Assembly (NCBI GenBank): GCA_050176585.1
Contig: JBFXHX010000011.1
Span: 26,688 to 90,687, forward strand
Length of the DNA stretch: 64,000 nucleotides
Source of the DNA: Candidatus Binatia bacterium
GTDB lineage: Bacteria; Desulfobacterota; Binatia; HRBIN30; CADEER01
Direction of reading: 5' to 3'
The translations under genes and the position numbers were made by a program. Below the pieces are notes generated by a model. The model ran no database searches, was not told the origin of the DNA, and saw only the letters and a list, made by a program, of their open reading frames with translations. Of this stretch, positions 1 to 64,000 are shown piece after piece (position 1 is the stretch's first letter; the number at the start of each line of letters is the position of its first letter).

Positions 1-1
1 C

Positions 2-106
2 ATCAATCCGCCACTGGTGCTGACGGAACAGGAAGCGCGCGACGGCGTCGCGATCCTCGACGAAGTATTCGCCGAAATCGAACGCGACGGCCGCTACCGG
101 GCATGA
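2..106 (+). CDS. 3' end (34 codons) of a class-III (ArgD/GabT-like) aminotransferase; the gene starts upstream of the window
   Basis: Frame 2 reads ...NPPLVLTEQEARDGVAILDEVFAEIERDGRYRA*, a typical class-III aminotransferase C-terminus. The stop TGA at 104-106 overlaps the ATG of the next gene (ATGA). Confidence 0.6.
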   Translation: MNPPLVLTEQEARDGVAILDEVFAEIERDGRYRA

Positions 107-1143
107 GGCCGCGCCGCACGGCCCTCCTCGGATTCGGGCACGTCGCCGAGCACGGGCACCTGCCCGCGTGGCGCGCGCGCCGCGATTTCGCGATCACTGC
201 CGTGGTCGAGCCCGACGGGGCGCGGCGGGAGCTCGCGCGAGCGCTATTGCCCGAGGCTGCCATCTACGCCGACGCGACGAGCCTGTTCGCGGCCGAAACT
301 CTTGATGCGGTCGACATCGCCGCGCCTCCCGCCCTGCATGCGCCCCTAGCGGTCGCCGCGGCGCGCGCCGGTTGTCACATCCTGTGCGAGAAACCGCTCG
401 CGACCGCACTCCCGGATTATCTCGCCATGCGCGAGGCGGCGCGCGCCGCCGGCGTGGCGTTGTGCACGGTGCACAACTGGAAGTACTCGGCGCAATTCGG
501 GCGCCTGGCGGCGATGCTCGCGGGCGGCGAGGTCGGGCGGCCCACGCACATCCGCCTGGAGACGATCCGCACCGGCCGCGCCGTGAGCGTCGGCAGCGAG
601 TGGCGCGGCGACCGCGCGCTCGCCGGCGGCGGCATTCTGGTCGACCACGGCTGGCACACGCTGTACCTCCTGCTCGCGCTCGCCAACGAGCGCCCCGAGC
701 GCGTGTGGGCGCAGATCGAGCGCCGGCGCTACACCGAGGCAGCGGTCGAGGACACCGTCACGTGTCAGATCGAGTTTCCCTCGCTGCGCGGGGAGATCTT
801 CCTCACCTGGGCCGGCGATGCCCGCCGCACGTGCTGGGAAGTGCACGGGTCGAACGGCATCGTGCGCTTGTCCGACGATCGCGGCGCGCTGCACCAGGAC
901 GGCGCACAGCACGACCTCGTGTTCGCGAGCTCGCTCTCGGAAGGGTCGCACCATCCGGACTGGTTCGGCGCGGTGATCGACGACTTCGCCGCCGAGATCG
1001 AGGACGCCGCGCGCCGCGGCCGCAACCTGGCCGAGGCCGAATGCTGCGTGCTGCTCACGGCGCTCGCCTATGAGTCGGGCGCGCAAGGCGGGCGGCCGCT
1101 GGCCGTCCCGGCCGAGCTGCCCGGTGTCGCGACCGCCGGCTGA
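103..1143 (+). CDS. Gfo/Idh/MocA family NAD(P)-dependent oxidoreductase (inositol/sugar dehydrogenase-like)
   Basis: 346-aa ORF with an N-terminal Rossmann-like LLGFGHVAEHGHLPAW and a conserved EKP motif (ILCEKPLA). It is translationally coupled to the upstream aminotransferase. Confidence 0.8.
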   Translation: MRPRRTALLGFGHVAEHGHLPAWRARRDFAITAVVEPDGARRELARALLPEAAIYADATSLFAAETLDAVDIAAPPALHAPLAVAAARAGCHILCEKPLATALPDYLAMREAARAAGVALCTVHNWKYSAQFGRLAAMLAGGEVGRPTHIRLETIRTGRAVSVGSEWRGDRALAGGGILVDHGWHTLYLLLALANERPERVWAQIERRRYTEAAVEDTVTCQIEFPSLRGEIFLTWAGDARRTCWEVHGSNGIVRLSDDRGALHQDGAQHDLVFASSLSEGSHHPDWFGAVIDDFAAEIEDAARRGRNLAEAECCVLLTALAYESGAQGGRPLAVPAELPGVATAG

Positions 1144-1156
1144 ACGCCGCCGCGAC

Positions 1157-2326
1157 ATGGACACCACCCCGGCACCGTGCAACTGTACGGCGGTCATCCT
1201 GCCGCCGGCCGCGATGAGCTTTCATCCCGTGGCCGGGCTCCCGCTGATCCAGCGCGTGGCGCTCAGCGCGCTGCGGGCCGGGTTTGATTCGGTGGTGGCA
1301 CTGGCGCCGTTCGAGGCCGCGCGCCTGCGCGCGGTGTTCGCCCGCGACGCGCGCACCGCGGCGATCCCGGTCGTCGCCGATGCCCGGGACAGCCTGATCG
1401 CGACCGACCGCGTGGCCCTCGTTCCGTCCGACTGCGTGCTGACCACCGGCGCGCTGCAGCGCGTGCGGAGCGCGCACTTGAATGGCCGCCCCGTCGCCTT
1501 CGGCTCGGCGGGCGACGGCATCGTCGTCGGCCCGCGGGCGAGCTTGACGGCGAGCGGCGGCTGCGTCGCCTTCGAGGGCGCTGCGGAGCGCGGCGCCTTG
1601 GCCGGCGAGCTGTGCGTCCGGGTGTCGGACCCCGCCTCCGCCGCGGCGGCCGAGCGCGCACTGCTCGCCACACTCGGCTCGCCGAGCGACGGCCCGATTG
1701 CGCGCTTCGACCGCGCGCTCTCGACGCGGATCAGTCGCTATCTGGTGCGCACGCCGCTGCGGCCGAACCACATCACCACGATCGGCACGTGCACCGGTTT
1801 CGCGGGCGCTTGGGCGCTTGCGCAGGGCACCTACCTCTCCGGCGTGCTCGGCACGCTGCTGTTCTGGGTCGCCGTGATCATCGACGGCTGCGACGGCGAG
1901 GTAGCGCGCCTGAAGTTCCAGGAATCCCGGCTGGGCTATTTGTACGACATCACCACCGACAACCTGGTGCATGCCGCCATCTTCTTCGGCATCGGCGCCG
2001 GCCTGTATCGCGCCGATCCGACGCAGCCGTTCCTCGCGCTGGGGGCGCTGCTCGTAGGCGGGCTGATCTGCGCCACGGCCGCGACGATGACGTTGCTCGT
2101 GCCGGAGTCGCCGGCTGGACAGGCGCCGGCACGGACGGCGCGCGGCCGCTGGCGTCAGCGGCTGCTGCGTGGGTTCGAGGCGCTGATGAACCGGGATTTC
2201 GCCTACCCCTTGTTCGGCTTGGCGTTGCTGGGCCGCCTGGACTGGTTCCTCTGGGGCGCGGCGTTCGGCACGTACGTATACGCAGCCGCTCTCGTGCTCG
2301 TGTACCGATGGCGAGAGGCGGACTAG
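1157..2326 (+). CDS. Bifunctional nucleotidyltransferase-like / CDP-alcohol phosphatidyltransferase (IPCT/DIPPS-like) membrane enzyme
   Basis: The C-terminal half carries a complete CDP-OH-P-transferase signature, D-G-x2-A-R-x8-G-x3-D-x3-D (IDGCDGEVARLKFQESRLGYLYDITTD), plus several TM helices. The N-terminal ~200 aa is MobA/IPCT-like (AVILPPAAMSFHPVAGLPLIQ) but its G-x-G-x-R loop is degenerate. Start placed at MDTTPAP, 14 nt after the upstream stop. Confidence 0.75.
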   Translation: MDTTPAPCNCTAVILPPAAMSFHPVAGLPLIQRVALSALRAGFDSVVALAPFEAARLRAVFARDARTAAIPVVADARDSLIATDRVALVPSDCVLTTGALQRVRSAHLNGRPVAFGSAGDGIVVGPRASLTASGGCVAFEGAAERGALAGELCVRVSDPASAAAAERALLATLGSPSDGPIARFDRALSTRISRYLVRTPLRPNHITTIGTCTGFAGAWALAQGTYLSGVLGTLLFWVAVIIDGCDGEVARLKFQESRLGYLYDITTDNLVHAAIFFGIGAGLYRADPTQPFLALGALLVGGLICATAATMTLLVPESPAGQAPARTARGRWRQRLLRGFEALMNRDFAYPLFGLALLGRLDWFLWGAAFGTYVYAAALVLVYRWREAD

Positions 2327-2333
2327 CACCGCG

Positions 2334-3416
2334 GTGGAGTCCGGCGCGCCGCGCCCGCTGAACCCGTTGGCGCGACCGCTCGCCACCCTCACGCCCATGT
2401 CGGACGGCGTCTCGCTCGCTGCGCCGCGCACTGCCGCGCGGCTGATGATGTGGATCGAGCGCGGCCTGCTGCTGGGCGGCGTAGTGCTGTTCGCGTTCCT
2501 CGTCGAGCGACTCGGAGCGGCGGACGTATGGGCGAACCTGCAGCTGATCGGGTGGGGCTTCGTCCTCGTCTTCGCGCAGGAAGGGCTCGCGTTCGTCTTC
2601 AATACCATCGGCTGGTCGTTCGCCTTCCCGAAGCCCCGCAAATGTACCCGGTTTTCGCAGCTCGTCGCCGCGCGCCTCGCCGGTGAGGCGATCAACAACG
2701 TGACGCCGACGGCGACGATTGGCGGCGAAGTCGTACGGGCGCGCATGATTACCGAGACCTGCGAGTCGCATGTCGCCTGGGCGTCGGTTGCGGTGGCCAA
2801 GTTGGCCCAGACCGCCGCCCAGATGCTGTTCGTGTTTACCGGGCTCGTCCTCCTCGTGCGCGACGTGGAGCTGCCCGCCGGCTATCGGCAGGGCCTGTAT
2901 GCCGGTCTCGCCGCCATCAGCGCGGGGCTCATGCTCGGCATCGCTCTGCAGCGCCGCGGCATGTTCGGCGCCGCCGTGCGGCTGGCGACTCGTCTCGGCG
3001 TGCGCGTGCCCCAGGCGCTGCGCGAGCACGTCACCCGCCTGGATGCGGAAATCGCCCGGGTCTACGCGGAACCGAAGGAGTTCGCCGCCTCCATCGGCGC
3101 CTTTTTCGCCGGCTGGTGCATGGGCGCTGTCGAAGTGTACATCGTCATGTACTTGCTCGGCTTGTCGCCGACGTGGGGACAAGCCGTCACCGTCGAGGTG
3201 CTGTCCGTGGCTATCGATGCGCTCTTCTTCTTCGTGCCGGCCAAAGCCGGCGTTCAAGAAGGCGGGAAGGCGTTGATCTTCCAGCTCATGGGTCTCGACC
3301 CGGGCAAGGGGCTCGTGCTCGGCATCGTGCGGCGGTTGCGCGAGCTGAGCTGGTCGCTGGTCGGCCTGGTGGTGCTGGCGGTGCACCAGTCGCGCGCGCG
3401 GCGCAAACGGGCATGA
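2334..3416 (+). CDS. Flippase-like polytopic membrane protein (lysyl-PG synthase TM-region / UPF0104 family)
   Basis: 360-aa, about 8 TM protein with a GTG start 8 nt after the upstream stop. Its composition and topology are typical of flippase-like domain proteins found next to glycosyltransferases. The stop overlaps the next start (ATGA at 3413-3416). Confidence 0.65.
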   Translation: MESGAPRPLNPLARPLATLTPMSDGVSLAAPRTAARLMMWIERGLLLGGVVLFAFLVERLGAADVWANLQLIGWGFVLVFAQEGLAFVFNTIGWSFAFPKPRKCTRFSQLVAARLAGEAINNVTPTATIGGEVVRARMITETCESHVAWASVAVAKLAQTAAQMLFVFTGLVLLVRDVELPAGYRQGLYAGLAAISAGLMLGIALQRRGMFGAAVRLATRLGVRVPQALREHVTRLDAEIARVYAEPKEFAASIGAFFAGWCMGAVEVYIVMYLLGLSPTWGQAVTVEVLSVAIDALFFFVPAKAGVQEGGKALIFQLMGLDPGKGLVLGIVRRLRELSWSLVGLVVLAVHQSRARRKRA

Positions 3417-4306
3417 GCGCGCGCCGCCAGCTGATCGTCAGCGCCGACGATTTCGGCATGTCGCGGGGCGTCAATGCCGCGATCATGCGCGCCCATCGCG
3501 AGGGCGTGCTCACGCAGGTGAGCTTGATGGTTCGCGGACGGGCGGCCGCGGAAGCGGTCGAGCTCGCCCGCAGCACGCCGTCGCTGAGCGTGGGCCTGCA
3601 TCTCACGCTCGTGCAGGGATATTCCGCGGCACCGAGCGGCGCGGTGCCGCTGCTGGCCGGCGCCGATGGCCGCTTGCGCCGCGATCCCGTGTGGGCCGGC
3701 ATGCGTTATTTTTTCACTCCCGGGGCGCGCCGGCAGATCGAGCGCGAGGTCGTGGCCCAGCTCGAGGCGTTCGCGGCCACCGGCCTGCAGCTCTCGCACG
3801 TCGACGGGCACTTGACGATTCACATGCACCCGATCGTGCTCGGCGTGTTGCTCGATGTCGCGACGCGTTACCGCATCCGCGCGATCCGCCTCTCGGGCGA
3901 CCCGCTCGTCCCGGCGCTGCGCTGGGACGGGCGCCATCTGGGGCGCAAGCTGTTCGAAGCCGGCGTGTTCGGCGGGCTGTCCCGCTGGGCGCTGCCGCAC
4001 GTGCGGCGCGCCGGCCTGCGCCATCCGGACCGGGTCTACGGCATGCACCAGAGCGGCCACGTGTCGGAGGACTACTGGTCGTATCTGCTGCCGGATCTGC
4101 CACCCGGAGTGAGCGAGGTATATTGCCATCCCGCGGTGCTCGACGATGAGGCGCAGCAGTGGCGGCCGGCCGAGTATGCCGGCGACGCCGAGCTCACCGC
4201 GCTCTGCAGCCCGCGCCTGCGCGCGGCGCTCGATGCCGCCGGCATCGAGCGCATCAGCTATCGGGATTTAGTGGAGCCGCGACAGAAATCTGGCCGCAAC
4301 TCCTAA
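3413..4306 (+). CDS. YdjC/ChbG/HpnK-family carbohydrate deacetylase
   Basis: MSARRQLIVSADDFGMSRGVNAAIMRAH... carries the YdjC-family DDFG motif and the HLTL/HVDGH metal-binding histidines. Confidence 0.8.
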   Translation: MSARRQLIVSADDFGMSRGVNAAIMRAHREGVLTQVSLMVRGRAAAEAVELARSTPSLSVGLHLTLVQGYSAAPSGAVPLLAGADGRLRRDPVWAGMRYFFTPGARRQIEREVVAQLEAFAATGLQLSHVDGHLTIHMHPIVLGVLLDVATRYRIRAIRLSGDPLVPALRWDGRHLGRKLFEAGVFGGLSRWALPHVRRAGLRHPDRVYGMHQSGHVSEDYWSYLLPDLPPGVSEVYCHPAVLDDEAQQWRPAEYAGDAELTALCSPRLRAALDAAGIERISYRDLVEPRQKSGRNS

Positions 4307-5946
4307 CCGCCGAACCCGTCTAGCGCCGCGTTCGATCCCGGCCGCATGTCATAGACCTCGGCATAGTTGATGTCGCGGATCGACACGGTACCGACCAGGT
4401 GCCCGCGGCGACGGATGTCCGCCACGTCCTGCTCGGGGAGCCGTTGGCGCTGGCTGATGTACAGCACCACGTAGTCGGCCGCCTTCAGGTCCGGAATGGT
4501 GGTCCCGCACGGGAACGCGCTTCTGATCGCGTGGTACTTGAGCGCAATCTTCACGTCACAGCGCGGCGCCTCGCGCCGGCGAATCTGTTCGCCGGCGATC
4601 TCCAACCCCTCGCCCCAGCCGATGATCACGGCTCGCTCCGCTACGCGCGAACCGCCGAGCAGCGGATTGAAATACGCGAGCCCCCAAGGCGCGACCCACA
4701 CCGCGTGCGCCACCGCGAGCGCGACGGCCAGGGCGCCGGCCGCTGGCAGCCAGCGCCACCGAGCGCCGAGCCGCGCGCGAGCGCTCCGCACGGCGACGTC
4801 GGCGCCGAGCCCGACGGCGAGCGCGACGAGCGGCAGCACTACGACCGCATAGCGATCCATCTGCTTGGCGGCGCAGGATAAGACCGCCATCGGCACCGCG
4901 GCAATCGCGATCAGGCTCAGGACATGCCAGCGCTTGTCGCGCATGAGCGCGAGCGGAAGCAAAGCCAGGACGCCGAGCAGAAACCACGGCGTCATCCGCA
5001 AGGGGAGCGCCACGGCGTAAAACAGCGGGCCGGGCGTACCCGTGATGTGGCCGAGGAAAAATGTCTGATGCGGTGTAAGCGCAAGCTCTGCGGTGTCCAG
5101 CAAGAAACGGATCTGGTGCACGGGATCCGCCCAGATCGCCGGCCAGGTGAGCAGCGCGGCCACGAACCCCAAAGCCGCAGTCGCGAGCAACCGGACCGCA
5201 ACGCGCGGCTCGGCGCCGAGTGGACGGCCGTGCACCCGTCTGGCGCCGTGAAACAGCACGCCGGCCAGTAGCGCGGCAACCCCCAGCAGCAGCGGGAGCG
5301 CTGAGAGCTTGGTGAGCAACGCGCAGCCGAGCAGTGCGCCGCCGGCCGCAGCCAGCCCGCGCCGGCGATCGACGCGTGGCTCCGGGATGCCGAATGCCAG
5401 GAGCATGGCAAGCACACCGGCGGCGCCGAACAACCCGGTGAGCGCGTCGGTGTGGAATGCGGCCCCATGCGCGACCAGGAACGGCTCGGAGGCGAGCAGC
5501 GCGCCGGCCGTGATCGCCGCCACCGGGCCGGCCCATTGCCAGGCGAGAAAGGCAATCACGCCGACCAGCGCGGAGGTCGTCACCGCGACGCCGAGCTGGG
5601 CCCCGTGCAGCGCCTGCGGAGACACCGCGAACGGTTGCTGGCTGGGCGCGGCGAGCCCATACCGCACAGCGACCCAGCTCAGCGCTCGAGTGGCGTTGCC
5701 GATCCACATCGTGGTGACCCCCGGCATCGTCGCCTGCTGGCCGGTGGTCGCCGAAGCGGCGGCAAAATCCCGCCGCAAGATCGCGTCGCCGAACTGCTGC
5801 GTGCGCCGCATCCACAACGGCTCGTCCGCGGTCGAGTACCGGCCCGCGGTCTCGGCGCGCGGCACGAACGCGAGAATGGCCAAGGACGCCGCAACCAGCA
5901 CGGCAGCGCGCCTCGCGACCTGTCCGGTGGTGGTCCACGGGGTCAC
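4303..5946 (-). CDS. GT-C fold glycosyltransferase, ArnT/PMT-like (GT39/GT83), polyprenyl-phosphate-sugar dependent
   Basis: 547-aa polytopic membrane protein with the first-loop DE motif (STADEPLW) typical of ArnT/PMT transferases. Its 3' end overlaps the deacetylase 3' end convergently. Confidence 0.75.
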   Translation of the reverse strand: MTPWTTTGQVARRAAVLVAASLAILAFVPRAETAGRYSTADEPLWMRRTQQFGDAILRRDFAAASATTGQQATMPGVTTMWIGNATRALSWVAVRYGLAAPSQQPFAVSPQALHGAQLGVAVTTSALVGVIAFLAWQWAGPVAAITAGALLASEPFLVAHGAAFHTDALTGLFGAAGVLAMLLAFGIPEPRVDRRRGLAAAGGALLGCALLTKLSALPLLLGVAALLAGVLFHGARRVHGRPLGAEPRVAVRLLATAALGFVAALLTWPAIWADPVHQIRFLLDTAELALTPHQTFFLGHITGTPGPLFYAVALPLRMTPWFLLGVLALLPLALMRDKRWHVLSLIAIAAVPMAVLSCAAKQMDRYAVVVLPLVALAVGLGADVAVRSARARLGARWRWLPAAGALAVALAVAHAVWVAPWGLAYFNPLLGGSRVAERAVIIGWGEGLEIAGEQIRRREAPRCDVKIALKYHAIRSAFPCGTTIPDLKAADYVVLYISQRQRLPEQDVADIRRRGHLVGTVSIRDINYAEVYDMRPGSNAALDGFGG

Positions 5947-6074
5947 GCGCCGGCACGCTGCAAAACACAGCGCGGGAAAGCAACCTGCGCGTGCGATCGG
6001 TAGTGGGTCCGTTTGCTTCTCGGCGCAGGCTGGACGGACGTGAACCCCGCACGCGGCAGTGGCATATTGCCACC

Positions 6075-6500
6075 ATGCTGAAGACGCGGGTTCTGTTCCT
6101 CTGCACGGGCAATTCCGCCCGGAGCCAGATGGCCGAGGGCTTCCTGCGCCATCTGGCGGGCGGCCGCTTCGAGGCGGTCAGCGCTGGAATCAACCCAACC
6201 GTGGTCAACCCGCTCGCGATCAAGGCGATGCGCGAACTCGGAATCGACATCTCGGCGCAGCGGTCGAAGTCGGCGGGCAGCCTACTAGGCCAGCATTTTC
6301 CCTACGTCATCACCGTCTGCGACAAGGCCAACGAACGTTGCCCGATCTTCCCTGGCGTCGTGAAGCGGCTGCACTGGCCCCTGAGGGACCCGGCCGCCGC
6401 GACCGGAACCGAGGGTGAGCGCTCGGCGGTCTTCCGCGCCGTCCGCGACGAGATCCATCAGCGCGTGCGCGGGTTCATCGCTGCCCCTGCATGCAGCTAG
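6075..6500 (+). CDS. arsC: Arsenate reductase, thioredoxin-coupled LMW-PTP family (ArsC)
   Basis: The CX5R P-loop LFLCTGNSARSQMAEGF and the two downstream Cys (VCD...ERCP) match Bacillus-type ArsC. No arsB/acr3/arsR gene is adjacent. Confidence 0.8.
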   Translation: MLKTRVLFLCTGNSARSQMAEGFLRHLAGGRFEAVSAGINPTVVNPLAIKAMRELGIDISAQRSKSAGSLLGQHFPYVITVCDKANERCPIFPGVVKRLHWPLRDPAAATGTEGERSAVFRAVRDEIHQRVRGFIAAPACS

Positions 6501-6802
6501 CGCCGCAAACGGCTCGACGACGCCTCAAGCGTCCCCGCGATCCGGGTCCAGCTCGCCAAGCTGATCGGCCACATCGCCACCGGCAAGGTCGAGGATCAGC
6601 CGCCTCGTGGATCGAGCCCGACGGCGCGACATGGACTGCTGATCAGATCGCAGCGCTTCGTCAACCCAACATGTTCGACACAGCGACCGCACACGGACGC
6701 GAAAATATCCCGCACGATTCAAGTACGTGTCTCCGTGCGACGATTCCCGCTGCGCATTACAGACATCGGTCGATGTGCACCGAATTGAGAGATGGGCGCC
6801 TC

Positions 6803-6991
6803 TTAGCGGCGGCGGCGCCGACGCAGCTCGTCGAGCTGCATCTCGAGCGCCTTCTGCTGAATCGCGCGATCGCGCTCGGCGCGCTGCTCCGGCGTCATGC
6901 GATGGTTCAGATCTTCCCAGCGACGATACTTCGCCGCAGTGCGTGTCGCCGGCGCTGTCTGTCGGCGCACGGGCGGTGCCTTCGCCTTCAT
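6803..6991 (-). CDS. Small basic hypothetical protein (62 aa, Lys/Arg-rich N-terminus, C-terminal poly-Arg)
   Basis: MKAKAPPVRRQTAPATRTAAKYRRWEDLNHRMTPEQRAERDRAIQQKALEMQLDELRRRRRR. A consensus Shine-Dalgarno GGAGGAG lies 7 nt upstream of the ATG. No family recognised. Confidence 0.5.
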   Translation of the reverse strand: MKAKAPPVRRQTAPATRTAAKYRRWEDLNHRMTPEQRAERDRAIQQKALEMQLDELRRRRRR

Positions 6992-7367
6992 CGATGGGTC
7001 TCCTCCAGATATGCGAGCCACAGGCGCTCGGCGAATCGTACATATTGCCGAGCCACACCGCCGCATTCGACGCCTGCTCGACCACCAAGCTGCGCGCCAT
7101 CAATGGCGGCAGCTTTATCACCAGCTTCTGGCGGCGCCGGACGAACTTACCTGCCCCCCTTCTCCGCCGCAGGCATAATCTCCTCCGTGTTAGGCCGGCT
7201 GGCGATGACTCAAACCAAAATGACCGCTACCCTGCGGTCGAGCGCTTTTCGAGAGCGCGGCCCTTGCGCTACGTTGCCGGCGCGACGGAGTGCAGCATCC
7301 ATGCGCAGCGGAAAGACCAGCACCGGGGCCCCACGCGTACCAGACCTCGCGAGCCGGTGAGCATCGT

Positions 7368-8348
7368 TTGAATACCCGGGCTGACTCGACGCAGGTGCAC
7401 CTCTCGGCCGTCGTACCGCTCTTCGACGAAGAGCCCACGCTCGCCGACCTCTACGAGCGCCTAACCCGAGTCTTGCGCGCGCTCGGGGCGCCGTACGAGA
7501 TTTTGTTCGTCGATGACGGCAGCACCGACGGCGGCCCGGCGCTGCTCGACCGCCTGGCGAGCCAGGACCCCTGCGTGGGCGTGCTGCACCTGCGGCGCAA
7601 CTACGGCAAGTCGGCCGCTCTCGACGCCGGCTTTCGCGCCGCGCGCGGGCGGGTCGTCGCCACGCTCGATGCCGATCTTCAAGACCCGCCCGAGGAACTG
7701 CCCAAGCTGCTCGCGAAGCTCGAGGAGGGCTTCGACGCGGTGAGCGGCTGGAAACAGGGACGGCGCGACCCACTGCGCCGGCGCTTGGCGTCGCGCGTGT
7801 TCAACGCCGTGGTGCGCCGCCTCGCGCGCTTGCCACTGCACGACCTGAACTCCGGGTTCAAGGTGTACCGCGCGGAGGCATTGCACGAGCTTCACCTATA
7901 CGGCGATCTGCATCGCTACGTGCTCGTGTTGCTGGCCGGCAGCGGCTATCGCATCGGAGAAGTGGCCGTGCGCCATGCCCCCCGCCAGCACGGGCGTTCC
8001 AAATACGGTGTGGAGCGCCTGACCAACGGGTTCTTCGACCTGCTGACGGTGACGATGAACATCCGCTACCGCGCGCGCCCACTGCACCTGTTTGGTCTAG
8101 CGGGTCTCGGATTGGCGGGCGTTGGATTGGCCGTGCTGCTCTATTTGACCGTGCTGTGGTTCGTCGGCGAGGGCCCGATCGGCCACCGGCCGCTGCTGTT
8201 CCTCGGGCTGCTCCTCATGATGCTCGGCGTGCAGCTCATCAGCACGGGTTTGCTCGGCGAGCTGATCAACCGGCAGATACACCGCCAGGAGCCCTCGTAC
8301 GCGGTGCGCAACTTTGCCGCGCCGGGCAGCGCGCGCGGTGCGGACTGA
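7368..8348 (+). CDS. GT2 polyprenyl-phosphate glycosyltransferase (ArnC/DPM-synthase/GtrB-like) with C-terminal TM anchor
   Basis: LSAVVPLFDEE...ILFVDDGSTDG...DADLQDP is the GT2 DXD architecture. Two C-terminal TM helices resemble ArnC/GtrB. The start is uncertain: TTG 7368 or GTG 7395. Confidence 0.85.
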   Translation: MNTRADSTQVHLSAVVPLFDEEPTLADLYERLTRVLRALGAPYEILFVDDGSTDGGPALLDRLASQDPCVGVLHLRRNYGKSAALDAGFRAARGRVVATLDADLQDPPEELPKLLAKLEEGFDAVSGWKQGRRDPLRRRLASRVFNAVVRRLARLPLHDLNSGFKVYRAEALHELHLYGDLHRYVLVLLAGSGYRIGEVAVRHAPRQHGRSKYGVERLTNGFFDLLTVTMNIRYRARPLHLFGLAGLGLAGVGLAVLLYLTVLWFVGEGPIGHRPLLFLGLLLMMLGVQLISTGLLGELINRQIHRQEPSYAVRNFAAPGSARGAD

Positions 8349-8426
8349 GCACTTCGAGCCGGCGCGAGCGGCCGGGCGCGGCGCGCGGCGCAGCGGGGAC
8401 GGCCGGCTCGCCCCTGCGCGCGGCAC

Positions 8427-9029
8427 TCACCGCGCCGACGTTTCGCCGCACGCGCACGCCGCGTCCTCTGCCACCTGATCGCCCCACTGCACCCACCCGG
8501 GCCGGCGATAGCGCGCGAAAAGCTCCAGATACGGGGCCGGGCTGCACGATTCCACCACCGAGTAGAGCCGCTCCGGCTTGCGGGAGTGAGCGCGCTTGCG
8601 CTCGCACACGATATTCACCTGACGCCGGCCCGGCCACTGCGTGCGCAAGGAACCGCGCACGCCGAACAGTACCAACTCAGTGACGTTGCGAAAGTAGAAC
8701 CCCACGCCGCGCCCATCCGGCCCACCGTCGACGCGGATCTTGTACCAGACCAGATTCGCCTTGTACCGGAAGCCCCAGGCGGCCAGCACGTCCAACCCCC
8801 ACGGGATCAGCGCATTCGGCACCCAGAGGTACAGATGCGCGCGCGCAGCGGCCAACCCGCCGACTGGTAGCGCCGCGATATCGGTGACGGACATCGTCGG
8901 GTAGCGATGCAGGCGGCGGTGCTCCGGGGCGATCTTCCCGGTGCGGTTCTGGAACCGCCACGGCGGATCGGCGAGGATCGTTCCAAACGGTCCGTGCAGG
9001 GCGGCCAGTGAATCGGTGAGCGCGCTCAT
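8427..9029 (-). CDS. MT-A70 family N6-adenine DNA methyltransferase
   Basis: MSALTDSLAALHGPFGTILADPPWRFQN carries the DPPW catalytic motif. The SD GGGAGGTGGTG lies directly upstream of the ATG at 9029. The longer ORF from a TTG at 9137 was rejected. Confidence 0.8.
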   Translation of the reverse strand: MSALTDSLAALHGPFGTILADPPWRFQNRTGKIAPEHRRLHRYPTMSVTDIAALPVGGLAAARAHLYLWVPNALIPWGLDVLAAWGFRYKANLVWYKIRVDGGPDGRGVGFYFRNVTELVLFGVRGSLRTQWPGRRQVNIVCERKRAHSRKPERLYSVVESCSPAPYLELFARYRRPGWVQWGDQVAEDAACACGETSAR

Positions 9030-9133
9030 CACCACCTCCCGCCTGCTCGTCGCCAGGCGGCGAGCGAGGTGTCGATGCCATGCGCAGCACCAATTGCCAA
9101 GCGGGCCGGCGCTGGGCGGGTCACGCGCGCCGA

Positions 9134-9412
9134 TCAACCCTCGAGCTCGAATGGGAGCTGGTGCCGCTTCGCCGCATTACACGCGCGACAGGCGGGCACC
9201 ACGTTGCCCTTGGTCGAGCGGCCGCCGCGGATGATGGGCACGAGGTGGTCCATGGTCAGCGACTTGGCCCCGACCTGGGCGCCGCAATAGTGACAGATGC
9301 CCGGCGCGCACCGGCGCTTCCACCATGGGGAAGCGCGCAATGCGCGCGCTTTGACGCGCTCGCGTTTGATCGCCGCGTCGTCGACTTCGACGAGAAACCC
9401 ACCGCCGCTCAC
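9134..9412 (-). CDS. HNH endonuclease (small, phage-type)
   Basis: CHYCGAQVGAKSLTMDHLVPIIRGGRSTKGNVVPACRACNAAKRH is an HNH motif with a zinc-binding Cys pair. GTG start. It sits immediately upstream of the MTase. Confidence 0.75.
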   Translation of the reverse strand: MSGGGFLVEVDDAAIKRERVKARALRASPWWKRRCAPGICHYCGAQVGAKSLTMDHLVPIIRGGRSTKGNVVPACRACNAAKRHQLPFELEG

Positions 9413-9877
9413 CGGCTGAGGCTACGGGAGCGCGACCGCGCGGCGCAAGTGGGCTTCGTTGAGCTCACGGAGCGTCACCCATGTGCGCCGTGGGGACTGG
9501 CGCGCTCGGGAAAAGACGACGGGAGCCCCGACCCATTCTGAACATCACGACCAACGGCTGCGGTGAACGCCGCAGTGAGAAGGGAGGCTCTGGTCCGGCA
9601 ACGCGTCGGCGTCCACGCACGATTTCGGCGCTCACGCGAAGGAATGGTCGTCACCTGGGGAGTGACACGTGCTCGAGTGGTGACACTGGAGGGCGCCGCT
9701 CCCCAGCGTCGCGGCCATTGCCCTTCGCGACGAGCCTATCCGTTGGCGCTTTCCGCGGCCCGGCGCCGCGATCCGACAACAAGCGGGAGGGATGCACGCT
9801 CGTCTTTGAGGCCATTGCATGGCGCGCCATGGCAAGCGCGGAGAAGGGGTGCTCGCAATCTGCCGACCGCCTCACGC

Positions 9878-10348
9878 CTACCGGCCGGGCGGCGCCGTCG
9901 CGGCGGTGATCGCGATCTCGGCCAGCACGAAGTCCAAGCCCTTGTAGCGGCCGAGCATGCGCACGTGCGCGCCGGAGGGCGCCGTGCGGAAGCGGTCCAA
10001 TTCGTCCTTGCTGCCGCGCAGCAACAGTTGTTCGGGATATTGCTCGCTGCGGTTGAACAGGCTCATGCCCTCGGCCTGCGCCGTCTGCGCGCGCACGACG
10101 CCGAAGCGGCGAACCACGTCTCCAGCGCGAATCTGAATCGTGCCAAGCGTGTCCGCGCCTTCCGCGGGATCGACGAAGCCTTCCAGGCGCAGATCCTGCC
10201 CGAGCCCGAACGGCATCGGCCCAGCGGCAGCCGGCGCGGCAGCCAAGACGAGCACGAGCGCGGCGCTGGCCACTGACTCAGCGCCGAGCCGTCGGCAACG
10301 AAACGCAGCCCCCAACCGCGGACGGCGTTCAGGGCGGATTGCATTCAA
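9878..10348 (-). CDS. Hypothetical secreted protein (signal-peptide-like N-terminus)
   Basis: 156-aa ORF overlapping the protease stop by 20 nt. It has an Arg-rich n-region followed by [14 protein letters not shown]. No family recognised, and high-GC frame bias could also explain it. Confidence 0.35.
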   Translation of the reverse strand: MNAIRPERRPRLGAAFRCRRLGAESVASAALVLVLAAAPAAAGPMPFGLGQDLRLEGFVDPAEGADTLGTIQIRAGDVVRRFGVVRAQTAQAEGMSLFNRSEQYPEQLLLRGSKDELDRFRTAPSGAHVRMLGRYKGLDFVLAEIAITAATAPPGR

Positions 10349-12095
10349 AGCGCAACCGGTCGTAATCCGCGCGCGTCGCGCCCGACACGCGCATCCGAAT
10401 TTCCCCCCGGCCCGGGCCGCCGCCCGGCGGCCGCTCGACTACGAACGGGACCGGGCTGGAACAGGCATTCGCGCCCGTGAAGGGGAAGGCCGGCACTGCG
10501 AAAGCCAACGCCTCCGCGTTCGTGCGCTCGACGGTCCCCGGCGGCGCATCGAGGCGCGGGGCGATCATCGCAAGCTGCTCCAGCGGCTCCGGCACAGCGC
10601 AGTCGGCCAGCAGCGGATCGCGCATGTTCAAGCAGACGGACACGCCGAACGTACAGATGCCGGGCGTGGAGTCGCCGTCGCACAGCGGATCGTTGTCGGT
10701 GCAGGTCGCGGACGAATACGCGCGCGCGTCCACCGCCTCCGGCGGGAGAACACTGAATTCGAGCAGGCAGTCGCTGCGGCGTCCGCCGCCGCCGCGCACG
10801 AGCTCGGGCGCGCGCATCGCTGCCCCAAGCGCGGCAAACGCATCCACGCGGGGCGTGGTACGGCCGCTGCGCGGATCGAGCACGGGCGTGCCACTCTCGC
10901 CGAGCAGGGCGACGACCTGCTCCGCTCGCAAACCGGGCCGCGCGGACAGCAGCAGCGCCGCGGCCCCAGCTGCATGCGGCGCGGCCATGGACGTGCCGGA
11001 CTGCATGAAGAGCCCACCGCCCAAGCCGTCCGAGATGATGTCGACTCCGGGCGCCAGCAGATCCATGCCGCCTTTGTTCGTGAAGCTCGCGATCATATCG
11101 ACGTCGTTTACCGCGCCGACCGCAACCGCCCGCGAAACGCACGCCGGCGCGTTGACGGCGTTGGCGCGGCCGTTGTTGCCGGTGGCCGCGAACAACATCG
11201 CCCCGCGCTGCCAGAGCTGCTCGATCGCATCGGCGAACAGCTGATTGGTCGCGCACCCTTCCTGATCGCCGCAGTTGCGCTCACACCCCGGGGAGTACTG
11301 ACCCTGGCTGACCAGGCTCATGTTCACCACCCGGACATCCGAACGCTCGGCGGCGATCCAGTCGAGCGCGGCGATCCAGTCGGAGAGAAACCCCCGGTTG
11401 CGATCATCGAGCACCCGCACCGCGAGCAGTTCGGCGCCGGGTGCCATTCCCACCGGCGCCACGCGACCGCGCGACAGCGCGATGCCGGCGACATGTGGAC
11501 CGTGCGGGTCGGTGGTGGCGGCGCTGCCGGGGCCGGACGCGCGCGCTTCGCCGTTCGGGCAGCAGGGATTGCGCGAGAGGCCGCCGGAGATGCCACCGCG
11601 GCAGAAGCACTCCTCGTGCACGAGCGCATCGGCGATGTCGGGATGCGCCGCGTCGATGCCGTTGTCGACGATCGCGATCACGCTGCCCCTGCCGTCCACG
11701 CTGCGCGCGTGCACGCGCTCGGCGCGCACCTGCGGCACGCTGCCGCCGAGGGCGGCCGTGCCGAGCCCGTCCAGGTCGATGCGCTCCACGTCCGGGTTGC
11801 GCCGCAATTCGTCGAGCGCCGCGCGGGTGACCCGCGCCGCGAATCCGGGCACCGTCTGATACGCGTGCGTGACCTCTACGCCGTCGGCAATGGCGGCGAG
11901 CACGGCGGCGCGCCGGCGGCTCATCAGCGCTCCGCGTTCCGGAGCGGCACCGGGCGCCGGCGCGCGCAGGCGCACCACGACGGAGGCCTCGCCCAGGCGA
12001 TCCGCATCCTCTTGGGCCGCGCCGCTGACCACCGCGCCGCCTGCCGGACACACGAGCAACAACCCGAGCACGGCCAGCGCGATGCAGCAGAGCAT
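10329..12095 (-). CDS. Subtilisin-like serine protease (S8) with N-terminal signal/propeptide and Cys-rich C-terminal domain
   Basis: Signal peptide MLCCIALAVLGLLLVCPAGG; I9-like propeptide; catalytic triad VIAIVDNGID (Asp), HGPHVAGI (His), GTSMAAPHAAGAAALL (Ser). The C-terminal ~150 aa hold about 10 Cys. Confidence 0.9.
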   Translation of the reverse strand: MLCCIALAVLGLLLVCPAGGAVVSGAAQEDADRLGEASVVVRLRAPAPGAAPERGALMSRRRAAVLAAIADGVEVTHAYQTVPGFAARVTRAALDELRRNPDVERIDLDGLGTAALGGSVPQVRAERVHARSVDGRGSVIAIVDNGIDAAHPDIADALVHEECFCRGGISGGLSRNPCCPNGEARASGPGSAATTDPHGPHVAGIALSRGRVAPVGMAPGAELLAVRVLDDRNRGFLSDWIAALDWIAAERSDVRVVNMSLVSQGQYSPGCERNCGDQEGCATNQLFADAIEQLWQRGAMLFAATGNNGRANAVNAPACVSRAVAVGAVNDVDMIASFTNKGGMDLLAPGVDIISDGLGGGLFMQSGTSMAAPHAAGAAALLLSARPGLRAEQVVALLGESGTPVLDPRSGRTTPRVDAFAALGAAMRAPELVRGGGGRRSDCLLEFSVLPPEAVDARAYSSATCTDNDPLCDGDSTPGICTFGVSVCLNMRDPLLADCAVPEPLEQLAMIAPRLDAPPGTVERTNAEALAFAVPAFPFTGANACSSPVPFVVERPPGGGPGRGEIRMRVSGATRADYDRLRFECNPP

Positions 12096-12193
12096 TCATC
12101 CATTACACGGGGGCGCCCGCGCCATTGCAACTCCGATCTGCGCGGTGCGGCGCGCTTTGCACCGCACGGCGGCGCGCGTTAATGCCCGCGGCG

Positions 12194-13285
12194 ATGGCCA
12201 CCGAGCGGTCCGCGATCGCCGTCCTGGGCGCGACGGGCTTCACGGGCCGGCTCGTGGCCCACGCCCTGCGCGAGCGCCGCGCGCCGCTGCTGCTCGCCGG
12301 CCGGAGCCGATCCCGGCTCGAAGCGCTGGCGCGCGCGCTCGGCGGGGCGGATTTCGCGGTGGCGCGCGTGGAAGACTCCGCCTCGCTCGACGCGCTGGCG
12401 CGGCGCGCGCGGGTGCTGATCAACTGCGCGGGGCCGTTCGTGGATCTCGGCGAGCCCGTCGTGCGCGCCGCCATCGGCGCCGGTGCGCATTACGCGGATA
12501 CCACGGGCGAACAGCCGTTCGTGCACGACGTATTCGCGCACGATAGCTGGGCGCGAGAACGGCGGGTAGCCGTGATCCCCGCCCTGGCATTCGAGATCGC
12601 GCTGGCGGACTGCGCCGCCGCTCTGGCCGCGCGTGGCCTCGACGAGGTCGAAACGGTGGAGGTCGCTTACGCCGTGCGGTTCCACGCGAGCCAGGGCACC
12701 AAACGGTCCGCCCTGCGCATGCTCGAGCGGCGCGGGCTCGGCTACGGCGACGGCCGATGGGTCGAGGAAGCACCGGGGCATCACTCGGCCGTGGTCGAGC
12801 TGCCGCTCGGTCGCCGGGCGGCGGTGAGTTTTCCGGGCGCGGAGGTGGTCACGATCCCGCGCCACATCGCCGCCCGCACCGTGCGTGCGCTCATGTGCGT
12901 TCCGCGGGGGGTCGCGACCGTCGCACACGTGCTCGGGCCGGCGCTGCCGGCGCTCGCCAGCTCTCCGCTGGGCGCGCTCGCGCGACGCTGGCTCGGCAGC
13001 GGCACGGCCGGCCCGGACCTCGCGACGCGCCGCCGGGACACCTTCGTGATCGCCGTCGACGTGCGCGGCCGGCGCGCCGGATCCGCCGCGGCTCGTCGGG
13101 TCATGGTCACCGGCTGTGATCCATACGCCCTGACCGCCGCGATCGCGGCGCAGGGAGCCATATGGCTCGCCGGCGGCGAGCACCGCTGCAGCGGCGTGCT
13201 GTCTCCGGCGATGGCATTCGATCCCGCGCGCCTGTTGGATGCCACGACGTCAAACAGCGTGGTGTATACGGAATCGGACATGTGA
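12194..13285 (+). CDS. Saccharopine dehydrogenase-like NAD(P)-binding oxidoreductase
   Basis: IAVLGATGFTGRLVAHAL Rossmann motif and the overall length fit the family. Confidence 0.7.
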   Translation: MATERSAIAVLGATGFTGRLVAHALRERRAPLLLAGRSRSRLEALARALGGADFAVARVEDSASLDALARRARVLINCAGPFVDLGEPVVRAAIGAGAHYADTTGEQPFVHDVFAHDSWARERRVAVIPALAFEIALADCAAALAARGLDEVETVEVAYAVRFHASQGTKRSALRMLERRGLGYGDGRWVEEAPGHHSAVVELPLGRRAAVSFPGAEVVTIPRHIAARTVRALMCVPRGVATVAHVLGPALPALASSPLGALARRWLGSGTAGPDLATRRRDTFVIAVDVRGRRAGSAAARRVMVTGCDPYALTAAIAAQGAIWLAGGEHRCSGVLSPAMAFDPARLLDATTSNSVVYTESDM

Positions 13286-13492
13286 CGGCCATTTGTGAAT
13301 TTCTGATGTAGCCGCGGCACCCGTGGCCGCACGGCTTCGCGCAGCAATGCCCGGAGCGGTGCTGCGTGCCGCCACCACCCCGGTTCAACGCGAAAGCCCG
13401 CGAAGGCGTTTCATCGCTTCGGGTACGCCGCGTACCGTACCGCCATTGCACGTGGACGCCGGCCGTGAAAGCGTCGGCCAACGCTCACCGCC

Positions 13493-15121
13493 ATGGACCT
13501 CTTCTCCTCTCGCCGCATGGACCGCCCGCGCGACGCGCACCGCTCCATGGTGCTCGGGCGCAACGGCATGGTGTGCACGAGCCAGCCCCTCGCCGCCTTC
13601 GCCGCCGCCGAGGTCTTGCGCGGCGGCGGCAACGCGGTGGATGCGGCCGTGTGTGCGGCCGCGGTGCTGGGCGTGGTCGAGCCGTTCATGACCGGCATCG
13701 GCGGCGACTGTTTCATGCTCATCTGGCGCGCCGACGAACAGTGCCTGTACGGGCTGAACGGGAGCGGGCGCGCGCCGCGCGGCGCCACCTGCGCGGCGCT
13801 GGCAGCGCGCGGCCACACCGCCATGCCGAGCGAGGGTATACTATCGGTCACCGTGCCGGGCGCCGTGGACGCCTGGTGTGAGGCGCTGGCGCGGTGCGGA
13901 ACGCGCCCGCTGGGCGCGCTGTTGCAAGCGGCCATCGCGTACGCCGAGGAGGGCTTTCCGGTTAGCGAGATCATCGCGGCGCAGTGGCACCTCACGGCCG
14001 GCGCGCTGCAGACACCCGACGGCGTGCGGGCGTTCACCGTCGAGGGCCGCGCGCCGCGCACCGGCGAGGTCGTGCGCTTGCCCGGCCTCGCCCGCAGCCT
14101 GCGCGCGCTGGCCGCAGGCGGCCGCGACGCGCTCTACCGCGGTGAGCTGGGCCGGGCGATGGCCGACTGTTCGCGCGCGCACGGCGGCTTTCTCGACGAG
14201 GCGGACCTGGCCGAGCATACCTCGACGTGGGTGGAGCCCATCAGTACCGCGTACCGCGGCGTGCGCTTGTGCGAGCTGCCGCCGAATGGCCAGGGCCTGA
14301 CGGCGTTGCTCGCGCTGAACATCCTCGAGTGCTTCGATCCCGCAGCCCTCGCGGGCGAGCCGGATGCGCGCGTGCACGTGCAGATCGAAGCGCTCAAGCT
14401 CGCGTTCGCAGACCGCAACCGGTGGATCGCGGATCCCGAGCACGCCCGGATTCCCGTCGATGCGCTGCTCTCGAAGGACTACGCACAGGGCCGTGCCGCC
14501 TTGATCCGCCCCGACCGGGCATTGAAGCACGTGGCGCCGGGCGGCGTGAGCGCGGCGACCGACACCGTGTACGTGGCCGCCGCCGACCGCTTCGGCAATT
14601 TGGTGTCGCTGATCAACAGCCTCGGCCGGCCGTTCGGCTCCGGTGTGGTCGCCGGCGATACCGGCATCGTGCTGCAGAATCGCGGCGGCGGCTTCGTGCT
14701 CGATCCCGCACATCCGAACTGCATCGCGCCTGGCAAACGGCCATTCCACACGATCATCCCCGCAATGGTGCTGCGCGACGGCCGACCGCTGGTCGCGTTG
14801 GGCGTGATGGGCGCCCACATGCAGGCGCAGGGACACGTCCAATTGGTCCAACACCTGGTCGACGGCAGCTGCAACGTCCAAGAAGCGATCGAGCGCCCTC
14901 GCTTCAACTTCCTCGGCGAAGATCGCGTCGCGCTCGAAGCGCCGCTGCTCGCCGCCGCCCGCGAGGCGCTGGCGCGGCGCGGGCACGTGATCGAAGACGA
15001 ATCCGCCGCCCGGGGGCACGGCAATTTCGGCGGCGCACAGGCAATCGCCGTCGATCCGGTGAGCGGCGTCTACTGGGGCGGTTCGGATCCGCGCAAGGAC
15101 GGATGCGCAATCGGCTTCTGA
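13493..15121 (+). CDS. ggt: Gamma-glutamyltranspeptidase family protein (no signal peptide)
   Basis: GGNAVDAAVCAAAVLGVVEPFMTGIGGDCF plus the small-subunit region GNLVSLINSLGRPFGSGVVAGDTGIVLQNRG match the GGT fold. The start could be 13493 or 13517. Confidence 0.8.
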   Translation: MDLFSSRRMDRPRDAHRSMVLGRNGMVCTSQPLAAFAAAEVLRGGGNAVDAAVCAAAVLGVVEPFMTGIGGDCFMLIWRADEQCLYGLNGSGRAPRGATCAALAARGHTAMPSEGILSVTVPGAVDAWCEALARCGTRPLGALLQAAIAYAEEGFPVSEIIAAQWHLTAGALQTPDGVRAFTVEGRAPRTGEVVRLPGLARSLRALAAGGRDALYRGELGRAMADCSRAHGGFLDEADLAEHTSTWVEPISTAYRGVRLCELPPNGQGLTALLALNILECFDPAALAGEPDARVHVQIEALKLAFADRNRWIADPEHARIPVDALLSKDYAQGRAALIRPDRALKHVAPGGVSAATDTVYVAAADRFGNLVSLINSLGRPFGSGVVAGDTGIVLQNRGGGFVLDPAHPNCIAPGKRPFHTIIPAMVLRDGRPLVALGVMGAHMQAQGHVQLVQHLVDGSCNVQEAIERPRFNFLGEDRVALEAPLLAAAREALARRGHVIEDESAARGHGNFGGAQAIAVDPVSGVYWGGSDPRKDGCAIGF

Positions 15122-15490
15122 GCGCGCGGTGGCCCGCAGCCCGTACATAGCCGCTCGCCGCTCTGACCGACGCCTGCGCATTCAACGCTTTGAACGTCGC
15201 CCCCGGCGAAGAGGCGCGTTTGGGGCGCGGCGGCCGGCACGAGTCCGGCCGCTACAGCGGGTCCCCGCTGCATCCCGCCCGCGCAGCGGGTTGATCAGGT
15301 GATCAGCGACACGCTCGGGCGCCGCTGCGCTCAGTAAACGGCGCACATCATCGGCAACGATGGCAGTGCCGCGCCGCGCGCATGCGGATTTGTCGGCCCC
15401 GCGCGAGCTCGTGGCATGGTTTCCACGGGCATGTGCGCGGTGCGCATTGGCATCGCGGTTGCTGTGAACAGACGAGCCCGCGCGACGCGC

Positions 15491-15793
15491 ATGTCGCAAA
15501 CCGTGATCGTTGTCGAGGATGAGATCGGCTTCAACCGCAGCGCCGCCGTGAGCGTGCGCGTCTGGCGCACCGCGGCCGGAGCGCGCGAGCGTTGGTTCGG
15601 CTACGCCGGCAGCGTGGACGCCCTCGCGCTCGGCGCCGTCATGCAGTTGGTCGGACGGCTGATGGCGGCGAATCCCGGCGATTGGACTGTTGAGTTGAGC
15701 GCAGCGGGCACGCCTGGCGATCGGCCACACGGCTCGACGACGGGTGTTCCCTGCCCGGTCGACGTCCGCGCGCTATTGGCACTGCTCGCATAG
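15491..15793 (+). CDS. Doubtful small ORF (100 aa), no recognisable family
   Basis: MSQTVIVVEDEIGFNRSA... is the only non-Arg-rich ORF in the 745-bp gap 15122-15865. It has no SD and may not be real. Confidence 0.2.
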   Translation: MSQTVIVVEDEIGFNRSAAVSVRVWRTAAGARERWFGYAGSVDALALGAVMQLVGRLMAANPGDWTVELSAAGTPGDRPHGSTTGVPCPVDVRALLALLA

Positions 15794-15865
15794 ACCCACG
15801 GCTTCGCCATCGGCACACCGAGCGCCGATTGGCCGGTGGTCGGGCACGTGCTAGCCGTCCGCCAC

Positions 15866-16390
15866 ATGAGCCAAACGCGCGCGGTGTACACGGGTCGCAT
15901 CATCACGGTGACTCTCGAGGAGGCCGTCCTGCCGAGTGGCAAACGGGTGGAGTTGGAGATGATCCGCCACCCCGGCGCGGCGGCGATCGTCGCGCTGGAC
16001 GACGGCGATTGCGTCTCACTGGTGCACCAGTTCCGCCACGCGACGGGCGGATTCATCTGGGAAATACCGGCCGGCACCCTCGGCCGCAGCGAAGCGCCGG
16101 AGGCATGCGCCCGGCGCGAGCTGCAAGAGGAAGCCGGCCTGGTCGCGCAGCAATGGACGCCGCTTGGCCACATCTTCACCGCGCCGGGATTCTGTGACGA
16201 GCGCATCCACCTGTTTCTGGCGCGCCAGCTGTCCCCCGCGCCGGCCCAGCTCGATGCGGACGAGGAGCTGACCCCCGCGCGGGTTCCGTTGAGAGAAGCC
16301 TTGGCGATGGTGCGCCGCGGCGATATTTGCGACGCCAAATCGATCGCCGGCTTGCACCGCGCCGCGATCGAGCTCGGGCGGATCAGCTAG
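15866..16390 (+). CDS. NUDIX hydrolase (ADP-ribose pyrophosphatase-like)
   Basis: Nudix box GX5EX7REUXEEXGU: LGRSEAPEACARRELQEEAGL. Confidence 0.8.
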   Translation: MSQTRAVYTGRIITVTLEEAVLPSGKRVELEMIRHPGAAAIVALDDGDCVSLVHQFRHATGGFIWEIPAGTLGRSEAPEACARRELQEEAGLVAQQWTPLGHIFTAPGFCDERIHLFLARQLSPAPAQLDADEELTPARVPLREALAMVRRGDICDAKSIAGLHRAAIELGRIS

Positions 16391-16408
16391 CGGCGCGCGC
16401 CCGAGCGC

Positions 16409-17737
16409 CTAGGCAACGGACGGCGCGAACTCGGCGGGGCGGCTGGCGGCCGCCGCGGCACTGCGGGCCATCGGCACCCAGAGCCGGAACCAGGCGCCCC
16501 GCGTCTGCGCGGCGTCAAGCGTGAGCTCGCCGCCCATCGCGGTGGCGATGGCGCCGGCGATGTAGAGGCCGAGGCCAGTGCTGCGGCGGCCGGCGACGTC
16601 GGTGCCGTCTTGAAACCGGGCGAACACCGTAGCCGCACGCTCGGGCGGAATCCCGGGGCCGCTATCGCCGACCACGGCGACGAGCCCGCCGTCCTCCGCC
16701 TCCACCCGCATCGTGATCACGCCATCGGCAGGCGTGTACTTGATCGCGTTGTCCAGCAGGTTCGCGAGGCAACGCTCCGTCTGCAGGGGATCGATCCACG
16801 CATCCGGCAACGGGCGCGCGAGCTCGAGTCGCACGTGCAGCCGTTTCAGCGCCAGCGCTGGACGGTATGCATCCACCAGATCTTCGACGATGCGGTCGAG
16901 CGAGACGCGCCGCGACACCACGCGCAGAGCGCGCGCTTCGATCTGATTCAACTCCAGGAAGTTGAGCGCGAGGGATTCCATCCGCTTCAAGCTCAGCACG
17001 ACCTGCCCGGCCAACTCGCGCGTCGGCGCTTCTCCCTCGGGCAGGCGGTCGTACAGGAGCGCGGCCGACTGCATGGCCAGCCACAGCGGCTGTTTCAGGT
17101 CGTGTGTGACCGTGGACAGCAGCTCGGTGCGCGCTTGTGCGCGCTCGCGCGCTTCGGCCATGGCGCGCTCCCGGCGGCGCACGCGGTCGATGAAGAAGCC
17201 GTAAAACGCGCCGGTGAGCAGGAGAAACGGCAAGCGCAACAGGATCGCCGGGCGCATGATCTCCGCGACGCCATTCTGGAGGAACAGATAGCCGAGGTAT
17301 GCCGCGGTGGTGAGAACCGGCGCCCAGAGATTCAGCCACGGGCGGTCGCTGATGGAGGCCAACAGGATGATGGTGAAGTAGAACACGAAGACGTCGGCTT
17401 CGACGTTCGGCGTCAGCAACAGCGCGCACGAGATCGCGCCGGTATCGACCAAGATGAGTGTGACGTCGAAGGCGGCGTGGCCGAGCAGGGGAAGCGGTAG
17501 GTACGCGATCAGGAGATTGCTCGCGATGTATGTGACCGCGAACGCGACCACCCCGGGCGGCGGCGCGCCGTCGGACGCGCTGAAGATCAGCAGGTAACTG
17601 ACCGCGAGAGTCAGCCCGGTTCGCACCAGCACCAGAATGCGCCGGCGCTCGCGCAGCGCGGCGGCGTCAGCGGCGTCTTGTAGAGCAGCGGGTGAGCCGA
17701 GCGGCGGCGCGGCGGATGCGGCGTTGGGCGCGGACAT
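16409..17737 (-). CDS. Sensor histidine kinase with polytopic (about 6 TM) N-terminal membrane sensor domain; no adjacent response regulator
   Basis: H-box LSTVTHDLKQPL; HATPase_c N/G boxes (NLLDNAIKYT, VVGDSGPGIPPE, GLGLYIAG). Start at MSAPNAAS (17737); the 5' extension of the raw ORF overlaps the divergent ACAD. Confidence 0.8.
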   Translation of the reverse strand: MSAPNAASAAPPLGSPAALQDAADAAALRERRRILVLVRTGLTLAVSYLLIFSASDGAPPPGVVAFAVTYIASNLLIAYLPLPLLGHAAFDVTLILVDTGAISCALLLTPNVEADVFVFYFTIILLASISDRPWLNLWAPVLTTAAYLGYLFLQNGVAEIMRPAILLRLPFLLLTGAFYGFFIDRVRRRERAMAEARERAQARTELLSTVTHDLKQPLWLAMQSAALLYDRLPEGEAPTRELAGQVVLSLKRMESLALNFLELNQIEARALRVVSRRVSLDRIVEDLVDAYRPALALKRLHVRLELARPLPDAWIDPLQTERCLANLLDNAIKYTPADGVITMRVEAEDGGLVAVVGDSGPGIPPERAATVFARFQDGTDVAGRRSTGLGLYIAGAIATAMGGELTLDAAQTRGAWFRLWVPMARSAAAAASRPAEFAPSVA

Positions 17738-17923
17738 GCGGTGACGGCGGTTATGCACGATGCGTGCCGCTGAATCCGAACTGGGGTCAGACCTAGCCGC
17801 ACCGGCCGCATGCGAACTGACCGGTGAACCGTGCGTTGCCGCAGCACTGCCCGTGTGTCGAAACAATGACGCGCGGCGCCCGGCGCATTGACCCCCCCGC
17901 CCCCGCGGGATAGCGAGGGCCGC

Positions 17924-19096
17924 ATGGACCTCACCTACAGCCCCGCCGAAGAACGCTTTCGCGACGAGCTGCGCGCCTGGCTCTCCGCCAACCCACCGCC
18001 GACCTCCGACCCGGCGGACTTCGACGCCTGGGTGGCCGAAGGCAAAGGGTGGCAACGCCGCTTGTACGAGGCTGGCTGGTGCGGCGTGCAATGGCCCAAA
18101 GCCTACGGCGGGCGGGGGGCGTCGCTCATCGAGCAGATCATCTTCCAAGAGGAGATGGCGCGCGCCAAATCGCCGCAGTTGATCAACTTGGTCGGCTTGA
18201 CGATGGCCGGCCCGGTGCTGATCGCGCGCGGTAGCGAAGCGCAGAAGAGCCGCTACCTGCAGAAGATCCTCAGCGCGGAAGAAATCTGGTGCCAGGGCTT
18301 TTCCGAGCCGAACGCCGGTTCCGATCTCGCCGCATTGCAAACCCGCGCCGTGCTCGACGGCGATGAGTTCGTGGTGAACGGCCAGAAGGTGTGGACCAGC
18401 TTCGCGCACATCGCCGACTGGTGCATGCTGCTCGTCCGCACCGACCCCGAAGCCCCCAAACACAAGGGCATAACGTTCTTAGTCGTGGACATGCACAGCC
18501 CCGGCATCAGCGTGCGCCCGCTGAAGCAGATCACCGGCGAAGAGGAGTTCAACGAGATCTTCTTCGAAGAGGTCCGCGTGCCGCGCGAGAACGTGGTCGG
18601 CGAGCTCAATCGGGGCTGGGACATCGCGATCACCACGCTGATGCACGAGCGGCAGACGCTCACCTTCAGCCGCCAGCTCCAATCGCGTGTGGCGCTGGAG
18701 GAGTTGCTGAACCTCGCCCGGCGCTGGCCGGAGGACGAGCCGCTCGCCCGTCAGCCCCTCGCTCGGCAGCGCCTCGCGACGGCGGTGATCGAGAGCACCG
18801 CGATGAAGTACACGGCGCTGCGCAATCTCACGCGCGTGCTCCGCGGTGGCGTGCCGGGCCCCGAGGGCTCCATCGAGAAGCTCTTCTGGAGCGAGATGTA
18901 CCAGCGCATGCTGGAGAACGCGCTGGCGATGACGGGCCCGTTCGGGCAGCTCATGACGGGGTCGCCGCACGCGCTCGACGAGGGGCGCTGGCCGCATCTC
19001 ATGCTGTATTCGCGCGGCCGGACGATCGCGGCGGGCTCCTCCGAGATCCAGCGCAACATCATCGCCGAGCGCGTCCTCGGATTGCCGCGCGGGTAG
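17924..19096 (+). CDS. Acyl-CoA dehydrogenase family protein
   Basis: MDLTYSPAEERFRDELRAWL...GWCGVQWPKAYGGRGASLIEQIIFQEEMAR is the ACAD N/M/C architecture. Confidence 0.85.
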   Translation: MDLTYSPAEERFRDELRAWLSANPPPTSDPADFDAWVAEGKGWQRRLYEAGWCGVQWPKAYGGRGASLIEQIIFQEEMARAKSPQLINLVGLTMAGPVLIARGSEAQKSRYLQKILSAEEIWCQGFSEPNAGSDLAALQTRAVLDGDEFVVNGQKVWTSFAHIADWCMLLVRTDPEAPKHKGITFLVVDMHSPGISVRPLKQITGEEEFNEIFFEEVRVPRENVVGELNRGWDIAITTLMHERQTLTFSRQLQSRVALEELLNLARRWPEDEPLARQPLARQRLATAVIESTAMKYTALRNLTRVLRGGVPGPEGSIEKLFWSEMYQRMLENALAMTGPFGQLMTGSPHALDEGRWPHLMLYSRGRTIAAGSSEIQRNIIAERVLGLPRG

Positions 19097-19966
19097 ATGA
19101 CCGCGCCGCCGCCGCGCGTCGTCAAGGATTCGATGATCGGGCTGCGCATGCCCGACATCGACTTGTGGTCGGAGCGCGTCACTGTGGTGCTCGGTCAGAA
19201 CCCGGGGCCGTTCACGGGACCCGGCACCAACACCTATCTGATCGGGACCGGCCGCTCGCGGTTGCTGCTGGACACCGGCCACGGCGTCCCCGAGTACCTG
19301 CCGTGGCTGGAACGCGCGCTGCAGGCGCGCGGCGCCGATCTGCAGGGCATCGTGCTGACACACGGCCATCCCGACCACATCGGCGGCGTCGCCGGCATTC
19401 GCGAACGTTTCGGACCGCTCGCGGTGGCGAAGAAGCCGTGCGCGGCCGTCGATGCCGGGCTCGACGTCGTGCCCGTCGACGAGGGCAGCGAGATCGAGAC
19501 CGTGGGGGCGAAATGGCGCGCGCTGTGGACTCCCGGCAATGCCTGGTACCACCTGTGCTGTTACATGCCGGAGGAGCGTGCAATGTTCACCGGCGACTTC
19601 TTGCTCGGCGCCGCCACGACGGTCATTCCGCCCGACGGCGATCTCGGAGACTATCTCCAATCGCTGCGGCGACTGCTCACGCTCGATGTCGCGGTGATCT
19701 ATCCGGCACACGGTCCGGCGATCTACCAGCCCGGCGCGAAGATCGAGGCCTATCTCGCCCACCGGGCCCTACGCGATCAGCAGATCCTGGCGGCGCTCGG
19801 CGCCAGCTCGCTCACGGTCCCGGAGCTCGTCGCGCGCATCTACACCGACGTGCCCGCCTTTCTGCATACCGCCGCGGGCATGTCGGTCAGTGCGCATCTG
19901 CGCAAACTGGAACGCGACGGAGCCGTGACGCGCGAGGGCGAGCACTGGGCCCTCCGCACCGGCTAG
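19097..19966 (+). CDS. MBL-fold metallo-hydrolase
   Basis: THGHPDHIGG zinc-binding motif. The ATG directly abuts the ACAD stop. Confidence 0.8.
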   Translation: MTAPPPRVVKDSMIGLRMPDIDLWSERVTVVLGQNPGPFTGPGTNTYLIGTGRSRLLLDTGHGVPEYLPWLERALQARGADLQGIVLTHGHPDHIGGVAGIRERFGPLAVAKKPCAAVDAGLDVVPVDEGSEIETVGAKWRALWTPGNAWYHLCCYMPEERAMFTGDFLLGAATTVIPPDGDLGDYLQSLRRLLTLDVAVIYPAHGPAIYQPGAKIEAYLAHRALRDQQILAALGASSLTVPELVARIYTDVPAFLHTAAGMSVSAHLRKLERDGAVTREGEHWALRTG

Positions 19967-20021
19967 TCGCGCGGCGCGCCGTTGGTGCGCGACCCAGCCG
20001 AAACTGGTCTCCCCAGGCCGG

Positions 20022-21497
20022 CTAGCTCTTCTCCGAGCAGCACAGGCGCGTCAACTCGCGCACGTGTGCTGGCGTCGCATCCTCGAGGTGGTGGACGATG
20101 TCGATGGCTTTTTCCATCCGCTCCTTGCGCAGCGTATAGCGGGTTTCGCGGCGGAACTTGTCTTCGACGGCCTTGCGCCGGTCATCGAACGGGCGAGCCC
20201 CACTCCCGGCGGGCGCCTCTTGCTCCGCAGCGAAGCTGCGGCCGCCCTCGAGCTCGATGCGCACGCGCGCGCCGAGGGCCAGCTTGAACGCGTTCACATC
20301 GACCGCGACGAGATCGAAGAGATGCGCGGTGGCGCCGTCGTCACCGGCGATGCGCAGCGGCGAGCGCTCGCGCGCGCGGCGCGCGAGCTCGTCGTCGAGC
20401 GTGAGGCGGACTTTGCCGGCGGCCTCCCAGATGGCATTGCCGGCGATGCGGTCGCGCCCGAACTGTCGGGGCGAGAGCTCGCGTTCGACCAGCGCGGCCG
20501 CGACGGTCCAGGCCACCGATTGCGTCAGCGTCGACGGGAGCGATTCGGCACCGCGCACGTACGGCGCGGAACGCGCGTCCATCGCCAACGTGTGCGGACC
20601 GGCGCCGACGTGCACCGCGTGGACCTTGCGCGCATCGATGTGGTGTTGGCGGACGAGGCCGAGCACGCAGTCGACCGCCGCGCCGACGTAGGGCGCGCCG
20701 GGATAAACCGTGTAGCCGAGGCTCTCCGTCAGCCACACGGAGCCCAGACCGGAGAACGCACCCGGCAATGCGCGCTCCCCGAGTGACCGGAGCACGCCGC
20801 GCTCACCGCCGAGCACGTCGTGCGCCCCGCGCAGGCCATTGGCCGCGAACTCCGCCGCTTGTACGCCGAGCGGCGCCAGCATCGCCGCGGAGACCACCTT
20901 CGCCTCGGACCCGTAATATGCCGCCGTCGGCAGCGCGCTCGCATGCGAGAGCGCGATGCCGAGCGCGTGCTCGGTCTGCGCGCCATCGAGCCGCAAGAGC
21001 GATGCGCCGAGCGCGACTCCGCCGGCCAGGTGTACGGCGCTCGCCAGCGGTGGGTCTTCGACCACCAGCGCTGACGCGAGGCCGATCCGGCCGCCGACCT
21101 CGTTGGCCAGCACCTGCGCGAGCAGGAATTCCGGTCCGCCGGCGCCGAGCTTCTCTGCCACCGCAAGCGTCGCGAGGACCGCGGTCGCGCCGGTGTGCGC
21201 GCCGAACAGATAATCGTCGTAGTCGAGGGCCAGTGCCAGCGCGGCGTTGCCGACGATCGCTTCGTGCAGGCCGGTGCGCTCGCCCGAGGGGATGAGCGTC
21301 GCGTCCTTCCCAGTGGCCCAGTCCTTCACGGTGCGGGTGACCACGCGCCCGGCATCGCTGAAGTGCCCGGCGTGCACCGCCGCGATCATGCCGAGCACTT
21401 GGTTCTTCGCCTCCTCCGTGACCCGTCGCGGCAAGCTGTCCGGCTTGGCGCCCGCGATCCAGTCGGCGAGGGTGCGCGTGAGATTGTTACCATTCAT
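20022..21497 (-). CDS. MmgE/PrpD family protein (2-methylcitrate dehydratase-like)
   Basis: 491-aa protein from MNGNNLTRTLADWIAGAKP with MmgE/PrpD-like composition throughout. The raw ORF extends 29 codons further 5'. Confidence 0.75.
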   Translation of the reverse strand: MNGNNLTRTLADWIAGAKPDSLPRRVTEEAKNQVLGMIAAVHAGHFSDAGRVVTRTVKDWATGKDATLIPSGERTGLHEAIVGNAALALALDYDDYLFGAHTGATAVLATLAVAEKLGAGGPEFLLAQVLANEVGGRIGLASALVVEDPPLASAVHLAGGVALGASLLRLDGAQTEHALGIALSHASALPTAAYYGSEAKVVSAAMLAPLGVQAAEFAANGLRGAHDVLGGERGVLRSLGERALPGAFSGLGSVWLTESLGYTVYPGAPYVGAAVDCVLGLVRQHHIDARKVHAVHVGAGPHTLAMDARSAPYVRGAESLPSTLTQSVAWTVAAALVERELSPRQFGRDRIAGNAIWEAAGKVRLTLDDELARRARERSPLRIAGDDGATAHLFDLVAVDVNAFKLALGARVRIELEGGRSFAAEQEAPAGSGARPFDDRRKAVEDKFRRETRYTLRKERMEKAIDIVHHLEDATPAHVRELTRLCCSEKS

Positions 21498-21584
21498 GAT
21501 TTTGATCCCAGTTGTATCGGGCAACTCTACCCGAAAGCCCGCGGAGCGCGCCAGCCCACTGCCTACGTGACTCAGGTACGGCAC

Positions 21585-21721
21585 TGCAGACGGCCGCGGG
21601 CAATGATTATCACGCCCCCACCGTGACAGTGGAGTGTATTTATGTTTGCAATGTCAATTACGGTGCGCCGGTGTATACTTTTCCGTAACCTACGAGTCCG
21701 CATACATAGCGAGGGACACGC
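21585..21721. promoter_or_regulatory. AT-rich (about 50% GC vs about 70% background) divergent intergenic region between the prpD-like gene and the basic small protein gene
   Basis: Composition drop seen directly (…tgtatttatgtttgcaatgtcaattacggtg…tgtatacttttccgtaacc…). It probably holds the promoters for both divergent genes. Confidence 0.4.
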
Positions 21722-22099
21722 ATGGCAGTTAAGCGAACCAAGAAAAGCGGGAAGCGCGGGCAAATCGGCACCGAGATCTTCGATCAGGTGGAGAAGCTCG
21801 TAGCCGCCGAGCAAGTGGGTCGCACCGAGGCTTTCCGGCGTCTGGCGCAAAAAACCGGACGGCAGCCGGGCACCGTAGCTGCGAATTATTACCGCGTCGC
21901 GCGCCAGCGCGGAGCCAAATTGGCCACCCGCCGGCGCGGCGGCGGCCGGCGCGGCTCGGCCACTAGCGTGGTGGTGAAGCGTGCGCTCGCCGCACTGGAG
22001 GATGTCACGGGGCTTTTCCGCAGGCTCGAGGATGAGATCACTAACTTGCGCAAGGAGAATCTACGCCTCGCTGCCATCCGGCGGCTGATGAGCCGATAA
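21722..22099 (+). CDS. Hypothetical basic protein (125 aa) with HTH-like segment and C-terminal coiled coil
   Basis: MAVKRTKKSGKRGQ...TEAFRRLAQKTGRQPGTVAANYYRVARQRG...LEDEITNLRKENLRLAAIRRLM. It is preceded by an AT-rich (about 50% GC) 137-bp island. Confidence 0.5.
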   Translation: MAVKRTKKSGKRGQIGTEIFDQVEKLVAAEQVGRTEAFRRLAQKTGRQPGTVAANYYRVARQRGAKLATRRRGGGRRGSATSVVVKRALAALEDVTGLFRRLEDEITNLRKENLRLAAIRRLMSR

Positions 22100-22160
22100 C
22101 CATAGCCGCGGGTGCTTGACGTGCGCCGTTCGCAGCATAGGATGCGGTGCGTTTTCGGTT

Positions 22161-22622
22161 ATGCGCCGTGTCATCATCTTTCTCGCCTCGGGTGGATTCG
22201 TAGGTTACATTCCGATCGCTTCCGGGACATTCGGTACGCTGGTCGGTATCCCGTTCTTCTGGGCGTATGCTGAAGCCCGGCACCTCGACGTCTGGCAATA
22301 CATACTCATCTACATCGGCCTGATCGCGGCCGCCTGTTGGGTCGCCGGCCGCGCTGAAGCGCTGCTGAATGAGCACGATAGCCACAAGATCGTCATCGAC
22401 GAGATCGTCGGCTATCTGGGCGCGACGTTGTTTCTCGCGCCGACGTGGGAGCACACGGTGCTCGCGTTCGTGGTCTTCCGGGCCCTCGATGTACTCAAGC
22501 CATTCCCCGCCGGCGCAATCGACGCGCACTGGCCCGGCGGCCCCGGGGTCGTACTCGACGACGTCGTGTCGGGATTGTACAGCAATGTGGTGACCCGCGC
22601 CCTGGCCCTGTGGTTGTTCTGA
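22161..22622 (+). CDS. pgpA: Phosphatidylglycerophosphatase A
   Basis: MRRVIIFLASGGFVGYIPIASGTFGTLVGIP...VIDEIVGY is a PgpA family signature. Confidence 0.85.
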   Translation: MRRVIIFLASGGFVGYIPIASGTFGTLVGIPFFWAYAEARHLDVWQYILIYIGLIAAACWVAGRAEALLNEHDSHKIVIDEIVGYLGATLFLAPTWEHTVLAFVVFRALDVLKPFPAGAIDAHWPGGPGVVLDDVVSGLYSNVVTRALALWLF

Positions 22623-22662
22623 CGTAGTGCGAGCGCCGGCGCGCGGGAGAGGAGACCCTGTC

Positions 22663-23940
22663 ATGCGCGCCGTCATCATCAGTACCGGCGACGAGCTCAC
22701 TACTGGGCGGACGCTCGATACCAACGCCAGCTACATCGCCGACCAGCTGGTCGCGATCGGATACGACGTCGTCAGCATGCTGGTGGTCGGCGACTATCCC
22801 GAACGGATCACCTGGGCGTGGCGCCAGGCGCTCACCGCCGCCGACCTCATCATCTGCACCGGGGGCCTCGGGCCGACCGCCGACGACCTCACCACGGAGA
22901 CCGTGGCCGCGGTGGCGGGAGTGCCGTTGCGCATGGACGCCGGCATCGCCGATCTCATCCGGCGGCGGTTCGCGGCGATGGGCCGCACGATGCCGGAGAA
23001 CAACCTGAAACAGGCGCTATTTCCCGAAGGCGCGACGATCATCCCCAACGCGCAGGGCACGGCGCCGGGCTATCGGCTGACCATTGCGACGGTCCACGGA
23101 CCGCGGCAGTGCATCGTCTTGCCCGGCGTGCCGCGCGAGATGAAACAGATGCTGGCCGCTGAGGTCCTGCCGGCGCTGCGCGCGGAGCGCAGTGGCGAGC
23201 ACGAGTACCGCAGTCACACGTTTCAGACGTTCGGCATCAGCGAGTCCGCGCTCGACGAGCTCGTCGCGGATCTCTTCGATCCGGCCGAAGCGCGCCTCGC
23301 ATTTCGCGCCGCATTCCCGCAGATCTCTCTGCGAGTCACCGTGCACGGGGCGCCGCACGAGGTGGACCACCGGCTATCCACGGCGGCGGCGACGCTCCGC
23401 GCGCGCCTGGCGCCCTACTGCTACGGTGAAGGCAACACGACGATGGAAGCGGAAGTCGGTGCGCTGCTGCGCTCGACGGGCAGCACGGTCGCGGTGGCGG
23501 AGTCGTGCACCGGCGGTCTCATCGGCCATCGGCTGACCGATGTCCCCGGGAGCTCAAGCTACTTTTTGGCCGACATCGTCGCATACAGCGACGTGGTGAA
23601 GCAGCGCGTTCTGAACGTCAGCGCGGAGACGCTGGAGCGCCACGGGGCTGTGAGCCGCGAGACCGCCGAAGCCATGGCGCGCGGCGTCCGCAGTCTCGTC
23701 GGCGCGACGCTCGGGTTGGCGACGACCGGTATCGCCGGGCCGGACGGCGGCACGGCCGACAAACCGGTCGGCACCGTCTGCATCGCCATGGACGGTCCCG
23801 CCGGTACGCACAGCCATCGGTATCAGTTCTGGGGAACGCGCGACTGGGTGAAGCTGCTCACGTCGCAGGTCGCCCTCGATTGGCTGCGGCGCGTGCAGCT
23901 CGGGCAAGACCCGACCGAGTCGGCCTTCCTGCGCCGCTGA
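22663..23940 (+). CDS. cinA: CinA (competence/damage-inducible protein; NMN amidohydrolase PncC domain)
   Basis: N-terminal MocF-like MRAVIISTGDELTTGRTLDTNASYIA and C-terminal CinA domain VAESCTGGLIG. SD GGAGAGGAG upstream. Confidence 0.9.
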   Translation: MRAVIISTGDELTTGRTLDTNASYIADQLVAIGYDVVSMLVVGDYPERITWAWRQALTAADLIICTGGLGPTADDLTTETVAAVAGVPLRMDAGIADLIRRRFAAMGRTMPENNLKQALFPEGATIIPNAQGTAPGYRLTIATVHGPRQCIVLPGVPREMKQMLAAEVLPALRAERSGEHEYRSHTFQTFGISESALDELVADLFDPAEARLAFRAAFPQISLRVTVHGAPHEVDHRLSTAAATLRARLAPYCYGEGNTTMEAEVGALLRSTGSTVAVAESCTGGLIGHRLTDVPGSSSYFLADIVAYSDVVKQRVLNVSAETLERHGAVSRETAEAMARGVRSLVGATLGLATTGIAGPDGGTADKPVGTVCIAMDGPAGTHSHRYQFWGTRDWVKLLTSQVALDWLRRVQLGQDPTESAFLRR

Positions 23941-24097
23941 TGGCCGCCGCGAAGCCGCCCGCGGGCGCCCAAATCGCGCGCGCCGCGGTGCGCCGCTCCG
24001 CATCGGCACGCGGCCAGGTGATCGCTGCGGCGAGCAGCGGCCGCGCGCCGGCTGCTCGAGGGCGAGCGGCACACGGCCGGGATACCGCCCGGAGTCG

Positions 24098-24703
24098 GTG
24101 ATGGGACGACAAGGCGGCGAGTCGGGACGCGCGGGCCGCCCGGCCGCGCTCCGCGCCTTTGTCGCCGTCGAGCTGCCGCCGACCAGCCATGCGCGGCTGG
24201 TCGCGCTCAAGCGCGAGCTCGCGGAGATCGAGCCCGCCGTGCGGTGGACCCGCGATGAGGGACTGCACGCGACGATCAAATTCCTCGGCTCGACCGCCGC
24301 CGAGACAGTGGACGCGTTGCGCGCGGCGCTCACGGCGCCGATCGCGCGCGTGCCACCGCCCGCGGTGCGGCTGCGCGGGTTGGGCGCGTTTCCGCACGTC
24401 CACCGGCCGCACGTGTTGTGGGCCGGAATCGACTGTCCCGCCCTCGGCGAGCTCGCCGCCCGCGTCGACGCGGCGGCCGCGGGGCTCGGCTTCGCCTCGG
24501 AGACGCGCCCGTTTCACGCCCACGTGACGCTCGCGCGTCTCGATGGCGCGCGGTTCGGCGCCGCGCTCGACGCGTCGCTGCGCGCGCACTGGGAAGACGA
24601 CTTCGGCGGTGGTGCGCTGCGCGAGCTGGTTGCGTTCCGCAGCGACTTGCGTCCCGGCGGTGCGCTGTATACGAAGCTGTGGACGATCCCATTCGGAGGC
24701 TAG
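24098..24703 (+). CDS. thpR: RNA 2',3'-cyclic phosphodiesterase (2H family, ThpR/LigT)
   Basis: The two H-x-T/S-x motifs HATIKFLG and HVTLARL. Confidence 0.8.
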   Translation: MMGRQGGESGRAGRPAALRAFVAVELPPTSHARLVALKRELAEIEPAVRWTRDEGLHATIKFLGSTAAETVDALRAALTAPIARVPPPAVRLRGLGAFPHVHRPHVLWAGIDCPALGELAARVDAAAAGLGFASETRPFHAHVTLARLDGARFGAALDASLRAHWEDDFGGGALRELVAFRSDLRPGGALYTKLWTIPFGG

Positions 24704-24831
24704 CCCAGCGGGGCTGGAGCGGTGGTTTGCATGCGCGGACGTCATTGCGCAGGGGGCGGCGGCCCGCTTATCGAGCTAGGGGATCGCTGCCGCTCCGCCA
24801 GACCGCGGCGCAGCACTAGAAGGAGACCCTC

Positions 24832-25893
24832 ATGACCCTCGACGCCAATCGCGAGCGCGCGCTCGATCTCGCCGTGAGCCAGATTGAGAAGCAGTTCGGC
24901 AAAGGCGCGATCATGAAGCTCGGCGACAATGCCGCCGCACCCGACATCCCGGTGATCTCCACCGGCTCGCTCGGTCTCGACATCGCGCTGGGCGTCGGCG
25001 GCCTGCCGCGCGGCCGCGTGATGGAGATCTACGGACCCGAGTCCTCGGGGAAGACGACGCTCGCGCTGCAGGCGATCGCCTGCGCGCAGCGCGACGGCGG
25101 CGTGTGCGCCTTCGTGGACGCCGAGCACGCGCTCGATGTGACCTACGCGCGCAAGCTGGGAGTGCGCACCGAGGATTTGCTGATCGCACAGCCGGACAAC
25201 GGCGAGCAGGCGCTGGAGATCGCGGAGACGCTCGTGCGCAGCGGCGCGATCGACGTGCTGGTCGTCGACTCGGTGGCCGCGCTGGTGCCGCGCGCCGAGA
25301 TCGAGGGCGAAATGGGCGAGCCGCAGATGGGTCTACAGGCCCGTCTGATGTCGCAGGCCCTGCGCAAGCTCACCGGGACCATCTCGCGCTCGCAGACGAT
25401 CATGATCTTCATCAACCAGATCCGCATGAAGATCGGCGTGATGTTCGGCAACCCGGAGACGACGACCGGCGGCAATGCCCTGAAGTTCTACGCCTCGGTG
25501 CGGCTCGACATCCGCCGCGTGGGGTCGATCAAGCAGGGCGAGGCCGTCGTGGGCAGCCGCACGCGCGTGCGCGTGGTGAAGAATAAAGTGGCGCCCCCCT
25601 TCAAAGAGGCAGAATTCGATATCCTGTACGGTGTAGGCATCTCACGTGAGGGCGAGCTGATCGACCTTGGCACGGATCGTGGACTCATCGAAAAAAGTGG
25701 TGCGTGGTATTCGTATGCTGGCGAGCGCATCGGTCAGGGGCGCGAGAATGCCAAGGAGTTCCTGCACGAGCATCCGGAGCTGGCGGAGCAGGTCGACCGG
25801 CAGCTGCGCGCCCACTTCGGCATCGGCGGCGCTCCCGCGGGGGAGCCGGCACCGGCGCCCGAGGTGAAGAAGGCGGGAAAAGCGGCGTCGTAG
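24832..25893 (+). CDS. recA: Recombinase RecA
   Basis: Walker [13 protein letters not shown]; the L1/L2 loops and the whole sequence are canonical RecA. SD AGGAGA upstream. Confidence 0.98.
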
Positions 25894-25927
25894 CGCGGAG
25901 CCTGGGTCGGACAGCCCGCGCTCCGCG
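25894..25927 (+). terminator. Stem-loop (8-bp GC stem cgcggagc/gctccgcg) directly after the recA stop
   Basis: Inverted repeat seen in the sequence. No U-tract, as expected in high-GC genomes. Followed by the SD AGGGAGG for pilT. Confidence 0.4.
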
Positions 25928-25942
25928 AGGGAGGCGGAAGCG

Positions 25943-27097
25943 ATGGAGCTGAACGAAATCCTGGCCGAGGCGGTGCGCAATGAGGCGTCGGACGTCCTCC
26001 TGAAGGCGGGCGTGCCGCCGGCGTTCCGCGTCCGCGCGGATTTTCTGCCCCTCGAGGGGGCCGCCGCGCTCGACGGCGCGGCGGTCGAGCACATCGTCGA
26101 CGGCGTGCTGGACGATCAGCACCGCCAGCGGCTCGCGCGCGATCTCCAAGTCGATCTGGCGTACGCCCACCCGACGCTCGGCCGCTTCCGCGTGAACGTC
26201 TTCCGCCAGCGCGGTTTTCTCAGCCTGGTCATCCGCGTCATCCCGACCCGGATCCGCAGTGTGGCCGAGCTCAACCTGCCGCCGGTCGTCGAGCAGCTGG
26301 CCACCGAACGGCGCGGGCTCATCCTCGTCACCGGCACCACCGGCAGCGGAAAGAGCACGACGCTGGCGGCGATCGTCGACTACATCAACCGCACGCGCCA
26401 ATCGCACGTGCTGACGATCGAAGACCCGATCGAGTACGAGCACCACGACCGGTTGAGCTTCGTCAACCAACGCGAGATCGGCTCCGACGCCGTCGACTTT
26501 CCCTCCGCATTGAAATCCGCGTTGCGGCAGAACCCCGACGTCATCCTGGTCGGCGAGATGCGCGATCTCGAGACCATCGAGACGGCCATCCTCGCGGCGG
26601 AAACCGGCCACCTCGTCATGAGCACGCTGCACACGCTGGACGCCCAAGAGACGATCACTCGCATCATCTCCGCGTTTCCTGATCATCAGCGCGATCAGGC
26701 GCGGCTGATCCTGGCGAGCGTCATTCGGGGCGTGGTGAGCCAGCGCCTCATCCCGCGCGCCGACGGCCTCGGCATGGTGCCCGCGGTCGAGGTGCTGGTG
26801 GCCAGCGCGCGCGTGAAGGAGTACATCGCCGACAAGACCAAGACCCGCGACCTCCGCGACGTCATCGCCCAGGGGCACACGTCCTACGGCATGCAGACGT
26901 TCGACCAGTCCCTGATGGCCCTCTTTCGCAGCGAGCTCATCACCTACGACCAGGCGCTCGCGCACTGCTCCAACCCGAGCGATTTCGAGCTGAAGGTGCG
27001 CGGCATCGCCTCGGCCAGCGACGCGCGCTGGGACAACTTCGAGAAGCCGGCCGCCCACGCCGACGACCACATCGGCCTCGACATCGAACGCTTCTGA
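25943..27097 (+). CDS. pilT: Type IV pilus retraction ATPase PilT
   Basis: Walker A GTTGSGKSTT, Asp box, and the PilT-type C-terminus AHxxDFELK-like. 384 aa. Confidence 0.9.
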   Translation: MELNEILAEAVRNEASDVLLKAGVPPAFRVRADFLPLEGAAALDGAAVEHIVDGVLDDQHRQRLARDLQVDLAYAHPTLGRFRVNVFRQRGFLSLVIRVIPTRIRSVAELNLPPVVEQLATERRGLILVTGTTGSGKSTTLAAIVDYINRTRQSHVLTIEDPIEYEHHDRLSFVNQREIGSDAVDFPSALKSALRQNPDVILVGEMRDLETIETAILAAETGHLVMSTLHTLDAQETITRIISAFPDHQRDQARLILASVIRGVVSQRLIPRADGLGMVPAVEVLVASARVKEYIADKTKTRDLRDVIAQGHTSYGMQTFDQSLMALFRSELITYDQALAHCSNPSDFELKVRGIASASDARWDNFEKPAAHADDHIGLDIERF

Positions 27098-27235
27098 GAA
27101 CCACCGGGGGGTCGGCCGTACGCTGTTGCGCTGCTCGGAGCACTCCCGACGCGCTGCGACCACTCTGAGCGCCGGCAGCTCACTGGCCAACAGCCCGTCC
27201 GATCCCAACTTGCAACCCTTGCCCCCCGCGACCCC

Positions 27236-28516
27236 TTAACCCGCCGTTCCTTCGATGGGTTCTTCCGCGTCGATGCGCAGCCAGCACGCCGCGGCGAGCA
27301 CGTAGCAGACGGCGATCGACATCAGCGACGGCGTCCAGCCGCCCCAGTGCTCCAACGTCCAGCCCACCACCATCGGGCTCAGCGCGCCGCCGAGATTGCC
27401 GAACGTGTTCATGACGCCGCCGACGACGCCAGCGTGCCGGCCGCTGATGTCGAGGCAGGCGGCCCATGACGGGCTCACCCCGAAGGCGCCCAGGCCAGCG
27501 GCAGCGCCGAGGTACAGCGCGGAGGCGGTGCTCGACTCCACCAGCGCCGCCGCGCAGATCGCCACCGCCGCCAGCGGCTGACCGACCAGGCCCGGTATGC
27601 GCCGCCCCGTGCGCATGCCGAAGCGGCGCGACAGGCGGTCGCTCGCCCAGCCGCCGAACAGCAGGCCGCCGGCGATGGTCAGCAGCGGCAACCCCGCGAG
27701 CCAGCCGACCTGCGCGAGGTCGAACCCGCGCGCCCGCAGGAGATACGTGGGCAGCCACGTGAGATAAAAGTACCAGCCGTAGATAGCGAACATGTGCGTC
27801 CCGCAAAGCGCCATCAGGTTCGGCGAGCGCCACAACGCCGCCCACGGCACTTTGCCGTGGGGCTGCGGCGGGCCGCTGCCGATCACGCGGAGCTCCGCCG
27901 CGTTCACGCTCTGGTGCTCCTGGGGGTCGTCGCGGAACCACCAGTACCAGGCCACGGCCCATATCAGTCCGATGACGCCGAACACCATGAACGTGTGGCG
28001 CCAGTGCATCCACTGCAGCATGGCGACGACCAGCGGCTGGGTCACCGCGCCGCCCAAACCGCCCGCCATGAACGTGAGTCCGAAAGCGCGCCCGCGCTCG
28101 CTTAGGGGCAGCCAGCGCCCGAACGCGCGCGTCACGCTCGGAAATACCCCCGCTTCGCCCATGCCGAACAGCAAGCGGATCACCAGCAGCGAGGCAAAGC
28201 CCGCGGCCAATCCGGTGGCGGCGGTCATCAACGACCACCAGACCACGATGCGGGCCAGCATGATGCGGGCGCCGAAGCGGTCCGCCAACCAGCCGCTCGG
28301 CACTTCGAATAACGCATAGGCGAGCGTGAAGGCGCTGAAGACATAGCCCATTTGCGCGTCGCTGATGCCGAGCTCGGCTCGCATCGCCGGCGCCGCCATC
28401 GAGATGCAGATGCGATCGATGTACGCGATCGCCGTGACCAGCAGCGCAAACACGATCACGCGCTGGCGCGCGCGCGACGGCTCGCCACCGGCCGGGGAAA
28501 GGGCGGCAACGGACAT
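27236..28516 (-). CDS. MFS transporter
   Basis: 12-TM protein; the conserved MFS loop motifs GWLADRFGAR and DRLSRRFG. Confidence 0.85.
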   Translation of the reverse strand: MSVAALSPAGGEPSRARQRVIVFALLVTAIAYIDRICISMAAPAMRAELGISDAQMGYVFSAFTLAYALFEVPSGWLADRFGARIMLARIVVWWSLMTAATGLAAGFASLLVIRLLFGMGEAGVFPSVTRAFGRWLPLSERGRAFGLTFMAGGLGGAVTQPLVVAMLQWMHWRHTFMVFGVIGLIWAVAWYWWFRDDPQEHQSVNAAELRVIGSGPPQPHGKVPWAALWRSPNLMALCGTHMFAIYGWYFYLTWLPTYLLRARGFDLAQVGWLAGLPLLTIAGGLLFGGWASDRLSRRFGMRTGRRIPGLVGQPLAAVAICAAALVESSTASALYLGAAAGLGAFGVSPSWAACLDISGRHAGVVGGVMNTFGNLGGALSPMVVGWTLEHWGGWTPSLMSIAVCYVLAAACWLRIDAEEPIEGTAG

Positions 28517-28731
28517 CCGCCGGCTCTACGCAAGGGCGGAAGTGCTTGCAACACCTCGCGCGCTGCGGGCGCGTTGGCGATGTTCAATGATTGAATGCGC
28601 AAGGAGCGCAAGACGCTTCGGCATGAACCGCCTTCGCGTCTTCGCGTTCAACGGTCGGGGCGGGGTTGCGGTGCGCCGATGGGAACCCCTGCCTATTGAA
28701 CGCCTGAAACCCATCTTTTAAGCCTGAACCG

Positions 28732-31362
28732 ATGATGAGCGGCGCAGACATTCGGAGCAGCTTTCTCGAATTCTTTCGGGCCCGCGGGCACGAAGTCGTG
28801 CGGAGCTCCTCGCTGGTGCCCACCAACGACCCGACGCTGCTCTTCACCAACGCCGGCATGGTGCAGTTTAAGAACGTGTTCCTCGGCCAGGAGACGCGCG
28901 CCAACGCGCGCGCCGCGAGCGCGCAGAAGTGCCTCCGGCTCAGCGGGAAGCACAACGATCTCGAAGAGGTGGGGCGCGACGGCTACCACCACACGTTCTT
29001 CGAGATGCTCGGCAACTGGTCGTTCGGCGAATACTACAAGCGCGAGGCGATCCGCTGGGCCTGGGAGCTGCTCACCGAGGTCTGGAAACTGCCCAAGGCG
29101 CGGCTGTGGGCGACCGTGTATCGCACCGACGACGACGCGGATGCGCTCTGGCGCAGCGAAACCGACATCAATCCCGAGCAGATCCTCCGCTTCGATGAGA
29201 AGGACAACTTCTGGGAGATGGGCGAAACCGGGCCTTGCGGACCGTGCTCGGAGATCCACATCGATCGCGGTCCGGACGCCTGCGACAAGCGCGCCGTGCC
29301 CGGTCACGTCTGCGCCGTGAACGCCGGCTGTGCGCGGTATCTCGAGCTGTGGAACCTGGTGTTCATCCAGTACGATCGCCAGCCCGACGGGTCCTTGGTT
29401 GACCTGCGGGCCAAGCACGTCGACACGGGCATGGGCCTCGAGCGCGTTGCCGCCGTGCTGCAGGGCGTGCAGTCGAACTACGACACCGATCTCTTCCGCC
29501 GGCTGATCGCCTTCGTCGAGCAGCACTCGGGGCGCCGCTACGGCGCCGATGAAGACACGGATCTGGCGATGCGCGTGATCGCCGACCACAGCCGCGCGCT
29601 CAATTTCATGATCGCGGACGGCGTCGTGCCGAGCAACGACGGCCGCGGCTACGTGCTGCGCCGCATTCTCCGCCGCGCGGCGCGCCACGCGCGCGTGCTC
29701 GGCTTCGACCGCCCGTTCCTGTGGAAGATGTCCGAGCCGGTGCTCGCGGTCATGGGCGAGGCGTATCCCGAGCTCGCCGAGCGGCGCGGCTACATCGAAG
29801 GGGTCGTGCGCGGCGAAGAGGAGCGCTTCGCGGAAACGCTCGACCGCGGTCTCGCGCTGCTCGCGCAGGAGCGGGAAGAGCTGCAGCGCAGCGGACAGGA
29901 TACGCTGGCCGGCGACATCGCCTTCAAGCTGTACGATACATACGGATTTCCCGTCGACATGACGGCGGACATCCTGCGCGACCATGGATTGGGCCTCGAC
30001 CAGGAGGGCTTCGCGGCTGCGATGGCCGCCCAGCGCCGGCGCGCGCGCGAAGCGCGCAAAGCGGCGGGTGACGGCATCATCGTCGGCAGCCGCGAGTCGT
30101 CGCGCTTCACCGGCGACGGCATCTACGAGATCGAAGCGCCGATCACGGCGCTGCTGATCGACGGCGAAGAGCGCGACGAGGTGCGCAGCGGCGACACGGT
30201 GCACGTCGTCACGGCCGAAACCCCCTTCTACGGCGAATCCGGCGGTCAAGTGGGAGATCGCGGCGTGATCGAAACCGACGACGGTGCGCTGATCGAGGTG
30301 ACGGACACCACCAGGCCGCGCTCGGACCTGACCGTCCACATTGGCACGGTCGTGCGCGGCGCGTTGCGCACGGGGCAGACGGCGCGGCTCACCGTCGACC
30401 GCGAGCGCCGCGAGGCCACGCGCCTCAACCACTCCGTCACCCACATCCTCCACGCGGTGCTGCGCCGCACGCTCGGCTCACACGTGCGCCAGGCCGGCTC
30501 CCTGGTCACGCCGGAGCGGATGCGCTTCGATTTCAGCCAGCCGGCTGCCATCGACGATAACACGCTCACCCGCATCGAGGACGAGGTCAACGCGCACATA
30601 CGCGAGAACGCCGAGGTGTACACCGAGGAGATGGCGTACACGGACGCCCTCAAGGCCGGTGCACTGGCTTTCTTTGGCGACAAGTACGGCGATCGCGTCC
30701 GCGTGGTCCGCATGGGCGAGTTCTCCACCGAGCTCTGCGGCGGCACGCATGTCCGTCGCACGGGCGACATCGGCCTGTTCAAGCTGCGCGGCGAGAGCGG
30801 CGTTGCCGCCGGTACGCGGCGCATCGAGGCGATCACCGGCGTCGGCGCGCTCGAGGCGGTGCGCGCCTCGGAGCAGTCGCTGCGCCGGCTCGGACACCTG
30901 CTGCGCGGCAGCGAGGACGCGCTCGCCGAGCGGGTCGAGCGCCTGCTCGCGCAGCAACGGCAGCTGGAGCGGCAACTCCAACAGCTGCAGCGCCAGATGG
31001 CGGGAAACCAGAGCGGCGATCTCGTGGCGCGCGCGCAGACCGTGAACGGCAAGCGCGTGATCGCCAGCGCGGTGGACGACGCCGACCCCAAGCGGCTGCT
31101 CGAGCTCGCCGACCAGCTTCGCGAGCGGCTCGGGTCGGGCGTGGTCGTGCTGGCGAGCGAACAGGACGGCCAGGTGCGGCTCCTCGCCGCGGTCACCAAG
31201 GACCTCGCCGGTCAGGTGCATGCCGGCAAGCTGATCGGCCAGATCGCGCCCATCGTCGGCGGCAAAGGCGGGGGCCGCCCGGAGCTGGCGCAGGCGGGCG
31301 GCTCTGATCCGTCCAAGATCGGCGACGCGCTGGCGCGCGCCGTGGAGCTAGTGGGGCAGTGA
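28732..31362 (+). CDS. alaS: Alanine--tRNA ligase
   Basis: [37 protein letters not shown], the editing domain HxxxH motifs and the C-terminal DHHA1 are canonical AlaS. Confidence 0.97.
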
Positions 31363-32351
31363 GCGGCACGTCCGAGGCAGCCGTCGAGGGCAGCGTCGAA
31401 GTCCAGTTCGACGACCACCACCGCTTTCACGAGCTCCTCGGACACCACGACGAGCACGTCAAGACGGTCGAGCGCGCCCTGAGCGTGCGCATCGGGCTCG
31501 GCGACCGCACACTGATCATCACCGGCGACGCGATCGAGCGCGAGCTCGCGGCGCGCGTGCTGAAGGAACTCTACGGCCTGCTCGAGCACGAGTATCCGAT
31601 CTACGCGAGCGACGTCGATTACGCCGTCCGCATCCTCAGCCGCGACCGCAACGCCAAGCTGAAGGACATCTTCCTCGACGCCATCTACATCACCGCACAC
31701 AAGCGCGTGGTGACGCCGAAGAGCGTCGCGCAGAAGGCGTACATCGAGGCCATCCGCGCCGACGACATCGTGTTCGGCATCGGCCCGGCCGGCACCGGCA
31801 AGACCTACCTCGCGATGGCCATGGCGGTGGCCGCTCTGGTGCGCGAGAGCTTCGCGCGCATGATCCTCACGCGCCCCGCCGTCGAAGCGGGCGAGAAGCT
31901 CGGGTTTCTCCCCGGCGACTTGGCCGAGAAGGTAAACCCGTACCTGCGGCCCCTCTACGACGCGCTGCACGACATGGTGGATTTCGATCGCGCACAGCGC
32001 ATGCTCGAAAAGGGCGCCATCGAGGTCGCCCCGCTGGCCTTCATGCGCGGCCGCACGTTGAACGATTCCTTCGTGATCCTCGACGAAGCGCAGAACACCA
32101 CGCCCGAGCAGATGAAGATGTTCCTCACGCGCCTGGGCTACGGCTCCAAGGCCGTGATCACTGGAGATGTCACGCAGATCGACCTGCCGTCCGGCAAGCC
32201 GTCGGGACTCAAGCACGCGATGCAGATTCTGCAGTCGATCGAGGGCATCCGCTTCTGCCACTTCAGCGAACGCGACGTGGTGCGCCATCGCCTCGTGCGC
32301 GACATCATCAGCGCGTACGATCGAGCGGAGGGCGGCGAGACGCCGACATGA
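31359..32351 (+). CDS. PhoH-like ATPase (YbeZ-like)
   Basis: Walker [13 protein letters not shown] and Walker B ILDEAQN. GTG start overlapping the alaS stop. Confidence 0.9.
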
Positions 32352-32800
32352 CCGCCGGCCCCAGGGTGGCGGTTGCCGCGCGACGGCGGCTTCCGGGCGT
32401 GCGCGCCGCCGACGTGCGCCGCGACGCCGCGCGCGTGCTCGCGCTGCTCGGTGCGAGCGGCGAGCTGAGCGTCGCACTGGTGGGCGATGCGGAGTGCCAC
32501 CGCCTGAACGCCGCCTATCGCGGCGTGGACCGCCCGACCGACGTGCTCGCCTTCGCGTTGCGCGAGGGCGCCGCGCCGGGGGTGCACGAGGACGTGCTCG
32601 GCGACGTCGTCATCTCGATCGACACCGCAGCCCGCCAAGCCGCGGCGCGCGACATCTCGGTCGCCGACGAGGTCCGCATGCTGCTCGTACACGGCATCCT
32701 GCACCTGCTCGGCTATGACCACGAACGTTCGCCGGCCGAGGCGCGGCGCATGTTCGCGAAGCAGCGCAATGTGCTGCGGAAGCTGCACGATCCAGCGTAA
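32348..32800 (+). CDS. ybeY: rRNA maturation endoribonuclease YbeY
   Basis: [11 protein letters not shown] zinc-binding motif. ATGA overlap with phoH. Confidence 0.9.
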
Positions 32801-32805
32801 CGCCA

Positions 32806-32905
32806 GCGGCTAAAGGGGTACGGGCCAGCGTGTCAGGGCTCCGAAGTTCTCACCCTCACCCCCTTAAACCCCCTACCCCGTACCGCTTCCCCCCTGTCAG
32901 GCAGC
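32806..32905. repeat. Intergenic G/C-tract repeat element, copy A (a related copy lies at about 44205-44335)
   Basis: taaaggggtacgggc...ccgaagttctc...cccttaaaccccctaccccgtaccgcttcccccc. It shares TAA(A)GGGGT.(A/C)GGGC, GAAG(C/T)TC, AAACCCCT(A/G)ACCC, TACCG and CTTCCC blocks with copy B. The opposite strand has at least 4 G-tracts of 4 or more. Confidence 0.45.
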
Positions 32906-32949
32906 GGCACCGTCGACCTGCCATCGCAAAGCCGCTACAGTCCGCCGGC

Positions 32950-34066
32950 ATGGCCGTCGAACTCAATGGACTGAGAGAGCGCTACGCCACGCTGCACGAG
33001 CGGGTGGACGCGTTCGGGAGGTATCTTTGACCTCCCGGGTCGAGAGGCGCGGATCGAAGAGCTCGACGCGGTCGCGGCGGTGCCGGACTTCTGGAACCAG
33101 GGAGAAACGGCCCAAGCGGTCCTCCGCGAGCGCGCGCAGCTGAACGCGCCGCTCGCGAACTGGCGCAAGCAGCGCGCCGCCCTCGAAGAGGCGGAGTTCT
33201 ATCTCGAGCTCGCCGCCGAAGGTGATGCGGACTCCGCCGCTGAAGCGGAGAAGACGCTAGCTGCGATCGAGGACGCGCTGCACCACATGGACCTCGAGCG
33301 GCTGCTCGGCGGCGAGCACGACGCGGGCGGCGCGATCATCACCCTGCAGGCCGGAGCCGGCGGCACCGAGGCCCAGGACTGGGCCGAGATGCTGCTGCGC
33401 CAATACCTGCGCTGGTGCGAACGGCGCGGCTACAAGACGGAGATCGTCGACTATCAACCGGGCGAGGGCGCCGGCGTCAAGAGCGCGTCGGTCACGGTTG
33501 ATGGGCCGTACGCGTACGGTTACTTGAAGAGCGAGGTCGGCGTGCACCGCCTGGTGCGCATCTCGCCATTCGACGCCAACGCGCGGCGCCACACCTCGTT
33601 CGCCTCGGTGTTCGTGTTCCCGGAGATCGACGACGACGTCGAAGTCGAGATCGACGAGAAGGACCTGCGCATCGATACGTATCGCTCCAGCGGCGCGGGC
33701 GGCCAGCACGTGAACAAGACCGACTCTGCGGTCCGCATCACCCACCTGCCGACCGGCATCGTCGTCGCCTGTCAGAACGAGCGCTCGCAACACAAGAACA
33801 AGGCGATGGCGTTCAAAATTCTCCGCGCGCGCCTGTACGAGCTCGAGCTGCAGAAGCAACGCGAGCAGATCGACGCACTGCACAAGACCAAGAAGGACAT
33901 CGCCTTCGGCAGCCAGATCCGCTCGTACGTGCTCCATCCGTATCGCCTGGTGAAGGACCACCGGACGGGCAAGGAGATCGGCAACGCCGACGCCGTGCTC
34001 GACGGCGACCTCGACCCATTCATCGAGGAATACCTCCAGCAAACCGCCGGCTCCGGCGCGGCCTGA
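32950..34066 (+). CDS. prfB: Peptide chain release factor 2 (requires programmed +1 ribosomal frameshift at CUU UGA C, 33025-33031)
   Basis: ORF1 MAVELNGLRERYATLHERVDAFGRYL stops at UGA 33028-33030. The +1 frame continues DLPGREARIEELDAVAAVPDFWNQ... through SPF and GGQ (SSGAGGQHVNKT) to the stop at 34066. Confidence 0.92.
33015..33031 (+). promoter_or_regulatory. prfB autoregulatory +1 frameshift cassette: internal SD-like GGGAGG, spacer, slippery CUU, in-frame UGA, then C
   Basis: GGGAGGUAUCUUUGAC seen directly in the sequence, nearly identical to the E. coli prfB site AGGGGGUAUCUUUGAC. Confidence 0.9.
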
Positions 34067-34130
34067 TCGCCCGGGGGCGCATTTTCGCCCGACTTTCGCC
34101 CCGCCCGGGCCCGTGGTATGGCCCCGCGCC

Positions 34131-36014
34131 ATGCGGGATGTGCTGCACGGTTATCTGCTCGAGCGCCCCTCGGGCGCGAGTCCGCGCGAGCTGCTGGACC
34201 TGATCTTCACCAGCCCGCGCACGGACCTCGAGTTCGGGCCACGGTTCCTGCAGACGCTGCTCGGCGCCGATCCGCGCTTCGCCTTCGCCCCCGATACCGG
34301 GCGCTGGATCGCCACCGCGCACGCCGCCTTGGCGCAGCCGCTGGAAGACGTGACCTTCGTCGTCGTCGATCTCGAGACCACCGGCGGCATGCCGGCACGC
34401 GGCCACGCCATCATCGAGATCGGCGCCATCAAGCTGCGCAATGGCGAGGTCGTCGCGCGCTTCGAAACCTTGGTGCACCCGGGCCGCCGGCTGCCGCCCT
34501 TCATCACGGCGCTGACCGGCATCGCCGAGCACATGCTCGCCCAGGCGCCGCACATCGATGCGGTGCTGCCGGGTTTCATCGAGTTCACCGCCGGCGCCGT
34601 GCTCGTAGCGCACAACGCTGCGTTCGATTTCTCTTTCCTCGATGCCGCGCGCCGGCCGCTCCGGGGCGACGCCTTCGAGCAGCCGCAGCTCTGCACGCTC
34701 CGACTGGCGCGCCGCCTGCTTCCGCAATTGCCCCGGCGCTCGCTGGATGCCCTGGCCGGGCACTTCGGCATCCCGCTCGTGGACCGGCACCGGGCGTTCG
34801 GCGATGCGCGCATTACCGTCGAGGTGCTGTTTCACCTGCTCGAGCTGGCCCGCCGGCGCGGGGTGTTGCGCCTCGGCGAGCTGCTGGACTTCCAGCACCG
34901 CGCCAGCGACGGCCGGCGCTTCCTCTGCCGGCTGCCACGCCAGCGCGTGGCCGCGCTCCCCGACACACCCGGGATCTACCGTTTGCTCGGCGAGGACGGA
35001 CGACTCTTGTACGTCGGCAAGGCGAAGAATCTGCGCCGGCGGGTCTCCACCTACATCACCAACGCCACCGCGCACCGCGGCAAGGTGCTCGATCTGATCC
35101 GCCACGCCTGCGACGTGCAAGTCGAGCTCGCCGGCTCCGAGCTGGAAGCCGCGCTGCGCGAAAGCGAAGTGATTCGCCACGAGCGGCCGCCTTACAACCG
35201 CCTCGGCAAGCACCTCCCACAGATCGCCTTCCTCAAGCTCACCACGTCGGATCCATTTCCGCGCCTCGCCGTCGTGAGCCGCATGACGACCCGCGCCGGC
35301 CGTTACTTCGGTCCGTTCCGCAGTCGCGCCTCGGCCCTTCAGGCGCAGTCGCTGATCGCGCGGCTCTTTCACCTGCGCACGTGCGCGCCGCGCCTGCGCC
35401 CGGGCCCGGAGCAGACGCCGTGCCTGCTCGGTCAGACGAACGCGTGCAGCGCACCCTGCGCCGCCCGGGTCGATCCCGATGCGTACGGCGCGCAAGTGGC
35501 GGCCGCGGTCGCCTTCTTCGACGGCGAGATCGGTGCTGCCGAGCGCGAGCTGGCGCGCCGCCGCCAGGCGCATAGCGAAGCGCTCCGCTTCGAGGCCGCC
35601 GCGCGCGCGCAGCGCGACCTCGAGCTCGTACGCCGCATGCGCCGCCGGCAGCGCACCCTGAGCTGGATCGTCGCGCAGCAGCATTTCGCCGTCATGCAAG
35701 CCGCGGCGGACGGCTGCCGTGTCCTGCTCTACGGCGTGACCCACGGCCGCCTGGCCGCGCGCGCCGCGGCCGCCGACGCAGCCGGGCTCGCCGCGTTCGC
35801 GGCCGCCTTGCAGGCCGCGCTGTGCAACCCGCGCCCGCGCCCGCTGGCACCGGAAGACGTAGACGGCACGATCATTCTGGCCGCATGGCTGCGCGAGCGA
35901 AACGAGAGCGACGGCTATCTGTTTCCGGTGGCGGAAGGTGAACCGATCAGCGCGCACCTCGCGGATTGGACCGCGGCCCTGCACGCCCTCCTGAACCGCG
36001 CCGCAGTTGAGTGA
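34131..36014 (+). CDS. DnaQ-like 3'-5' exonuclease (DEDDh) fused to a GIY-YIG (UvrC N-terminal/Cho-like) nuclease domain
   Basis: Exo I VVDLETTG and Exo III HNAAFD motifs. GIY-YIG: GIYRLLGEDGRLLYVGKAKNLRRRVSTY ... RHERPPYN. Alternative GTG start at 34113. Confidence 0.8.
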   Translation: MRDVLHGYLLERPSGASPRELLDLIFTSPRTDLEFGPRFLQTLLGADPRFAFAPDTGRWIATAHAALAQPLEDVTFVVVDLETTGGMPARGHAIIEIGAIKLRNGEVVARFETLVHPGRRLPPFITALTGIAEHMLAQAPHIDAVLPGFIEFTAGAVLVAHNAAFDFSFLDAARRPLRGDAFEQPQLCTLRLARRLLPQLPRRSLDALAGHFGIPLVDRHRAFGDARITVEVLFHLLELARRRGVLRLGELLDFQHRASDGRRFLCRLPRQRVAALPDTPGIYRLLGEDGRLLYVGKAKNLRRRVSTYITNATAHRGKVLDLIRHACDVQVELAGSELEAALRESEVIRHERPPYNRLGKHLPQIAFLKLTTSDPFPRLAVVSRMTTRAGRYFGPFRSRASALQAQSLIARLFHLRTCAPRLRPGPEQTPCLLGQTNACSAPCAARVDPDAYGAQVAAAVAFFDGEIGAAERELARRRQAHSEALRFEAAARAQRDLELVRRMRRRQRTLSWIVAQQHFAVMQAAADGCRVLLYGVTHGRLAARAAAADAAGLAAFAAALQAALCNPRPRPLAPEDVDGTIILAAWLRERNESDGYLFPVAEGEPISAHLADWTAALHALLNRAAVE

Positions 36015-36059
36015 AGTCCGCAGCCTGTCACTCTACCTGCCTATCGCCGGGTATGGCGT

Positions 36060-36088
36060 GACCGCGGCAAGGTGGCGTCGCCGCGGTC
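36060..36088. terminator. Perfect 9-bp inverted repeat (gaccgcggc N11 gccgcggtc) between convergent genes
   Basis: Seen in the sequence. It lies between the exo/GIY-YIG stop (36014) and the rnk-like stop (36208). Confidence 0.45.
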
Positions 36089-36207
36089 ATCGGCGTACCA
36101 GCGGAAGGTGCGCCGCCACCGCAGTAGACCGAAGACCACCGCCCGCTGATGCAGCCGCGGAACCCGTGGCCGCTCGGCAGCGCGCAGCGATACCCGGCGG
36201 CGCGACA

Positions 36208-36474
36208 TCACACAGTCTGTGCAATCCGCGCAGCGTCGCGGTCTCCCACTTCCCAGCCCAGCACGGCGCCCGCGATCGGCGCCGTGAACGCGATGCGATC
36301 GCGCGCCGGATCTGCCTCGTCTACCCCGACGATCTCGATGTGCCGGCCCGAACCGGCCTGCGGTCCGCCCACAGATGGCAGCGTGATCGGCGCGCCGAAG
36401 CGCACCGTATCGCGCGGCTGCCGTGAGGAATCCACCAGCTCGGCCGTAGCGAGGCGCGCGCTCAGCTCGCTCAT
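36208..36474 (-). CDS. GreA/GreB C-terminal-domain protein (Rnk-like, regulator of nucleoside diphosphate kinase)
   Basis: FKBP-like Gre C-domain signature IAFTAPIAGAVLGWEVGD. 88 aa from MSELSARL. The raw ORF has a 38-codon Arg-rich 5' extension, rejected. Confidence 0.6.
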   Translation of the reverse strand: MSELSARLATAELVDSSRQPRDTVRFGAPITLPSVGGPQAGSGRHIEIVGVDEADPARDRIAFTAPIAGAVLGWEVGDRDAARIAQTV

Positions 36475-36866
36475 GTGCCGACCCGCGATCGGCAGACGCC
36501 GCCGCCGGCGCGCGCGGCGCTGACGCCTTGCCGCTCCGCCTCGAGCTCCGTCAGCTCGGTACGCAGCAGCGCGAGACACGCGGCGCAACGCGGTTCGGTA
36601 CGCTCACCGGCGACGGCACGCGCGGCGCGCCGATCGGCTCGTCCCAATCGTCGTCCTTTGCGAACGCCTTGCTCATGCCGTCGAGCCTAGCACGGACCCC
36701 CGGCCGCCCTCTGCCGCAGCGTTCACCGCGCGGGTCGCCCGGCCTTGTCCGAAGCGTGTTCCGGCGCGAACTGCCTCGCTGGTCAGCTCCCGGCCGCGAA
36801 GGGCGGGGACGGCGTCATCGGCGGCGACCCCTTGCATCGCCGGCCGTGTCGGCCGATGAAAATTCC

Positions 36867-37397
36867 ATGATCGACCGTGCGAAGCGCATTCAGCTGGTGC
36901 GTGGAGACATCACAGAGCAGGATACCGATGCGATCGTGAACGCCGCCAACACCACGCTGCTCGGCGGCGGCGGCGTGGATGGCGCGATCCACCGCGCCGG
37001 CGGACCGGAGATTATCGCCGAGTGCCGCCGCCTGGGCGGCTGCGCGACCGGTGAGGCGAAGATCACCAGCGGCGGGAGGCTGAACGCGCGGTACGTCATC
37101 CACGCCGTCGGGCCGGTATACCGCGACGGCCGACATGGTGAAGCCGAGTTGCTCGCCAGCGCGTACCGGTCCAGCCTGGCGCTCGCTTCACAACACGGCC
37201 TGCGCAGCGTCGCGTTTCCCTCGATCAGCACCGGTGCCTATCGGTACCCGATCGCCGGCGCCGCGCGTATCGCGCTCGGCGCCGTCGCCGACTACCTGAA
37301 CGCGCACGCCGAGATCGAGCTCGTGCGCTTCGTCCTGTTCACCGAAGCCGACCTGGCCAGCTACCGGGAAGCGGCGAGCGAACTCCTCCCCTCCTGA
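36867..37397 (+). CDS. Macro-domain protein (O-acetyl-ADP-ribose deacetylase, YmdB-like)
   Basis: IQLVRGDITEQDTDAIVNAANTTLLGGGGVDGAIHRAGG...SVAFPSISTGAYRYP is the macro-domain signature. Confidence 0.85.
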   Translation: MIDRAKRIQLVRGDITEQDTDAIVNAANTTLLGGGGVDGAIHRAGGPEIIAECRRLGGCATGEAKITSGGRLNARYVIHAVGPVYRDGRHGEAELLASAYRSSLALASQHGLRSVAFPSISTGAYRYPIAGAARIALGAVADYLNAHAEIELVRFVLFTEADLASYREAASELLPS

Positions 37398-37572
37398 TTG
37401 AGCCGCGGCACCTGTGGCCGCTCCGCATCGCGCAGCACTGGCCGGGGAAGGCCCTGGGGGCGTGTGGAACTACACACCCGATGCGGCCAAGTGACGTCGC
37501 GCCAAGTGCATGGGCGCCGCGCCGTCCGACGGGTGGCGCTCCGCGCCGGGTGCGGAGCAGGTCCCGCGCCTA

Positions 37573-38601
37573 TCAGGGGGCTGCAGCGCTGCCTTCAACG
37601 ACGAAGCCCATGTCTTCCACCATCGCGTGCGCCGCGCGGTACTCTTGGCCGGGTGTAGTCAGGTAGCCGTCGACGAACAGCGAGTTGGCGGCGAACAGGG
37701 CCAGCGGACGGAACCAACCCAGGTTGAGCTCACTGCCGCCGGCCATGCGAATCTCGGCGGCGGGGTTGGTGAGCCGGAAGAGGCAAAGGGCGCGCAGGCA
37801 GCGCATGGGCGTGAGCGCCCGCGTCTCCGCGAACGGCGTCCCATCGATCGGGTGGAGGAAATTGACCGGCAGCGAGTCCACGCGCAGCTCGCGCAGCGCG
37901 AATGCGAGGTCCACGATGTCCTCATCGCTCTCGCCCATGCCGATGATGCCGCCTGAGCAGGTGGAGAGGCCGGCACGCCGCACGTTCTCCACCGTGCGCA
38001 GGCGGTCGGCGTAGGTATGGGTCGTGCAGATGTTCGGATGATGGCTCGCGCTGGTGTTCAGGTTGTGGTTCACGAAGTCGATCCCAGCGGTCTTGAGCGC
38101 GCGCGCCTGATCCTCCTCCATCAAGCCCAGCGACACGCAGAGCTCGAGCCCGGGGTGCTCCGCCTTGATGCGCCGGGCGGCAGCGGCGAAGCGCTCGATG
38201 TCGTTGCGACTCGGGCCGCGGCCGCTGGTGACCATGCAAAAGCGCCGCGCGCCGGCCGCGACGGCCTTGCGCGACGCGGCGAGCAGCTCATCGACGGCGT
38301 CCAGCCGGTAGCGCGGAATGTCGGCCTCGGATACCGCCGACTGCGAGCAGTAGTGGCAATCCTCCGGGCAGAGACCGCTGCGCGCGTTGCGCAGCTGGCA
38401 GAGCTTGACGCGCCGGCCCCAGTGTCGCTCACGCACGCGCCCGGTGGCGCGCAACAGGGCCGGCACGTCGCCGTCCGCGGCGCGGAGGATGCACAGCGCC
38501 GCTTCGCGGTCGATCTCGCCGCCCGCGAGCACCAGATCCGCGAGGGCGTCTGCCCAATGACGCGACGCGACCGCGTCGCCGGCGACCGTCTGCGTTCCCA
38601 T
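37573..38601 (-). CDS. bioB: Biotin synthase
   Basis: Radical-SAM CxxxCxxC (CPEDCHYCSQS) and the BioB-specific downstream motifs. Confidence 0.9.
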   Translation of the reverse strand: MGTQTVAGDAVASRHWADALADLVLAGGEIDREAALCILRAADGDVPALLRATGRVRERHWGRRVKLCQLRNARSGLCPEDCHYCSQSAVSEADIPRYRLDAVDELLAASRKAVAAGARRFCMVTSGRGPSRNDIERFAAAARRIKAEHPGLELCVSLGLMEEDQARALKTAGIDFVNHNLNTSASHHPNICTTHTYADRLRTVENVRRAGLSTCSGGIIGMGESDEDIVDLAFALRELRVDSLPVNFLHPIDGTPFAETRALTPMRCLRALCLFRLTNPAAEIRMAGGSELNLGWFRPLALFAANSLFVDGYLTTPGQEYRAAHAMVEDMGFVVEGSAAAP

Positions 38602-38728
38602 TCGGCCTCGGCTACCAGTCCTCGGCGCGCGGAATCAAGCCGGCGGGTCGAGGGGCGTTACGGCGGTCGGGGTAACCGGTTAGCCCGCTGCCTTGATGTG
38701 CTGCGCGCGCGGCGCGTACTGTGCTCCG

Positions 38729-39061
38729 ATGGGTCTCAAGCAAATTCGCCGGCTGCTGCGCGACGCGCTCGGCTTGATGCCCACACTCGACCTGCACGGG
38801 CTCGGTGTGCAGGACGCCCTCGGTGAGACGGAGCGCTTTCTGAGCGAAGCGCAAGCGCATCACATCCCTTCGGTGCGCATCGTCTACGGCAAGGGCCACG
38901 GGAGCGCCGGCGGCCGCGGCGTGCTGCGCGAGGTCGTGCCGCGCTGGCTCGACGGCGATGGCCGGCGATACGTGCGGCGCTGGGAGCGCCGCCCGGATGC
39001 GTCCGGCGTCGACGGCGGCGCGATCGTCTGGGTCCGCGCGCCGCTGGAGCAACAGGAGTGA
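38729..39061 (+). CDS. Smr-domain protein
   Basis: LDLHGLGVQDALGETERFLSEAQAHHIPSVRIVYGKGHGS is an Smr-domain signature. Confidence 0.7.
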   Translation: MGLKQIRRLLRDALGLMPTLDLHGLGVQDALGETERFLSEAQAHHIPSVRIVYGKGHGSAGGRGVLREVVPRWLDGDGRRYVRRWERRPDASGVDGGAIVWVRAPLEQQE

Positions 39062-39176
39062 CAACGGCAGGCTATTGGCTGCTAGGGGGTTACGCTATTC
39101 GCTGTGAGTCCGATGCGCGCGTGCTCCTCCTTCGGGCCCTTCCCGTCCGGGCGCGCCGCGCTGAGCTACGTCACAC

Positions 39177-39836
39177 TCAACCCGCTGCAACCGCCGCGGC
39201 CACGATCCGGGGCAGCTCACTCGGATGATCGATGATGATGTCCGCGCCGGCTTCGCGCAGCTCGACCGCCGTGCGCAGGCCCCAGCTGCAGCCGACCGTG
39301 CGCGCCCCGAACGCGCGGCCGGTGGCCACGTCGATGGCGCTGTCGCCGATCATCCACACCCGCGGCATCTCCGCACCGACCGCGGCGACGACGTGCGCGA
39401 GTGTGGCGGGATCGGGTTTGCGCACCGGCAGCGCATCCCCGCCGACGACGGCGGCGAAGTAGCGCGCCGCAGCGAGGCCCTCCAACTGGCGCTGGAGAAA
39501 GCCGGTCGGCTTGTTGCTCAAGACGGCCAGCGCGTGCGCGCCCAGCGCATCGAGCGCGGCCCCCATGCCGGGATAGAGCGCGGTCGTGTCGAGGCAGCAG
39601 CGCGCGTAGTGCTCCGCGTAGCGCCGCACGAGCGCTTCGAGCCGCGCTGGCTCAGCGACCCCGCTGGCCCGGCGCACCAGCGCCTCGGCGCCGCGGCCGA
39701 TCCAGGCCCGCACCTGCGCGCCGTCCGCCTCGGGCAACCGGTTTTCGCGCAGGGTGAGGTTCAACGCGGTGGCGATATCGCGCCAGGAGTCGGCGAGCGT
39801 GCCGTCGAAATCGAATACCAGTAGATCGCGCGACAT
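39177..39836 (-). CDS. HAD-superfamily hydrolase (phosphoglycolate phosphatase-like)
   Basis: Motif I LVFDFDGTLADS, motif II LAVLSNKP, motif III/IV K...GDSAIDV. The 489-aa raw ORF 5' extension overlaps the divergent gene and was rejected. Confidence 0.8.
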   Translation of the reverse strand: MSRDLLVFDFDGTLADSWRDIATALNLTLRENRLPEADGAQVRAWIGRGAEALVRRASGVAEPARLEALVRRYAEHYARCCLDTTALYPGMGAALDALGAHALAVLSNKPTGFLQRQLEGLAAARYFAAVVGGDALPVRKPDPATLAHVVAAVGAEMPRVWMIGDSAIDVATGRAFGARTVGCSWGLRTAVELREAGADIIIDHPSELPRIVAAAVAAG

Positions 39837-40053
39837 GCGGCGCAGCGTATCAGACCCGGTCTCCACCGCGACGCGGCTCCGCCGCCCGCGCCGCACGCCG
39901 GCAGCAGCGCCGCGGGGCGCGTGGAGACCGCGGCCATTGCGGTTGCCTCCGGCGCCGGCGCCGCTACCATGCGGCGCGGTGAAAGCGGTGGGGCAGGGGT
40001 CGGCCGCGCGGCTGGCGCGGACGCGGCTGCGCGGGGCAACGAAGGCCAAAAGG

Positions 40054-41037
40054 GTGCGCCCGCGCGCGCGCCCCGGCTGGCCGGAGTGGAGCCGCGCCGC
40101 CGGTGAGGCAATCGCGCTCGGCATCACCGCGTTGGTCGCGGTGATCGCGGCGCTCAGCCGCTTCGCGGAGTGGTTCGTGGGCGCCGGCCTCTGGCGCCAC
40201 CTGCTGCCGTTCGCCGCCGCCGTGCTGGTGCTGGCGATCGCCACCGGCGCTTGCCTGTCGGGATGGCTGGCGGTGCGCCCCCGCCTCGCCGCGCGGCTCA
40301 AGTGGGCGCCGCTGGCGATGGCGCTGGCGATGGCCTGCGCGGCCGGGTGGTTTGCCGCACGCCCGGCCTTCTGGCGGGACTTGCGCCATCTCCAGGTTCT
40401 GGTCGGCGGGCAGGCGGCCGCCGCCCGCGCCGCCATCGGCCACCAGGTGTTCGCGGCATATCGCCGCCTCGCGCGCCCCGACGTGGAGCGCATGTTCGCG
40501 CGCGCGCAACCGTTCAGCCCGGCGATCCACGAAGCCGCCGTCGCCTTCGGCCTCGATGCCGACCTGCTGATGGGCTTGGCCGCGGCCGAGTCGTCCTTCG
40601 CCCCGCGGCGCAGCGCCGATGGCGGGCGCGGCCTGTTCCAGATCACCGTGGCGCCTGCGAGCGCGCTGCGCGCCGCACGAGCGGCGCTTTCCGCCGAGCA
40701 GATCGACCTCGCCGACGACCGGCATAACGCGTTCGTCGGTGCCGCGGTGTTGCGGCGGTACCTGGATGAAGTACGCGGCGACCTCTTCCTCGCCCTGCTC
40801 GCCTACAACATCGGGCCCGCGAACGGCGGACTGCGCGCGATCATGGAGCGCTACGGCGCGCGCGACTTCGTCACCATCCAGCCGTACCTGCAAGCGCTGC
40901 CGCGCGACTATCCGATTCGCGTGCTGTCCAACGCGCTCGCCTATCGCCTGTGGCGCACCGGCGGCGCGCTGCCGCCCTATGAGGAGGGCGACAATGCACA
41001 GCAGGTGCAAGCCGCGGGCATCCCGGGGATGCCCTGA
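40054..41037 (+). CDS. Lytic transglycosylase (SLT domain) with N-terminal TM segments
   Basis: SLT motifs GLMGLAAAESSFAP, GGRGLFQIT and AYNIGP. The start is uncertain. The first in-frame ATG (39835) overlaps the divergent HAD start by 1 nt, so a downstream GTG (about 40054) ahead of the first TM helix is proposed. Confidence 0.6.
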   Translation: MRPRARPGWPEWSRAAGEAIALGITALVAVIAALSRFAEWFVGAGLWRHLLPFAAAVLVLAIATGACLSGWLAVRPRLAARLKWAPLAMALAMACAAGWFAARPAFWRDLRHLQVLVGGQAAAARAAIGHQVFAAYRRLARPDVERMFARAQPFSPAIHEAAVAFGLDADLLMGLAAAESSFAPRRSADGGRGLFQITVAPASALRAARAALSAEQIDLADDRHNAFVGAAVLRRYLDEVRGDLFLALLAYNIGPANGGLRAIMERYGARDFVTIQPYLQALPRDYPIRVLSNALAYRLWRTGGALPPYEEGDNAQQVQAAGIPGMP

Positions 41038-41194
41038 GGGCGTCCAGGCGCATGTCGCCGAGCGCCGTAGCCACCCGGGAGATCCCACTTCCGCGGCGCC
41101 ACGGCGCGCGCGCTGGGCGCATCGGGTAGTCAGCGGCGTGGACGCGTTGCGCGGCCGCGCCAAGCCGCGTATGGGCGTTGCGGGGGAGGCACTC

Positions 41195-41605
41195 ATGGCA
41201 CCAGCGCCGCCGCGTGGCACCTGGCTCACCGTGTGCGCGGTCCTGTTCGTGCTGCTCGGCATCTCGAACTTGCTGAAGCCGTTTCAGATGGGCGGCGAGG
41301 ACGTCGGTTTCGTCCTCTTCGGCACCCGCCTCCGAGGAGTGGCCAACGCCATCGTGGGGCCGCTGTTGGGCGTGTACCTGCTGATCTACGCCCACGGCAT
41401 CTGGACCATGCGCCGCTTCGCGCTCGGGATGGGACACGCATACGCGGCGTACGTGATCCTGAACCTTCTGCTCTGGCACTTGAACCGCTCCACGCCCCGC
41501 ACCCCCGCCGAGACGGCCGTCTGGATCGCGTACGCGGCGGTGGCGATCGGGGTCTCCCTGGGCGCCGCCATTGCGCTGACCAAGCGCAAGGCAGAGCTGC
41601 GCTGA
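41195..41605 (+). CDS. Small hypothetical membrane protein (136 aa, about 4 TM)
   Basis: MAPAPPRGTWLTVCAVLFVLLGISNLL... A strong SD GGGGGAGG lies 5 nt upstream of the ATG. Confidence 0.55.
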   Translation: MAPAPPRGTWLTVCAVLFVLLGISNLLKPFQMGGEDVGFVLFGTRLRGVANAIVGPLLGVYLLIYAHGIWTMRRFALGMGHAYAAYVILNLLLWHLNRSTPRTPAETAVWIAYAAVAIGVSLGAAIALTKRKAELR

Positions 41606-41635
41606 CCGCGGCGCACGGGCACACTTGGACGCGGC

Positions 41636-44188
41636 ATGCGTATCCTCCGCGCTCTGCTCACCTTCGGCTTCGCGCTCGTCACTGCGATGGTGGTGGTTCT
41701 CGCGTTGGCCGTTCACCTCGCCGCGACCGGCCGCAGCCTGCCGGTGCTGCGCGCGGTGGTGGCCACCGTGGGTCGCGCCTTCGAAGGGCAACGCACCGAG
41801 CTGATCTCGCTGCGGCTCGCGCTACGGCCCGCCGAAGGCGTGTTGTCCGGCCATGCGTCGCTCACCGTGCGCGCCGAAGCCGATGGACGGCGGCGCCTGT
41901 TCTTCCTCCTGAACGACGGCCTGCAGATACGCGGCGCGTTCCGCGAGCGCGATGACGGCACGCGTACCCCGCTCGGCGTGCTCCGGCTGGGGCTGCTGAG
42001 CGTGATCCAGCTACCCGAGCCGCTCGCCAAGGGCGAAGCGGCGCGCATCGGGCTCGCGTATTCCGGCGCGCTGCACAGCGCGTTGAGCGGTGGGGGCGCC
42101 GTGGTCGAGCGCGACGACGTGGTCGTGACCGCCGCCGACCTTTGGTACCCCTCCGACGTCCAGGGCGGGTTCAGCGCCGACGTGGAAGTGCTGCTGCCGC
42201 GCGAGCTGACCGTGGTGCACAATGGCCGCGACCTGAGCCGTGTCGAGCAGGGCACCAGCGCCACCGTGCGCTTCGCCACCGATCGGCCGGTGAATGGGCT
42301 GGGCCTGGTGGCCGGCCGCTATCGCGCATCCGAACGCGACGTCGGCGGCCGCCAGTACCGGCTGCTGCTGGCCGATGGCGTCGAGATCGATGCCGACCGC
42401 ACGCTCGAAGCGATGGCGGTCGCCGAGCAGGGGCTGTCTGCGCACTATGGACCCTCCGGTTTTCCGCGCGCCACGCTGTGCGTGCCGCGCCGCGTGGATC
42501 GCGGCTTCAACGATGGCAGCGGAGTGATCGTCGTGCCGCCGCGGTACTTCGCGGACGGCTACTACGGCTTCGAAACGCTCGCGCACGAGCTCGCGCACAA
42601 CTGGTGGGGAGCGACCGTTGCCGAGCGTTGGCTGGACCCCGGCAGCGGCGGGGCGTGGATCGTGGAAGGATTCGCCCAGTACTCCGCCTGGCGGGCGGTC
42701 GCCGAGCGCTTCGGCGAGACGGCGTTGGTGCGCACGTTGGCCCGAAACTTCTTCGATCCCGATGCGACGCGCGCGGTCGCGGAGATGTCGACCCTCGACA
42801 ACGTCCTCGATCCGCAGACGCGGGCGACGATCTATCAGAAGGGCGGCTACGTGACCTACATGCTGGCACAGCTGCTCGGGCCCGAGCGCTTCGATGCGGC
42901 AGCGCGGGCGTTCATCGACGAGTTCCGCTACCGCGGCGCCACCGACGCCGATCTCGAGCGCGTGTTCGCGGCGTCGTCCGGGCAGGACCTGCAGCCGTTC
43001 TTCAGCACATGGGTGCGCTCGAATACCGCGCTCGATCTTGCGCTCGAAGCGGGCGAAGGCTCGGCCGTCGTTCGCAATCTGCGACCGGCGCCCGCGCCGT
43101 CCCCGCTGGCGCTATGGCGCTTCGCCCCGGGCGGTGAGATCGAGCGGGCAGAGACCGCCGTCGGCCAGACGGTCCCGCTCGGCGATGCGCAGCGCTTGAT
43201 TGTCGACCCGCAGGCCGCGACCGCGGACATGTTCCGCAGCAACAATCAGCTGCCGCGCCGCGACGCGCCGCGCGTCGTTGCCGCTTCGCAGCGGGGCGAA
43301 GTGATGGTCGTCGAAGGCGAGCCGGTATCCTGGGAACCGGCGACGATCCGCATCGTCGACCCGAACGGCCGCACGCTGCACTCGTGGGTCATCGACCGGG
43401 GTGTGCTCGGCGATCCCGCGTGGACCGCCGACGGCACCCGCATCCTGGCCGTGGAGAGCGCGCGCGCCGGTCGGCCGACGCTGCTCAGCCTGAACAGCGC
43501 CGATGGCGGGCGCAAGCAGCTCGGCCACGACAGCATTGCGGCCGGTGACGCGGAAGGCACGCTGGTCGCCCGCGGTGGACAGCTGATCCGGCTCGCCGGC
43601 GGGGAGGAGCGCGTGCTGGTCGCGCATGACGACGGCCGCATCGTGGCGCCGCTGCCGGCTCCGCGGGGCGGCGGCATCGCCTACATCCTGCTGCGCCGAG
43701 CCGATATGGAGCTCCGCCTGCTCGATCCCGGCCAGGCGCTCAGCCGCGTGCTCTTCACCTGGCCCGCGGCACGCGTGCGCTGGCAATGGGCTCCGGACGG
43801 TGCGCGGATCTTCGCGGCGCTGCCCGGCACATGGGACTGGCAGCTCTGGGAGCTCCCCGCGGACGGCAGCCCGCCGCGCGCGCTAGTCGAAAACGCGGCG
43901 CGCCTCGCCGACTTCGCCGTGTCGCCCGATGGACACCGCCTGGCGGTGGTTGCGCAGTCCGAACCCGGTGCAGCCGACGAACGGGCCGAAGTCTTCGCGC
44001 TCGACGTCCGCTCGAACGAGGTCCGCCGGTTCGACCTGGGCGGCCGCACCGCGCTCGGCGCGACCTGGCTCTACGCCAACGCCCTCGTCCTCGTGACCGC
44101 CGACGCCGCCCCGGCCACCGTTCCGCAAGCGCGAGAGCTGCAGCGGCTCAATGTGGACGATGGAACGTTGGAACCCTGGGGGAGGTAG
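41636..44188 (+). CDS. M1-family zinc metallopeptidase (aminopeptidase N-like) fused to a C-terminal beta-propeller (TolB/PD40-like) domain; N-terminal TM/signal anchor
   Basis: HELAHNWWG (HExxH) plus the downstream glutamate in WIVEGFAQYSAW. The C-terminal 300 aa contain repeated hydrophobic-D/G-G motifs (ADGTRILAV, SPDGHRLAVV). N-terminal hydrophobic anchor. Confidence 0.8.
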   Translation: MRILRALLTFGFALVTAMVVVLALAVHLAATGRSLPVLRAVVATVGRAFEGQRTELISLRLALRPAEGVLSGHASLTVRAEADGRRRLFFLLNDGLQIRGAFRERDDGTRTPLGVLRLGLLSVIQLPEPLAKGEAARIGLAYSGALHSALSGGGAVVERDDVVVTAADLWYPSDVQGGFSADVEVLLPRELTVVHNGRDLSRVEQGTSATVRFATDRPVNGLGLVAGRYRASERDVGGRQYRLLLADGVEIDADRTLEAMAVAEQGLSAHYGPSGFPRATLCVPRRVDRGFNDGSGVIVVPPRYFADGYYGFETLAHELAHNWWGATVAERWLDPGSGGAWIVEGFAQYSAWRAVAERFGETALVRTLARNFFDPDATRAVAEMSTLDNVLDPQTRATIYQKGGYVTYMLAQLLGPERFDAAARAFIDEFRYRGATDADLERVFAASSGQDLQPFFSTWVRSNTALDLALEAGEGSAVVRNLRPAPAPSPLALWRFAPGGEIERAETAVGQTVPLGDAQRLIVDPQAATADMFRSNNQLPRRDAPRVVAASQRGEVMVVEGEPVSWEPATIRIVDPNGRTLHSWVIDRGVLGDPAWTADGTRILAVESARAGRPTLLSLNSADGGRKQLGHDSIAAGDAEGTLVARGGQLIRLAGGEERVLVAHDDGRIVAPLPAPRGGGIAYILLRRADMELRLLDPGQALSRVLFTWPAARVRWQWAPDGARIFAALPGTWDWQLWELPADGSPPRALVENAARLADFAVSPDGHRLAVVAQSEPGAADERAEVFALDVRSNEVRRFDLGGRTALGATWLYANALVLVTADAAPATVPQARELQRLNVDDGTLEPWGR

Positions 44189-44204
44189 GGCGGCCCAGCT
44201 CCAT

Positions 44205-44335
44205 CAGGGCATCAGGGTTAGCGTTAAGGGGTTAGGGCTCAGAAGCTCGGCTGCTACCTCGTGGAGTCCCGCGCGGCGTGGCGTGCGAACGTCCTTCTCC
44301 GCAAAACCCCTGACCCTTATACCGTGCCTTAAGCG
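44205..44335. repeat. Intergenic G/C-tract repeat element, copy B (related to 32806-32905)
   Basis: gttaaggggttagggctcagaagctcgg...caaaacccctgacccttataccgtgccttaagcgccttccc between the convergent peptidase and CBS genes. Confidence 0.4.
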
Positions 44336-44862
44336 CCTTCCCGCTCCCTCGGGGTCTCCAAAGTGGGGAGCGGCGGCAGGTTGCGCACGTCATTCGAGAT
44401 CTGATCGACGATGGCGTCGACGATGTTGCGCATCGTCACCACGCCCGTCGGGTGGCCGTCGGCATCGACCAGGGGAATGCGCCGGAACCCGCCGTCGCAC
44501 ATGCGGTTGAGCGCGTAGCCGATGCCGTCGCCGAGCGTCAGGCACTCGGGGTCGGGCGTCATCACCTCGCCGACCGGTGTGGTGGCCGCATCACGGCCGA
44601 GGCCGACGACTTTGCGGAGCACATCGCGCTCGGTGAAGATGCCAACCAGCTTTTCCCCGTCGACGATCAGCACACAGCCGACGCGGCCCTCGTTCATGAC
44701 CTCCACCGCGCGCAACACCGTGGCGCTCGGAGCCACGCAGATCGGATCTTTGAGCGTGGTCAGCGAATGGATCGGGCGCTTCGCGATCACCGCACCGAAA
44801 CGCGCCGCCTCCTCCGCGCGCTCTTCGGCGATGTCTTCCTCTTCCTCGATGTGCTCGTCCAT
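44329..44862 (-). CDS. CBS-domain pair protein with acidic N-terminus
   Basis: Tandem CBS motifs (VGCVLIVDGEKLVGIFTERDVLRKV; FRRIPLVDADGHPTGVVTMRNIVDAI). Start at MDEHIEEEEDI. Confidence 0.75.
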   Translation of the reverse strand: MDEHIEEEEDIAEERAEEAARFGAVIAKRPIHSLTTLKDPICVAPSATVLRAVEVMNEGRVGCVLIVDGEKLVGIFTERDVLRKVVGLGRDAATTPVGEVMTPDPECLTLGDGIGYALNRMCDGGFRRIPLVDADGHPTGVVTMRNIVDAIVDQISNDVRNLPPLPTLETPREREGA

Positions 44863-45269
44863 GGCGTTCGGAACGCGTCGGCTCCGCACTGCCCGCGGCG
44901 GTGGCGTTCACGCGGTGACGCTCTTGTGGCACGCTGCCCGATGAGCCCGCAAGTCGGTACCGCCGCGGCGATGCGTGGATACGCGGCGGCTCACTTCCGT
45001 TGTCGCCAGGACGTGCTTGCCGTGGGATTCATTCGTTCAGCCGTACTCGAAGCGGTGGGCCTCGGCAAAGAGCGGCGCGGTTTGCGCCCGGCCGCGACAG
45101 GAGCGGTGGCCACATCGGACCGCTGCCCAGCGCGCGTGTCGCCCACGCGGTGTCCGCAGGCGTAGCGATTGGGCAACGAGCGACGGGATAGCGCAGGTCT
45201 GTCCCGTCGTTTTGGCCGGGAGGGGCGCGCTTGTCCGAAGCCGGCCGACCTCGCTAAGACAACTGGGCG

Positions 45270-45536
45270 ATGAGTACCGAGGGCGCGCCGGCGAAAAAGA
45301 AAGCCGCGGACATCGATGTCCTGCGGTGCCTCAACCCGGAGTGCCGGTGGATGCTCGCCTTCGAGGTCAGCCCGGGCAACGTTCTCAACCCGGATCTGCA
45401 CTGGATGGCCGACGCGAACGGCGACACCCGCTATTTCCCCTGTCCGAGCTGCCGCGGGCGCAACATCGTCGAGGAAGTGCGCGACGCGGCCGGAACGCTG
45501 CGCCATGCGGTGACGCGGTACGAGGCGGACGCATGA
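45270..45536 (+). CDS. Small zinc-ribbon protein (88 aa)
   Basis: Two Cys pairs, CLNPEC ... CPSC. Translationally coupled (ATGA) to the next gene. Confidence 0.5.
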   Translation: MSTEGAPAKKKAADIDVLRCLNPECRWMLAFEVSPGNVLNPDLHWMADANGDTRYFPCPSCRGRNIVEEVRDAAGTLRHAVTRYEADA

Positions 45537-45841
45537 CCGCCGACCAGCACCGCGCGCGGTACTCCGGCTCTCCGGGTGCGGATGCGCCGGCAAGCTCCTC
45601 TTCCGCCGCGGCCCAGGTCGATGATCTCGAACTCATCCCCCGCGCGGTGCGCGACAAGCTCGACCGCACCGGCATTAAGCTCCGCCTGCGCGAGTGGTCG
45701 CTGCTAGCCCGCGAAGAGCGGCAGCGGCTGGTCGATGCGCCGTGCCAGTCGGCAGCCGAGGTCGCCAGCTATGCGACCCTCCTCGACCGCATGGTCCGCG
45801 CGCGCAGCGGCAGGCTGCCCGACCGCTTGCCTCCGCGGTGA
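45533..45841 (+). CDS. Small protein resembling the nitrate-reductase-associated protein family (assignment tentative)
   Basis: LELIPRAVRDKLDRTGIKLRLREWSLLAREERQRL resembles, from memory, the conserved core of that small-protein family. Not verified. Confidence 0.4.
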   Translation: MTADQHRARYSGSPGADAPASSSSAAAQVDDLELIPRAVRDKLDRTGIKLRLREWSLLAREERQRLVDAPCQSAAEVASYATLLDRMVRARSGRLPDRLPPR

Positions 45842-45884
45842 AATCCCGCGGCCTTCCGGCCTCTGCAGTGGCTCGGCAACCAGC

Positions 45885-47687
45885 GTGAAATCACTCGTCC
45901 GCATCGCCAACGCCGGCGGGTACTGGGGCGACGATCCGGAGGCGCTCCGCCGGCAGGTGACCGGCGGACCGCTCGATTATGTGACCATGGATTTCCTGGC
46001 GGAAATCACCATGGTGATCCTGCAACGCCAGCGCGCTCGGGATCCCAAAGCGGGCTTCGCGCGCGATTTCATCGAGCACCTGCAGCTCGCGCTGCCGCCG
46101 ATCGCAGAGAGCGGTGTGACCGTGATCGTCAATGCCGGCGGCATCAATCCGACCGGCTGTGCCGAAGCGGTCGAGGCGCTCTGTGCGCGCGCAGGCGTCG
46201 ACCTGCCGCTCGGCATCGTGGACGGCGATGACCTGCTGCCGGAGCTCGCAGCGCTCGAGGCTGCCGGCGTGCAGCTGGACCATATGGACGGGAGCCGCCG
46301 TTTCGCGGAGATCCGCGGGCGGGTCGTCGCGGCCAACGCGTATCTGAGCGCCGCACCCGTCGTCGCGGCCCTGCGCGGCGGCGCCCGCATCGTCATCACC
46401 GGGCGCACCACAGACGCCGCGCTCATCCTCGCGCCACTCGTGCATGAGTTCGGCTGGGCGTGGGACGACTGGGATCGGCTCGCGGCGGGCATCGCCGCCG
46501 GCCACATCCTCGAGTGCGGGGCGCAGGCCACCGGAGGCAACTTCACGGATTGGCAGCGCATCCCGTCCATGCTCGACGTCGGCTACCCCATCGCCGAAGC
46601 ACGCGCCGACGGGACGTTCGTCGTCACCAAGCATCCACACACCGGCGGCGTCGTGAGCTTGCGCACCGTCACCGAGCAGTTGCTCTACGAGATCGGCGAC
46701 CCGCGCGCATACGCAACCCCTGACGTGGTCGCAGACTTCACGAGCCTGCAGCTCTCGCTCGACGGGCCCGACCGCGTGCGCGTCTCCGGCGCGCGCGGCC
46801 GGCCCGCCCCGCAGAACCTGAAGGTATCGGTCGTGTACCAGGCCGGCTATCGCGCCGTCGGCACCGCGCTGATCTCGGGTCCGAACGCCGTCGCCAAAGG
46901 CGAGCGACTCGCGGAGATGCTCTGGCACCGCCTCGGGACCGACTTCACCGATCGCCGTGTCGACTTCATCGGCCACAACGCGTGCTGGGGCGGTGCCGTG
47001 GCCCCCGCGCACGAGCCAAACGAGATCATCTTCCGCGCCGGTGTGGCCGACGCCGATCGCGCCAAGATAAAGCGGTTCGCCGACCACTTGCTCGGCTTCG
47101 CGCTGCAAGGGCCGCCCGGTCTCGGCCTCTTCGGCGGCCGCCCGGACGTTCAGGAAGCTTTCGGCTTCTGGCCGGCGCTGGTGCCGCGCGACCGCGTGAC
47201 CGCGCGCGTCGCCCTTCGCCATGGCGGCGAGCAGGCGGTCCAGGAGGTGCCCCTGACGCTACCCGCGGCGCCGCCGACCCGCGCGCCGGACGCGGCGCGT
47301 GAAGTCGCCATCGAGGTGGCGGACGGCGAGCGCGCGGCGCGCACCAGCCGCGTACGCCTGCAGACGATCGCGTACGCGCGCTCCGGCGACAAGGGTGACC
47401 ACGCCAACATCGGCGTCGCCGCGCGCTCTCCGCAGGCGTACGGTTTCCTCCGCGAAGCGCTCACGGCGAAGCGCGTGCGCGCCTTCTACCGCGATCTCGT
47501 CCGCGGCCCGATCGAGCGCTACGAACTCCCCAACCTGTTGGCGTTCAACTTCCTCATGCAGCACGCGCTCGGCGGCGGCGGTACGCTCTCGTTGCGCGTC
47601 GACCACCAGGGCAAGACGCTCGCGCAAGGCCTGCTGGCGCTGGAGCTGGACGTGCCCGAGGACGTGCTCGCCTCAGTGGGCGCGTGA
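45885..47687 (+). CDS. AtuA-like acyclic-terpene-utilisation family protein (DUF1446 + DUF4387)
   Basis: GTG start. VRIANAGGYWGDD N-terminus; the C-terminal YARSGDKGDHANIGV block. About 600 aa, as for AtuA homologues. Confidence 0.7.
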   Translation: MKSLVRIANAGGYWGDDPEALRRQVTGGPLDYVTMDFLAEITMVILQRQRARDPKAGFARDFIEHLQLALPPIAESGVTVIVNAGGINPTGCAEAVEALCARAGVDLPLGIVDGDDLLPELAALEAAGVQLDHMDGSRRFAEIRGRVVAANAYLSAAPVVAALRGGARIVITGRTTDAALILAPLVHEFGWAWDDWDRLAAGIAAGHILECGAQATGGNFTDWQRIPSMLDVGYPIAEARADGTFVVTKHPHTGGVVSLRTVTEQLLYEIGDPRAYATPDVVADFTSLQLSLDGPDRVRVSGARGRPAPQNLKVSVVYQAGYRAVGTALISGPNAVAKGERLAEMLWHRLGTDFTDRRVDFIGHNACWGGAVAPAHEPNEIIFRAGVADADRAKIKRFADHLLGFALQGPPGLGLFGGRPDVQEAFGFWPALVPRDRVTARVALRHGGEQAVQEVPLTLPAAPPTRAPDAAREVAIEVADGERAARTSRVRLQTIAYARSGDKGDHANIGVAARSPQAYGFLREALTAKRVRAFYRDLVRGPIERYELPNLLAFNFLMQHALGGGGTLSLRVDHQGKTLAQGLLALELDVPEDVLASVGA

Positions 47688-47727
47688 CTACCCCCTAAGC
47701 ATCGAGGCGCCGCGCCTGGCAGAATCC

Positions 47728-48429
47728 TCACGTCCGGGCGCGCTGGCCGAACAGGATCTTGCGCGCTTCCTCGTCGGGGCCGCCGCCGGCGGCGTGGGCT
47801 TCGCGGATTTCCTTGCCGACGTCGTAGCCGCGTTGCACCGCCGGGCGCTGCTTCATGCGCTCGAACCAGTTCCGCATATTCGGAAACTCATCGAGAGATT
47901 GGCCCAAGCGCTCGTACGGGGCCACCCACGGCCAGGACGCCATGTCGGCGATCGAATACTCGCCGCAGATGTAGTCGCGGCCGGCCAGGCGCTTGTTGAG
48001 CACGCCGTAGAGGCGGTTGACCTCGTTGCTGTAGCGCTGGATCGCGTAGGGGAGCTTCTCGGGGGCGTAGATGACGAAGTGGCCCGCCTGCCCGCTCATC
48101 GGACCGAGGTTGGCCATCTGCCACATCAGCCACTCGGTGACCTCGACCCGACCGCGGAGGTCGGTCGGCATGAAACCCCCGGTCTTGTCGGCGAGATAGA
48201 GCAGGATCGCGCCGGATTCGAAGATCGATACCGGTCGCCCGCCGCCGGGCGGCTCGTGGTCCACGATCGCCGGCATGCGGTTGTTCGGGCTGATGGCGAG
48301 AAACTCCGGCGTGAACTGCTCGCCGCGCCCGATGTTCACCCATTTGACCTCATACGGCAGGCCCATCTCCTCGAGCGCGATGCTGATTTTCCAGCCGTTC
48401 GGCGTTGGCCAATAGTAGAGATCGATCAT
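47728..48429 (-). CDS. Glutathione S-transferase (Nu-class, YfcG/YghU-like)
   Basis: MIDLYYWPTPNGWKISIALEEMGLPYE...AISPNNRMPAIVDH is a thioredoxin-fold GST N-domain. Confidence 0.85.
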   Translation of the reverse strand: MIDLYYWPTPNGWKISIALEEMGLPYEVKWVNIGRGEQFTPEFLAISPNNRMPAIVDHEPPGGGRPVSIFESGAILLYLADKTGGFMPTDLRGRVEVTEWLMWQMANLGPMSGQAGHFVIYAPEKLPYAIQRYSNEVNRLYGVLNKRLAGRDYICGEYSIADMASWPWVAPYERLGQSLDEFPNMRNWFERMKQRPAVQRGYDVGKEIREAHAAGGGPDEEARKILFGQRART

Positions 48430-48957
48430 CGGTCCACCCCGCATGAGCGCCGCGCGACGCGGTGCGTTTCGCTTTCGGTATTGGAGGGAATGCCGCAGCT
48501 CTTATCGGCGGCAAGGAACTCCGTCAACGCCGTGCCCGTGCAATCGCGAGACGCGCAGCTGCGCGCAAGGTGTTTCAGCGTTGGCATCTTCGCGGCTGCG
48601 GATCGGAGCAGTCGACACCACCACTTCTCGGGACGCTTGCACCGTGGCGCCATAGCAAGGGGATGAGGATCATCGATCGCTCGGCGCCACCTGCCCGGGT
48701 GCCGCGCTCCTGGATGAGCACGGCACTCACCAGGCCCTGTGCGGCGGCAGCGGCTCGCCGTTTGGGTCGAGGGCGTTCAGCACACGTACGTGCCGTCGAC
48801 GCAGTCTGCAGGGGCGGTCCAGCCTGCTCCTTGCCGAGTTGCGTGCGCGCTGTGCTGGCTGCATCGCCAGGTTGCTCGGGGCTTTCGAGCGCCATTGCGA
48901 CCGCGGAGAATTCGCTCGGACCGCGGATTCGATTTCATCGGCCGCATGACGGCGCCT

Positions 48958-50556
48958 TCAACGGGCTGCTACCCCCGAGGCAACCGTGCCAGCGGGCAGA
49001 TAGCCCGCGGCGAGCTCGGCGTACGACCGCACCTGCTGGTCGATCCACGCCGCATCGCGGCCTAGCTCCTCCGCGATCAGCCGGGCGGCCAGCGGCGCGG
49101 CCTCGATCGAGGCGCGCGCATCGAGCAGCAGCGAGCGCGTGCGGCGCGCGAGAGCATCTTCGAGCGTGCGGGCCATCTCGTGGCGCGCCGCCCACGTGAT
49201 CTGACCGCGGTAATAGGGCAGCCGGTCGTGGAGCAAGGCGCGGCGCGCCGGTTCCTGATCGAGAAACGCTTGCACGTCGGCGGCATCCGAACCGTACATC
49301 TGCATGTGGCGCGCGCTGGGCAGGGTGGGATCGGTCGGGGCGAGGCAGCCGTGCAGGCGCAGATGCTCGGTGACGCACGGGCGCTCGGGCAAGCCGCCGA
49401 CCGCGACCGCGTCGTCCACGGTGTCCTGCGCCATCTTGCGGTATGTCGTCCACTTGCCGCCCACGATAGTGACCAGCCCGCCCGGGGAGATCACGACCAC
49501 GTGCTCGCGCGAGATCGATTTCGTCGCCAGCGCGCCGTGGACCGGCTGCACGAGCGGGCGCAGGCCGGCGAAGTAGCTGAGCACGTCCGCCTCCGCAGGC
49601 GCGCGATTCAGGTAGCGCGCCGCGTTGCGCAGGATGAAGGCGACCTCTTCGTCGAGCGGCCGCGGCTCGATCGCGGGCTCCGCGACGGGCGTGTCGGTGG
49701 TGCCGATCAGACAGCGATCCTGCCACGGGATCACGAACAGCACGCGTCCGTCGTCCGTCTGCGGCACCATGATCGCCGTATCGCTGGGTTGAAACCGGCG
49801 GTCGAGCACCAGGTGCACGCCCTGGCTCAGCGACACCATGGGCTCGCTGGCGCGATCGTCGAGACGCCGCACGGCGTCGGTGAACGCGCCGGTGGCATTG
49901 ATGACCACTTTGGCGCGGAGCTCGCGTTGCCGGCCGGTCTCGCCGTCCACCGCCATGACGCCGCGCACCATTCCACCGGCTTTCAGCAAGCCGACCGCGG
50001 CCATGTAGTTCACCAGCACGGCCCCGTGATCGGCGGCGGTCTGCGCCAGCGCCAGCGCCAGGCGCGCATCGTCGAACTGCGCGTCATGGTACATGGCGCC
50101 GCCGATCAGGTGTTTCGTTTCCACGTTGGGAATGCGCTCGATCGTCTGCTTGCGGTTCAGCTGGCGCGACTTCGCGATGTTCAGCCGCCCCGCGAGCACG
50201 TCGTAGAGCTTGAAGCCGATGCCGTAGAAGGGCCCCTCCCACCACTTGTAGCGCGGCACGACGAACGCCAGATCGTGCACGAGGTGGGCGGCGTTGCGGC
50301 ACAACAAACCGCGCTCGCGCAGCGCCTCGAGCACGAGCGCGACGTTGCCTTGCTTCAAGTAGCGCACGCCGCCGTGCACGAGCTTGGTGCTGCGGCTCGA
50401 GGTGGCCTTGGCAAAGTCGTACTGCTCGATCAACAGCGTGCGATAGCCACGCGTCTGCGCATCGACGGCCACGCCGAGGCCCGTCGCCCCGCCGCCGATC
50501 ACGATGACGTCCCACGGCTCGCCGTCGAGCCGTGGGATCATGCGCTCGCGCTTCAT
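48958..50556 (-). CDS. glpD: FAD-dependent glycerol-3-phosphate dehydrogenase
   Basis: WDVIVIGGGATGLGVAVDAQTRGYRTLLIEQYDFAKATSSRSTKLVHGGVRY. The start could be 50556 or 50541. Confidence 0.85.
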   Translation of the reverse strand: MKRERMIPRLDGEPWDVIVIGGGATGLGVAVDAQTRGYRTLLIEQYDFAKATSSRSTKLVHGGVRYLKQGNVALVLEALRERGLLCRNAAHLVHDLAFVVPRYKWWEGPFYGIGFKLYDVLAGRLNIAKSRQLNRKQTIERIPNVETKHLIGGAMYHDAQFDDARLALALAQTAADHGAVLVNYMAAVGLLKAGGMVRGVMAVDGETGRQRELRAKVVINATGAFTDAVRRLDDRASEPMVSLSQGVHLVLDRRFQPSDTAIMVPQTDDGRVLFVIPWQDRCLIGTTDTPVAEPAIEPRPLDEEVAFILRNAARYLNRAPAEADVLSYFAGLRPLVQPVHGALATKSISREHVVVISPGGLVTIVGGKWTTYRKMAQDTVDDAVAVGGLPERPCVTEHLRLHGCLAPTDPTLPSARHMQMYGSDAADVQAFLDQEPARRALLHDRLPYYRGQITWAARHEMARTLEDALARRTRSLLLDARASIEAAPLAARLIAEELGRDAAWIDQQVRSYAELAAGYLPAGTVASGVAAR

Positions 50557-50581
50557 CCCCGCGCCGCCCGGGCGCGCGGTG

Positions 50582-51238
50582 TCATGTCGCGCCCGGTCCG
50601 CGCAGCGTAGGAAACAAGCCGTGAATCCCGTCGGCCATAAACTGCACGGCCATCGCCACCAGGATCATGCCCATCAAGCGGCTGACGACGTTCACACCCG
50701 TGCGCCCGAGCAACCGCAGGAGAGCGTCCGAGTAGCGCAGAAAGGCCCAGCAGAGCAGCGCGTTGGCGACGATGCCGACTACCAGCGTGCCCCAGAGGTG
50801 CCATGCCATCGCCTGGTGGTCGAACACGATCACCGTGCTCAGCGAACCGGCGCCGGCGAGGATCGGCGTGCCAATCGGCACGATTGCGATCTCGCGCCAC
50901 TGCGCGGCCTCCGCGGCTTCGGCCGGCGTCGTCTTGGCGCGACTGACCTCGCCCTGGAGCATCGACAGGCCCATCAGGAGGATGAGCACGCCGCCGCCCA
51001 CCTGGAAGGCGGGCACGGTGATGCCGAAAAAATGGAGCATGTCCTCGCCGATGAGGAGTGCCAGCATCAGCGCCAGGAACACGGTGGTCGCGGCGAGCAG
51101 TGCGACGCGCCGGGTGGTCTCGGCGGTCGGCGCCTGGACCATGGCGAGGTACAGCGGCACCGCGTGCACCGGGTTGAGGACCGAGAACAGCGTGACGAAG
51201 AAGCTCAGCCCGAAGCCGAGCACCGTAGTGCGCTGCAT
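50582..51238 (-). CDS. MarC-family (UPF0056) membrane protein
   Basis: 6-TM protein from MQRTTVLGFGLSFFVTLFSVLNP, a MarC-family N-terminus. Confidence 0.7.
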   Translation of the reverse strand: MQRTTVLGFGLSFFVTLFSVLNPVHAVPLYLAMVQAPTAETTRRVALLAATTVFLALMLALLIGEDMLHFFGITVPAFQVGGGVLILLMGLSMLQGEVSRAKTTPAEAAEAAQWREIAIVPIGTPILAGAGSLSTVIVFDHQAMAWHLWGTLVVGIVANALLCWAFLRYSDALLRLLGRTGVNVVSRLMGMILVAMAVQFMADGIHGLFPTLRGPGAT

Positions 51239-51268
51239 GCGCGAGTGGCGGCCGCCCAAGCCGGCGCG

Positions 51269-51769
51269 CTAGGGCTGTAACACGGAGGGATCGTACCAGT
51301 AGCGCTCGCGTACGATCTTGCCGTTCTCGATCTCGTGGACGGCCACTTCGTGAAGCTCCACGGTCTGCCCGCTCTCCGCCAGCGTCATCCGGCCGTCCCA
51401 CTCGATCACGATCGTGCTGCCATCCGCCAGCACGGCGCGCGGGATCAACAAGGCGCTGCTCACCATGCGGCGAAACATGTCGAACTTGTCCCTCAGCGCC
51501 TGAATGCCGACGGTCGGCGGACTGCTCGCCTCGGTCGACTCGACGGCGTCGTCGTAGAGCGCGAGCATCGCCCCCTGATCGTTCGACAGCGTGACGTCCA
51601 CGATGTGCCGCGCCAGCTTGCGCAACTCGGCATTCGCGTCGACCGCAACCGCGCGCGTGGTGACCGCGCGGCGCGCTGGCGACTTGGCGACGGGGTTTTT
51701 CGCCCGTTTGGCCGCCGTCCGTTTCGCCGTGCGCTGGACCTGCAGCGCCTTGCCGCTTCGCATGCCCAT
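51269..51769 (-). CDS. NTF2/SnoaL-fold protein with Lys/Ala/Arg-rich (histone H1-like) N-terminal tail
   Basis: The tail MGMRSGKALQVQRTAKRTAAKRAKNPVAKSPARRA, then a SnoaL-like fold (ends ...IENGKIVRERYWYDPSVL). SD GGGAGGT 5 nt upstream of the ATG. Confidence 0.7.
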   Translation of the reverse strand: MGMRSGKALQVQRTAKRTAAKRAKNPVAKSPARRAVTTRAVAVDANAELRKLARHIVDVTLSNDQGAMLALYDDAVESTEASSPPTVGIQALRDKFDMFRRMVSSALLIPRAVLADGSTIVIEWDGRMTLAESGQTVELHEVAVHEIENGKIVRERYWYDPSVLQP

Positions 51770-51909
51770 GCTGACCTCCCGCGGTGGCGGGCACCATGGA
51801 CTCGAAGCGCATGCGACGTCAAGGCGCGCGACCGCGGCGCCGTCCACCCTCGTCCGTGGCGTATCGCGCGGCCGTATGGCTTTATGGCCGCATCGGAGGT
51901 CCGCCAGTC

Positions 51910-52482
51910 GTGTATCGGGGTGAACAGGGCGCAGCGACCCGCGCGCGCGTCAAGCGCGGCGCGCGCACATTGGTCGTCATGGCATTGCTGGCGGGCTGCT
52001 CCGAGCAGATCCCCATCCACGTCCAACCCAACCCGCTGGCGAGCTTCGCCGATTATCACACCTACGCGTGGATAACCGCGCCGCCGACGCCCGCGCCCGG
52101 TGCACCGGAGACCGGCAGGGAGGTGTTCGGCTGGCGGGTCGAGAATGCGGTGGACACGGCGTTGAAAACGCGCGGGTACCTGCTCGACGAGCGCCAGCCC
52201 GACCTGCTGGTCCGCACGCTGACGACGATCGAGGAGCGCTATGCGGACACGATCCAGGGCTACCAGCACTACCGCAACGCCGGCGGTGAGCAGCCGCTGT
52301 TCAGCGCCTTTTCCCTCGGTTACGAGGAAGCCACGGTGATCGTCGAACTGTATGACGCGCAAACGCACGCGCTTCTCTGGCGCGGCAGCACCGCGATCGC
52401 GATGGATGCGAAGCGGCGCGCCGACCGCGCCGCGGCCGGCGTGGCCGAGATGTTCAAGTCGTTCCCGGCCCGCCAGGGATGA
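51910..52482 (+). CDS. Lipoprotein, DUF4136-like
   Basis: Lipobox LLAGC (VVMALLAGCSEQ). The start is uncertain: GTG 51910, with in-frame alternatives up to 51784. Confidence 0.55.
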   Translation: MYRGEQGAATRARVKRGARTLVVMALLAGCSEQIPIHVQPNPLASFADYHTYAWITAPPTPAPGAPETGREVFGWRVENAVDTALKTRGYLLDERQPDLLVRTLTTIEERYADTIQGYQHYRNAGGEQPLFSAFSLGYEEATVIVELYDAQTHALLWRGSTAIAMDAKRRADRAAAGVAEMFKSFPARQG

Positions 52483-52717
52483 AGAGCCGGGTCGGGCAGG
52501 CTGTTCGCTGTTCCGCTGTTACGGAAGTACACGAGCTCGGGCGGTCGCTGCGAATCTGAGCCGGCCACTGCACATGACTCGACATCCCTTGCCAGCGTGC
52601 CGCAGGGGCATTCTGCCGCACAAACGTGTCGGCCAGGTCCTCAGAGAGTTGTGTCAGCGATATCCGCGGGCCCCCAAACAGTAAGCGCCCAAGCGCGTAA
52701 CAGCCCGTGATCCTGCG

Positions 52718-55552
52718 TTACGCCGTCCCGGCGTGAATCGCCGCCGGCGCGCCCAGCGCCGCAGCGAGCAAGGTGCGGGTGTACTCCGCCTGCGGCGCGG
52801 TGAAGATCTGCTCAGCAGGGCCCTGCTCGACCACCACGCCGTCCTTCAGCACCACGATGCGATGGCTCATCGCGCGCACGACGCGCAAGTCATGGCTGAT
52901 GAACAGATAGGCGAGCCGGTGACGGGCCTGCAGCGTGCGCAGCAGGTCGACGATCTGGGCCTGCACGGACACGTCGAGCGCCGAGGTCGGCTCGTCCAGG
53001 ATGAGGAGCGCCGGCTTGAGCACCAGCGCGCGGGCGATGGCGATCCGCTGGCGTTGGCCGCCGCTGAACTCGTGCGGATAGCGATGGCGCGTCTCGGGAT
53101 CGAGGTCGACTTCGCGCAACGCCGCGGCGATGAGCGCCTCGCGCTCGGCGTGGTCCGCGCCGATGCCGTGCGCGCGCAGTCCCTCGCCGACGATCTGGCC
53201 GACCGACAGGCGCGGGTTGAGTGAACCGTACGGATCCTGAAAGACGATCTGCATCTCGCGCCGTAGCGGCCGGAGCGCACCGCCGCGCAGCTCGCCGAGC
53301 TCTCGGCCGTCGAACAGCAGCCGGCCCTGACTGTCGACCAAGCGCAGCACCGCCAGCGCCAGCGTCGTCTTCCCCGAGCCGCTTTCGCCGACGATGCCCA
53401 CCGTCTCGCCGGCCCGCACCTCCACAGTGACGCCGTCGAGCGCGCGCACGTGGTCGACCGTGCGGCGCAGCACGCCCTGCTTGATCGGATACCAGACGCG
53501 CAGCGCGTCGCAGCTCAGCACCACCGGCGCGGCCGGCGGTACCGGCGCGGGGACGCCGGAGGGCTGCGCGGCGAGCAGGCGCCGCGTGTACGGGTGGTGC
53601 GGCGCGCCGAACACAGCCGCCACTGCACCCTGCTCGACGATTCCGCCCGCCTGCATCACGCACACGCGGTCGGCGATAGCGCGCACGATCGAGAGATCGT
53701 GCGTAATGAACAACATGGCCATCCCGAGGCGCTGCTGGAGCTCTTTCAGCAGCGCGAGCAGCTGCGCCTGGATGGTGACGTCGACCGCGGTGGTCGGCTC
53801 ATCGGCGATCAAGATGTCCGGCTCGTTCGCCAGCGCCATGGCGATCATCACCCGCTGGCGCTGTCCGCCGGACAGCTCGTGCGGGAATGCGCCGAGCCGG
53901 CGCTCTGGATCGGGGAGCCCCACGAGGCGCAGCAGCTCGATCGTGCGCGCGCGAGCGGCCGCCGCGCCGAGGTCGCCATGCACGGCCAGGCTCTCGCTGA
54001 TCTGGCGCTCGATCGTGTGCAGCGGGTTCAGCGAAGTCATCGGCTCCTGGAAGATCATCGCGATGCGATCGCCGCGCACGCGGCGGAGCGTGTCCCCCGA
54101 CGCGCCGACCAGCTCGACGCCCTGAAACCGGATGCTCCCGCTCGGGTGGCGCGCGTGCGGGTAGGGCAGCAACTGCAGAATGGAGAGCGCGGTCACCGAT
54201 TTTCCGGAGCCGCTCTCGCCGACCAGGGCCAGCGTCTCACCGGGTCGCAGGTCGAACGACGCGCCGACCACGGCGTCGACCGCGCCTGCGCCCTCGCCGA
54301 AGCGGACGCGCAGGTCGCGCACGCTCAACAGCGTATCATCCGCCGGCTCGGCGGCGGGCGCGCCGGCGGCGGGTGCGGGCTGGCGGCGCGGCATCCGCCG
54401 CGCATCGCCGGGGCCCGCCGGTACCGCGGCCAACGTCCTCCGCGGGTCCAGCGCATCCCGCGCGGCTTCGCCGATGAACACCAGCAGCGTCAGCATGGCG
54501 GCGATGACCGTGAAGCCCGTCAGGCCGAGCCACGGCGCTTGCAGGTTGTTTTTGCCCTGCTGGAGCAGCTCGCCGAGCGATGGCGATCCCGGCGGCAGTC
54601 CGAAGCCGAGGAAATCCAGCGCGGTAAGGGTCACCACCGCGCCGCTGGCAATGAACGGCAGGAAGGTGAGCGACGAGGTCATGGCGTTCGGCAGCAGGTG
54701 CCGGAACATGATGCCCGCGTCGCCGACGCCGAGGGCGCGCGCCGCCCGCACGTAATCGAAGTTCCGCCCGCGCAGAAACTCCGCGCGCACGACGCCGACC
54801 AGGGTCATCCAGCTGAACAGCAGCAACAACCCGAGCAGCCACCAGAAACTCGGGGTGACCACGCTCGCCAGGATGATGAGCAGGAACAGGGTCGGCATAC
54901 CCGACCAGATCTCGATGAAGCGCTGCAGCAAGAGGTCGACCCACCCGCCGAAGTAGCCCTGCACCGCGCCGGCGGCGATGCCGATGATCGAGCTCAACAC
55001 GGTCAGCGTGAGGCCGAACAGCACGGACAAGCGGTACCCGTAGATCAATCGCGCCAGCACATCGCGCGCCTGGTCGTCGGTGCCGAGCCAGTTCTGCCAG
55101 GTCGGCGGCGACGGCGCCGGTCCGGGGAGGTCGCGCACGATGGTGTCGTAGCTGTACGGAATGGGCGGCCAGACCATCCATCCGTCCTCGCGGATAAGCC
55201 GCTGCACCTCCGGATCGCGGTAGTCCGTCGCCGTTTCGAGAAAGCCCCCGAACGTGGTCTCCGGGTACGCGACGAACACGGGCGTATAGAATCGCCCGGC
55301 GTAGCGGACGAGCAGCGGCTTGTCGTTGGCGATCAGCTCGGCGCCGAGCGCCACCAGGAGCAAAGCGACGAAGATCCAGAGCGACCACCACCCGCGGCGG
55401 TTGGCGCGGAAGTTCGCCATCCGGCGCCGGTTGAGTGGGCTCAGCGGGAGCGCGGAGCGGCCGGCTGGCGGAGAGGGTCGGCCCTCGGCGGGCAGTGCGT
55501 CCCGGCTGCCGGGCACCGGGGCCGGTTTGGCGTCGGCGAGGTGAGAGCTCAT
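52718..55552 (-). CDS. yejEF: Apparent in-frame fusion of a YejE-type ABC permease and a YejF-type double ATP-binding protein (944 aa)
   Basis: N-terminus [25 protein letters not shown]...[12 protein letters not shown] matches YejE. It is continuous, with no stop, with MPRRQPAP...[14 protein letters not shown]...[12 protein letters not shown], and a second Walker [17 protein letters not shown] overlap with the yejB stop. Confidence 0.7.
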
Positions 55553-56640
55553 CGGCGTTCGAAGTCGATGCGCGGATCGACGACCACGTACGTGAGGTCC
55601 TCGATCAGCTTCGTGATGAGGCCGATCAGGGTGAAGCAGTAGAGGGTGCCGAAGATCAACGGGTAGTCGCGCGACACGGTGGCCTGGAAGCCGAGCAGGC
55701 CGAGCCCGTCGATCGAAAAGATGATCTCGGTGAGCAGCGCGCTGGTGAACAGGATGCTGATCAACGCGTTCGGAAACCCGCTGATGATGATCAGCATCGC
55801 GTTGCGGAACACGTGGCGGTAGAGCACGCGCCGCTCGCTCAGCCCTTTGGCGCGCGCGGTGAGCACGTACTGCTGATTGATCTGGTCCAGAAACGAGTTC
55901 TTGGTCAGCAGGGTGAGGCTCGCGAAGCCGCCGATGACCATCGACAGCACCGGCAGCGTGAGGTGCCAGAAATAGTCGGTGAGCTTGTGCCAGAAGTCGA
56001 GCTCGCTCCAGTTGTCGGACACGAGCCCGCGCAGGGGGAACCACTGGAAGTAGCTGCCGCCGGCGAACAGCACGATCAACAGGATCGCGAACAGGAAGCT
56101 CGGAATGGCATTGCCGACGATGACGACGCCCGAGGTCCAGACGTCGAAGCGCGAGCCGTCGCGGACGGCCTTGGCCACGCCGAGCGGGATCGAGATCAGA
56201 TAGATGATGAGCGTAGTCCACAGGCCGAGCGACATCGACACCGGCAAGCGCTCGAGCACCAGGTCGATGACGGAGCGGCTGCGGAAGAAGCTCTCACCGA
56301 AGTCGAAGCGCAGATAGCGCTCCATCATCAAGAGGAAGCGCTCGTGCGCGGGCTTGTCGAACCCGAACTGGCGCTCGAGGTCCTTCACCAGCTCCGGGTC
56401 GAGCCCCTGAGCGCCGCGGTAGCGGCTGCTGCTGGCGCCGGTCGCCGGCGCCGCGCCGCCGCCTTCGCCGAGTCCCCCGGAGACGCGCGCGGTCGCGGAC
56501 ACCGCCGTTCCCTTCAGCTGCGCGAGTAGCTGCTCCACCGGTCCGCCGGGGGCGGCCTGGATGATGGCGAAGTTGAGCAGCATGATCCCGAACAGGGTTG
56601 GGACCATCAGCAGCAAGCGGCGCGTGATGTAGGCGAGCAT
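55549..56640 (-). CDS. yejB: ABC transporter permease, YejB-type
   Basis: [35 protein letters not shown] is a DppB/YejB N-terminus; 6 TM. Confidence 0.85.
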
Positions 56641-56745
56641 GGTGCGTTTAGTGCGACGCGGCGCAGGCGCCGAGCACGGCGCGCGCCTCGATGGCGAATT
56701 CCGCGCGGCGCGCGCCGGCGCGGTCCCGCGTGTGGCTCTGTTCTC

Positions 56746-58593
56746 TCACGTGCCCTTGCGGCGCGCCGCGAGCTGCGCGGCCTTGGTTGGATCCCACCAC
56801 CAGGTCTCGAGCTGCACGCCCTGTGCGGGGATCGTGCTCGGGCGGCCGAACTTGTTCCAGTAGGCGAGGCGGTCGTAGGCGATGTGCCAGTTCGGCACCA
56901 CGTAGAAGCCCCACTGCAGCGCGCGGTCGAGCGCCTGGGTGCGCGCCACCAAACTCGCGCGGTCCGGGGCGGCGATGACGCCGTCGACCAGCCCATCGAT
57001 TACCGGATCGGCGAGTCCCAGCACGTTCAGGCTGCCGGGCTGATTCGCGTAGGCGGAGGTCCAGAACGCCCGCTGCTCGTTGCCGGGCGACTGCGACTGC
57101 GGCCACACCTGCATGACGACGTCGAAGTCGAAGTTGTCGACGCGCTTGCGGTACTGGGCGGGATCGACCGTGCGCACGCGCGCGGTGATGCCGAGGCGCT
57201 CGAGGTTCTTGGCGAACGGCAGGGTGATGCGCTCGTACGCCGGATCGACGAGCAGGAACTCGAACTCGAACAGCTTGCCCTCCGCGTTAACGAGCTTCTT
57301 GCTCTTCGGGTCGACCGACCAGCCCGCGGCTTTCAGCAGCTCGACGGCTTTCCGCAGGTTGTCGCGCAGATTGCCCGAGCCGTCGGTCGCCGGCGGCTGG
57401 TACTCGGTGGTGAACACCTCGGACGGCAGGCGGTCGCGATAGGGCTCCAACGCCTGCAACTCGAGGCCGGCGGGAACTCCGTTCGCCGCCAACTCGGAGT
57501 TGTCGAAGTAGCTGCGCGTGCGCGTGTACTGGCCATAGAAGAGGGTCCGGTTCGCCCATTCGAAATCGAAAGCGTAACCCAGCGCCTGCCGCACGCGCCG
57601 GTCTTGGAACAGCGGCCGGCGCAAGTTGAAAGCGTAGCCTTGCATCCCAGCGGGGCGATCGTGCTTCGCCTCCTCCTTGCGGAGCCACCCCTGCTCGACG
57701 GCGGAGCCGTCGTACGCCGTAGCCCAGTCTTTCGAAGACGCCTCCAGCCGAAAATCATATGCCCCGGCCTTCAGCGCCTCCAGCGCGACCGTCATGTCGC
57801 GGTAGTAGTCGTAGCGGATCACGTCGAAGTTGTGCTGTCCGCGGTTCACCGGCAGGTCCTTGCCCCAGTAGTCAGGTACCCGCCGGTAGGTGTGCCAGCG
57901 GCCGGCCTCGAACTGGTCCAGCTTGTAGGGGCCGCTGCCCAGGGGAGGCTCCAGCGTGGTCGCCTCGAAGTCCTTGCCCTGCCAGTAGTGCTTGGGCAGC
58001 ACCGGCAGTTGCCCGAGGATCAGCGGGAGCTCGCGGTTCTCGCCCGGCTTGAAGGTGAACTTCACGGTCCGGTCGTCGAGCTTCTCGCCGCCGGCGACGT
58101 TGCCGTAATATGCGCGGTAATACGGTTGCCCCTTGGTGCGCAGCGTCTCGAAGGTCCACAGCACGTCGTCGGCGGTGACCGGTTTGCCGTCCTGCCAGCG
58201 CGCCTCCTTGCGCAGGGTGAACTTCACCCAGGAGCGATCGGCGGGCGTCTCGACCGTTTCGGCCAGCAGGCCGTACTCGCTGAACGGTTCGTCGGCTGAG
58301 GCGGTGAGGAGCGTATCGTAGATGCGCGTGATGCCGTCCGCCGGGTTGCCCTTGATGATGAAGGGGTTGAAGCTGTCGAAAGTCCCCAGCCCGTACAGGC
58401 GAAGCTCGCCGCCCTTGGGGGCGTCGGGATTGACGTAGTCGAAATGGGTGAAGCCGGGCCCGTACTTGAGATCGCCGTGCATGGCGATGCCGTGCCCCTT
58501 GGTCGTCCCGCTGTCGACTGCGAGCGCGGCAGAAGCGAGCGACGAGAGGAGAAAGAGCAGTCCGAGTCGGATCAGTCGTGGGCAGCAACGCAT
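56746..58593 (-). CDS. yejA: ABC transporter substrate-binding protein, family 5 (YejA-type)
   Basis: Signal peptide MRCCPRLIRLGLLFLLSSLASAALA, then a family-5 SBP of about 600 aa (microcin C / oligopeptide binding type). Confidence 0.85.
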   Translation of the reverse strand: MRCCPRLIRLGLLFLLSSLASAALAVDSGTTKGHGIAMHGDLKYGPGFTHFDYVNPDAPKGGELRLYGLGTFDSFNPFIIKGNPADGITRIYDTLLTASADEPFSEYGLLAETVETPADRSWVKFTLRKEARWQDGKPVTADDVLWTFETLRTKGQPYYRAYYGNVAGGEKLDDRTVKFTFKPGENRELPLILGQLPVLPKHYWQGKDFEATTLEPPLGSGPYKLDQFEAGRWHTYRRVPDYWGKDLPVNRGQHNFDVIRYDYYRDMTVALEALKAGAYDFRLEASSKDWATAYDGSAVEQGWLRKEEAKHDRPAGMQGYAFNLRRPLFQDRRVRQALGYAFDFEWANRTLFYGQYTRTRSYFDNSELAANGVPAGLELQALEPYRDRLPSEVFTTEYQPPATDGSGNLRDNLRKAVELLKAAGWSVDPKSKKLVNAEGKLFEFEFLLVDPAYERITLPFAKNLERLGITARVRTVDPAQYRKRVDNFDFDVVMQVWPQSQSPGNEQRAFWTSAYANQPGSLNVLGLADPVIDGLVDGVIAAPDRASLVARTQALDRALQWGFYVVPNWHIAYDRLAYWNKFGRPSTIPAQGVQLETWWWDPTKAAQLAARRKGT

Positions 58594-58868
58594 AGCCGGT
58601 AAGTCTACCCGATTCGCCCGCAGTTTGCGCGCACCCCAGCCCCGCGCCGATTGACGGTCCGGTGCCGGGATTGCGGCGCGGCGGGACTGGCTGGACAAAA
58701 TCGGCGCAGCGCTCATAGTTCCATCAGAAACAACTTCCCCATCGCATTACTCCGTAGACCCGTGGCGCTCGGTCGCGCCGTGCGCCTGGCGCTCCTGCGC
58801 GCAGCGGGCGCACGGCGCGCGCGCGAATCCGGCGTTCGGCCAGCGCTGTGCCAAGAGGAGGGCTGAGA

Positions 58869-59774
58869 ATGCCTGCCCAAGAGCAGTTCCTGGTGCTTCC
58901 GGAACAGGCCGGAGAGCTGCCGGATTTCCTCGACGGTTCGATCTACTTCGTGGGGACCGCGACCGTCATCATCCGCTACGGGGGGTTTACGATCCTCACC
59001 GATCCCAACTTCCTGCACGCGGGCGATCACGTGCATCTCGGCTATGGGCTCACGGCTAAACGCCTCACCAACCCCGCCTTGAGCATCGAAGACCTCCCGC
59101 CGATCGATTTCTGCGTGCTCTCCCACTACCACGGCGATCACTTCGACCAGCTCGTGGAAGAAAAGCTGCAGAAGGATTTGCCGATCATCACCACCGAGCA
59201 CGCGCGCGCCGAGCTCGCCAGCAAGGGCTTTACGGCGGCGCGCGCGCTGGACACCTGGGACGCGGTGACGGTCCAGAAAGGGGGCGCGGACGTGCGCGTC
59301 ACCGCGATGCCGGGCAAGCACGGACCGGCGATCGCCGCATTGCTGCTGCCGCCGGTCATGGGGAGCATGCTCGAGTTCCGCCCCGGCGGGGAGACCACCG
59401 CGCTCCGGTTGTACATCACCGGCGACACCCTGGTGCATGACGACCTCCACCAGATCCCACGGCGGTATCCGCACATCGACCTCGCGCTCTTCCACCTGGG
59501 CGGTACGCGGATCGTCGGCATCTTGCTGACCATGGACGCCGAGCAGGGCGTGGAAGCGATTCGGATCATCAATCCGCGCGCGGTGATCCCCATCCACTAC
59601 AACGATTACGAGGTGTTCCGCTCGCCGCTCGAAGACTTCAAACGCGCCGTCGAAGCGGCTGGGCTCGCCGGTCGGGTCCGCTATCTGGCACATGGGGAGC
59701 TGTACGCATTTCGGATGCCCGAAAGCCGCATGGGCGCGTCCGCGCCTGACTCACCGGTGAGTATCCCGGCCTGA
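58869..59774 (+). CDS. MBL-fold metal-dependent hydrolase
   Basis: HYHGDHFD motif. SD AGGAGGG upstream of the ATG. Confidence 0.75.
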   Translation: MPAQEQFLVLPEQAGELPDFLDGSIYFVGTATVIIRYGGFTILTDPNFLHAGDHVHLGYGLTAKRLTNPALSIEDLPPIDFCVLSHYHGDHFDQLVEEKLQKDLPIITTEHARAELASKGFTAARALDTWDAVTVQKGGADVRVTAMPGKHGPAIAALLLPPVMGSMLEFRPGGETTALRLYITGDTLVHDDLHQIPRRYPHIDLALFHLGGTRIVGILLTMDAEQGVEAIRIINPRAVIPIHYNDYEVFRSPLEDFKRAVEAAGLAGRVRYLAHGELYAFRMPESRMGASAPDSPVSIPA

Positions 59775-59926
59775 CCAGACCGGCGGCGCGCTTCCTGTGT
59801 AGCCGCGGTACGTATGGCCGCACGGAGCCCCGCCCGGGCGGGTGATGGGTTGCTGCGCCCCGGCACAGGTCCGGCGGCTACACTCGATCGACTCAATCGC
59901 AGCGCACGCGCTCGCGGCGGGTAGGT

Positions 59927-61843
59927 TTGACAGCCCGCGCCGGCGCCGATAGCGGCACGGCGGTGCAGGACGTCGGCGCGATTCTCGCCACGGTACGGCG
60001 CTACTGGGGCTTCGACCAGTTGCGCCCCCTCCAGCAGGCGGCAATCGCCGCCGGGCTCGAGCGGCGCGATGCCCTGGTAGTGCTGCCGACCGGCGGCGGC
60101 AAATCGCTCTGTTACCAGGTGCCGCCTGCCGTGGCGGGCCGCACCGACATCGTGATCTCGCCGCTCATCGCGTTGATGAAGGACCAGGTCGACGGATTGC
60201 GCGCGAACGGCTACGCGGCGGCGGCGCTCCACAGCGGCATGCGCTTCGAAGAGGTGCGCGAAGTCGAGCAGGGCCTCGCCGACGATCGCTTCCGTCTGCT
60301 CTTCGTCGCCCCGGAGCGGCTCCTCGCGCCGCGCTTCCTCGCCTGGCTCGAACGCGCCGGGGTGCGCGATTTCGCCGTCGACGAAGCGCACTGCATCAGC
60401 CATTGGGGGCATGATTTCCGTCCCGAGTATCGGCAGCTCGCCGAGCTGAAAGGCCGCCTCACGGCGGCCAGCGTGCGCGCGTTCACAGCGACCGCCACCG
60501 AGCGCGTGCGCGCCGACATCGCGGCCCAGCTGCGGCTCGCCGATCCGCTGGTGCTGGTAGGCACGTTCGACCGCCCGAACCTCACGTACCGGGTGGTCCC
60601 GCGCACCGACCTGCAGCGCCAGGTGCTGCAGGTCATGCGCCGCCATGCGGACGAAGCGGCGATCGTCTACTGCCTCACTCGACGCGACACCGAAACGCTG
60701 GCCGCGCAGCTCGCCGCGCAAGGCCTGCGGGCAGGCGCCTACCACGCCGGCATGGACCCCGAGGCGCGGCGGCGGACGCAGGAGGCGTTTGCCGAGGAAC
60801 ACCTAGACATCGTCGTGGCGACCGTCGCGTTCGGCATGGGCATCGATCGCAGCGATGTGCGCTGCGTCATCCATACGGCGCTGCCCAAATCGCTCGAGCA
60901 CTATCAGCAGGAGACGGGCCGCGCCGGCCGCGATGGGCTGGAGGCGGAGTGCACGCTGCTGTACTCAAGCGGCGACGTCGTCCGCCTCGAACGCTTGCTG
61001 GAGCGCAGCGCGGGCGAGGCGGCCGCGCGGCGGGCTGAGCAGCCCGCCGGCGAACCCGAGCCGGGGAACGGCACAGCGGCCGAGGAGGCGCTCGAAGCCG
61101 CGCGCGGCTTGTTGCGCCACATGCAGCGCTTTGCCTCCGGTCTCGCCTGCCGGCACAAGACCCTTTCCGAGTACTTTGGGCAGCCGTACGAGCGCGCGAA
61201 CTGCAGCGCCTGCGACGTGTGCCTCGAAGAAGTCGAGGGCGTGAGCGACGCGACCACCGCTGCGCAGAAGATTCTCTCGGCCGTGGCCCGCGCCGAGGGC
61301 TTCGGCGTGACGCACATCGTCGACATCCTGGCCGGCGCGGACACCGAGCGGGTGCGCGCGCGCCGGCACGACCAGCTCAGCACCTACGGCCTCATGCGCG
61401 GGCTACAGCGCGCCGGTGTCACGGCGATGGTCTACCAGCTCCTGGATCAGCATCTGCTCGAGCGCACCGCTGGCGACCGCCCGGTGCTGCGCCTGAATGC
61501 GGCTTCGTGGGAGGTGCTGCGGGGTCGGCGGACCGTGCAGCTGGTGCAGCCGAAGATCAAGTCTCCCGCCGCGCAACTGCGCGCTGGCGGCGAGTCGTGG
61601 GAGGGTGTGGACCGCGAGCTCTTCGACTCCCTGCGCGGTTTGCGCCGGGAGCTCGCCGCCGCGCGCGGCGTACCGCCGTACATCGTGTTCAGCGATGCCA
61701 CGCTGCGCGATCTCGTACGCCGCCGGCCGCTCTCGCTCGACGCCTTCGCGCAAGCGTACGGGGTCGGCGAGCGCAAGCTACACGATCTCGGGCCACTCTT
61801 CGTGGATCACATCCGGCGCTGGATCGGAGCAGCGAGCGGTTAG
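59927..61843 (+). CDS. recQ: ATP-dependent DNA helicase RecQ (with RQC and HRDC domains)
   Basis: Helicase motifs LVVLPTGGGKSLCYQ (I), DEAHCISHWGHDFRPEY (II) and the QETGRAGRDG arginine finger; zinc-binding Cys cluster; C-terminal HRDC. Confidence 0.92.
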   Translation: MTARAGADSGTAVQDVGAILATVRRYWGFDQLRPLQQAAIAAGLERRDALVVLPTGGGKSLCYQVPPAVAGRTDIVISPLIALMKDQVDGLRANGYAAAALHSGMRFEEVREVEQGLADDRFRLLFVAPERLLAPRFLAWLERAGVRDFAVDEAHCISHWGHDFRPEYRQLAELKGRLTAASVRAFTATATERVRADIAAQLRLADPLVLVGTFDRPNLTYRVVPRTDLQRQVLQVMRRHADEAAIVYCLTRRDTETLAAQLAAQGLRAGAYHAGMDPEARRRTQEAFAEEHLDIVVATVAFGMGIDRSDVRCVIHTALPKSLEHYQQETGRAGRDGLEAECTLLYSSGDVVRLERLLERSAGEAAARRAEQPAGEPEPGNGTAAEEALEAARGLLRHMQRFASGLACRHKTLSEYFGQPYERANCSACDVCLEEVEGVSDATTAAQKILSAVARAEGFGVTHIVDILAGADTERVRARRHDQLSTYGLMRGLQRAGVTAMVYQLLDQHLLERTAGDRPVLRLNAASWEVLRGRRTVQLVQPKIKSPAAQLRAGGESWEGVDRELFDSLRGLRRELAAARGVPPYIVFSDATLRDLVRRRPLSLDAFAQAYGVGERKLHDLGPLFVDHIRRWIGAASG

Positions 61844-62055
61844 GATCGACCGTTTACCGCACAAGCGCGGAGATCGCCTGCTCGCAAATGAACTGTACCC
61901 CCTCTGGGCCTCAGCGCCTCTGCGGGTGATACGTGCATTCTGCCGGCTCGGCTGCAGGGTGATTTCGAATTGCAACGCCGCGATCTCCTGTACGCGCGTA
62001 TCCACCGTCGCGAGCGGCTGCAGTGGGCGGGCGCGCGATTTGCAGCGCGGGGAGC

Positions 62056-62811
62056 ATGACCGCATGCCTCTCACTTCGACCGCAACGCCACGTGCGCCGG
62101 GCACTGATGCTCGCGTCGCTCAGCTGCATCGCGTGGCCCGCGAAAGCATCCGGACAGCAGACGATCTTCAATGTCCCGTCGCCGGACGTGCTCGACGCCG
62201 GTAAGTTCTATCTGGAGACAGACCAGTATTTTCGGCCGTGGAAGACGGAGAGTGGCCGCGCGGCCAACTTTTTCGTCCGCGGCGTGGCCGGGGTGGGGTA
62301 CGACGTGGAGGCGGGGATCAACACCGGTCCGTTCGATTACATCCATCGCAACAACCCTTTCATCGACGCCACTGTGAAGTGGCGACCCGTCTCGCTCGAG
62401 TTCGGGGGTAAAGAGCAGCAGCCCGGGGTATTCGCGCTGTTCGGCGGTACGCAGGTCGGGGTCGGCTTGCGCGCCGACGTAAAGGGCGATGTCCGCAATT
62501 TCAGCTACGGGGCCGCCTCGGTGAGGGTGCCTGGCTTGGGAACGCGCGTTGGAGTCGGACCGTACTTTGCGACCCCTTACGTGTTCGACAACCATTCGCG
62601 CGGCGGCGCGCTCGCCACGTTCGAACAACCGGTGCAGGGCGTCGATGGCCTGGTGCTGGCCGCGGACTGGTTCTCCGGGGACGGCGCCCTCGCTTCACCG
62701 GGAGCGATCTACTCGACGGGTCCGTTCGTCTTCTACCTGGCCTACGGTCTCGCGAACACCGGGCGCAAGGACGACCTCGTCACGTTCGAGGTCGGATACT
62801 ATTTTCCGTGA
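62056..62811 (+). CDS. Putative outer-membrane beta-barrel protein
   Basis: Signal peptide ...MLASLSCIAWPAKASG; alternating hydrophobic pattern; aromatic-rich C-terminus (EVGYYFP). Confidence 0.5.
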   Translation: MTACLSLRPQRHVRRALMLASLSCIAWPAKASGQQTIFNVPSPDVLDAGKFYLETDQYFRPWKTESGRAANFFVRGVAGVGYDVEAGINTGPFDYIHRNNPFIDATVKWRPVSLEFGGKEQQPGVFALFGGTQVGVGLRADVKGDVRNFSYGAASVRVPGLGTRVGVGPYFATPYVFDNHSRGGALATFEQPVQGVDGLVLAADWFSGDGALASPGAIYSTGPFVFYLAYGLANTGRKDDLVTFEVGYYFP

Positions 62812-62960
62812 GCCGTGAGCAGCGAAGCAAGCCGTGAACAGCGAAGGTCGACTGGGCTCTGACGTTAAGCTGTTGCGGTCGCGACACGGCCAATCGCCTC
62901 GTGCGCGCGTTCTCCATCACAGCGCCACGGTCGAACAGCCGTGTCGGACCTCTTTATCCC

Positions 62961-64000
62961 CTATCCGCTCAGTCCCTCGTAACGCCTGCGCTTGCGCCAC
63001 AGGGTGGAGGCGTCGATGCCGAGGATGCGCGCGGCGTCGTCCAGGGTGGGCTGGCGCGCGATGACGCGCAGGATGTGCTCGCGCTCGATCGCCTCGACCG
63101 TGTAGTCACCGCCCAGCTCGGGCGCAACGGCGGACCGCGCGGCGATGCGCTCGGGCAGTGCGGCCGGCTCGATGACCTGACCCGGCCAGAGAATCAATGC
63201 GCGCTCGATCGCGTTGCGCAGCTCGCGGACGTTCCCCGGCCACGGGTAGTCGCGCAGCGCCGCCGCCGCGTCGGGCGACAGGGTTTGGGTTGGCCGTTTG
63301 GCGGCGCGGGCGAAAAAGGCGAGAAAGCCTTCCGCCAGCGGCAAGATGTCCTCGCGCCGCTCGCGCAGGGGGGGAACGCGCAACTCGAGGACGTTCAGGC
63401 GGTACAACAGGTCTTCCCGAAAGCGGCCGGCGCGAACGTCCGCTTCCAGCGCGCGGTTGGTGGCGGCGAGGATGCGCACGTCGGCGCTGCGTGTGACCGT
63501 GTCGCCGACGCGCTCGAATTGCCGGTCCTGCAAGAAGCGCAGGAGCTTGGCCTGCAAGCCAGGCGAGATTTCGCCAATCTCGTCGAGGAAGAGCGTACCG
63601 CCGTCGGCCGCCCCGACGCGCCCGATCTGGTCGCGCACGGCGCCGGTGAACGCCCCGCGCACGTGGCCGAACAGCTCAGAGGCGAGCAGCTCCTCGGATA
63701 GGGTTGGACAGTTCACGACCACGAACGGCCGGTCCCGCCGCGGACTGGCTTCATGGACGCGCCGCGCCAGAACGCCCTTGCCGGTGCCGTTTTCGCCGCG
63801 GAGCAGCACGGTGGCATCGCTCGCCGCCACGCGTGGCACCACGTCCAGTACCGCGCGCATCGCGGGTGCCGCGGTATCGAACCTGACCTCCGGCGCGGCG
63901 CCGCGCAGCTGCTGCTCGACGTCCGCGAGCCGCCGCGCCAGCTGCCGCCGGGTGGCGAGCTGTTCCACCACATGGCGCACCTGGACCGGCGTGAACGGCT
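62961..64000 (-). CDS. Sigma-54-dependent transcriptional activator (AAA+ plus Fis-type HTH); partial, the N-terminus lies beyond the window end
   Basis: Walker [15 protein letters not shown] motif (HVRGAFTGA), C-terminal [21 protein letters not shown]. The reading frame stays open to position 64000. Confidence 0.85.

Follow-up and report, generated by a model that had tools for sequence, protein, structure and literature searches.

Systems of the MprF type, and HexSDF of Clostridioides difficile, use a triad of synthase, deacetylase and flippase-like protein to place a cationic amino-lipid in the outer leaflet. For HpnL, a protein of hopanoid side-chain (hpn) clusters, the function is stated in the literature to be unknown. 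The CDP-alcohol phosphotransferases (CAPTs) of six-TM architecture form the class in which the acceptor is soluble, inositol phosphate for example, and CDP-diacylglycerol (CDP-DAG) is a possible donor; DIPPS and AF2299, the closest characterised homologues of the enzyme considered below, do not process lipids (PMC4634129). The locus described here carries a conserved, uncharacterised operon of eight genes, the core enzyme of which is a CAPT. The first-pass annotation had proposed an undescribed pathway, and no described operon was found to match the gene set. The window, by which we mean the whole stretch of DNA analysed, comprises 64,000 nucleotides from an uncultured Candidatus Binatia bacterium; as part of a best overall explanation in which we place about even confidence, its positions 1–4306 are taken to be the 3′ five-eighths of one operon. 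The product of the pathway is probably a membrane lipid with a new polar head group joined through phosphate, and the neighbouring glycosyltransferases probably take no part in making it.

The five plus-strand genes at the start of the window are tightly packed (Table 1). The four complete genes among them, and the convergent minus-strand gene, are backed by GC3 frame analysis and by the ORF listing. Their junctions were read directly from the sequence: five consecutive genes with ATGA overlaps (103–106 and 3413–3416) are present as claimed, and the short gaps, given earlier as 14 and 8 nt, are there but read as 13 nt (1144–1156) and 7 nt (2327–2333), a trivial difference. The last gene does overlap the 3′ end of the convergent gene, its TAA stop (4304–4306) sharing nucleotides with the opposing stop (4303–4305), and the GT2 gene announced as ArnC/GtrB-like is found downstream and is ArnC-like. 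The ORF at 6491–7360, between the phosphatase-like gene and the GT2 gene, looks non-coding, judging by its Arg/Ser/Ala-rich translation, which has no family match.

Table 1. Features at the start of the window.
Feature	Position	Strand	Remarks
Class-III aminotransferase, 3′ end (34 codons)	1..106	+	Gene 4 of the eight-gene operon; stop overlaps next start (ATGA)
Gfo/Idh/MocA NAD(P)-dependent sugar or cyclitol oxidoreductase, 346 aa	103..1143	+	Three GFO_IDH_MocA domains
AF2299/DIPPS-type CDP-alcohol phosphotransferase, 389 aa	1157..2326	+	CDP-OH_P_transf, intact motif, model
HpnL-like membrane protein, LPG_synthase_TM (MprF flippase-domain) family, 360 aa	2334..3416	+	LPG_synthase_TM E 2.2e-27 (Pfam)
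HpnK, YdjC-family N-deacetylase, 297 aa, last operon gene	3413..4306	+	YdjC E 7e-70 (Pfam); TIGR03473
ArnT/PMT-like GT-C glycosyltransferase, 547 aa, convergent neighbour outside the conserved system	4303..5946	-	Family profile
Low-molecular-weight phosphatase / ArsC-like protein, 141 aa (as called on MAG contig), outside the system	6075..6500	+	Domain matches; not conserved
ArnC-like GT2 (polyprenyl-phosphate sugar synthase type), 326 aa, neighbour	7368..8348	+	Glycos_transf_2; PRK10714

What precedes the aminotransferase could be read from near-identical Candidatus Binatia MAG contigs (~99.9% identity to the window), on which the operon starts three genes further upstream, with a HAD hydrolase, an intact, active-type nucleotidyltransferase (NT) and an ATP-grasp ligase-like protein. 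The full order is HAD phosphatase, NT, ATP-grasp, class-III aminotransferase, Gfo/Idh/MocA, CAPT, HpnL-like and HpnK. On these contigs the ends of all eight genes overlap or almost abut, which supports the earlier view of the genes as one unit and suggests that they are co-transcribed.

Pfam and NCBIfam profile searches of the ORFs upheld the domain assignments of the first-pass annotation. The 34-codon aminotransferase fragment in the window has no family match, and the class-III assignment could not be confirmed from the window alone; it is secured by the complete 451-aa protein on the MAG contigs (L001:8649-10004; Aminotran_3, E 3.8e-97). No other cassette protein is conserved as well as this one, with 54–88% identity across phyla, and its nearest solved relatives are GABA-AT-like enzymes. 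The three domains of the oxidoreductase match GFO_IDH_MocA at E 2e-18 to 2e-21 (Pfam); its best NCBIfam match, inositol 2-dehydrogenase, scores 72 bits (cut-off 355), and among solved structures it is most closely related to aldose-aldose oxidoreductase, 1,5-anhydrofructose reductase, GFOR and scyllo-inositol dehydrogenase. In every locus the stand-alone NT has retained GxGxRL and PKPL. The 267-aa upstream protein has invariant K130, K178, D239 and N241, corresponding to the ATP-grasp Lys and the Asp/Asn nucleotide-Mg residues, and its predicted structure (pLDDT 93.5) is closest in Foldseek to Ddl, LysX/ArgX and RimK ligases (E ~1e-12); sequence and model together point to membership of the ATP-grasp superfamily. 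To the inositol-kinase (ITPK) subtype it has only weak local sequence matches. Since the family-level scores of the cassette enzymes all lie well under the equivalog cut-offs, homology does not reveal their substrates.

The CAPT itself matches CDP-OH_P_transf in its C-terminal half only (E 2e-9; PF01066, 38.4 bits, above the cut-off of 22). The motif D-x2-DG-x2-AR-x8-G-x3-D-x3-D is intact and lies on TM2–TM3, and D243, D246, G247, A250, R251, G260, D264 and D268 are invariant both in 13 and in 41 homologues. AF2299 and IPCT-DIPPS are the closest solved relatives (4o6m, E 1.9e-21; 4mnd, E 1.5e-15), and the AF2 model (pLDDT 92, helices at 180–383) superposes on both over its full length. Foldseek gives TM 0.73–0.76 to AF2299 and also matches DIPPS and PIPS; the model predicts a six-TM core with a juxtamembrane helix, the features of the soluble-acceptor subclass. 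The N-terminal domain, taken alone, matches RmlA, GlmU, MurU and IspD in Foldseek searches with the model. It has a weak NTP_transf_3 match (E 0.0045) and lacks the GxGxR/PK signature, reading AVILPPAAMSF...PVAGLPLIQR with neither Gly-rich loop nor Lys; the catalytic signature is present instead in the separate upstream NT gene. The earlier description of an IPCT/DIPPS-like protein with a degenerate nucleotidyltransferase domain is thus borne out. Equivalog-level similarity to IPCT/DIPPS is not reached (NF041135, 53.8 bits against a cut-off of 580), and the scores against PIP and AIP synthase equivalogs are 52–54 bits (cut-offs 170–180). Of the two remaining operon products, the HpnL-like protein falls just below the TIGR03476 cut-off for HpnL (187 bits against 195.65), whereas the YdjC protein scores 307.7 bits with the HpnK model TIGR03473, above the curated cut-off of 232.6. 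No N-acetyl donor or acetyltransferase is evident that would account for a deacetylase.

Conservation was assessed in ~80 loci with CAPT homologues, from Binatia, Myxococcota, Elusimicrobiota, Syntrophobacterales, Methylomirabilota, Gemmatimonadota and other phyla; 527 tblastn-confirmed relatives occur in GTDB species genomes. In this check of synteny in related genomes, the cassette of HAD, NT, ATP-grasp, aminotransferase and oxidoreductase accompanies the CAPT gene in 35 of 80 loci, and the HpnL-like gene, its most constant neighbour, lies near it in 45 of 80. Gene order and orientation are shuffled among six or more phylum-level groups, an argument for functional rather than inherited linkage. 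The gene for myo-inositol-1-phosphate synthase (MIPS) is adjacent in seven loci, and in one (L078) it lies inside the operon. In Binatia, glycerol kinase and GlpD genes are found divergently upstream.

The first-pass annotation had noted a resemblance to hopanoid genes and set it aside for want of a cyclase or radical-SAM gene. The absence is real: none of shc, hpnH, hpnI, hpnJ and hpnN lies within the 64-kb window, and a search for HpnJ with two contig look-ups (~74 kb of the MAG read) found no copy from this MAG. Across related genomes, however, the hopanoid link is the strongest signal, and the TIGR03473 score of the deacetylase is part of it. Among the ~80 loci, HpnJ occurs in 23, HpnK cluster members in 26 and HpnI in 17, and HpnH, SHC, HpnN-like and HpnM-like genes also recur; four kinds of neighbour exceed their equivalog cut-offs (HpnJ 715.6 against 577.6 bits, HpnI 330.5 against 310, HpnH 484 against 225, SHC 798 against 431). 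At least one of HpnJ, HpnI, HpnH and SHC lies within 10 kb in 35 of 80 loci. The CAPT gene is repeatedly inserted between hpnI/J and hpnL/K, and in four MAGs (Gemmatimonadota, Rokubacteria and two of Methylomirabilota) HpnJ is fused in frame to the NT-like/CAPT protein as a single ORF. Three loci (L031, L034 and L060) have the order MIPS, CAPT, B12-rSAM, NT, HpnH, HpnM, HpnL, OEP, HpnN. In the closest Binatia relatives (including L087), a DMT transporter gene and then a convergent HpnJ gene come after the same operon; in the sub-lineage of L001 and L007, other genes occupy the HpnJ position. Six cassette-bearing loci, from Myxococcota and Elusimicrobiota, have no hopanoid gene within 10 kb. 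In the literature searched, no paper tied hopanoids to a CDP-alcohol transferase, and no phosphate-containing bacteriohopanepolyol was found.

As the first-pass annotation proposed, the best guess is still a lipid that bears an amino-sugar or aminocyclitol-phosphate head group. We consider the chances about even that the operon serves to join an (amino)cyclitol phosphate or amino-sugar phosphate to a lipid, with an extended hopanoid as the likeliest; this partner is suggested because genes of the CAPT family lie within hopanoid side-chain clusters and, in some genomes, form fusions with HpnJ. The chemistry that follows is inferred at every step. Soluble enzymes would build and activate the polar head group: the oxidoreductase and the aminotransferase could replace one hydroxyl group on a cyclitol or sugar by an amine, with inositol made by MIPS as the leading candidate substrate, and the ATP-grasp enzyme might acylate or otherwise activate the product. 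The stand-alone NT, with the signature that the N-terminal domain of the CAPT has lost, would make a CDP-linked species, and the membrane-embedded CAPT would then form a phosphodiester between head group and lipid partner. Because the six-TM class takes soluble acceptors, the CDP-linked donor could only be the lipid, and none of the enzymes here is known to make such a donor. The HAD enzyme may strip a leftover phosphate, as in the steps from PIP to PI and from DIPP to DIP, HpnK may remove an N-acyl group, and HpnL may carry the product across the inner membrane. Candidate lipid partners are bacteriohopanetetrol, its glucosamine or cyclitol-ether derivative, and a ribosylhopane-derived intermediate. 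More tentatively, these would constitute an undescribed lipid class, 'phospho-bacteriohopanepolyols', that is, extended hopanoids with a phosphodiester-linked (amino)cyclitol or amino-sugar head group, coupled by an AF2299-type transferase and flipped by HpnL. If so, HpnL would gain its first function, and bacteria would have a hopanoid analogue of phosphatidylinositol in their membranes, the groups concerned being Binatia, Methylomirabilota, Rokubacteria, Gemmatimonadota, Elusimicrobiota and several of the former deltaproteobacterial lineages (Syntrophobacterales, Desulfobacterales, Myxococcota).

Alternatively, the product might be a new glycerophospholipid, with the CAPT coupling a soluble (amino)cyclitol phosphate to CDP-DAG in the manner of PIP synthase, the HAD enzyme dephosphorylating, HpnK trimming an N-acyl group and HpnL flipping; the hopanoid genes would then be near only through clustering of membrane-lipid genes. 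LPG_synthase_TM is a phospholipid flippase domain in MprF. PIP and AIP synthases are, moreover, among the closest characterised relatives, the six-TM class has the appropriate acceptor and possible donor (PMC4634129), glycerol kinase and GlpD genes are at hand in Binatia, and cassette loci in Myxococcota and Elusimicrobiota lie away from hopanoid genes. Nevertheless, we regard this as rather unlikely: the in-frame HpnJ fusions and the repeated insertion between hpnI/J and hpnL/K speak against it, a dedicated NT of the sugar-1-phosphate type would be needless with CDP-DAG as donor, and HpnK lies above the hopanoid equivalog cut-off. The same NT, CAPT and phosphatase are exactly the logic of the DIP pathway, so that a soluble phosphodiester, for example an amino-inositol or glycerol phosphodiester serving as compatible solute, may also be envisaged, the NT making a CDP-polyol, the CAPT joining a polyol phosphate to it and the HAD enzyme dephosphorylating. 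The association with MIPS would fit, as would the best structural and sequence relatives, AF2299 (with CDP-glycerol as donor) and IPCT-DIPPS, which process no lipid. We think it improbable, since it gives no role to the constant pairing with an HpnL flippase-type protein, nor to HpnK, HpnJ, HpnN and HpnM; the NF041135 score is low, and DIP is a solute of thermophiles whereas the hosts here are mesophilic soil and sediment lineages.

The first-pass annotation had framed the locus differently, with the operon converging on a GT-C transferase and followed by a polyprenyl-phosphate GT2, after the Arn, Lgm and Gtr systems. The GT2 would load a sugar on polyprenyl phosphate, YdjC would deacetylate it, the flippase-like protein would flip it and the GT-C enzyme would transfer it to lipid A or a glycan, with the upstream genes supplying an unusual sugar. 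All four component types do lie within 8.3 kb, and GT2 with GT-C is a classic pairing. The GT-C protein itself has no match in Pfam, NCBIfam or PDB sequences, and the ArnT/PMT-like assignment is supported by transitive homology: its family profile matches ArnT 5ezm (E 2.4e-7) and PMT1/2, Pfam PMT_2 is matched by 33 of 40 relatives, and D41-E42 is invariant or nearly so. The GT2 matches Glycos_transf_2 (E 2e-33), its best NCBIfam match being ArnC (PRK10714; 180.6 bits, far below the cut-off of 529). However, neither the GT-C gene nor the LMWP-like gene has a homologue (E<=1e-3) in ~85 related loci outside the near-identical contigs, and ArnC-like GT2 homologues occur in only two of them (L022 and L026). 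Because of this the Arn/Gtr-type reading is not supported, and synteny largely refutes it; we give it very little credence. The GT-C gene is convergent, the GT2 gene is set off by an unrelated gene and ~870 nt without a convincing ORF, Arn uses the polysaccharide-deacetylase-family ArnD and small ArnE/F rather than YdjC and LPG_synthase_TM, and the CAPT would be left without a role. Judging from gene neighbourhoods, GT-C and GT2 are lineage-specific neighbours that probably form a separate, unrelated pair.

With Arn (ArnC/ArnD/ArnE-F/ArnT) and Gtr the locus has in common that genes for a GT2, a deacylase, a flippase-like protein and a GT-C occur within 8 kb, but the deacylase and flippase families differ and neither glycosyltransferase is syntenic with the operon elsewhere. 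With the hpn clusters it is linked by the HpnK score, the adjacent HpnL-like gene, the position of CAPT homologues beside or between hpnI, hpnJ, hpnK, hpnL, hpnH, hpnN and hpnM in related genomes, and a common logic in which a polar group is placed on a lipid, deacetylated and flipped. The window, however, is without HpnI, HpnJ, SHC and HpnH, and the hpn pathway as described has no CAPT, NT, ATP-grasp, Gfo/Idh/MocA or HAD steps and no product with phosphate. IPCT/DIPPS and AF2299 of Archaeoglobus fulgidus have the same two-domain architecture, six-TM fold (TM 0.73–0.76), intact CAPT motif, juxtamembrane helix signature and combination of NT, CAPT and phosphatase; they differ in sequence (~20% identity) and in the N-terminal domain, which here lacks the catalytic Gly-rich loop and Lys, a separate NT gene supplying the function. 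The present system is, in addition, one of mesophilic bacteria, and its ties are to genes for membrane lipids, not to solute synthesis. PIP synthase (PgsA1) and archaetidylinositol-phosphate synthase resemble the proposed pathway in using a CDP-linked donor and a cyclitol-phosphate acceptor followed by dephosphorylation, with MIPS in some loci, whereas the present system has additional amination and ligation enzymes and a hopanoid context rather than one of mannosides or GPI. Finally, the synthase of HexSDF and MprF-type systems is a glycosyltransferase, in whose place the present operon has a CAPT fed by a five-enzyme head-group cassette.

The operon of interest extends beyond the start of the window. 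A Gfo/Idh/MocA protein identical to that encoded here is found on contigs of two NCBI Candidatus Binatia MAGs and on several Logan contigs, with 99.8–99.98% identity to the window, and on these near-identical contigs the first 34 codons of the window are part of a 451-aa class-III aminotransferase (E 3.8e-97). Preceding it, with overlapping ends, are genes for an HAD-IA hydrolase, a 237-aa nucleotidyltransferase and a 267-aa protein without a Pfam family. Within the window (G+C ~70%), the junctions described in the first-pass annotation hold: there are ATGA start/stop overlaps at 103 and 3413 and gaps of 13 nt and 7 nt, and the stop codons of the convergent pair overlap at 4303–4306. Gene assignments from Pfam and NCBIfam are collected in the table.

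Features of the window and of loci (L-numbers) carrying transferase homologues; L001 is a near-identical Binatia contig reaching upstream of the window. The first five genes are delimited by ORF listing together with GC3 frame analysis.
Feature	Position	Strand	Basis or remark
Gfo/Idh/MocA oxidoreductase	103–1143	+	Pfam/NCBIfam
CDP-alcohol phosphotransferase	1157–2326	+	CDP-OH_P_transf, C-terminal half only (Pfam/NCBIfam)
HpnL-like	2334–3416	+	LPG_synthase_TM; HpnL model TIGR03476, 187 bits (cut-off 195.65)
HpnK	3413–4306	+	YdjC; HpnK model TIGR03473, 307.7 bits (cut-off 232.6)
GT-C, 547 aa	4303–5946	-	convergent
Low-molecular-weight phosphatase/ArsC-like			Pfam/NCBIfam
289-aa ORF	6491–7360		rejected
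Interval, phosphatase-like gene to GT2	6500–7290		~800 nt, lower G+C (0.67)
ArnC-like GT2			180.6 bits (cut-off 529)
MT-A70 DNA methyltransferase	8427–9413	-	adjoins HNH endonuclease gene
AtuA family (acyclic terpene utilisation)	45708–47687
Second GlpD-like	48958–50664
Glycerol kinase, GlcD-like, GlpD-like	L001:1491–6133		divergent from operon
Class-III aminotransferase	L001:8649–10004
HpnJ–transferase fusions	L050:2238–4901, L064:7991–10738, L082:6425–9079, L085:2144–5806		in frame, 884–1220 aa
Second B12-radical-SAM family, examples	L058:11208–12536, L034:3136–4599, L040:11215–12540
CDP-OH-like paralogue	L048:7249–8646, L038:1–1521, L068:7322–8452		six more

The rest of the window is housekeeping in character (recA, alaS, class-I release factor, bioB, recQ and others), and a search across the whole window for riboswitches, other RNAs and tRNAs found none. 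The 289-aa ORF was considered as a linking gene and discarded, its translation being compositional junk with no family match and no NCBI gene call; the interval that separates the phosphatase-like gene from the GT2 has no clear GC3 frame, no convincing ORF and no Rfam family match. The MT-A70 methyltransferase lacks ~240 bp in one of two near-identical MAG contigs, a strain-level indel, and the AtuA-family gene has no evident tie to the operon. Divergent from the operon lie genes for a glycerol kinase, a GlcD-like FAD oxidase and a GlpD-like glycerol-3-phosphate dehydrogenase, an arrangement conserved in Binatia only.

The central protein is the 389-aa transferase, which carries the full CDP-alcohol phosphotransferase motif, invariant across homologues. 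Among solved structures, AF2299 (E 1.9e-21) and the Archaeoglobus IPCT-DIPPS (E 1.5e-15) are nearest to it in sequence, and its model (pLDDT 92) aligns along its whole length with AF2299, at a TM score of 0.73–0.76. In structure comparison the N-terminal domain alone matches RmlA, GlmU, MurU and IspD; the Gly-rich loop and the Lys that active nucleotidyltransferases possess are both missing from it, and the label ‘degenerate’ given to it on first reading is therefore correct. The catalytic core has six transmembrane helices. In the paper on the PIP-synthase structure (PMC4634129), this number is the hallmark of family members whose acceptor is soluble, inositol phosphate being an example, irrespective of the CDP-linked donor, and lipids are stated not to be processed by AF2299 or DIPPS. 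Some loci, mostly of Myxococcota MAGs, encode beside the main protein a CDP-OH-like paralogue of ~440–465 aa; it may be non-catalytic, because the G-x3-D-x3-D half of its motif is degenerate.

To assess conservation, GTDB genomes were scanned, one for each species, and yielded 527 confirmed relatives of the transferase; the best 80 loci were examined with 10-kb flanks, operon proteins being mapped onto them, ORFs clustered all-against-all and clusters checked against family libraries. Synteny proved to be conserved outside Binatia: linkage of the transferase to the cassette recurs across phyla among these 80 of 527 loci. The constant partner is the HpnL-like gene (45 of the best 80 of 527), and the five-gene cassette of HAD hydrolase, nucleotidyltransferase, ATP-grasp protein, aminotransferase and oxidoreductase accompanies the transferase in 35 of the same 80, from Binatia, Myxococcota, Elusimicrobiota, Syntrophobacterales, Planctomycetota and one gammaproteobacterial MAG. 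Cassette order and orientation vary among loci, which is the usual sign of functional coupling. A gene for myo-inositol-1-phosphate synthase (MIPS) adjoins in seven of the best 80 of 527 loci, and in L078 lies within the operon. Loci of the Binataceae type (L037, L040, L056, L058, L071, L075 and others) have two extra genes between aminotransferase and oxidoreductase, for a small GmhB/PNK3P-like HAD phosphatase and an F420-dependent LLM-class oxidoreductase (238.8 bits with TIGR03619; cut-off 166.9). The recurrent neighbours panC, coaX, RNase H, an MBL hydrolase, an SDR and an RND adaptor were dismissed as housekeeping or lineage-specific.

The stand-alone nucleotidyltransferase of the cassette retains the GxGxRL and PKPL signature in all loci examined. 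The 267-aa protein is, as judged from its sequence and model, an ATP-grasp enzyme, with K130, K178, D239 and N241 invariant. Weak Pfam and PDB sequence matches and a DxNxxP motif suggested an ITPK-type inositol kinase; this similarity is only local, and a kinase function is not favoured because the high-confidence AlphaFold model (pLDDT 93.5) is nearest to carboxylate-amine ligases (D-Ala-D-Ala, LysX/ArgX and RimK). When the aminotransferase and the oxidoreductase were searched against PDB sequences, only generic members of their families came up, and no substrate could be assigned. The aminotransferase is 54–88% identical across phyla, compared with 30–60% for the other cassette proteins.

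Added to this is the company of hopanoid genes, judged by curated equivalog cut-offs. Among the best 80 of 527 loci, HpnJ (715.6 bits; cut-off 577.6) occurs in 23, HpnI (330.5; 310) in 17, HpnH (484; 225) in six, squalene-hopene cyclase (SHC; 798; 431) in three, and HpnK, assigned elsewhere by 39–69% identity to the window protein, in 26; at least one of HpnJ, HpnI, HpnH and SHC lies within 10 kb in 35. HpnN-like RND (11 loci) and HpnM-like MlaC (13 loci) proteins also recur, their representatives scoring below the curated cut-offs. The order in Elusimicrobiota is hpnJ-hpnI-CDP-OH-hpnL with hpnK convergent. An HpnJ database search and contig look-ups (P0406, P0450) led to other Binatia MAGs, including L087, and the nearest Binatia relatives after L007 and L008 have the same eight-gene operon, after which come a DMT transporter gene and an hpnJ in convergent orientation (L010, L013, L018, L021, L023, L024, L087). 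In four MAGs (Gemmatimonadota, two Methylomirabilia and Rokubacteria) HpnJ, as a full radical-SAM enzyme, and then the transferase are encoded in one ORF. The ORF cluster containing HpnJ was not uniform: 15 loci (16 ORFs), in Binataceae and Syntrophus-like MAGs, carry directly 3' of the transferase a different B12-binding radical-SAM protein, ~24% identical to HpnJ and matching no NCBIfam equivalog.

A CDP-alcohol phosphotransferase and its flippase-type partner form the conserved unit, which would be fed by a head-group-building cassette and is set among the machinery that decorates hopanoid side chains. Taken together, these features lead us to propose that the locus attaches a phosphodiester-linked polar group to a lipid, most likely an extended hopanoid, the group most likely being an inositol-derived (amino)cyclitol or an amino sugar. 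Gene content, folds, motifs, operon structure, synteny and fusions are observed directly; from them we infer all substrates, the order of steps and the hopanoid partner in this organism. Against the hopanoid, no cyclase, hpnH, hpnI or hpnJ lies in the window or ~10 kb upstream (tblastn of HpnJ, HpnI, HpnH, HpnN, HpnM, MIPS and SHC against the window gave no match, in agreement with the cyclase-free window noted at first reading), six cassette-bearing loci among the best 80 of 527 have no hopanoid gene within 10 kb, and the structural class of the transferase suggests that its acceptor is soluble. The CDP-linked donor would then need to be a hopanoid, possibly a CDP derivative of phosphoribosylhopane, the product predicted for HpnG; failing that, the enzyme would be an exception to the acceptor rule. 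For these same reasons two rivals stay alive: a new glycerophospholipid, which we consider a real if minority prospect, and a soluble phosphodiester resembling DIP, which is distinctly improbable.

The first-pass annotation had favoured an Arn/Lgm/Gtr-type system using the GT-C and the GT2. Its guess at the GT-C was sound: the 547-aa protein has no direct family match, but the profile of its family (~2,100 cluster representatives) matches ArnT (5ezm, E 2.4e-7) and PMT1/2, 33 of 40 relatives match Pfam PMT_2 and the Asp-Glu pair of the first loop is conserved, so that it is a GT-C enzyme. The wider framing fails on synteny: at E ≤ 1e-3 none of the other loci examined has a homologue of it or of the phosphatase-like gene, and ArnC-like GT2 homologues are present in two. 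As neighbours of the operon all three are confined to this strain cluster, and we reject the model as very improbable.

Hopanoids are a major class of lipid in bacterial membranes, and few molecular fossils are used more widely. The function of hpnL has reportedly been open since the 1990s. It is still called unknown in papers of 2025–2026, and surveys of hpn clusters in recent papers do not mention a CDP-alcohol transferase. Full-text literature searches, with subscription journals sparsely covered, found the gene set in no described operon and no link of hopanoids to CDP-alcohol transferases, MIPS, phosphodiesters or non-IspD cytidylyltransferases. Our reading offers a testable hypothesis for HpnL function and for a new class of biomarker from abundant uncultured soil and sediment phyla, one that would escape both the usual BHP work-ups, with their periodate cleavage and acetylation, and the target lists in use; were the lipid partner diacylglycerol, this would still be a new aminocyclitol- or aminosugar-phospholipid pathway of wide phylogenetic spread. 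Each of the proteins belongs to a known superfamily; it is their combination that has not been described. The side-chain chemistry described for hopanoids is, to our knowledge, all glycosidic, ether, amine or amide; a transferase placed amid hopanoid side-chain genes, and sometimes fused to one, predicts a head group linked through phosphate.

Follow-up and report, generated by a model that had tools for sequence, protein, structure and literature searches.

The gene located at positions 1157 to 2326 on the plus strand of the window (the entire stretch of 64,000 nucleotides that we analyzed) encodes a 389-amino-acid protein in which a nucleotidyltransferase-like N-terminal domain that has lost its catalytic signature precedes a CDP-alcohol phosphotransferase domain whose own signature is complete. 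The gene is part of an operon that also encodes an intact, stand-alone nucleotidyltransferase; its synteny is kept across phyla, and several relatives of the protein are fused to hopanoid-type Hpn proteins. We consider it probable that the protein carries out the membrane step of a Kennedy-type pathway, in which a CDP-activated amino-polyol or amino-cyclitol is made in trans, the N-terminal domain is docked, and a lipid serves as the acceptor. The window opens in the middle of the operon, whose first four genes lie upstream of it; the features that matter here are the following:

103..1143, plus strand: Gfo/Idh/MocA NAD-dependent oxidoreductase, fifth gene of the operon (Pfam GFO_IDH_MocA and C-terminal domains)
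1157..2326, plus strand: predicted AF2299-type CDP-alcohol phosphotransferase, 389 amino acids, the protein under study
1157..1684, plus strand: predicted cytosolic N-terminal domain with a nucleotidyltransferase fold but without the catalytic signature (residues 1 to about 176)
1199..1222, plus strand: degenerate loop LPPAAMSF, in place of (L)AAGxGxR(L/M)
1690..2326, plus strand: juxtamembrane helix (DGPIARFDRALSTRIS) and six-helix transmembrane catalytic domain, as predicted by the AF2 model and Foldseek
1883..1960, plus strand: CDP-alcohol phosphotransferase signature D243xxD246G247xxA250R251-x8-G260xxxD264xxxD268
2334..3416, plus strand: HpnL-like polytopic membrane protein (LPG_synthase_TM, "flippase-like"; Pfam, 96.8 bits)
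3413..4306, plus strand: carbohydrate deacetylase of the HpnK (YdjC) type, with which the operon ends (TIGR03473 HpnK, Pfam YdjC)

The limits of the reading frame are well supported. An identical protein (P0001, 100% identity) has been annotated by NCBI in two Candidatus Binatia MAGs, and a longer reading frame starting from an ATG at position 1070 would run into the end of the upstream gene (stop codon at 1141–1143) without gaining a glycine loop. All relatives of the protein stem from MAGs. Its C-terminal motif, described as perfect in the first-pass annotation, indeed possesses every expected residue (D243 G244 C D246 G247 E V A250 R251, followed after eight residues by G260, after three by D264 and after another three by D268), and each of the signature residues is invariant in 24 homologs with 50–77% identity to the target. 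With the Pfam model CDP-OH_P_transf (PF01066) the protein reaches 38.7 bits (cut-off 22), and the E-value of 1.7e-9 shows that this match does not occur by chance. In the full-length AF2 model (pLDDT 89.4), helices are predicted at residues 180–196, 203–222, 226–252, 258–286, 292–313, 328–357 and 361–384, corresponding to a juxtamembrane and six transmembrane helices, and Foldseek aligned this model with the PDB entries 4o6n, 4mnd, 5d92 and 6h53. Three arginine residues in the C-terminal part (R333, R338 and R346) are conserved. Judged by its signature, its Pfam score and its predicted six-helix fold, the protein is a class I CDP-alcohol phosphotransferase, and the transfer of a phospho-alcohol with release of CMP is the best reading of its predicted activity.

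The operon comprises, in this order, genes for a HAD phosphatase, a nucleotidyltransferase, an ITPK-like ATP-grasp protein, a class III aminotransferase, the Gfo/Idh/MocA oxidoreductase, the CDP-alcohol phosphotransferase, the HpnL-like membrane protein and the HpnK-type (YdjC) deacetylase. The nucleotidyltransferase, encoded three genes upstream, is intact: it reads MKAGLIAAGHGERLRG..APKPLV (IAAGHGERL...KPL), is recognized by PF00483 and PF12804 (about 1e-10), and aligns along its entire length with the N-terminal half of the model for IPCT/DIPPS (E = 2.6e-11). The ATP-grasp protein matches ITPK at E = 3e-4 and RimK at E = 1e-3, and could be a ligase rather than a kinase. The oxidoreductase gene is colinear with that of the target in about 20 species. 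In the PDB, its product comes closest to aldose-aldose oxidoreductase, anhydrofructose reductase, GFOR and scyllo-inositol dehydrogenase; its assignment as a true inositol dehydrogenase (IolG) had to be rejected since the IolG model reaches 72 bits against a cut-off of 355, and by sequence it is a generic member of the Gfo/Idh/MocA family. The HpnL-like protein scores 187 bits with TIGR03476 (HpnL), marginally below the cut-off of 195.65, and the HpnK-type protein scores 307.7 bits with TIGR03473 against a cut-off of 232.6 (Pfam YdjC, E = 7e-70).

A cyclitol substrate had originally been proposed on the grounds that an inositol-dehydrogenase-family gene is located next door. The oxidoreductase is of a generic kind, and a cyclitol is still plausible but unproven as a substrate; weak additional support comes from the ITPK-like ATP-grasp gene and from the presence of HpnJ, a cyclitol-forming radical SAM enzyme, in related loci.

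Two further genes nearby, encoding a GT-C-like membrane protein and an ArnC-like GT2, were considered as members of the system but rejected; they are located in a lineage-specific insertion and are conserved beside no homolog of the target. The membrane protein, of 547 amino acids, had no match in Pfam, NCBIfam or the PDB. A scan of the remaining window for related genes showed the region from 17 to 38 kb to carry housekeeping genes, and a look-up of positions 45735–47687 returned nothing on record.

About 20 species, from Binatia and related groups, keep the eight-gene order. Four or more of the five genes for soluble proteins adjoin the homologs in 27 of 83 species loci, among them loci from Myxococcota, Elusimicrobia, Planctomycetota and Ectothiorhodospiraceae, and the stand-alone nucleotidyltransferase is present in each of these 27 loci. 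A gene for an HpnL-like protein adjoins the target family in 47 of the 83 loci, and an HpnK-type gene is present in 30. In addition, gene fusions were detected: in four genomes, HpnJ is fused to the degenerate nucleotidyltransferase domain and the CDP-alcohol phosphotransferase (the HpnJ part scores 764–775 bits against a cut-off of 577.6), and in two (loci L084 and L085) HpnL is the fusion partner. Clusters of relatives in which the CDP-alcohol phosphotransferase gene is positioned between hpnI-J and L-N, or in front of L-I-J-K, contain Hpn proteins that pass the curated cut-offs. Since neither HpnI, HpnJ nor HpnN is encoded in the 64-kb window, and a motif search for squalene-hopene cyclase found no DxDDTA-containing open reading frame in any of the loci examined, the link to hopanoids rests on these family models and on the synteny in relatives.

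From this gene content, the operon would most likely build a CDP-activated aminated polyol or cyclitol through oxidation, transamination, phosphorylation and activation with CTP. The cytidylyltransferase step would be provided in trans by the stand-alone nucleotidyltransferase, and the target would then pass the phospho-alcohol on to a hydroxyl group of the acceptor, thereby releasing CMP. Given that many lineages have members of the family fused to, or encoded beside, HpnL, HpnK, HpnJ and HpnI, the probable acceptor is a membrane lipid or a lipid head group of the hopanoid-polyol or glucosamine-cyclitol type, with HpnL as the presumed membrane partner of the phosphotransferase. The HpnK-type deacetylase is given no role by this proposed pathway.

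The alternative that fares best, although we regard it as unlikely, makes the target a synthase of a soluble, DIP-like solute. The nucleotidyltransferase would then produce CDP-X, the target would generate X-P-Y-P by using a phosphorylated polyol or cyclitol as the acceptor, the HAD phosphatase would strip this intermediate of its terminal phosphate, and the HpnL-like protein would export the product, a soluble aminated phosphodiester serving as a compatible solute or as a precursor. AF2299 and DIPPS, the enzymes with the closest structures, use soluble substrates and were reported not to process lipids (PMC4634129), which favors a soluble phosphodiester product and speaks against a lipid acceptor. 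Moreover, a nucleotidyltransferase, a CDP-alcohol phosphotransferase and a phosphatase constitute the exact gene set of the DIP pathway, the HAD gene is the first of the operon, and R333, R338 and R346 could bind the phosphate of the acceptor. However, the formation of a soluble solute leaves unexplained why members of the family are fused to a polytopic HpnL-like protein or to HpnJ, and why they are found inside hpnI-J-K-L-N clusters together with an RND lipid transporter.

To an even lesser degree do we favor a lipid synthase of the PIP-synthase type, for which CDP-diacylglycerol would be the donor. As the acceptor, the operon would supply an aminated cyclitol or polyol phosphate, and the HAD protein would afterwards dephosphorylate the lipid. 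The HAD gene is present and would mirror the pairing of PIP synthase with PIP phosphatase, the family is associated with membrane partners, and the NCBIfam models for PIP synthase and archaetidylinositol-phosphate synthase match the target like the DIPPS model does (about 1e-14). Yet these models score 52.7 bits against a cut-off of 170 (NF045883) and 53.7 bits against 180 (NF040950), and AF2299 and DIPPS come ahead of the PIP synthases in the sequence comparison as well as in the fold comparison. Furthermore, the stand-alone nucleotidyltransferase, a constant companion of the soluble gene set, would be without a role.

For the N-terminal domain, the first-pass annotation had noted LPPAAMSF at the site of the glycine-rich loop. 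The translation bears this out: the N-terminus reads AVILPPAAMSFHPVAGLPLIQR, with LPPAAMSF encoded by nucleotides 1199–1222, and GxGx[RK] is absent. This is not a peculiarity of a single protein, as GxGx[RK] at the P-loop position was found in none of 118 full-length family members; the loose pattern gave two hits, which are located 30–45 residues in, beyond the loop. Throughout 58 species loci belonging to several phyla, strand 1 and the AG(L/V)P motif are joined by a short loop that contains no Gly, Arg or Lys. Compared with active nucleotidyltransferases, the loop is 6–9 residues shorter. The lysine of the KPL motif is gone as well (M20-S21-F22 of the target align with K-P-L of KdsB) and was not found in the 118 full-length members or in the 58 loci either. 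S21 is invariant and F22 nearly so in the clade of the target. Among the residues that have been retained are the invariant S21, G27, P29 and R33 and also Asp92 (in PSDC), which sits at the position of the metal/substrate Asp of MobA-like enzymes; with Asp92 in place, it is conceivable that the domain still binds some ligand.

Despite the loss of these residues, the domain is, according to its model, a true nucleotidyltransferase fold. An AF2 model of the N-terminal domain on its own (pLDDT 94) yielded 72 Foldseek matches in the PDB at E ≤ 1e-3, of which the first 50 are without exception nucleotidyltransferases; MurU, CobY and Rv0371c give TM-scores of 0.60–0.65, normalized to the query. By sequence, the connections are weak: hhalign paired the domain with the nucleotidyltransferase of the operon itself (probability 78.7%, E = 2e-6), KdsB is matched at E = 0.0043, and PF12804 scores 17.9 bits, below its threshold of 27 (E = 0.0036), in a match that begins past the loop. 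A phmmer search with the N-terminal domain against 1.84 billion representative proteins recovered 26 relatives at E ≤ 1e-3 but no bridge to canonical nucleotidyltransferases, and we therefore draw the relationship from the fold search and the profile comparisons. Hence, the domain is neither of unrelated fold nor in possession of all catalytic residues, the two findings that would have spoken against the original interpretation. With the catalytic signature lost from a nucleotidyltransferase fold, it is most likely non-catalytic.

Of the two explanations initially offered for the loop, a pseudo-enzymatic or regulatory domain and an unusual specificity for nucleotide or substrate, the intact nucleotidyltransferase encoded upstream renders the former, with activity supplied in trans, much the likelier. 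For the latter, the N-terminal domain would be a working nucleotidyltransferase with a non-canonical loop, and the protein would be bifunctional like IPCT/DIPPS. The intact fold, modeled with high confidence, and the conservation of Asp92 and of the four invariant residues are compatible with such an enzyme, but we consider it very improbable: the loop is shortened and is devoid of the glycine, arginine and lysine residues that bind the NTP phosphates, a separate intact nucleotidyltransferase is always encoded alongside, and homologs without any N-terminal domain retain the same partner genes. What an active fusion looks like is illustrated by the relative L051, whose N-terminal domain is canonical (AGRGSR; PF12804, E = 1.6e-14).

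The homologs without an N-terminal domain, six proteins from Elusimicrobia, keep the same partners and thus show the N-terminal domain to be dispensable for the chemistry. They also offer a clue to its function. In each of the 58 forms carrying the N-terminal domain, the TM2-TM3 loop has Leu at position R+1 and Phe, Leu, Tyr or Met at R+3, whereas Ala and a polar or basic residue take these positions in five of the six proteins that lack the domain. In AF2299, a Leu and a Phe from this loop insert into the interior of the cytidylyltransferase-like domain (PMC4634129), and the alignment of ARLKFQES in the target with ARLKFMES in AF2299 suggests that the corresponding residues of the target occupy the same anchor positions. 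The loss of the hydrophobic loop residues along with the N-terminal domain argues for a docked, non-catalytic domain, and by analogy with AF2299 we infer that it docks on the membrane domain of the target. The degenerate loop would then be the mark of such a docked domain, as observed in the AF2299 crystal structure, with the activity coming from a separate gene.

That the target is a decaying gene or an annotation artefact, for which the degenerate loop is the sole argument, can be dismissed with near certainty in view of its intact frame, its confident AF2 model (pLDDT 89), the conservation of N-domain residues among 450 homologs, and the synteny across phyla.

In our view, the gene set recurring in multiple phyla (HAD, nucleotidyltransferase, ATP-grasp, aminotransferase, oxidoreductase, CDP-alcohol phosphotransferase, HpnL, HpnK) outweighs the loop in importance. 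Together with the HpnJ and HpnL fusions, it points to an undescribed, phosphodiester-linked and nitrogen-containing head group, which hopanoid-type lipids may carry. For HpnL, a conserved member of hopanoid clusters, recent surveys still give the function as unknown (PMC12324291, PMC12583986); the fusions supply a testable hypothesis for it. We put forward only as a tentative idea that the CDP-alcohol phosphotransferase with its degenerate domain and HpnL form an unrecognized two-component module that places a CDP-activated amino-cyclitol or amino-polyol phosphate on hopanoid-polyols or analogous lipid head groups. If true, this would define phospho-amino composite lipids as a new class and, for the first time, put HpnL into a concrete biochemical setting. 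Such lipids would bear on the reading of bacteriohopanepolyol biomarkers and on the physiological role of AF2299-like enzymes.

Among structurally characterized proteins, AF2299 from Archaeoglobus fulgidus (4o6m/4o6n/4q7c) is the best relative by sequence (E = 1e-14 in a single-sequence search, 2.3e-22 when the family profile is used) and the top Foldseek match (4o6n_A; E = 3.2e-12, TM-score normalized to the target 0.76, 390 columns, full length). Both proteins have the same two-domain architecture and are similar in length (372 amino acids in the crystallized AF2299 chain, 389 in the target), their IIDGCDGE(V/I)ARLKF(Q/M)ES stretch, which includes the TM2-TM3 loop, differs at only two positions, and they have the juxtamembrane motif DG(P/W)IAR..(D/N)R..S.RIS in common. 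Overall identity, however, is about 20%, and for the N-terminal domains the sole match in the aligned parts printed by the PDB searches is a non-significant one of 20 residues (GLPLIQRVALSALRAGFD versus GLTLRERIEKTLQRAGFD). AF2299 is an archaeal protein crystallized with CDP-glycerol, and no operon that combines it with aminotransferase, oxidoreductase, ATP-grasp and HpnK/L genes is known. A search with its transmembrane segment returned relatives of 210–244 amino acids with at most 74% identity, all of them without an N-terminal domain.

IPCT/DIPPS (AF0263, 4mnd, NF041135) is the second-best match by fold and sequence. The earlier view of the target as an IPCT/DIPPS-like fusion captures the architecture, a nucleotidyltransferase-fold domain N-terminal to a six-helix CDP-alcohol phosphotransferase, but not the closest relative, since AF2299 ranks first and NF041135 scores 54 bits against a cut-off of 580, with only residues 154–280 (the linker and the transmembrane part) being aligned. 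The operon follows the same pathway logic of nucleotidyltransferase, CDP-alcohol phosphotransferase and phosphatase; the N-terminal domain of IPCT/DIPPS, however, is catalytically active, while in the target the loop is lost and the intact nucleotidyltransferase is encoded by a separate gene. PIP synthases (PgsA1/RsPIPS) have the same fold and signature as the membrane domain but lack an N-terminal domain.

At the level of gene clusters, an analogous arrangement is the putative cluster of Bacteroides vulgatus/Prevotella (Heaver et al., 2022), in which an NTP transferase, a CDP-alcohol phosphotransferase and a HAD protein, with an LPG-synthase-like gene nearby, have been proposed to form a Kennedy-like, CDP-alcohol-dependent route to inositol lipids (PMC9246714). 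That cluster adjoins a myo-inositol-phosphate synthase gene and is without aminotransferase, oxidoreductase, ATP-grasp and YdjC genes, and a pseudo-nucleotidyltransferase domain has not been reported for it. The hopanoid cluster hpnI-hpnJ-hpnK-hpnL(-hpnN), which makes bacteriohopanetetrol glucosamine and cyclitol ether, has no CDP-alcohol phosphotransferase in the pathway as described. The neighbors of the target match two of its proteins, HpnK with a score above the cut-off and HpnL with one slightly too low, and in relatives the family is either fused to HpnJ or encoded between HpnI/J and HpnL/N.

The target gene (1157-2326, plus strand; 389 amino acids) encodes a protein identical in sequence to database entry P0001, annotated as 'CDP-alcohol phosphatidyltransferase family protein' in two Candidatus Binatia MAGs. 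Although the mechanical ORF starts at an ATG at 1070, the added stretch overlaps the upstream gene (stop codon at 1141-1143), and the start at 1157 is backed by the N-termini of homologs. The window opens in the middle of an operon, whose upstream part was read from the source contig (L001; window position = L001 position minus 8844):

Upstream of the window: gene 1, HAD hydrolase, 234 aa
Upstream of the window: gene 2, NTP_transferase, 237 aa
Upstream of the window: gene 3, ATP-grasp protein, 267 aa
Upstream of the window: gene 4, class III aminotransferase, 451 aa
103-1143: gene 5, Gfo/Idh/MocA oxidoreductase
1157-2326, plus strand: gene 6, target
1199-1222, plus strand: degenerate loop LPPAAMSF within the target, replacing AAGxGxR(L/M) of nucleotidyltransferases
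2334-3416: gene 7, HpnL-like LPG_synthase_TM protein
3413-4306: gene 8, YdjC / HpnK-like protein

Judged by its signature residues, the target possesses an intact CDP-alcohol phosphotransferase (CDP-AP) catalytic domain, as the first-pass annotation had proposed. The C-terminal motif is complete (D243-G-C-D246-G247-E-V-A250-R251, x8, G260, x3, D264, x3, D268; nt 1883-1960), all of its signature residues are invariant across 24 homologs with 50-77% identity, and the Pfam model CDP-OH_P_transf scores 38.7 bits (gathering score 22).

The N-terminal part (residues 1 to about 176; the N-domain) contains the stretch C-T-A-V-I-L-P-P-A-A-M-S-F-H-P-V-A-G-L-P-L-I-Q-R, and the degenerate glycine loop reported earlier was thus confirmed. 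By sequence methods this domain is barely recognisable: Pfam NTP_transf_3 matches below its cut-off of 27 (17.9 bits; E = 0.0036) and only from profile position 19, past the glycine loop; phmmer with residues 1-178 recovered only 26 relatives at E <= 1e-3 among 1.84 billion representatives; the E-values of a multi-phylum N-domain profile were 0.0043 for KdsB and 0.06-0.16 for MurU and GlmU; and hhalign aligned the N-domain with the operon's own nucleotidyltransferase at a probability of 78.7% (E = 2e-6). AlphaFold models of the full-length target (pLDDT 89.4) and of the N-domain alone (pLDDT 94, pTM 0.89) were obtained, and the latter found 72 PDB matches at E <= 1e-3 with query-normalised TM-scores up to 0.65. 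Since the best 50 of these are all nucleotidyltransferases (KdsB, MurU, CobY, Rv0371c, IspD, RmlA, GlmU and PntC among them), the fold is not an unrelated one.

The catalytic signature of this fold is lost. In the KdsB alignment, K-P-L lies opposite M20-S21-F22 of the target, and the loop before M20 is several residues shorter and contains neither Gly nor Arg; GxGx[RK] occurs at this position in none of the 118 full-length proteins of the family. When 58 species loci (Binatia, Myxococcota, Elusimicrobia, Planctomycetota, Gemmatimonadota, Methylomirabilota, Acidobacteriota and others) were aligned, one common pattern emerged: a hydrophobic strand, a 5-7-residue loop without Gly, Arg or Lys, then (V/I)AG(L/V)P...R. 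A canonical nucleotidyltransferase domain (AGRGSR; PF12804 E = 1.6e-14) was found in a single Methylomirabilota relative:

L051 9245-10771: canonical nucleotidyltransferase-CDP-AP fusion

This gene lies near one for an HpnN-like RND transporter (36% identity). Within the clade of the target, no variation occurs at S21, G27, P29, R33, A38 and P90 and hardly any at F22 and D92; the N-domain is therefore under selection, and decay is ruled out. A fold that is kept with its catalytic signature gone supports the pseudo-enzymatic reading.

What such a domain might do is suggested by AF2299 of Archaeoglobus fulgidus, a CDP-AP with a cytidylyltransferase-like domain. It is the best match of the target both in sequence (E = 1e-14 with a single sequence, 2.3e-22 with a profile) and in fold (E = 3e-12, target-normalised TM-score 0.76, 390 aligned columns), followed by IPCT-DIPPS (4mnd), the bifunctional di-myo-inositol-phosphate enzyme; PIP synthases rank lower. 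The likeness to an IPCT/DIPPS fusion noted earlier thus holds only roughly: the curated model gives 54 bits against 580 and aligns over residues 154-280 only, and AF2299 is closer. The curated PIP synthase models likewise missed their cut-offs. In AF2299, the cytidylyltransferase-like domain packs against the membrane domain through two residues of the TM2-TM3 loop, one Leu and one Phe (PMC4634129). This loop reads ARLKFMES in AF2299 and ARLKFQES in the target, and the two residues probably correspond to loop positions R+1 and R+3. Among the retrieved loci, Leu at R+1 is accompanied by F/L/Y/M at R+3 in all 58 forms bearing the N-domain, whereas five of the six forms without it combine Ala with a polar or basic residue. 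The latter are as follows:

L034, L037, L039, L042, L057, L063: Elusimicrobia short forms without N-domain, 213-289 aa

Their sequences open with the juxtamembrane helix TDGF(F/M)ARHFDRK, they retain the same partner genes, and in five of the six A-K/R-x-M replaces the L-K-F that long forms have in the TM2-TM3 loop. Because these residues co-vary with the presence of the domain, the loop supports docking of the N-domain on the membrane domain. A database search with the AF2299 membrane domain gave P0146 and P0147 as nearest relatives (74% and 64% identity), which at 210-244 aa are too short to include an N-terminal domain; AF2299 was not among the matches.

The missing nucleotidyltransferase activity is probably supplied in trans by a separate gene of the operon. 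The stand-alone enzyme of gene 2, which lies outside the 64-kb window and beyond the view of the first-pass annotation, has an intact signature (MKAGLIAAGHGERLRG..APKPLV), has hits to PF00483 and PF12804 (about 1e-10 each) and aligns over its full length with the N-terminal half of the IPCT/DIPPS model (E = 2.6e-11). AF2299-type architecture and this enzyme in trans largely explain the degenerate loop. The 267-aa protein is, by its family profile, an ATP-grasp protein (structure 7drm, E = 2.6e-5; ITPK-family inositol-phosphate kinases, 3e-4 to 8e-4; RimK, 1e-3), and its LIDLNDWPSY motif is similar to VVDVNVFPSY of ITPK. The aminotransferase is nearest to archaeal GABA-aminotransferase-like enzymes. 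The neighbour described earlier as an inositol-dehydrogenase-family enzyme has its nearest relatives among the oxidoreductases of sugar and cyclitol rings, yet it is not IolG. Some 20 species (Binatia and relatives) keep the eight-gene order, and in 27 of 83 species loci, other phyla included, the target homolog has four or all five of the soluble genes next to it. Divergent from the operon start are genes for glycerol kinase, a GlcD-like FAD oxidase and glycerol-3-phosphate dehydrogenase (L001 437-5079, minus strand; also in L005, L007, L009, L014, L017, L021 and L025), which may supply a glycerol-derived precursor or be a coincidence.

An HNH gene directly follows the HpnK-like gene in L006 and the CDP-AP gene in L005; the block that separates the HpnK-like and HNH genes in the window therefore appears to be a lineage-specific insertion:

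4303-5946, minus strand: polytopic GT-C-like membrane protein, 547 aa, without Pfam, NCBIfam or PDB match
5991-6500: LMW phosphatase/ArsC-like gene, called as 141 aa
7290-8348: ArnC-like GT2 (PRK10714 E = 3.6e-53)
8427-9137, minus strand: MT-A70 methyltransferase

The GT-C-like protein and the GT2 were rejected as operon members, neither being conserved with it. Positions 17000-38000 hold housekeeping genes (alaS, recA, prfB-like, ybeY, phoH, cinA, pgpA, an MFS transporter and a type II secretion ATPase) and none related to the target system.

The relatives connect the target with the hopanoid side-chain (Hpn) proteins. Of the two genes downstream of the target, gene 8 reaches 307.7 bits with the HpnK model (cut-off 232.6), while gene 7 scores 187 bits with the HpnL model, under its cut-off of 195.65; HpnI, HpnJ and HpnN are absent from the window. 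Elsewhere, the pseudo-nucleotidyltransferase and CDP-AP domains are fused to Hpn proteins:

L043 2157-4901, L052 7991-10738, L064 6371-9079, L066: HpnJ-pseudo-nucleotidyltransferase-CDP-AP in single ORFs of ~900-915 aa (Methylomirabilota, Gemmatimonadota, Rokubacteria)
L084 8336-10804, L085 1-2052: HpnL-like LPG_synthase_TM fused N-terminally to pseudo-nucleotidyltransferase and CDP-AP (Terriglobia and Acidobacteriota)

The HpnJ part (B12-binding radical SAM) reaches 764-775 bits against 577.6 in the two fusions scored (L043 and L052), and the L052 fusion is flanked by HpnI (416 bits against 310), HpnL-like and HpnN-like genes, the last at 531.5 bits under its cut-off of 751.85. The L084 and L085 fusions are a Rosetta-stone link between HpnL-like proteins and the enzyme family of the target. 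L023 has the order [CDP-AP]-HpnL-HpnI-HpnJ-HpnK, with HpnI, HpnJ and HpnK (the three scored) exceeding their cut-offs, and L014 carries the full operon with HpnJ 5 kb downstream. Over the 83 species loci, we counted HpnL-like genes in 47, HpnK-like in 30, HpnJ in 23, HpnI in 16 and HpnN in 6; a squalene-hopene cyclase motif was found in none of the retrieved loci. A 790-aa Planctomycetia ORF (L030 1854-4226) with two CDP-OH_P_transf stretches may be a tandem duplication or fusion.

The data thus show an intact CDP-AP, an N-domain of nucleotidyltransferase fold without the catalytic loop, an intact nucleotidyltransferase in the operon, and conserved synteny and fusions. In the pathway that we propose, the soluble enzymes would oxidise, transaminate, phosphorylate and CTP-activate a polyol or cyclitol; the target would use the resulting CDP-alcohol as donor and pass its phospho-alcohol on to an acceptor, with the HAD enzyme removing phosphate at the start or end and the HpnL-like protein as a probable membrane partner. 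A soluble, DIP-like aminated phosphodiester as product is rather unlikely, although it is favoured by the closeness of the target to AF2299 and DIPPS, two enzymes reported not to act on lipids (PMC4634129). More doubtful still is a PIP-synthase-like reaction using CDP-DAG, which would leave the conserved nucleotidyltransferase without a role. An unusual but still active N-domain, and with it the special nucleotide or substrate specificity considered earlier, is unlikely given the lost catalytic loop. The HpnK-type deacetylase is left unexplained by the proposed pathway and by every alternative.

In Bacteroides vulgatus and Prevotella, an NTP transferase, a CDP-AP and a HAD enzyme form an analogous gene trio, close to a gene resembling LPG synthase; the Kennedy-like inositol-lipid route proposed for it is likewise unconfirmed (PMC9246714). 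Recent surveys describe the function of HpnL as still unknown and do not mention a CDP-alcohol phosphotransferase (PMC12324291, PMC12583986); the links to HpnJ, HpnK and HpnL offer a lead on HpnL and, together with the operon, suggest an undescribed phospho-amino head-group pathway. The AF2299-type architecture was already known; what is new is the conserved multi-phylum operon and its HpnJ/HpnK/HpnL links.

Follow-up and report, generated by a model that had tools for sequence, protein, structure and literature searches.

A Gmet_0936-type HNH nuclease gene and a predicted solitary MT-A70 methyltransferase gene, very probably adjacent by chance in one Binatia lineage

Phages encode small HNH proteins that pair with terminases in DNA packaging, such as HK97 gp74 and the HNH protein of GVE2. 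The HNH-type Type II restriction enzymes Hpy99I, PacI and KpnI carry extra recognition and dimerisation elements (e.g. residues 1–105 of Hpy99I) and have a cognate methylase. Hpy99I is also the closest structural neighbour of PDB 4H9D, which is Gmet_0936 of Geobacter metallireducens GS-15, and 4H9D lacks the DNA-binding and dimerisation elements of the Hpy99I N-terminus (Xu et al., PMC3765158). No methyltransferase gene is adjacent to Gmet_0936, E. coli cells expressed the protein strongly, and no apparent digestion pattern was obtained with it in Mg2+ buffer (Xu et al. 2013, PMC3765158). In Mn2+ it showed weak, non-specific nicking, which was somewhat stronger on acid- or heat-damaged DNA; alone it is not a Holliday-junction resolvase, and the authors proposed that it may act in repair or recombination alongside an unknown partner (PMC3765158). 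The MT-A70 methyltransferases of BglII-like Type II restriction-modification (R-M) systems belong to the prokaryotic radiation that gave the eukaryotic METTL3/Ime4 (Iyer, Zhang and Aravind 2016, PMC4738411).

We analysed a locus at which a small HNH gene lies upstream of an MT-A70 gene on the same strand, both open reading frames being intact (Table 1). It belongs to a 64-kb stretch of DNA with about 70% GC, called the window below. A previous reading of the letters alone, here the sequence-only reading, had called both domains correctly, as Pfam matches and intact motifs confirmed, and had rightly set the two genes between envelope genes and a subtilase: a GT2 glycosyltransferase gene lies on one side, and a 155-aa gene with an S8 subtilase gene on the other.

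Table 1. Positions of the two genes, their spacer and the neighbouring features in the window.
Feature	Position	Strand	Remarks
HNH gene	9134-9412	minus	92 aa, GTG start
MT-A70 methyltransferase gene	8427-9029	minus	200 aa counted from ATG
HNH/methyltransferase spacer	9030-9133	minus	104 nt, HNH stop codon to methyltransferase ATG
S8 subtilase gene and 155-aa gene	9878-12095	minus	conserved block containing the HNH gene in related genomes
Lineage-specific block between the HNH/methyltransferase genes and the YdjC cluster	4303-8348		absent from related Binatia loci where HNH abuts YdjC
GT2 glycosyltransferase gene	7368-8348	plus	convergent with the methyltransferase gene
Low-molecular-weight phosphatase-like gene	6075-6500	plus	
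547-aa multi-pass membrane protein gene	4303-5946	minus	
62-aa ORF	within 4303-8348		

Judged by its sequence, the HNH gene is a full-length Gmet_0936 orthologue, predicted to encode a stand-alone small HNH (His-Me finger) nuclease. The protein matched Pfam HNH (E = 1e-11) and HNH_5 (E = 1.5e-11), and its CHYC...DH...N...CRACN motifs are intact. The HNH family profile matched PDB 4H9D over the full length (E = 1e-41; profile positions 5–92 against chain residues 3–90), and the window protein and Gmet_0936 share 60% pairwise identity over 86 aa. The zinc ribbon CxxC...CxxC (C40, C43, C75, C78) and the catalytic residues D55-H56, N70 and N79 correspond to Cys38, Cys41, Cys73 and Cys76 and to Asp53, His54, Asn68 and Asn77 of Gmet_0936. 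An alignment of 37 of the best database matches to the HNH protein, from which the profile was derived, was conserved end to end, comprising a basic N-terminal helix, two CxxC pairs, D-H, N and N; C40, C43, C75, D55, H56 and N70 were invariant, C78 and N79 nearly so, and all of these residues are present in the window protein. Beyond the HNH core, members of the family carry a basic N-terminal segment that is nearly invariant (F..V....RER.KAR.LR.S.WWKRR) and that phage HNH proteins do not have.

Searched against 5.8 billion proteins, the HNH protein gave 691 matches, and the best 120 of these 691 were almost all 89–133 aa long and 67–82% identical. An exhaustive profile-free search gave about 250 clusters (50% identity) at E ≤ 1e-10, most of the 150 listed being 72–147 aa in length. 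The Gmet_0936 family is strongly conserved and, with carriers in at least 565 species genomes (one genome per species scanned), large; these carriers include Binatia, Desulfobacterota, Myxococcota, Nitrospirota, Methylomirabilota and others. Two contigs, assigned to a 'Klebsiella pneumoniae' MAG (L017) and an 'Enterobacteriaceae' MAG (L035), carry a Binatia/Deltaproteobacteria-type HNH at 70–75% identity and are probably mis-binned.

The window HNH protein resembles Gmet_0936 in its size, its [CxxC]2 zinc ribbon, its D-H/N/N catalytic residues and its encoding by a stand-alone gene. The neighbours differ, with RNase HI near Gmet_0936 and the subtilase and 155-aa genes at the window HNH gene, and the family has no companion methylase, the window lineage with its MT-A70 gene downstream being the sole exception. 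With Hpy99I, PacI and KpnI the protein shares the catalytic fold; unlike them, it has within its 92 aa no recognition domain, and it has no co-occurring methylase. It aligns end to end with 4H9D and carries no sequence-recognition element of the kind required of a restriction enzyme.

The MT-A70 gene is a predicted solitary N6-adenine DNA methyltransferase gene. Its product matched Pfam MT-A70 (PF05063) over profile positions 1–172 of 172 (E = 1.2e-26; 94.2 bits, cutoff 23.9), the generic PADLOC Type II methyltransferase model PDLC03221 (MTase_II; 2e-88) and the phage family phrog_359 (6.5e-54). The DPPW motif is at residues 21–24, within ILADPPWRF (residues 18–26), close to the N-terminus in a permuted order. 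Its D, P, P and W were invariant in the homologue alignment, and all family-invariant columns are kept in the window protein. More than 8000 homologues were found, many of them 65–80% identical, in Binatia, Planctomycetota and Deltaproteobacteria, and the window protein is 62–80% identical to many bacterial members. This high identity across phyla indicates that the family moves horizontally, apparently with phages included. The near-N-terminal DPPW, the kept invariant columns and the 62–80% identity are likenesses to the methyltransferases of BglII-like R-M systems, but those systems have an endonuclease gene, and the window methyltransferase gene has none, either adjacent or elsewhere in the window. 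Both genes of the pair are additional members of already known families.

We then compared the gene neighbourhood with that of other HNH loci. The window is 99.9% identical to L001 and L002, contigs of Candidatus Binatia MAGs, and MT-A70 lies beside HNH in these two alone, which are the window's own population. By tblastn, the window methyltransferase was compared with 80 HNH loci at species level, each with up to 8 kb on either side, and with 5 further Binatia loci with 6 kb of flank. At none of these 85 loci from other lineages did the flanks, which reached 8 kb at most, contain an MT-A70 near the Gmet_0936-type HNH. L003–L007, L008 (same contig as L180), L010 and L011 all have the S8 subtilase, the 155-aa gene and HNH in this order, and HNH orthologues at 77–81% identity share the locus in relatives that have no methyltransferase there. 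Among the relatives, L180 has the most similar HNH (80% identity), and all genes upstream from Lactamase_B to the subtilase are common to it and the window. After the HNH gene, most Binatia relatives have a convergent YdjC/LPG-synthase/CDP-alcohol phosphatidyltransferase cluster, L180 has a DAO oxidoreductase, and the window has MT-A70, GT2, the 62-aa ORF, the low-molecular-weight phosphatase-like gene and the 547-aa membrane protein, followed by YdjC. Since the upstream order is kept and the downstream genes vary, the HNH gene belongs to the upstream block, and the methyltransferase gene sits at a synteny breakpoint just downstream of it. When the DNA downstream of the HNH stop codon was aligned across relatives in search of an insertion junction, similarity stopped at the stop codon. 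The block at 4303–8348 may be a lineage-specific addition to an envelope-lipid modification cluster.

The sequence-only reading had named two observations that would speak against it, a disrupted HNH frame and a pair conserved in syntenic position across the clade. The HNH frame is intact, and HNH alone is syntenic, in relatives without MT-A70. A 109-aa 'truncated' methyltransferase beside the intact HNH gene of L002 was considered as a case of methyltransferase loss and rejected; the short product is an artefact, both of assembly and of annotation, caused by a 100-N scaffold gap in this sister assembly (L002:10711-10810; GCA_050184825.1, JBFWZZ010000013.1).

The wider HNH family gave a similar picture of its neighbours. 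The nearest-neighbour ORFs (n = 128) were diverse housekeeping genes, with no Pfam family represented in more than 5, and the 25 Pfam families that these ORFs matched most frequently included no DNA methylase family. A search for a conserved neighbour that would explain the function of the HNH family found none, the best clusters being RidA-like (19/82 loci) and macro domain (18/82 loci).

The usual partner of the methyltransferase family was assessed in a sample of 80 metagenomic loci of homologues with 62–73% identity, 66 of which were evaluable. A BglII-like endonuclease gene lay within 400 bp of the methyltransferase gene at 52 of the 80 loci; in 38 cases it was upstream and on the same strand, in 12 it was downstream and convergent, and the other 2 were arranged differently. 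Fourteen loci (14/66 evaluable) had no such gene, with at least 700 bp on both flanks, and at another 14 the flanks were too short for judging. A Gmet_0936-type HNH was found at 0/80 of these MT-A70 loci. The adjacent endonucleases matched Pfam Endonuc-BglII with E-values as low as 4e-44; gene calls around two homologues placed the Endonuc-BglII gene directly upstream, and in L088–L093 it overlaps the methyltransferase start. A sequence search of the BglII-like endonuclease against the PDB gave no match, so no target site was inferred. In the window itself, tblastn of the whole 64 kb detected no BglII-like endonuclease (PF09195; best E = 0.29), and the methyltransferase gene is tightly bracketed, with the HNH gene 104 nt and the convergent GT2 gene 78 nt away, so that there is no room for a further gene. 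The earlier description of the methyltransferase as an orphan is borne out by both observations, whereas the HNH protein, proposed at the same time as its partner, is not of the usual kind, which is a BglII-like PD-(D/E)XK endonuclease.

Taken together, these results suggest that the two genes are very probably functionally independent and adjacent by chance in one Binatia lineage. The HNH gene would be a chromosomal gene of the Gmet_0936 family passed on by vertical inheritance, encoding a single-domain zinc-ribbon nuclease of about 90 aa without a DNA-recognition domain. Going by the one in-vitro study of Gmet_0936, its product would most likely serve DNA repair or recombination as a non-specific accessory nickase dependent on a partner protein, and it would not be a restriction enzyme. 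The MT-A70 gene comes from a family that normally serves BglII-like Type II R-M systems as their modification subunit. The window member presumably methylates N6 of adenine in a short target of its own genome-wide, and as a solitary gene it may have been left over from a BglII-like restriction system or acquired without one.

A minimal Type II R-M or toxin-antitoxin-like pair, in which HNH would cut unmethylated DNA and MT-A70 would protect the host, is very unlikely by comparison with this evidence. The layout of the locus is of the kind that such a pair would have, with both genes intact on the same strand, 104 nt apart and with no terminator between them; the methyltransferase matches the PADLOC Type II model, and some of its relatives adjoin a different, 401-aa HNH_2-type protein, so that HNH–MT-A70 pairing is possible in principle. 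The co-occurrence counts (0/85 and 0/80 loci) argue against it, as do the natural relatives that have the HNH gene at the same locus (77–81% identity) and no methyltransferase. The 92-aa protein amounts to a catalytic core, and Gmet_0936 has little activity and no specificity and is well tolerated by E. coli cells that have no methylase for it (PMC3765158). Further points against the pair are the BglII-like identity of the usual partner and the HNH matches to PADLOC, which were weak and confined to the catalytic core (the best, to PDC-M01B at 4.7e-6, took in 53 residues of a model of 285 positions); HNH and methyltransferase do not match models of one PADLOC defence system. The proposal that the two genes form one unit, whether for phage packaging, as a minimal R-M or defence module or as a selfish element, finds no support in the same counts or in the syntenic HNH genes without MT-A70.

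The methyltransferase could instead belong to an active R-M system unrelated to HNH, with its endonuclease unrecognised or elsewhere in the genome. The endonuclease search covered 64 kb of the genome, and several homologues are paired with nuclease-like proteins that have no significant Pfam match (L181; L122, L143 and L151; L139 and L156). Against this, the partner lies within 400 bp wherever the family has one, the window gaps of 104 and 78 nt fit no gene, and no BglII-like sequence occurs in the window. We consider such a system unlikely, and the reading of a solitary methyltransferase gene beside an independent HNH gene is retained.

Solitary or decaying states of the methyltransferase family occur elsewhere. 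L098 has a shortened, 143-aa BglII-like endonuclease, and in L094 a Binatia copy of the methyltransferase lies beside toxin-antitoxin genes, with no full-length nuclease gene adjoining and a 36-aa GIY-YIG-like fragment alone. In L183 (5001–5594), a 74% identical MT-A70 homologue lies directly 3' of ftsZ, the last gene of a murC-murB-ftsQ-ftsA-ftsZ cluster, and no nuclease gene adjoins it; this is an unusual site for a solitary DNA methyltransferase. At L184:3372-5854 (also in L185 and L186), a 74% identical MT-A70 has a 128-aa BglII-like fragment upstream, and a 401-aa protein that weakly matches HNH_2 follows it without a gap, which may represent partner replacement in an R-M system.

Other neighbours of the methyltransferase family were also recorded. 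The closest homologue (80% identical, L181) has a 561-aa gene upstream without a Pfam match. Two further families without significant Pfam matches adjoin MT-A70 genes that have no BglII-like endonuclease, one of about 220–290 aa (L122:4628-5281, L143:2469-3338, L151:4638-5306) and one of about 400–425 aa (L139:1865-3142, L156:4664-5863), and one member of the latter gave a below-threshold PD-(D/E)XK match. Both families are candidate alternative restriction partners.

Mobility of the locus was examined through base composition, gene content and repeats. GC3 was 0.85 for the methyltransferase gene, 0.83 for the HNH gene and 0.81–0.86 for the neighbouring genes, so base composition gave no sign of recent transfer; with its motifs intact, the methyltransferase gene is compositionally at home. 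Among the Pfam families of genes within ±10 kb there were no phage, integrase or transposase families, all being metabolic or envelope-related, and a tRNA search of the 64-kb window found none, in agreement with the earlier remark that no integrase, terminase or tRNA is visible nearby. A search for direct or inverted repeats bounding a cassette yielded nothing but short, imperfect matches rich in GC, as DNA of 70% GC typically gives.

These data make it extremely improbable that the pair is a prophage or phage packaging remnant, with an HNH protein that served beside a terminase and a phage-borne methyltransferase. HNH domains are common in phages, and the window HNH shares with HK97 gp74 and the GVE2 protein a small size of about 100 aa and a zinc-binding His-Me finger core. 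Methyltransferases 63% identical to that of the window are present in a few phages (Nitratiruptor NrS-2 and NrS-3, Mesorhizobium Lo5R7ANS), and the match to phrog_359 fits the same origin. However, phage matches to the HNH protein were confined to the catalytic core, with at most 54% identity over 57–64% of the protein; only two were full-length, at about 32% identity, and the basic N-terminal helix of the Gmet_0936 family is not shared with the phage HNH proteins. The flanks are syntenic chromosomal genes with host-like GC3, and, unlike in phage HNH–terminase pairs, no phage gene family lies within ±10 kb. Of the 'stranded remnant' that the sequence-only reading had considered, the term may fit the methyltransferase gene by itself; it does not fit the HNH gene, which is a syntenic chromosomal gene.

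The locus calls for caution, as a nuclease gene and a methylase gene adjacent on the same strand mimic a restriction or selfish module, and comparative genomics points here to two independent genes. For annotation, the HNH product is best named a Gmet_0936-family small HNH protein, not McrA or a restriction enzyme, and the MT-A70 product a solitary Type II-derived m6A DNA methyltransferase, not 'RNA methylase IME4'.

We also examined the starts and the spacing of the two genes. A TTG at 9137 opens a longer methyltransferase ORF and overlaps the HNH stop codon as TTGA. This start, together with translational coupling, was rejected: homologues do not conserve the 36-aa extension, and a strong Shine-Dalgarno-like sequence (GGGAGGTGGTG) stands immediately 5' of the ATG at 9029; the NCBI-called start is the same ATG. 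The place and strand previously given for the methyltransferase ORF therefore stand, and the TTG start that went with them does not. A terminator scan of the spacer at 9030–9133 found no terminator-like site, so read-through from the HNH gene is possible. HNH and methyltransferase may thus be co-transcribed, with some regulatory coupling as a possible result; nothing points to a joint function. In a stronger version, a captured MT-A70 gene under the HNH promoter would form a new two-gene operon, in which m6A would modulate where or when the Gmet_0936-type nuclease nicks. We regard this as highly improbable; if true, it would show a nuclease-methylase partnership at its very beginning and offer the first functional handle on the Gmet_0936 family.

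The remaining observations concern the intergenic DNA. An Rfam scan of positions 1–20000 gave no match. Between the HNH start and the 155-aa gene lie 465 nt (9413–9877) without a convincing ORF, at a place where the two genes abut in L180. This stretch contains a terminator-like hairpin on the minus strand (9519–9536) and no remnants of the luciferase/flavin-reductase genes that L003 has there. At the other end of the pair, a GC-rich inverted repeat with 86% complementary arms (8316–8336 and 8362–8382) spans the GT2 stop codon, at the 78-nt GT2/MT-A70 gap; no T-run follows it, and it may be a bidirectional terminator.

Follow-up and report, generated by a model that had tools for sequence, protein, structure and literature searches.

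We found that yejE and yejF form one continuous gene in DNA of a Candidatus Binatia bacterium, and comparison with related sequences confirmed that the fusion is natural and not an assembly error. Very probably the gene is the last of three, yejA, yejB and yejEF, in an operon that encodes a type I ABC importer of the Opp/Dpp/Yej family (peptide/opine/nickel) dependent on a binding protein, with yejE and yejF fused in the lineage.

The operon lies on the minus strand of the window, the whole 64,000-nucleotide stretch of DNA that was analysed, as do all of the genes and domains located below. The yejA gene (56746..58593) encodes a periplasmic family-5 (cluster C) peptide-binding protein of 615 aa and is followed by a 105-nt intergenic spacer (56641..56745, from the ORF coordinates) and by yejB (55549..56640), which encodes the first permease, an OppB/DppB-like protein of 363 aa. 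The TGA stop of yejB and the ATG start of the fused gene share bases in an ATGA overlap (55549..55552), an arrangement typical of translational coupling. The fused gene itself (52718..55552) comprises 944 codons and a stop at 52720..52718. Its minus-strand frame runs without interruption from 52718 to 56221, according to the ORF list and a start-codon scan, and the ATG at 55552 is the biologically sensible start, giving 944 aa. A signal scan found no promoter- or terminator-like site in the 105-nt spacer between yejA and yejB; across 52300..59000 it returned a single promoter-like site and a single terminator-like site on the plus strand, no more than shuffled sequence would be expected to give (means of 0.6 and 3.0). 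When the full 64,000 nucleotides were scanned for Rfam families and tRNAs, there were no matches.

The N-terminus of YejA resembles a signal peptide (MRCCPRLIRLGLLFLLSSLASAALA), and the 615 aa are counted from the Met that opens this segment; the open frame continues upstream to 58716. The protein matched Pfam SBP_bac_5 with 243 bits, and YejA chains in the PDB aligned to nearly its full length (aa 33-612 of 615), with E-values of approximately 1e-155 for 7z6f, 8fsr and 7atr and 2e-168 for 7z8e. YejB matched NCBIfam profile NF011712 from end to end (549 bits, cutoff 445, positions 1-364/364) as well as Pfam BPD_transp_1. These matches indicate that the binding protein is of the YejA type and that the YejB permease of a YejABEF importer is present alongside it.

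The fused protein begins with a YejE permease domain (54434..55444, aa 37-373) that is OppC-like, has a six-helix BPD_transp_1 core and matched YejE profile NF011596 with 489 bits (NCBIfam; cutoff 439, positions 4-340/341). The profile and PDB matches thus agree with the initial annotation, which had recognised yejA, yejB and a YejE-like permease, and the YejE-like peptides quoted there were found in the translation. Downstream of an interdomain linker (54338..54433, aa 374-405), a low-complexity segment of 32 residues outside both profiles, the YejF profile matched aa 406-930 with 745 bits (NCBIfam; positions 3-527/529). Because this score falls below the equivalog cutoff of 834, we refer to this part as YejF-like only, not as a certified equivalog of E. 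coli YejF. Pfam identified OppC_N, BPD_transp_1 (aa 191-372) and two ABC_tran domains in the same protein.

Cassette 1 of the YejF-like part (53558..54337, aa 406-665) is OppD/DppD-like and aligns with E. coli DppD (8z1v_C) over aa 408-665, and cassette 2 (52754..53524, aa 677-933) is OppF/DppF-like and aligns with E. coli OppF (8z21_D) over aa 676-932. Each retains an intact Walker A, signature, Walker B and H-loop: GESGSGKS (aa 445), LSGGQ (560), ILIADEP (580) and ITHD (616) in the first, and GESGSGKT (722), FSGGQ (829), LLILDEP (849) and ISHD (885) in the second. The YejF-like part with two Walker A motifs described initially therefore carries a full motif set in both cassettes. The initial annotation had also read YejE as running without a stop into YejF over 944 aa, with the junction at 54350-54450; the frame is indeed a single ORF from the ATG at 55552, and this interval coincides with the linker. 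In the permease, the cytoplasmic coupling (EAA) loop contains residues that are invariant among 62 aligned fused proteins (R256 A257 E258 ... A270 A271 R272 ... L274 G275). Together with BPD_transp_1 and the gene for a binding protein in the operon, this loop indicates a membrane core with the type I ABC importer fold.

The comparison of orthologous loci proposed in the initial annotation showed that the best 120 homologue clusters, which we took as the fused family, are all fused, giving at least 120 related proteins with the fusion. They share 69-81% identity with the protein of the locus at 90-96% coverage, are 869-988 aa long and have identical permease and ATPase content (120/120). One cluster has 90 members, several fused homologues are located on contigs of 3.6-4.8 Mb, and one fused protein (P0002) is identical in two separate assemblies (ENA, JGI). 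The gene order yejA-yejB-yejEF also recurs in three related loci (L081-L083). IMG labels members of this family 'duplicated ATPase subunit YejF / permease subunit YejE', and in a fused cluster of 69% identity one partial sequence bears the name 'Alphaproteobacteria bacterium'. For the RecA encoded in the window, the top hits with a name come from MAGs labelled 'Deltaproteobacteria bacterium' (90%) and 'Candidatus Binatia bacterium' (88%, 85%).

Linkers in the family are highly variable, with 105 distinct sequences among the 120 homologues and lengths, measured between conserved flanking motifs, of 27-93 aa (median 36); their composition is 30% Ala, 13% Pro and 10% Gly. Despite this variation in length and sequence they are in frame in 120/120 homologues, and the linker ends at the locus resemble those of its nearest relatives (TL.A..P..P ... 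PADD). Unfused YejE proteins end a median of 3 residues past the DPRx motif, and the linker consists of approximately 30 residues that are absent from unfused genes. GC3 is 0.87-0.90 through the junction and 0.88 in the linker itself. In an AF2 model of the single YejEF chain, which is silent on which cassette touches YejE, aa 376-403 form coil with pLDDT <50 and most 10-residue blocks of the cassettes have pLDDT 80-96; the linker of the locus is thus predicted to be disordered. We suggest that this Ala/Pro/Gly-rich segment of 32 residues would act as a flexible tether and not as a functional domain.

The initial annotation had offered either a genuine TMD-NBD-NBD fusion or a frameshift in the assembly, and the fused homologues with their in-frame linkers uphold the former. 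Under the frameshift reading the true genome would hold separate yejE and yejF, the yejE stop being masked by an indel in the GC-rich junction. It is true that the first and third codon positions of the junction are 90% G+C or higher, a sequence type prone to indel errors, and that among the matches listed yejE and yejF are separate, either abutting or overlapping, in all 59 reference-genome loci of other taxa with both genes (fusion in 0/59). These reference-genome loci are more distant (51-75% identity), and no fused relatives of 69-81% identity are among them. A tblastn search against plasmids likewise gave only two-piece, unfused matches, so that all plasmid-borne relatives are separate. 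Against an error, the closest homologues come from many independent assemblies (ENA, JGI, NCBI), every linker is in frame whatever its length, both linker ends resemble those of the nearest relatives, and one indel between two abutting genes would not add some 30 extra residues. We therefore regard a frameshift as extremely improbable and effectively refuted. An equally slight probability attaches to the fused gene being a decaying or non-functional remnant, a pseudogene-like read-through: nothing specific favours it beyond the YejF score under the equivalog cutoff, whereas hundreds of columns are invariant across the 62 aligned fused proteins, including all catalytic motifs of both cassettes together with the permease cytoplasmic-loop residues, GC3 is of coding type throughout, and the operon partners are conserved. 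On this conservation a pseudogene was rejected.

A third alternative, improbable although less so than these two, is that one translated chain acts as separate subunits, through cleavage of the linker by a protease or through an internal start, in or close to the linker, that gives free YejF as well. The linker is disordered and exposed in the AF2 model, and there is an in-frame ATG within it at aa 387 (position 54394). However, a Met occurs anywhere in the linker in only 27/120 family members and within its last 20 residues in only 10/120, and the sequence upstream of the ATG at 54394 (GGCGATGCGCGGCGG) has no purine run resembling a Shine-Dalgarno site. Nor does any conserved cleavage motif stand out across the family, given that its linker sequences are not conserved. 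Taken together, the fused state of the closest 120 homologues, their variable linkers in frame, the long contigs, the duplicate assembly and the steady GC3 argue that the fusion is genuine, and on these comparisons it holds independently of this one assembly.

In the gene tree the fused family, with the protein of the locus included, was monophyletic in 60/60 neighbour-joining bootstraps and adjoined unfused alphaproteobacterial yejE/yejF pairs, a placement that hints at horizontal acquisition of the gene from Alphaproteobacteria. Sequence databases contain other fusions of the YejE-YejF type (P0268-P0270, P0273), and in two further permease and double-ATPase fusions (P0279, P0283) the permease part best matches Opp1C/Opp4C/GsiD-type models. 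These six proteins of approximately 780-1080 aa have the same order as the locus, BPD_transp_1 followed by two ABC_tran domains, but are only 40-51% identical to its protein and grouped with its family in 0/60 bootstraps. Because they fall outside that family in the tree, the simplest reading is that they are independent events, and the architecture of a permease joined to a double ATPase would then have arisen more than once. Fusion-directed literature searches and the listed YejABEF titles and abstracts yielded no description of a fused YejEF; where 'fused' occurs in these hits, it denotes tags or the joined cassette pair of YejF. A general review mentions prokaryotic ABC transporter fusions in passing only (PMC3971661).

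The known systems most similar to the locus are the YejABEF transporters of E. coli, Salmonella, Brucella and Sinorhizobium, which have the same four modules in the same order. Among the matches listed, unfused proteobacterial orthologues are approximately 55-75% identical to the locus in YejE and 52-72% in YejF. YejABEF hosts are proteobacterial pathogens and symbionts, whereas the locus belongs to an uncultured high-GC lineage. The four separate genes and three translocator chains of YejABEF are here replaced by three genes and two chains with a disordered linker of 32 residues, while the module content is unaffected.

No Yej translocator chain was present among the PDB matches listed, whether by sequence or by fold, and the best matches were OppD and DppD of M. 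tuberculosis (E-values 1e-134 and 1e-122). The closest solved structures are accordingly M. tuberculosis OppABCD (Rv1280c-1283c; PDB 8j5q-8j5t) and DppABCD (PDB 8wd9-8wdb), with Foldseek TM-scores, normalised to the target, of 0.72-0.88. M. tuberculosis OppD (612 aa) and DppD (548 aa) carry both cassettes in one chain, as the locus does, but both of their permeases are separate chains, whereas at the locus the ATPase chain includes the C-type permease as well. DppD and DppF carry [4Fe-4S] domains with four Cys, and MtbOppD is mentioned likewise (PMC12136057). Only two Cys are present in the 944 aa of the fused protein (positions 631 and 681), so it cannot carry such domains, and Pfam found only a fragment of oligo_HPY. 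The class of Opp/Dpp ATPases with C-terminal [4Fe-4S] domains was therefore rejected for this protein.

Fusions of a membrane domain to a cassette are standard in exporters, and MsbA, Sav1866 and P-glycoprotein resemble the locus in having the membrane domain and one or more cassettes on one polypeptide. An exporter-type transporter was nevertheless rejected, as the membrane domain is BPD_transp_1, which is unrelated to the exporter fold with its long intracellular helices; ABCB1 was matched by Foldseek only through the cassettes, with an rmsd of >20 Å. Unlike the fused TMD-NBD exporters, the system encoded here appears to be a binding-protein-dependent importer.

With yejE and yejF joined, the translocator would consist of two polypeptides, YejB and YejE-linker-NBD1-NBD2, and not three. 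By analogy with its relatives it is most likely a YejA-dependent peptide importer. In the periplasm, YejA would capture a peptide-like substrate and dock on the YejB/YejE membrane pair, and the tandem cassettes would bind and hydrolyse ATP at the two canonical sites that they form, thereby driving alternating access and import. Family knowledge suggests a substrate class of oligopeptides and of peptide antibiotics, microcin C among them, and possibly of muropeptides. Known YejABEF importers handle microcin C, phazolicin and antimicrobial-peptide-related substrates. Unfused YejABEF is linked to the uptake of microcin C-type peptides and to antimicrobial-peptide resistance (PMC10924461, PMC4994006), and these roles rest on genetic studies of E. 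coli, Salmonella, Brucella and Sinorhizobium (PMC10924461, PMC4994006, PMC10128002). At the locus, no microcin-related genes adjoining the yej operon were found, nor did its neighbouring genes give any pointer to the substrate.

The fusion also bears on how the cassettes may dock. In E. coli DppBCDF, DppB contacts DppD and DppC contacts DppF (PMC12136057), and sequence alignment to PDB chains maps NBD1 of the fused protein to DppD/OppD and NBD2 to DppF/OppF. If this pairing, which is taken from the single example of E. coli DppBCDF, applies to the locus, then YejE would be covalently tied to cassette 1 docking under YejB, with cassette 2 folding back to sit beneath YejE; we put the chances of such a cross-wired arrangement at roughly even. 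It would account for the minimum of 27 residues among all 120 linkers, whose sequence is otherwise free to vary, since the linker would tie YejE to the cassette under YejB. The cassette-side residues (Asn/Glu) in the DppB-DppD and DppC-DppF contacts seem, from residue numbers only, to be common to both paralogues, and because they are apparently shared they would not discriminate between docking arrangements. In exporters, the cassette tied to one membrane domain makes contact with the other (PMC3971661). A tie of this kind holds for the locus only if the homology-based pairing does, in which case a cross-wired YejEF may be the importer counterpart of domain-swapped exporter wiring.

In summary, an ORF for a permease-ATPase-ATPase protein of approximately 100 kDa in the yej operon of this lineage should not be annotated as a frameshift or a pseudogene. 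The fused YejEF leaves the understanding of what Yej transporters do unchanged. Looking forward, a natural two-chain translocator composed of YejB and YejEF could make a Yej-type transporter easier to express and to study by cryo-EM, and the strict minimum linker length provides a simple, testable handle on cassette docking. Should the cross-wiring prove true, it would, given that the fusion has at least two independent origins, suggest that some lineages were selected for an enforced 1:1:1 stoichiometry or for co-assembly of their peptide importers.

In the ORF list, three genes follow one another on the minus strand of the window at 52718-58716. The first, yejA (open frame 56746..58716 (-)), encodes a family-5 solute-binding protein (Pfam SBP_bac_5) and most plausibly starts at 58593, the first codon of a signal-peptide-like segment. 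YejA aligned over almost its whole length with solved E. coli YejA structures (E about 1e-155) and with chain 7z8e, deposited as 'ABC transporter substrate-binding protein' (E = 2e-168). After a 105-nt spacer comes yejB (55549..56640 (-)), whose OppB/DppB-like product of 363 aa scored 549 bits against NCBIfam YejB (cutoff 445). The yejB stop codon shares bases, within the ATGA at 55549..55552, with the ATG of a fused yejE-yejF gene (52718..55552 (-)), which runs uninterrupted in one frame of 944 codons from the ATG at 55552 to the stop at 52718..52720. A promoter/terminator scan of the operon region yielded no assignable promoter or terminator.

The fused protein gave a complete match to the NCBIfam YejE profile on aa 37-373 (positions 4-340 of 341; 489 bits, cutoff 439) and to the YejF profile on aa 406-930 (positions 3-527 of 529), the latter at 745 bits, short of the 834 set as equivalog cutoff. 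The intervening 32 residues (aa 374-405, window 54338..54433) matched neither profile. Because a single 944-codon frame spans the gene and these 32 residues lie unmatched between the profiles, the initial annotation was correct in describing one 944-aa ORF and in where it placed the junction. The YejE part has an OppC_N domain, while the YejF part holds two ATP-binding cassettes, each with canonical Walker A, signature, Walker B and H-loop; cassette 1 (aa 406-665) aligns with DppD/OppD and cassette 2 (aa 677-933) with DppF/OppF. Every module test except the YejF equivalog score assigns the locus to the Yej branch of peptide/opine/nickel ABC importers; gene organisation is the second point on which it departs.

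The nearest solved structures are M. tuberculosis OppD and DppD, which are fused double-cassette ATPases (E = 1e-134 and 1e-122; TM-score to target 0.72-0.88). In the M. tuberculosis Opp and Dpp systems, however, both permeases are separate chains, whereas here the YejE permease is joined to the ATPase. Fused-domain exporters have a membrane fold unrelated to that of the window protein, and a general review states that two, occasionally three, prokaryotic ABC subunits can be fused, with nothing further (PMC3971661). With cysteine at just two positions (aa 631 and aa 681), the fused protein lacks [4Fe-4S] domains of the type described for Dpp/Opp ATPases (PMC12136057); oligo_HPY is present as a fragment only. 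On this residue content its Yej-type cassettes cannot bind [4Fe-4S] clusters, in contrast to E. coli DppD/DppF and MtbOppD.

Two readings of the join had been offered in the initial annotation, a genuine TMD-NBD-NBD fusion or an assembly frameshift hiding the yejE stop codon. The former was borne out: the fusion is genuine and clade-wide, and the operon that holds it is in other respects an ordinary one for a YejABEF-type peptide importer. From a search of 5.8 billion proteins the best 120 clusters were examined (69-81% identity, 90-96% coverage), and all 120 were fused, 869-988 aa long, with BPD_transp_1 and ABC_tran and with the linker always in frame. One of the clusters comprises 90 members, among them some from contigs as long as 5.4 Mb. 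The comparison of orthologous loci suggested in the annotation found the order binding protein, YejB, fused gene at three related loci, as in the window. The searched collection lacks the exact window protein, but the family to which it belongs is well populated and annotated in databases.

Alignment of the 120 proteins showed that the YejE end (GEAVRDAFDPRK) and the YejF start (LLxVxDLxVRF) are nearly invariant and the stretch between them hypervariable. The linkers, 27-93 residues long (median 36), fall into 105 distinct sequences, indicating many independent insertions or deletions with the frame kept every time. Their residues are 30% Ala, 13% Pro and 10% Gly; Cys is absent and aromatic residues nearly so. 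The YejE of unfused relatives stops a median of 3 residues past the DPRx motif, and in most of these relatives the window-aligned part of yejF starts no more than about 35 nt from the yejE stop; the fused proteins thus carry ~30 extra residues. Hypervariable in-frame linkers of this size could not come from one indel between two abutting genes. Moreover, NCBI, ENA, JGI and Logan all contribute fused homologues, several of which sit on contigs of 3.6-4.8 Mb, and one identical protein (P0002, 920 aa) was assembled independently in ENA and JGI datasets. A frameshift is therefore effectively excluded. Both ends of the window linker resemble linkers of its nearest relatives, and third-position GC across the junction is 0.87-0.90.

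Linker cleavage, or internal initiation yielding free YejF, is unlikely and finds no support. There is an in-frame ATG within the linker at window 54394 (-) (aa 387, …RRMPRR…), but no Shine-Dalgarno-like sequence lies upstream of it, only 27 of the 120 relatives have a Met anywhere in the linker, and the linker has no conserved motif. Pseudogenisation is contradicted by invariant columns numbering in the hundreds, all catalytic motifs among them. AlphaFold2 (62-sequence alignment) modelled aa 376-403 as coil with pLDDT below 50 and the cassettes at 80-96 in most 10-residue blocks.

A reference-genome scan returned, among the matches listed, loci that were all more distant, in Alphaproteobacteria, Pseudomonas, Burkholderiales, Enterobacterales, Bacteroidota and others. 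At least 59 of these had both genes, with yejE and yejF separate ORFs in 59 of 59; the nearest among the matches listed was the unfused pair of Azospirillum melinis (YejE 75%, YejF 72% identity). Plasmid-borne relatives were all in two pieces. In a neighbour-joining tree of concatenated YejE+YejF (92 sequences, 858 columns, 60 bootstrap replicates), the window protein and sampled fused homologues formed one clade in 60/60 replicates, beside unfused alphaproteobacterial pairs. When 1.84 billion cluster representatives were searched exhaustively, four further YejE-YejF-type fused clusters emerged at 47-51% identity (P0268, P0269, P0270, P0273). All fused YejEF sequences grouped together in 0/60 replicates, suggesting that the join most probably arose at least twice.

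The same representative search found some twenty proteins joining an OppC-like permease region to a double ATPase; in the two scanned (P0279, P0283) the permease part was closest to Opp1C/Opp4C/GsiD-type models. Some Opp/Gsi-type fusions (P0272, P0279, P0285, P0286, P0313) run to 1010-1080 aa, keeping long OppD/OppF-type C-terminal domains in the ATPase halves or having extra N-terminal sequence. In P0272 and P0313 the permease match begins at about residues 200-230. Such long proteins may include further fused modules.

RecA (24832..25893 (+)) has its best named relatives in MAGs labelled 'Deltaproteobacteria bacterium' (90%) and 'Candidatus Binatia bacterium' (88%), and one partial member of a fused cluster is labelled 'Alphaproteobacteria bacterium'. 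The discrepancy between the RecA labels and the alphaproteobacterial neighbours of the fused clade could mean that the operon was acquired horizontally or that the MAG labels are unreliable. By eye, the translated N-termini of 25943..27097 (+) and 28732..31362 (+) appear PilT-like and AlaS-like, respectively.

The operon is flanked by genes for RecQ, a metallo-beta-lactamase-fold protein, a DUF4136 lipoprotein, SnoaL-like and MarC-family proteins and a GlpD-like FAD-dependent oxidoreductase (Pfam DAO + DAO_C); no adjoining gene narrows the transporter substrate. A divergent recQ adjoins the operon both in the window (58848..61843 (+)), with the metallo-beta-lactamase-fold gene between them, and at the P0002 locus (L083 566..2413), an arrangement that is local synteny with an uncultured relative whose fused homologue is 79% identical. 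Upstream of the region lies an AtuA-family (acyclic terpene utilisation) protein with a ferredoxin-like domain (45735..47687 (+)), and downstream a sigma-54-dependent activator with a Fis-type HTH (62961..63980 (-)) and, in the ORF as called, no obvious N-terminal receiver/sensor domain; neither seems connected with the operon. The whole 64-kb window, at about 68-70% G+C, holds no tRNA genes or Rfam families at gathering threshold.

Unfused Yej systems take up microcin C, phazolicin, corramycin and other peptides, muropeptides in an Agrobacterium system with a different binding protein, and also influence antimicrobial-peptide resistance (PMC10924461, PMC4994006, PMC10128002, bioRxiv 10.1101/2022.07.15.499691). 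The module content of the locus is that of YejABEF, and by family precedent YejA would pass a peptide-like substrate on to the membrane pair of YejB and YejE; ATP would be bound and hydrolysed at the two canonical sites of the tandem cassettes, and import would follow. Through the fusion the translocator chains fall from three to two. Being joined to a cytoplasmic ATPase, the OppC-type permease C-terminus should be cytoplasmic, which would make the fusion topologically unproblematic. Structures of E. coli DppBCDF show DppB in contact with DppD, and DppC with DppF (PMC12136057). If this pairing is conserved, the cassette joined to YejE (cassette 1, DppD/OppD-type) would be the one docking beneath YejB, and the tether would have to span to the other half of the complex; this would account for the lack of any linker shorter than 27 residues.

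Members of the family carry the IMG label 'duplicated ATPase subunit YejF / permease subunit YejE', so the fused architecture is already present and recognised in databases. No published description of a fused YejE-YejF was found in fusion-directed literature searches or among the titles and abstracts listed for YejABEF. The value of the finding lies mainly in annotation, with the fused protein also a possible target for structural biology.
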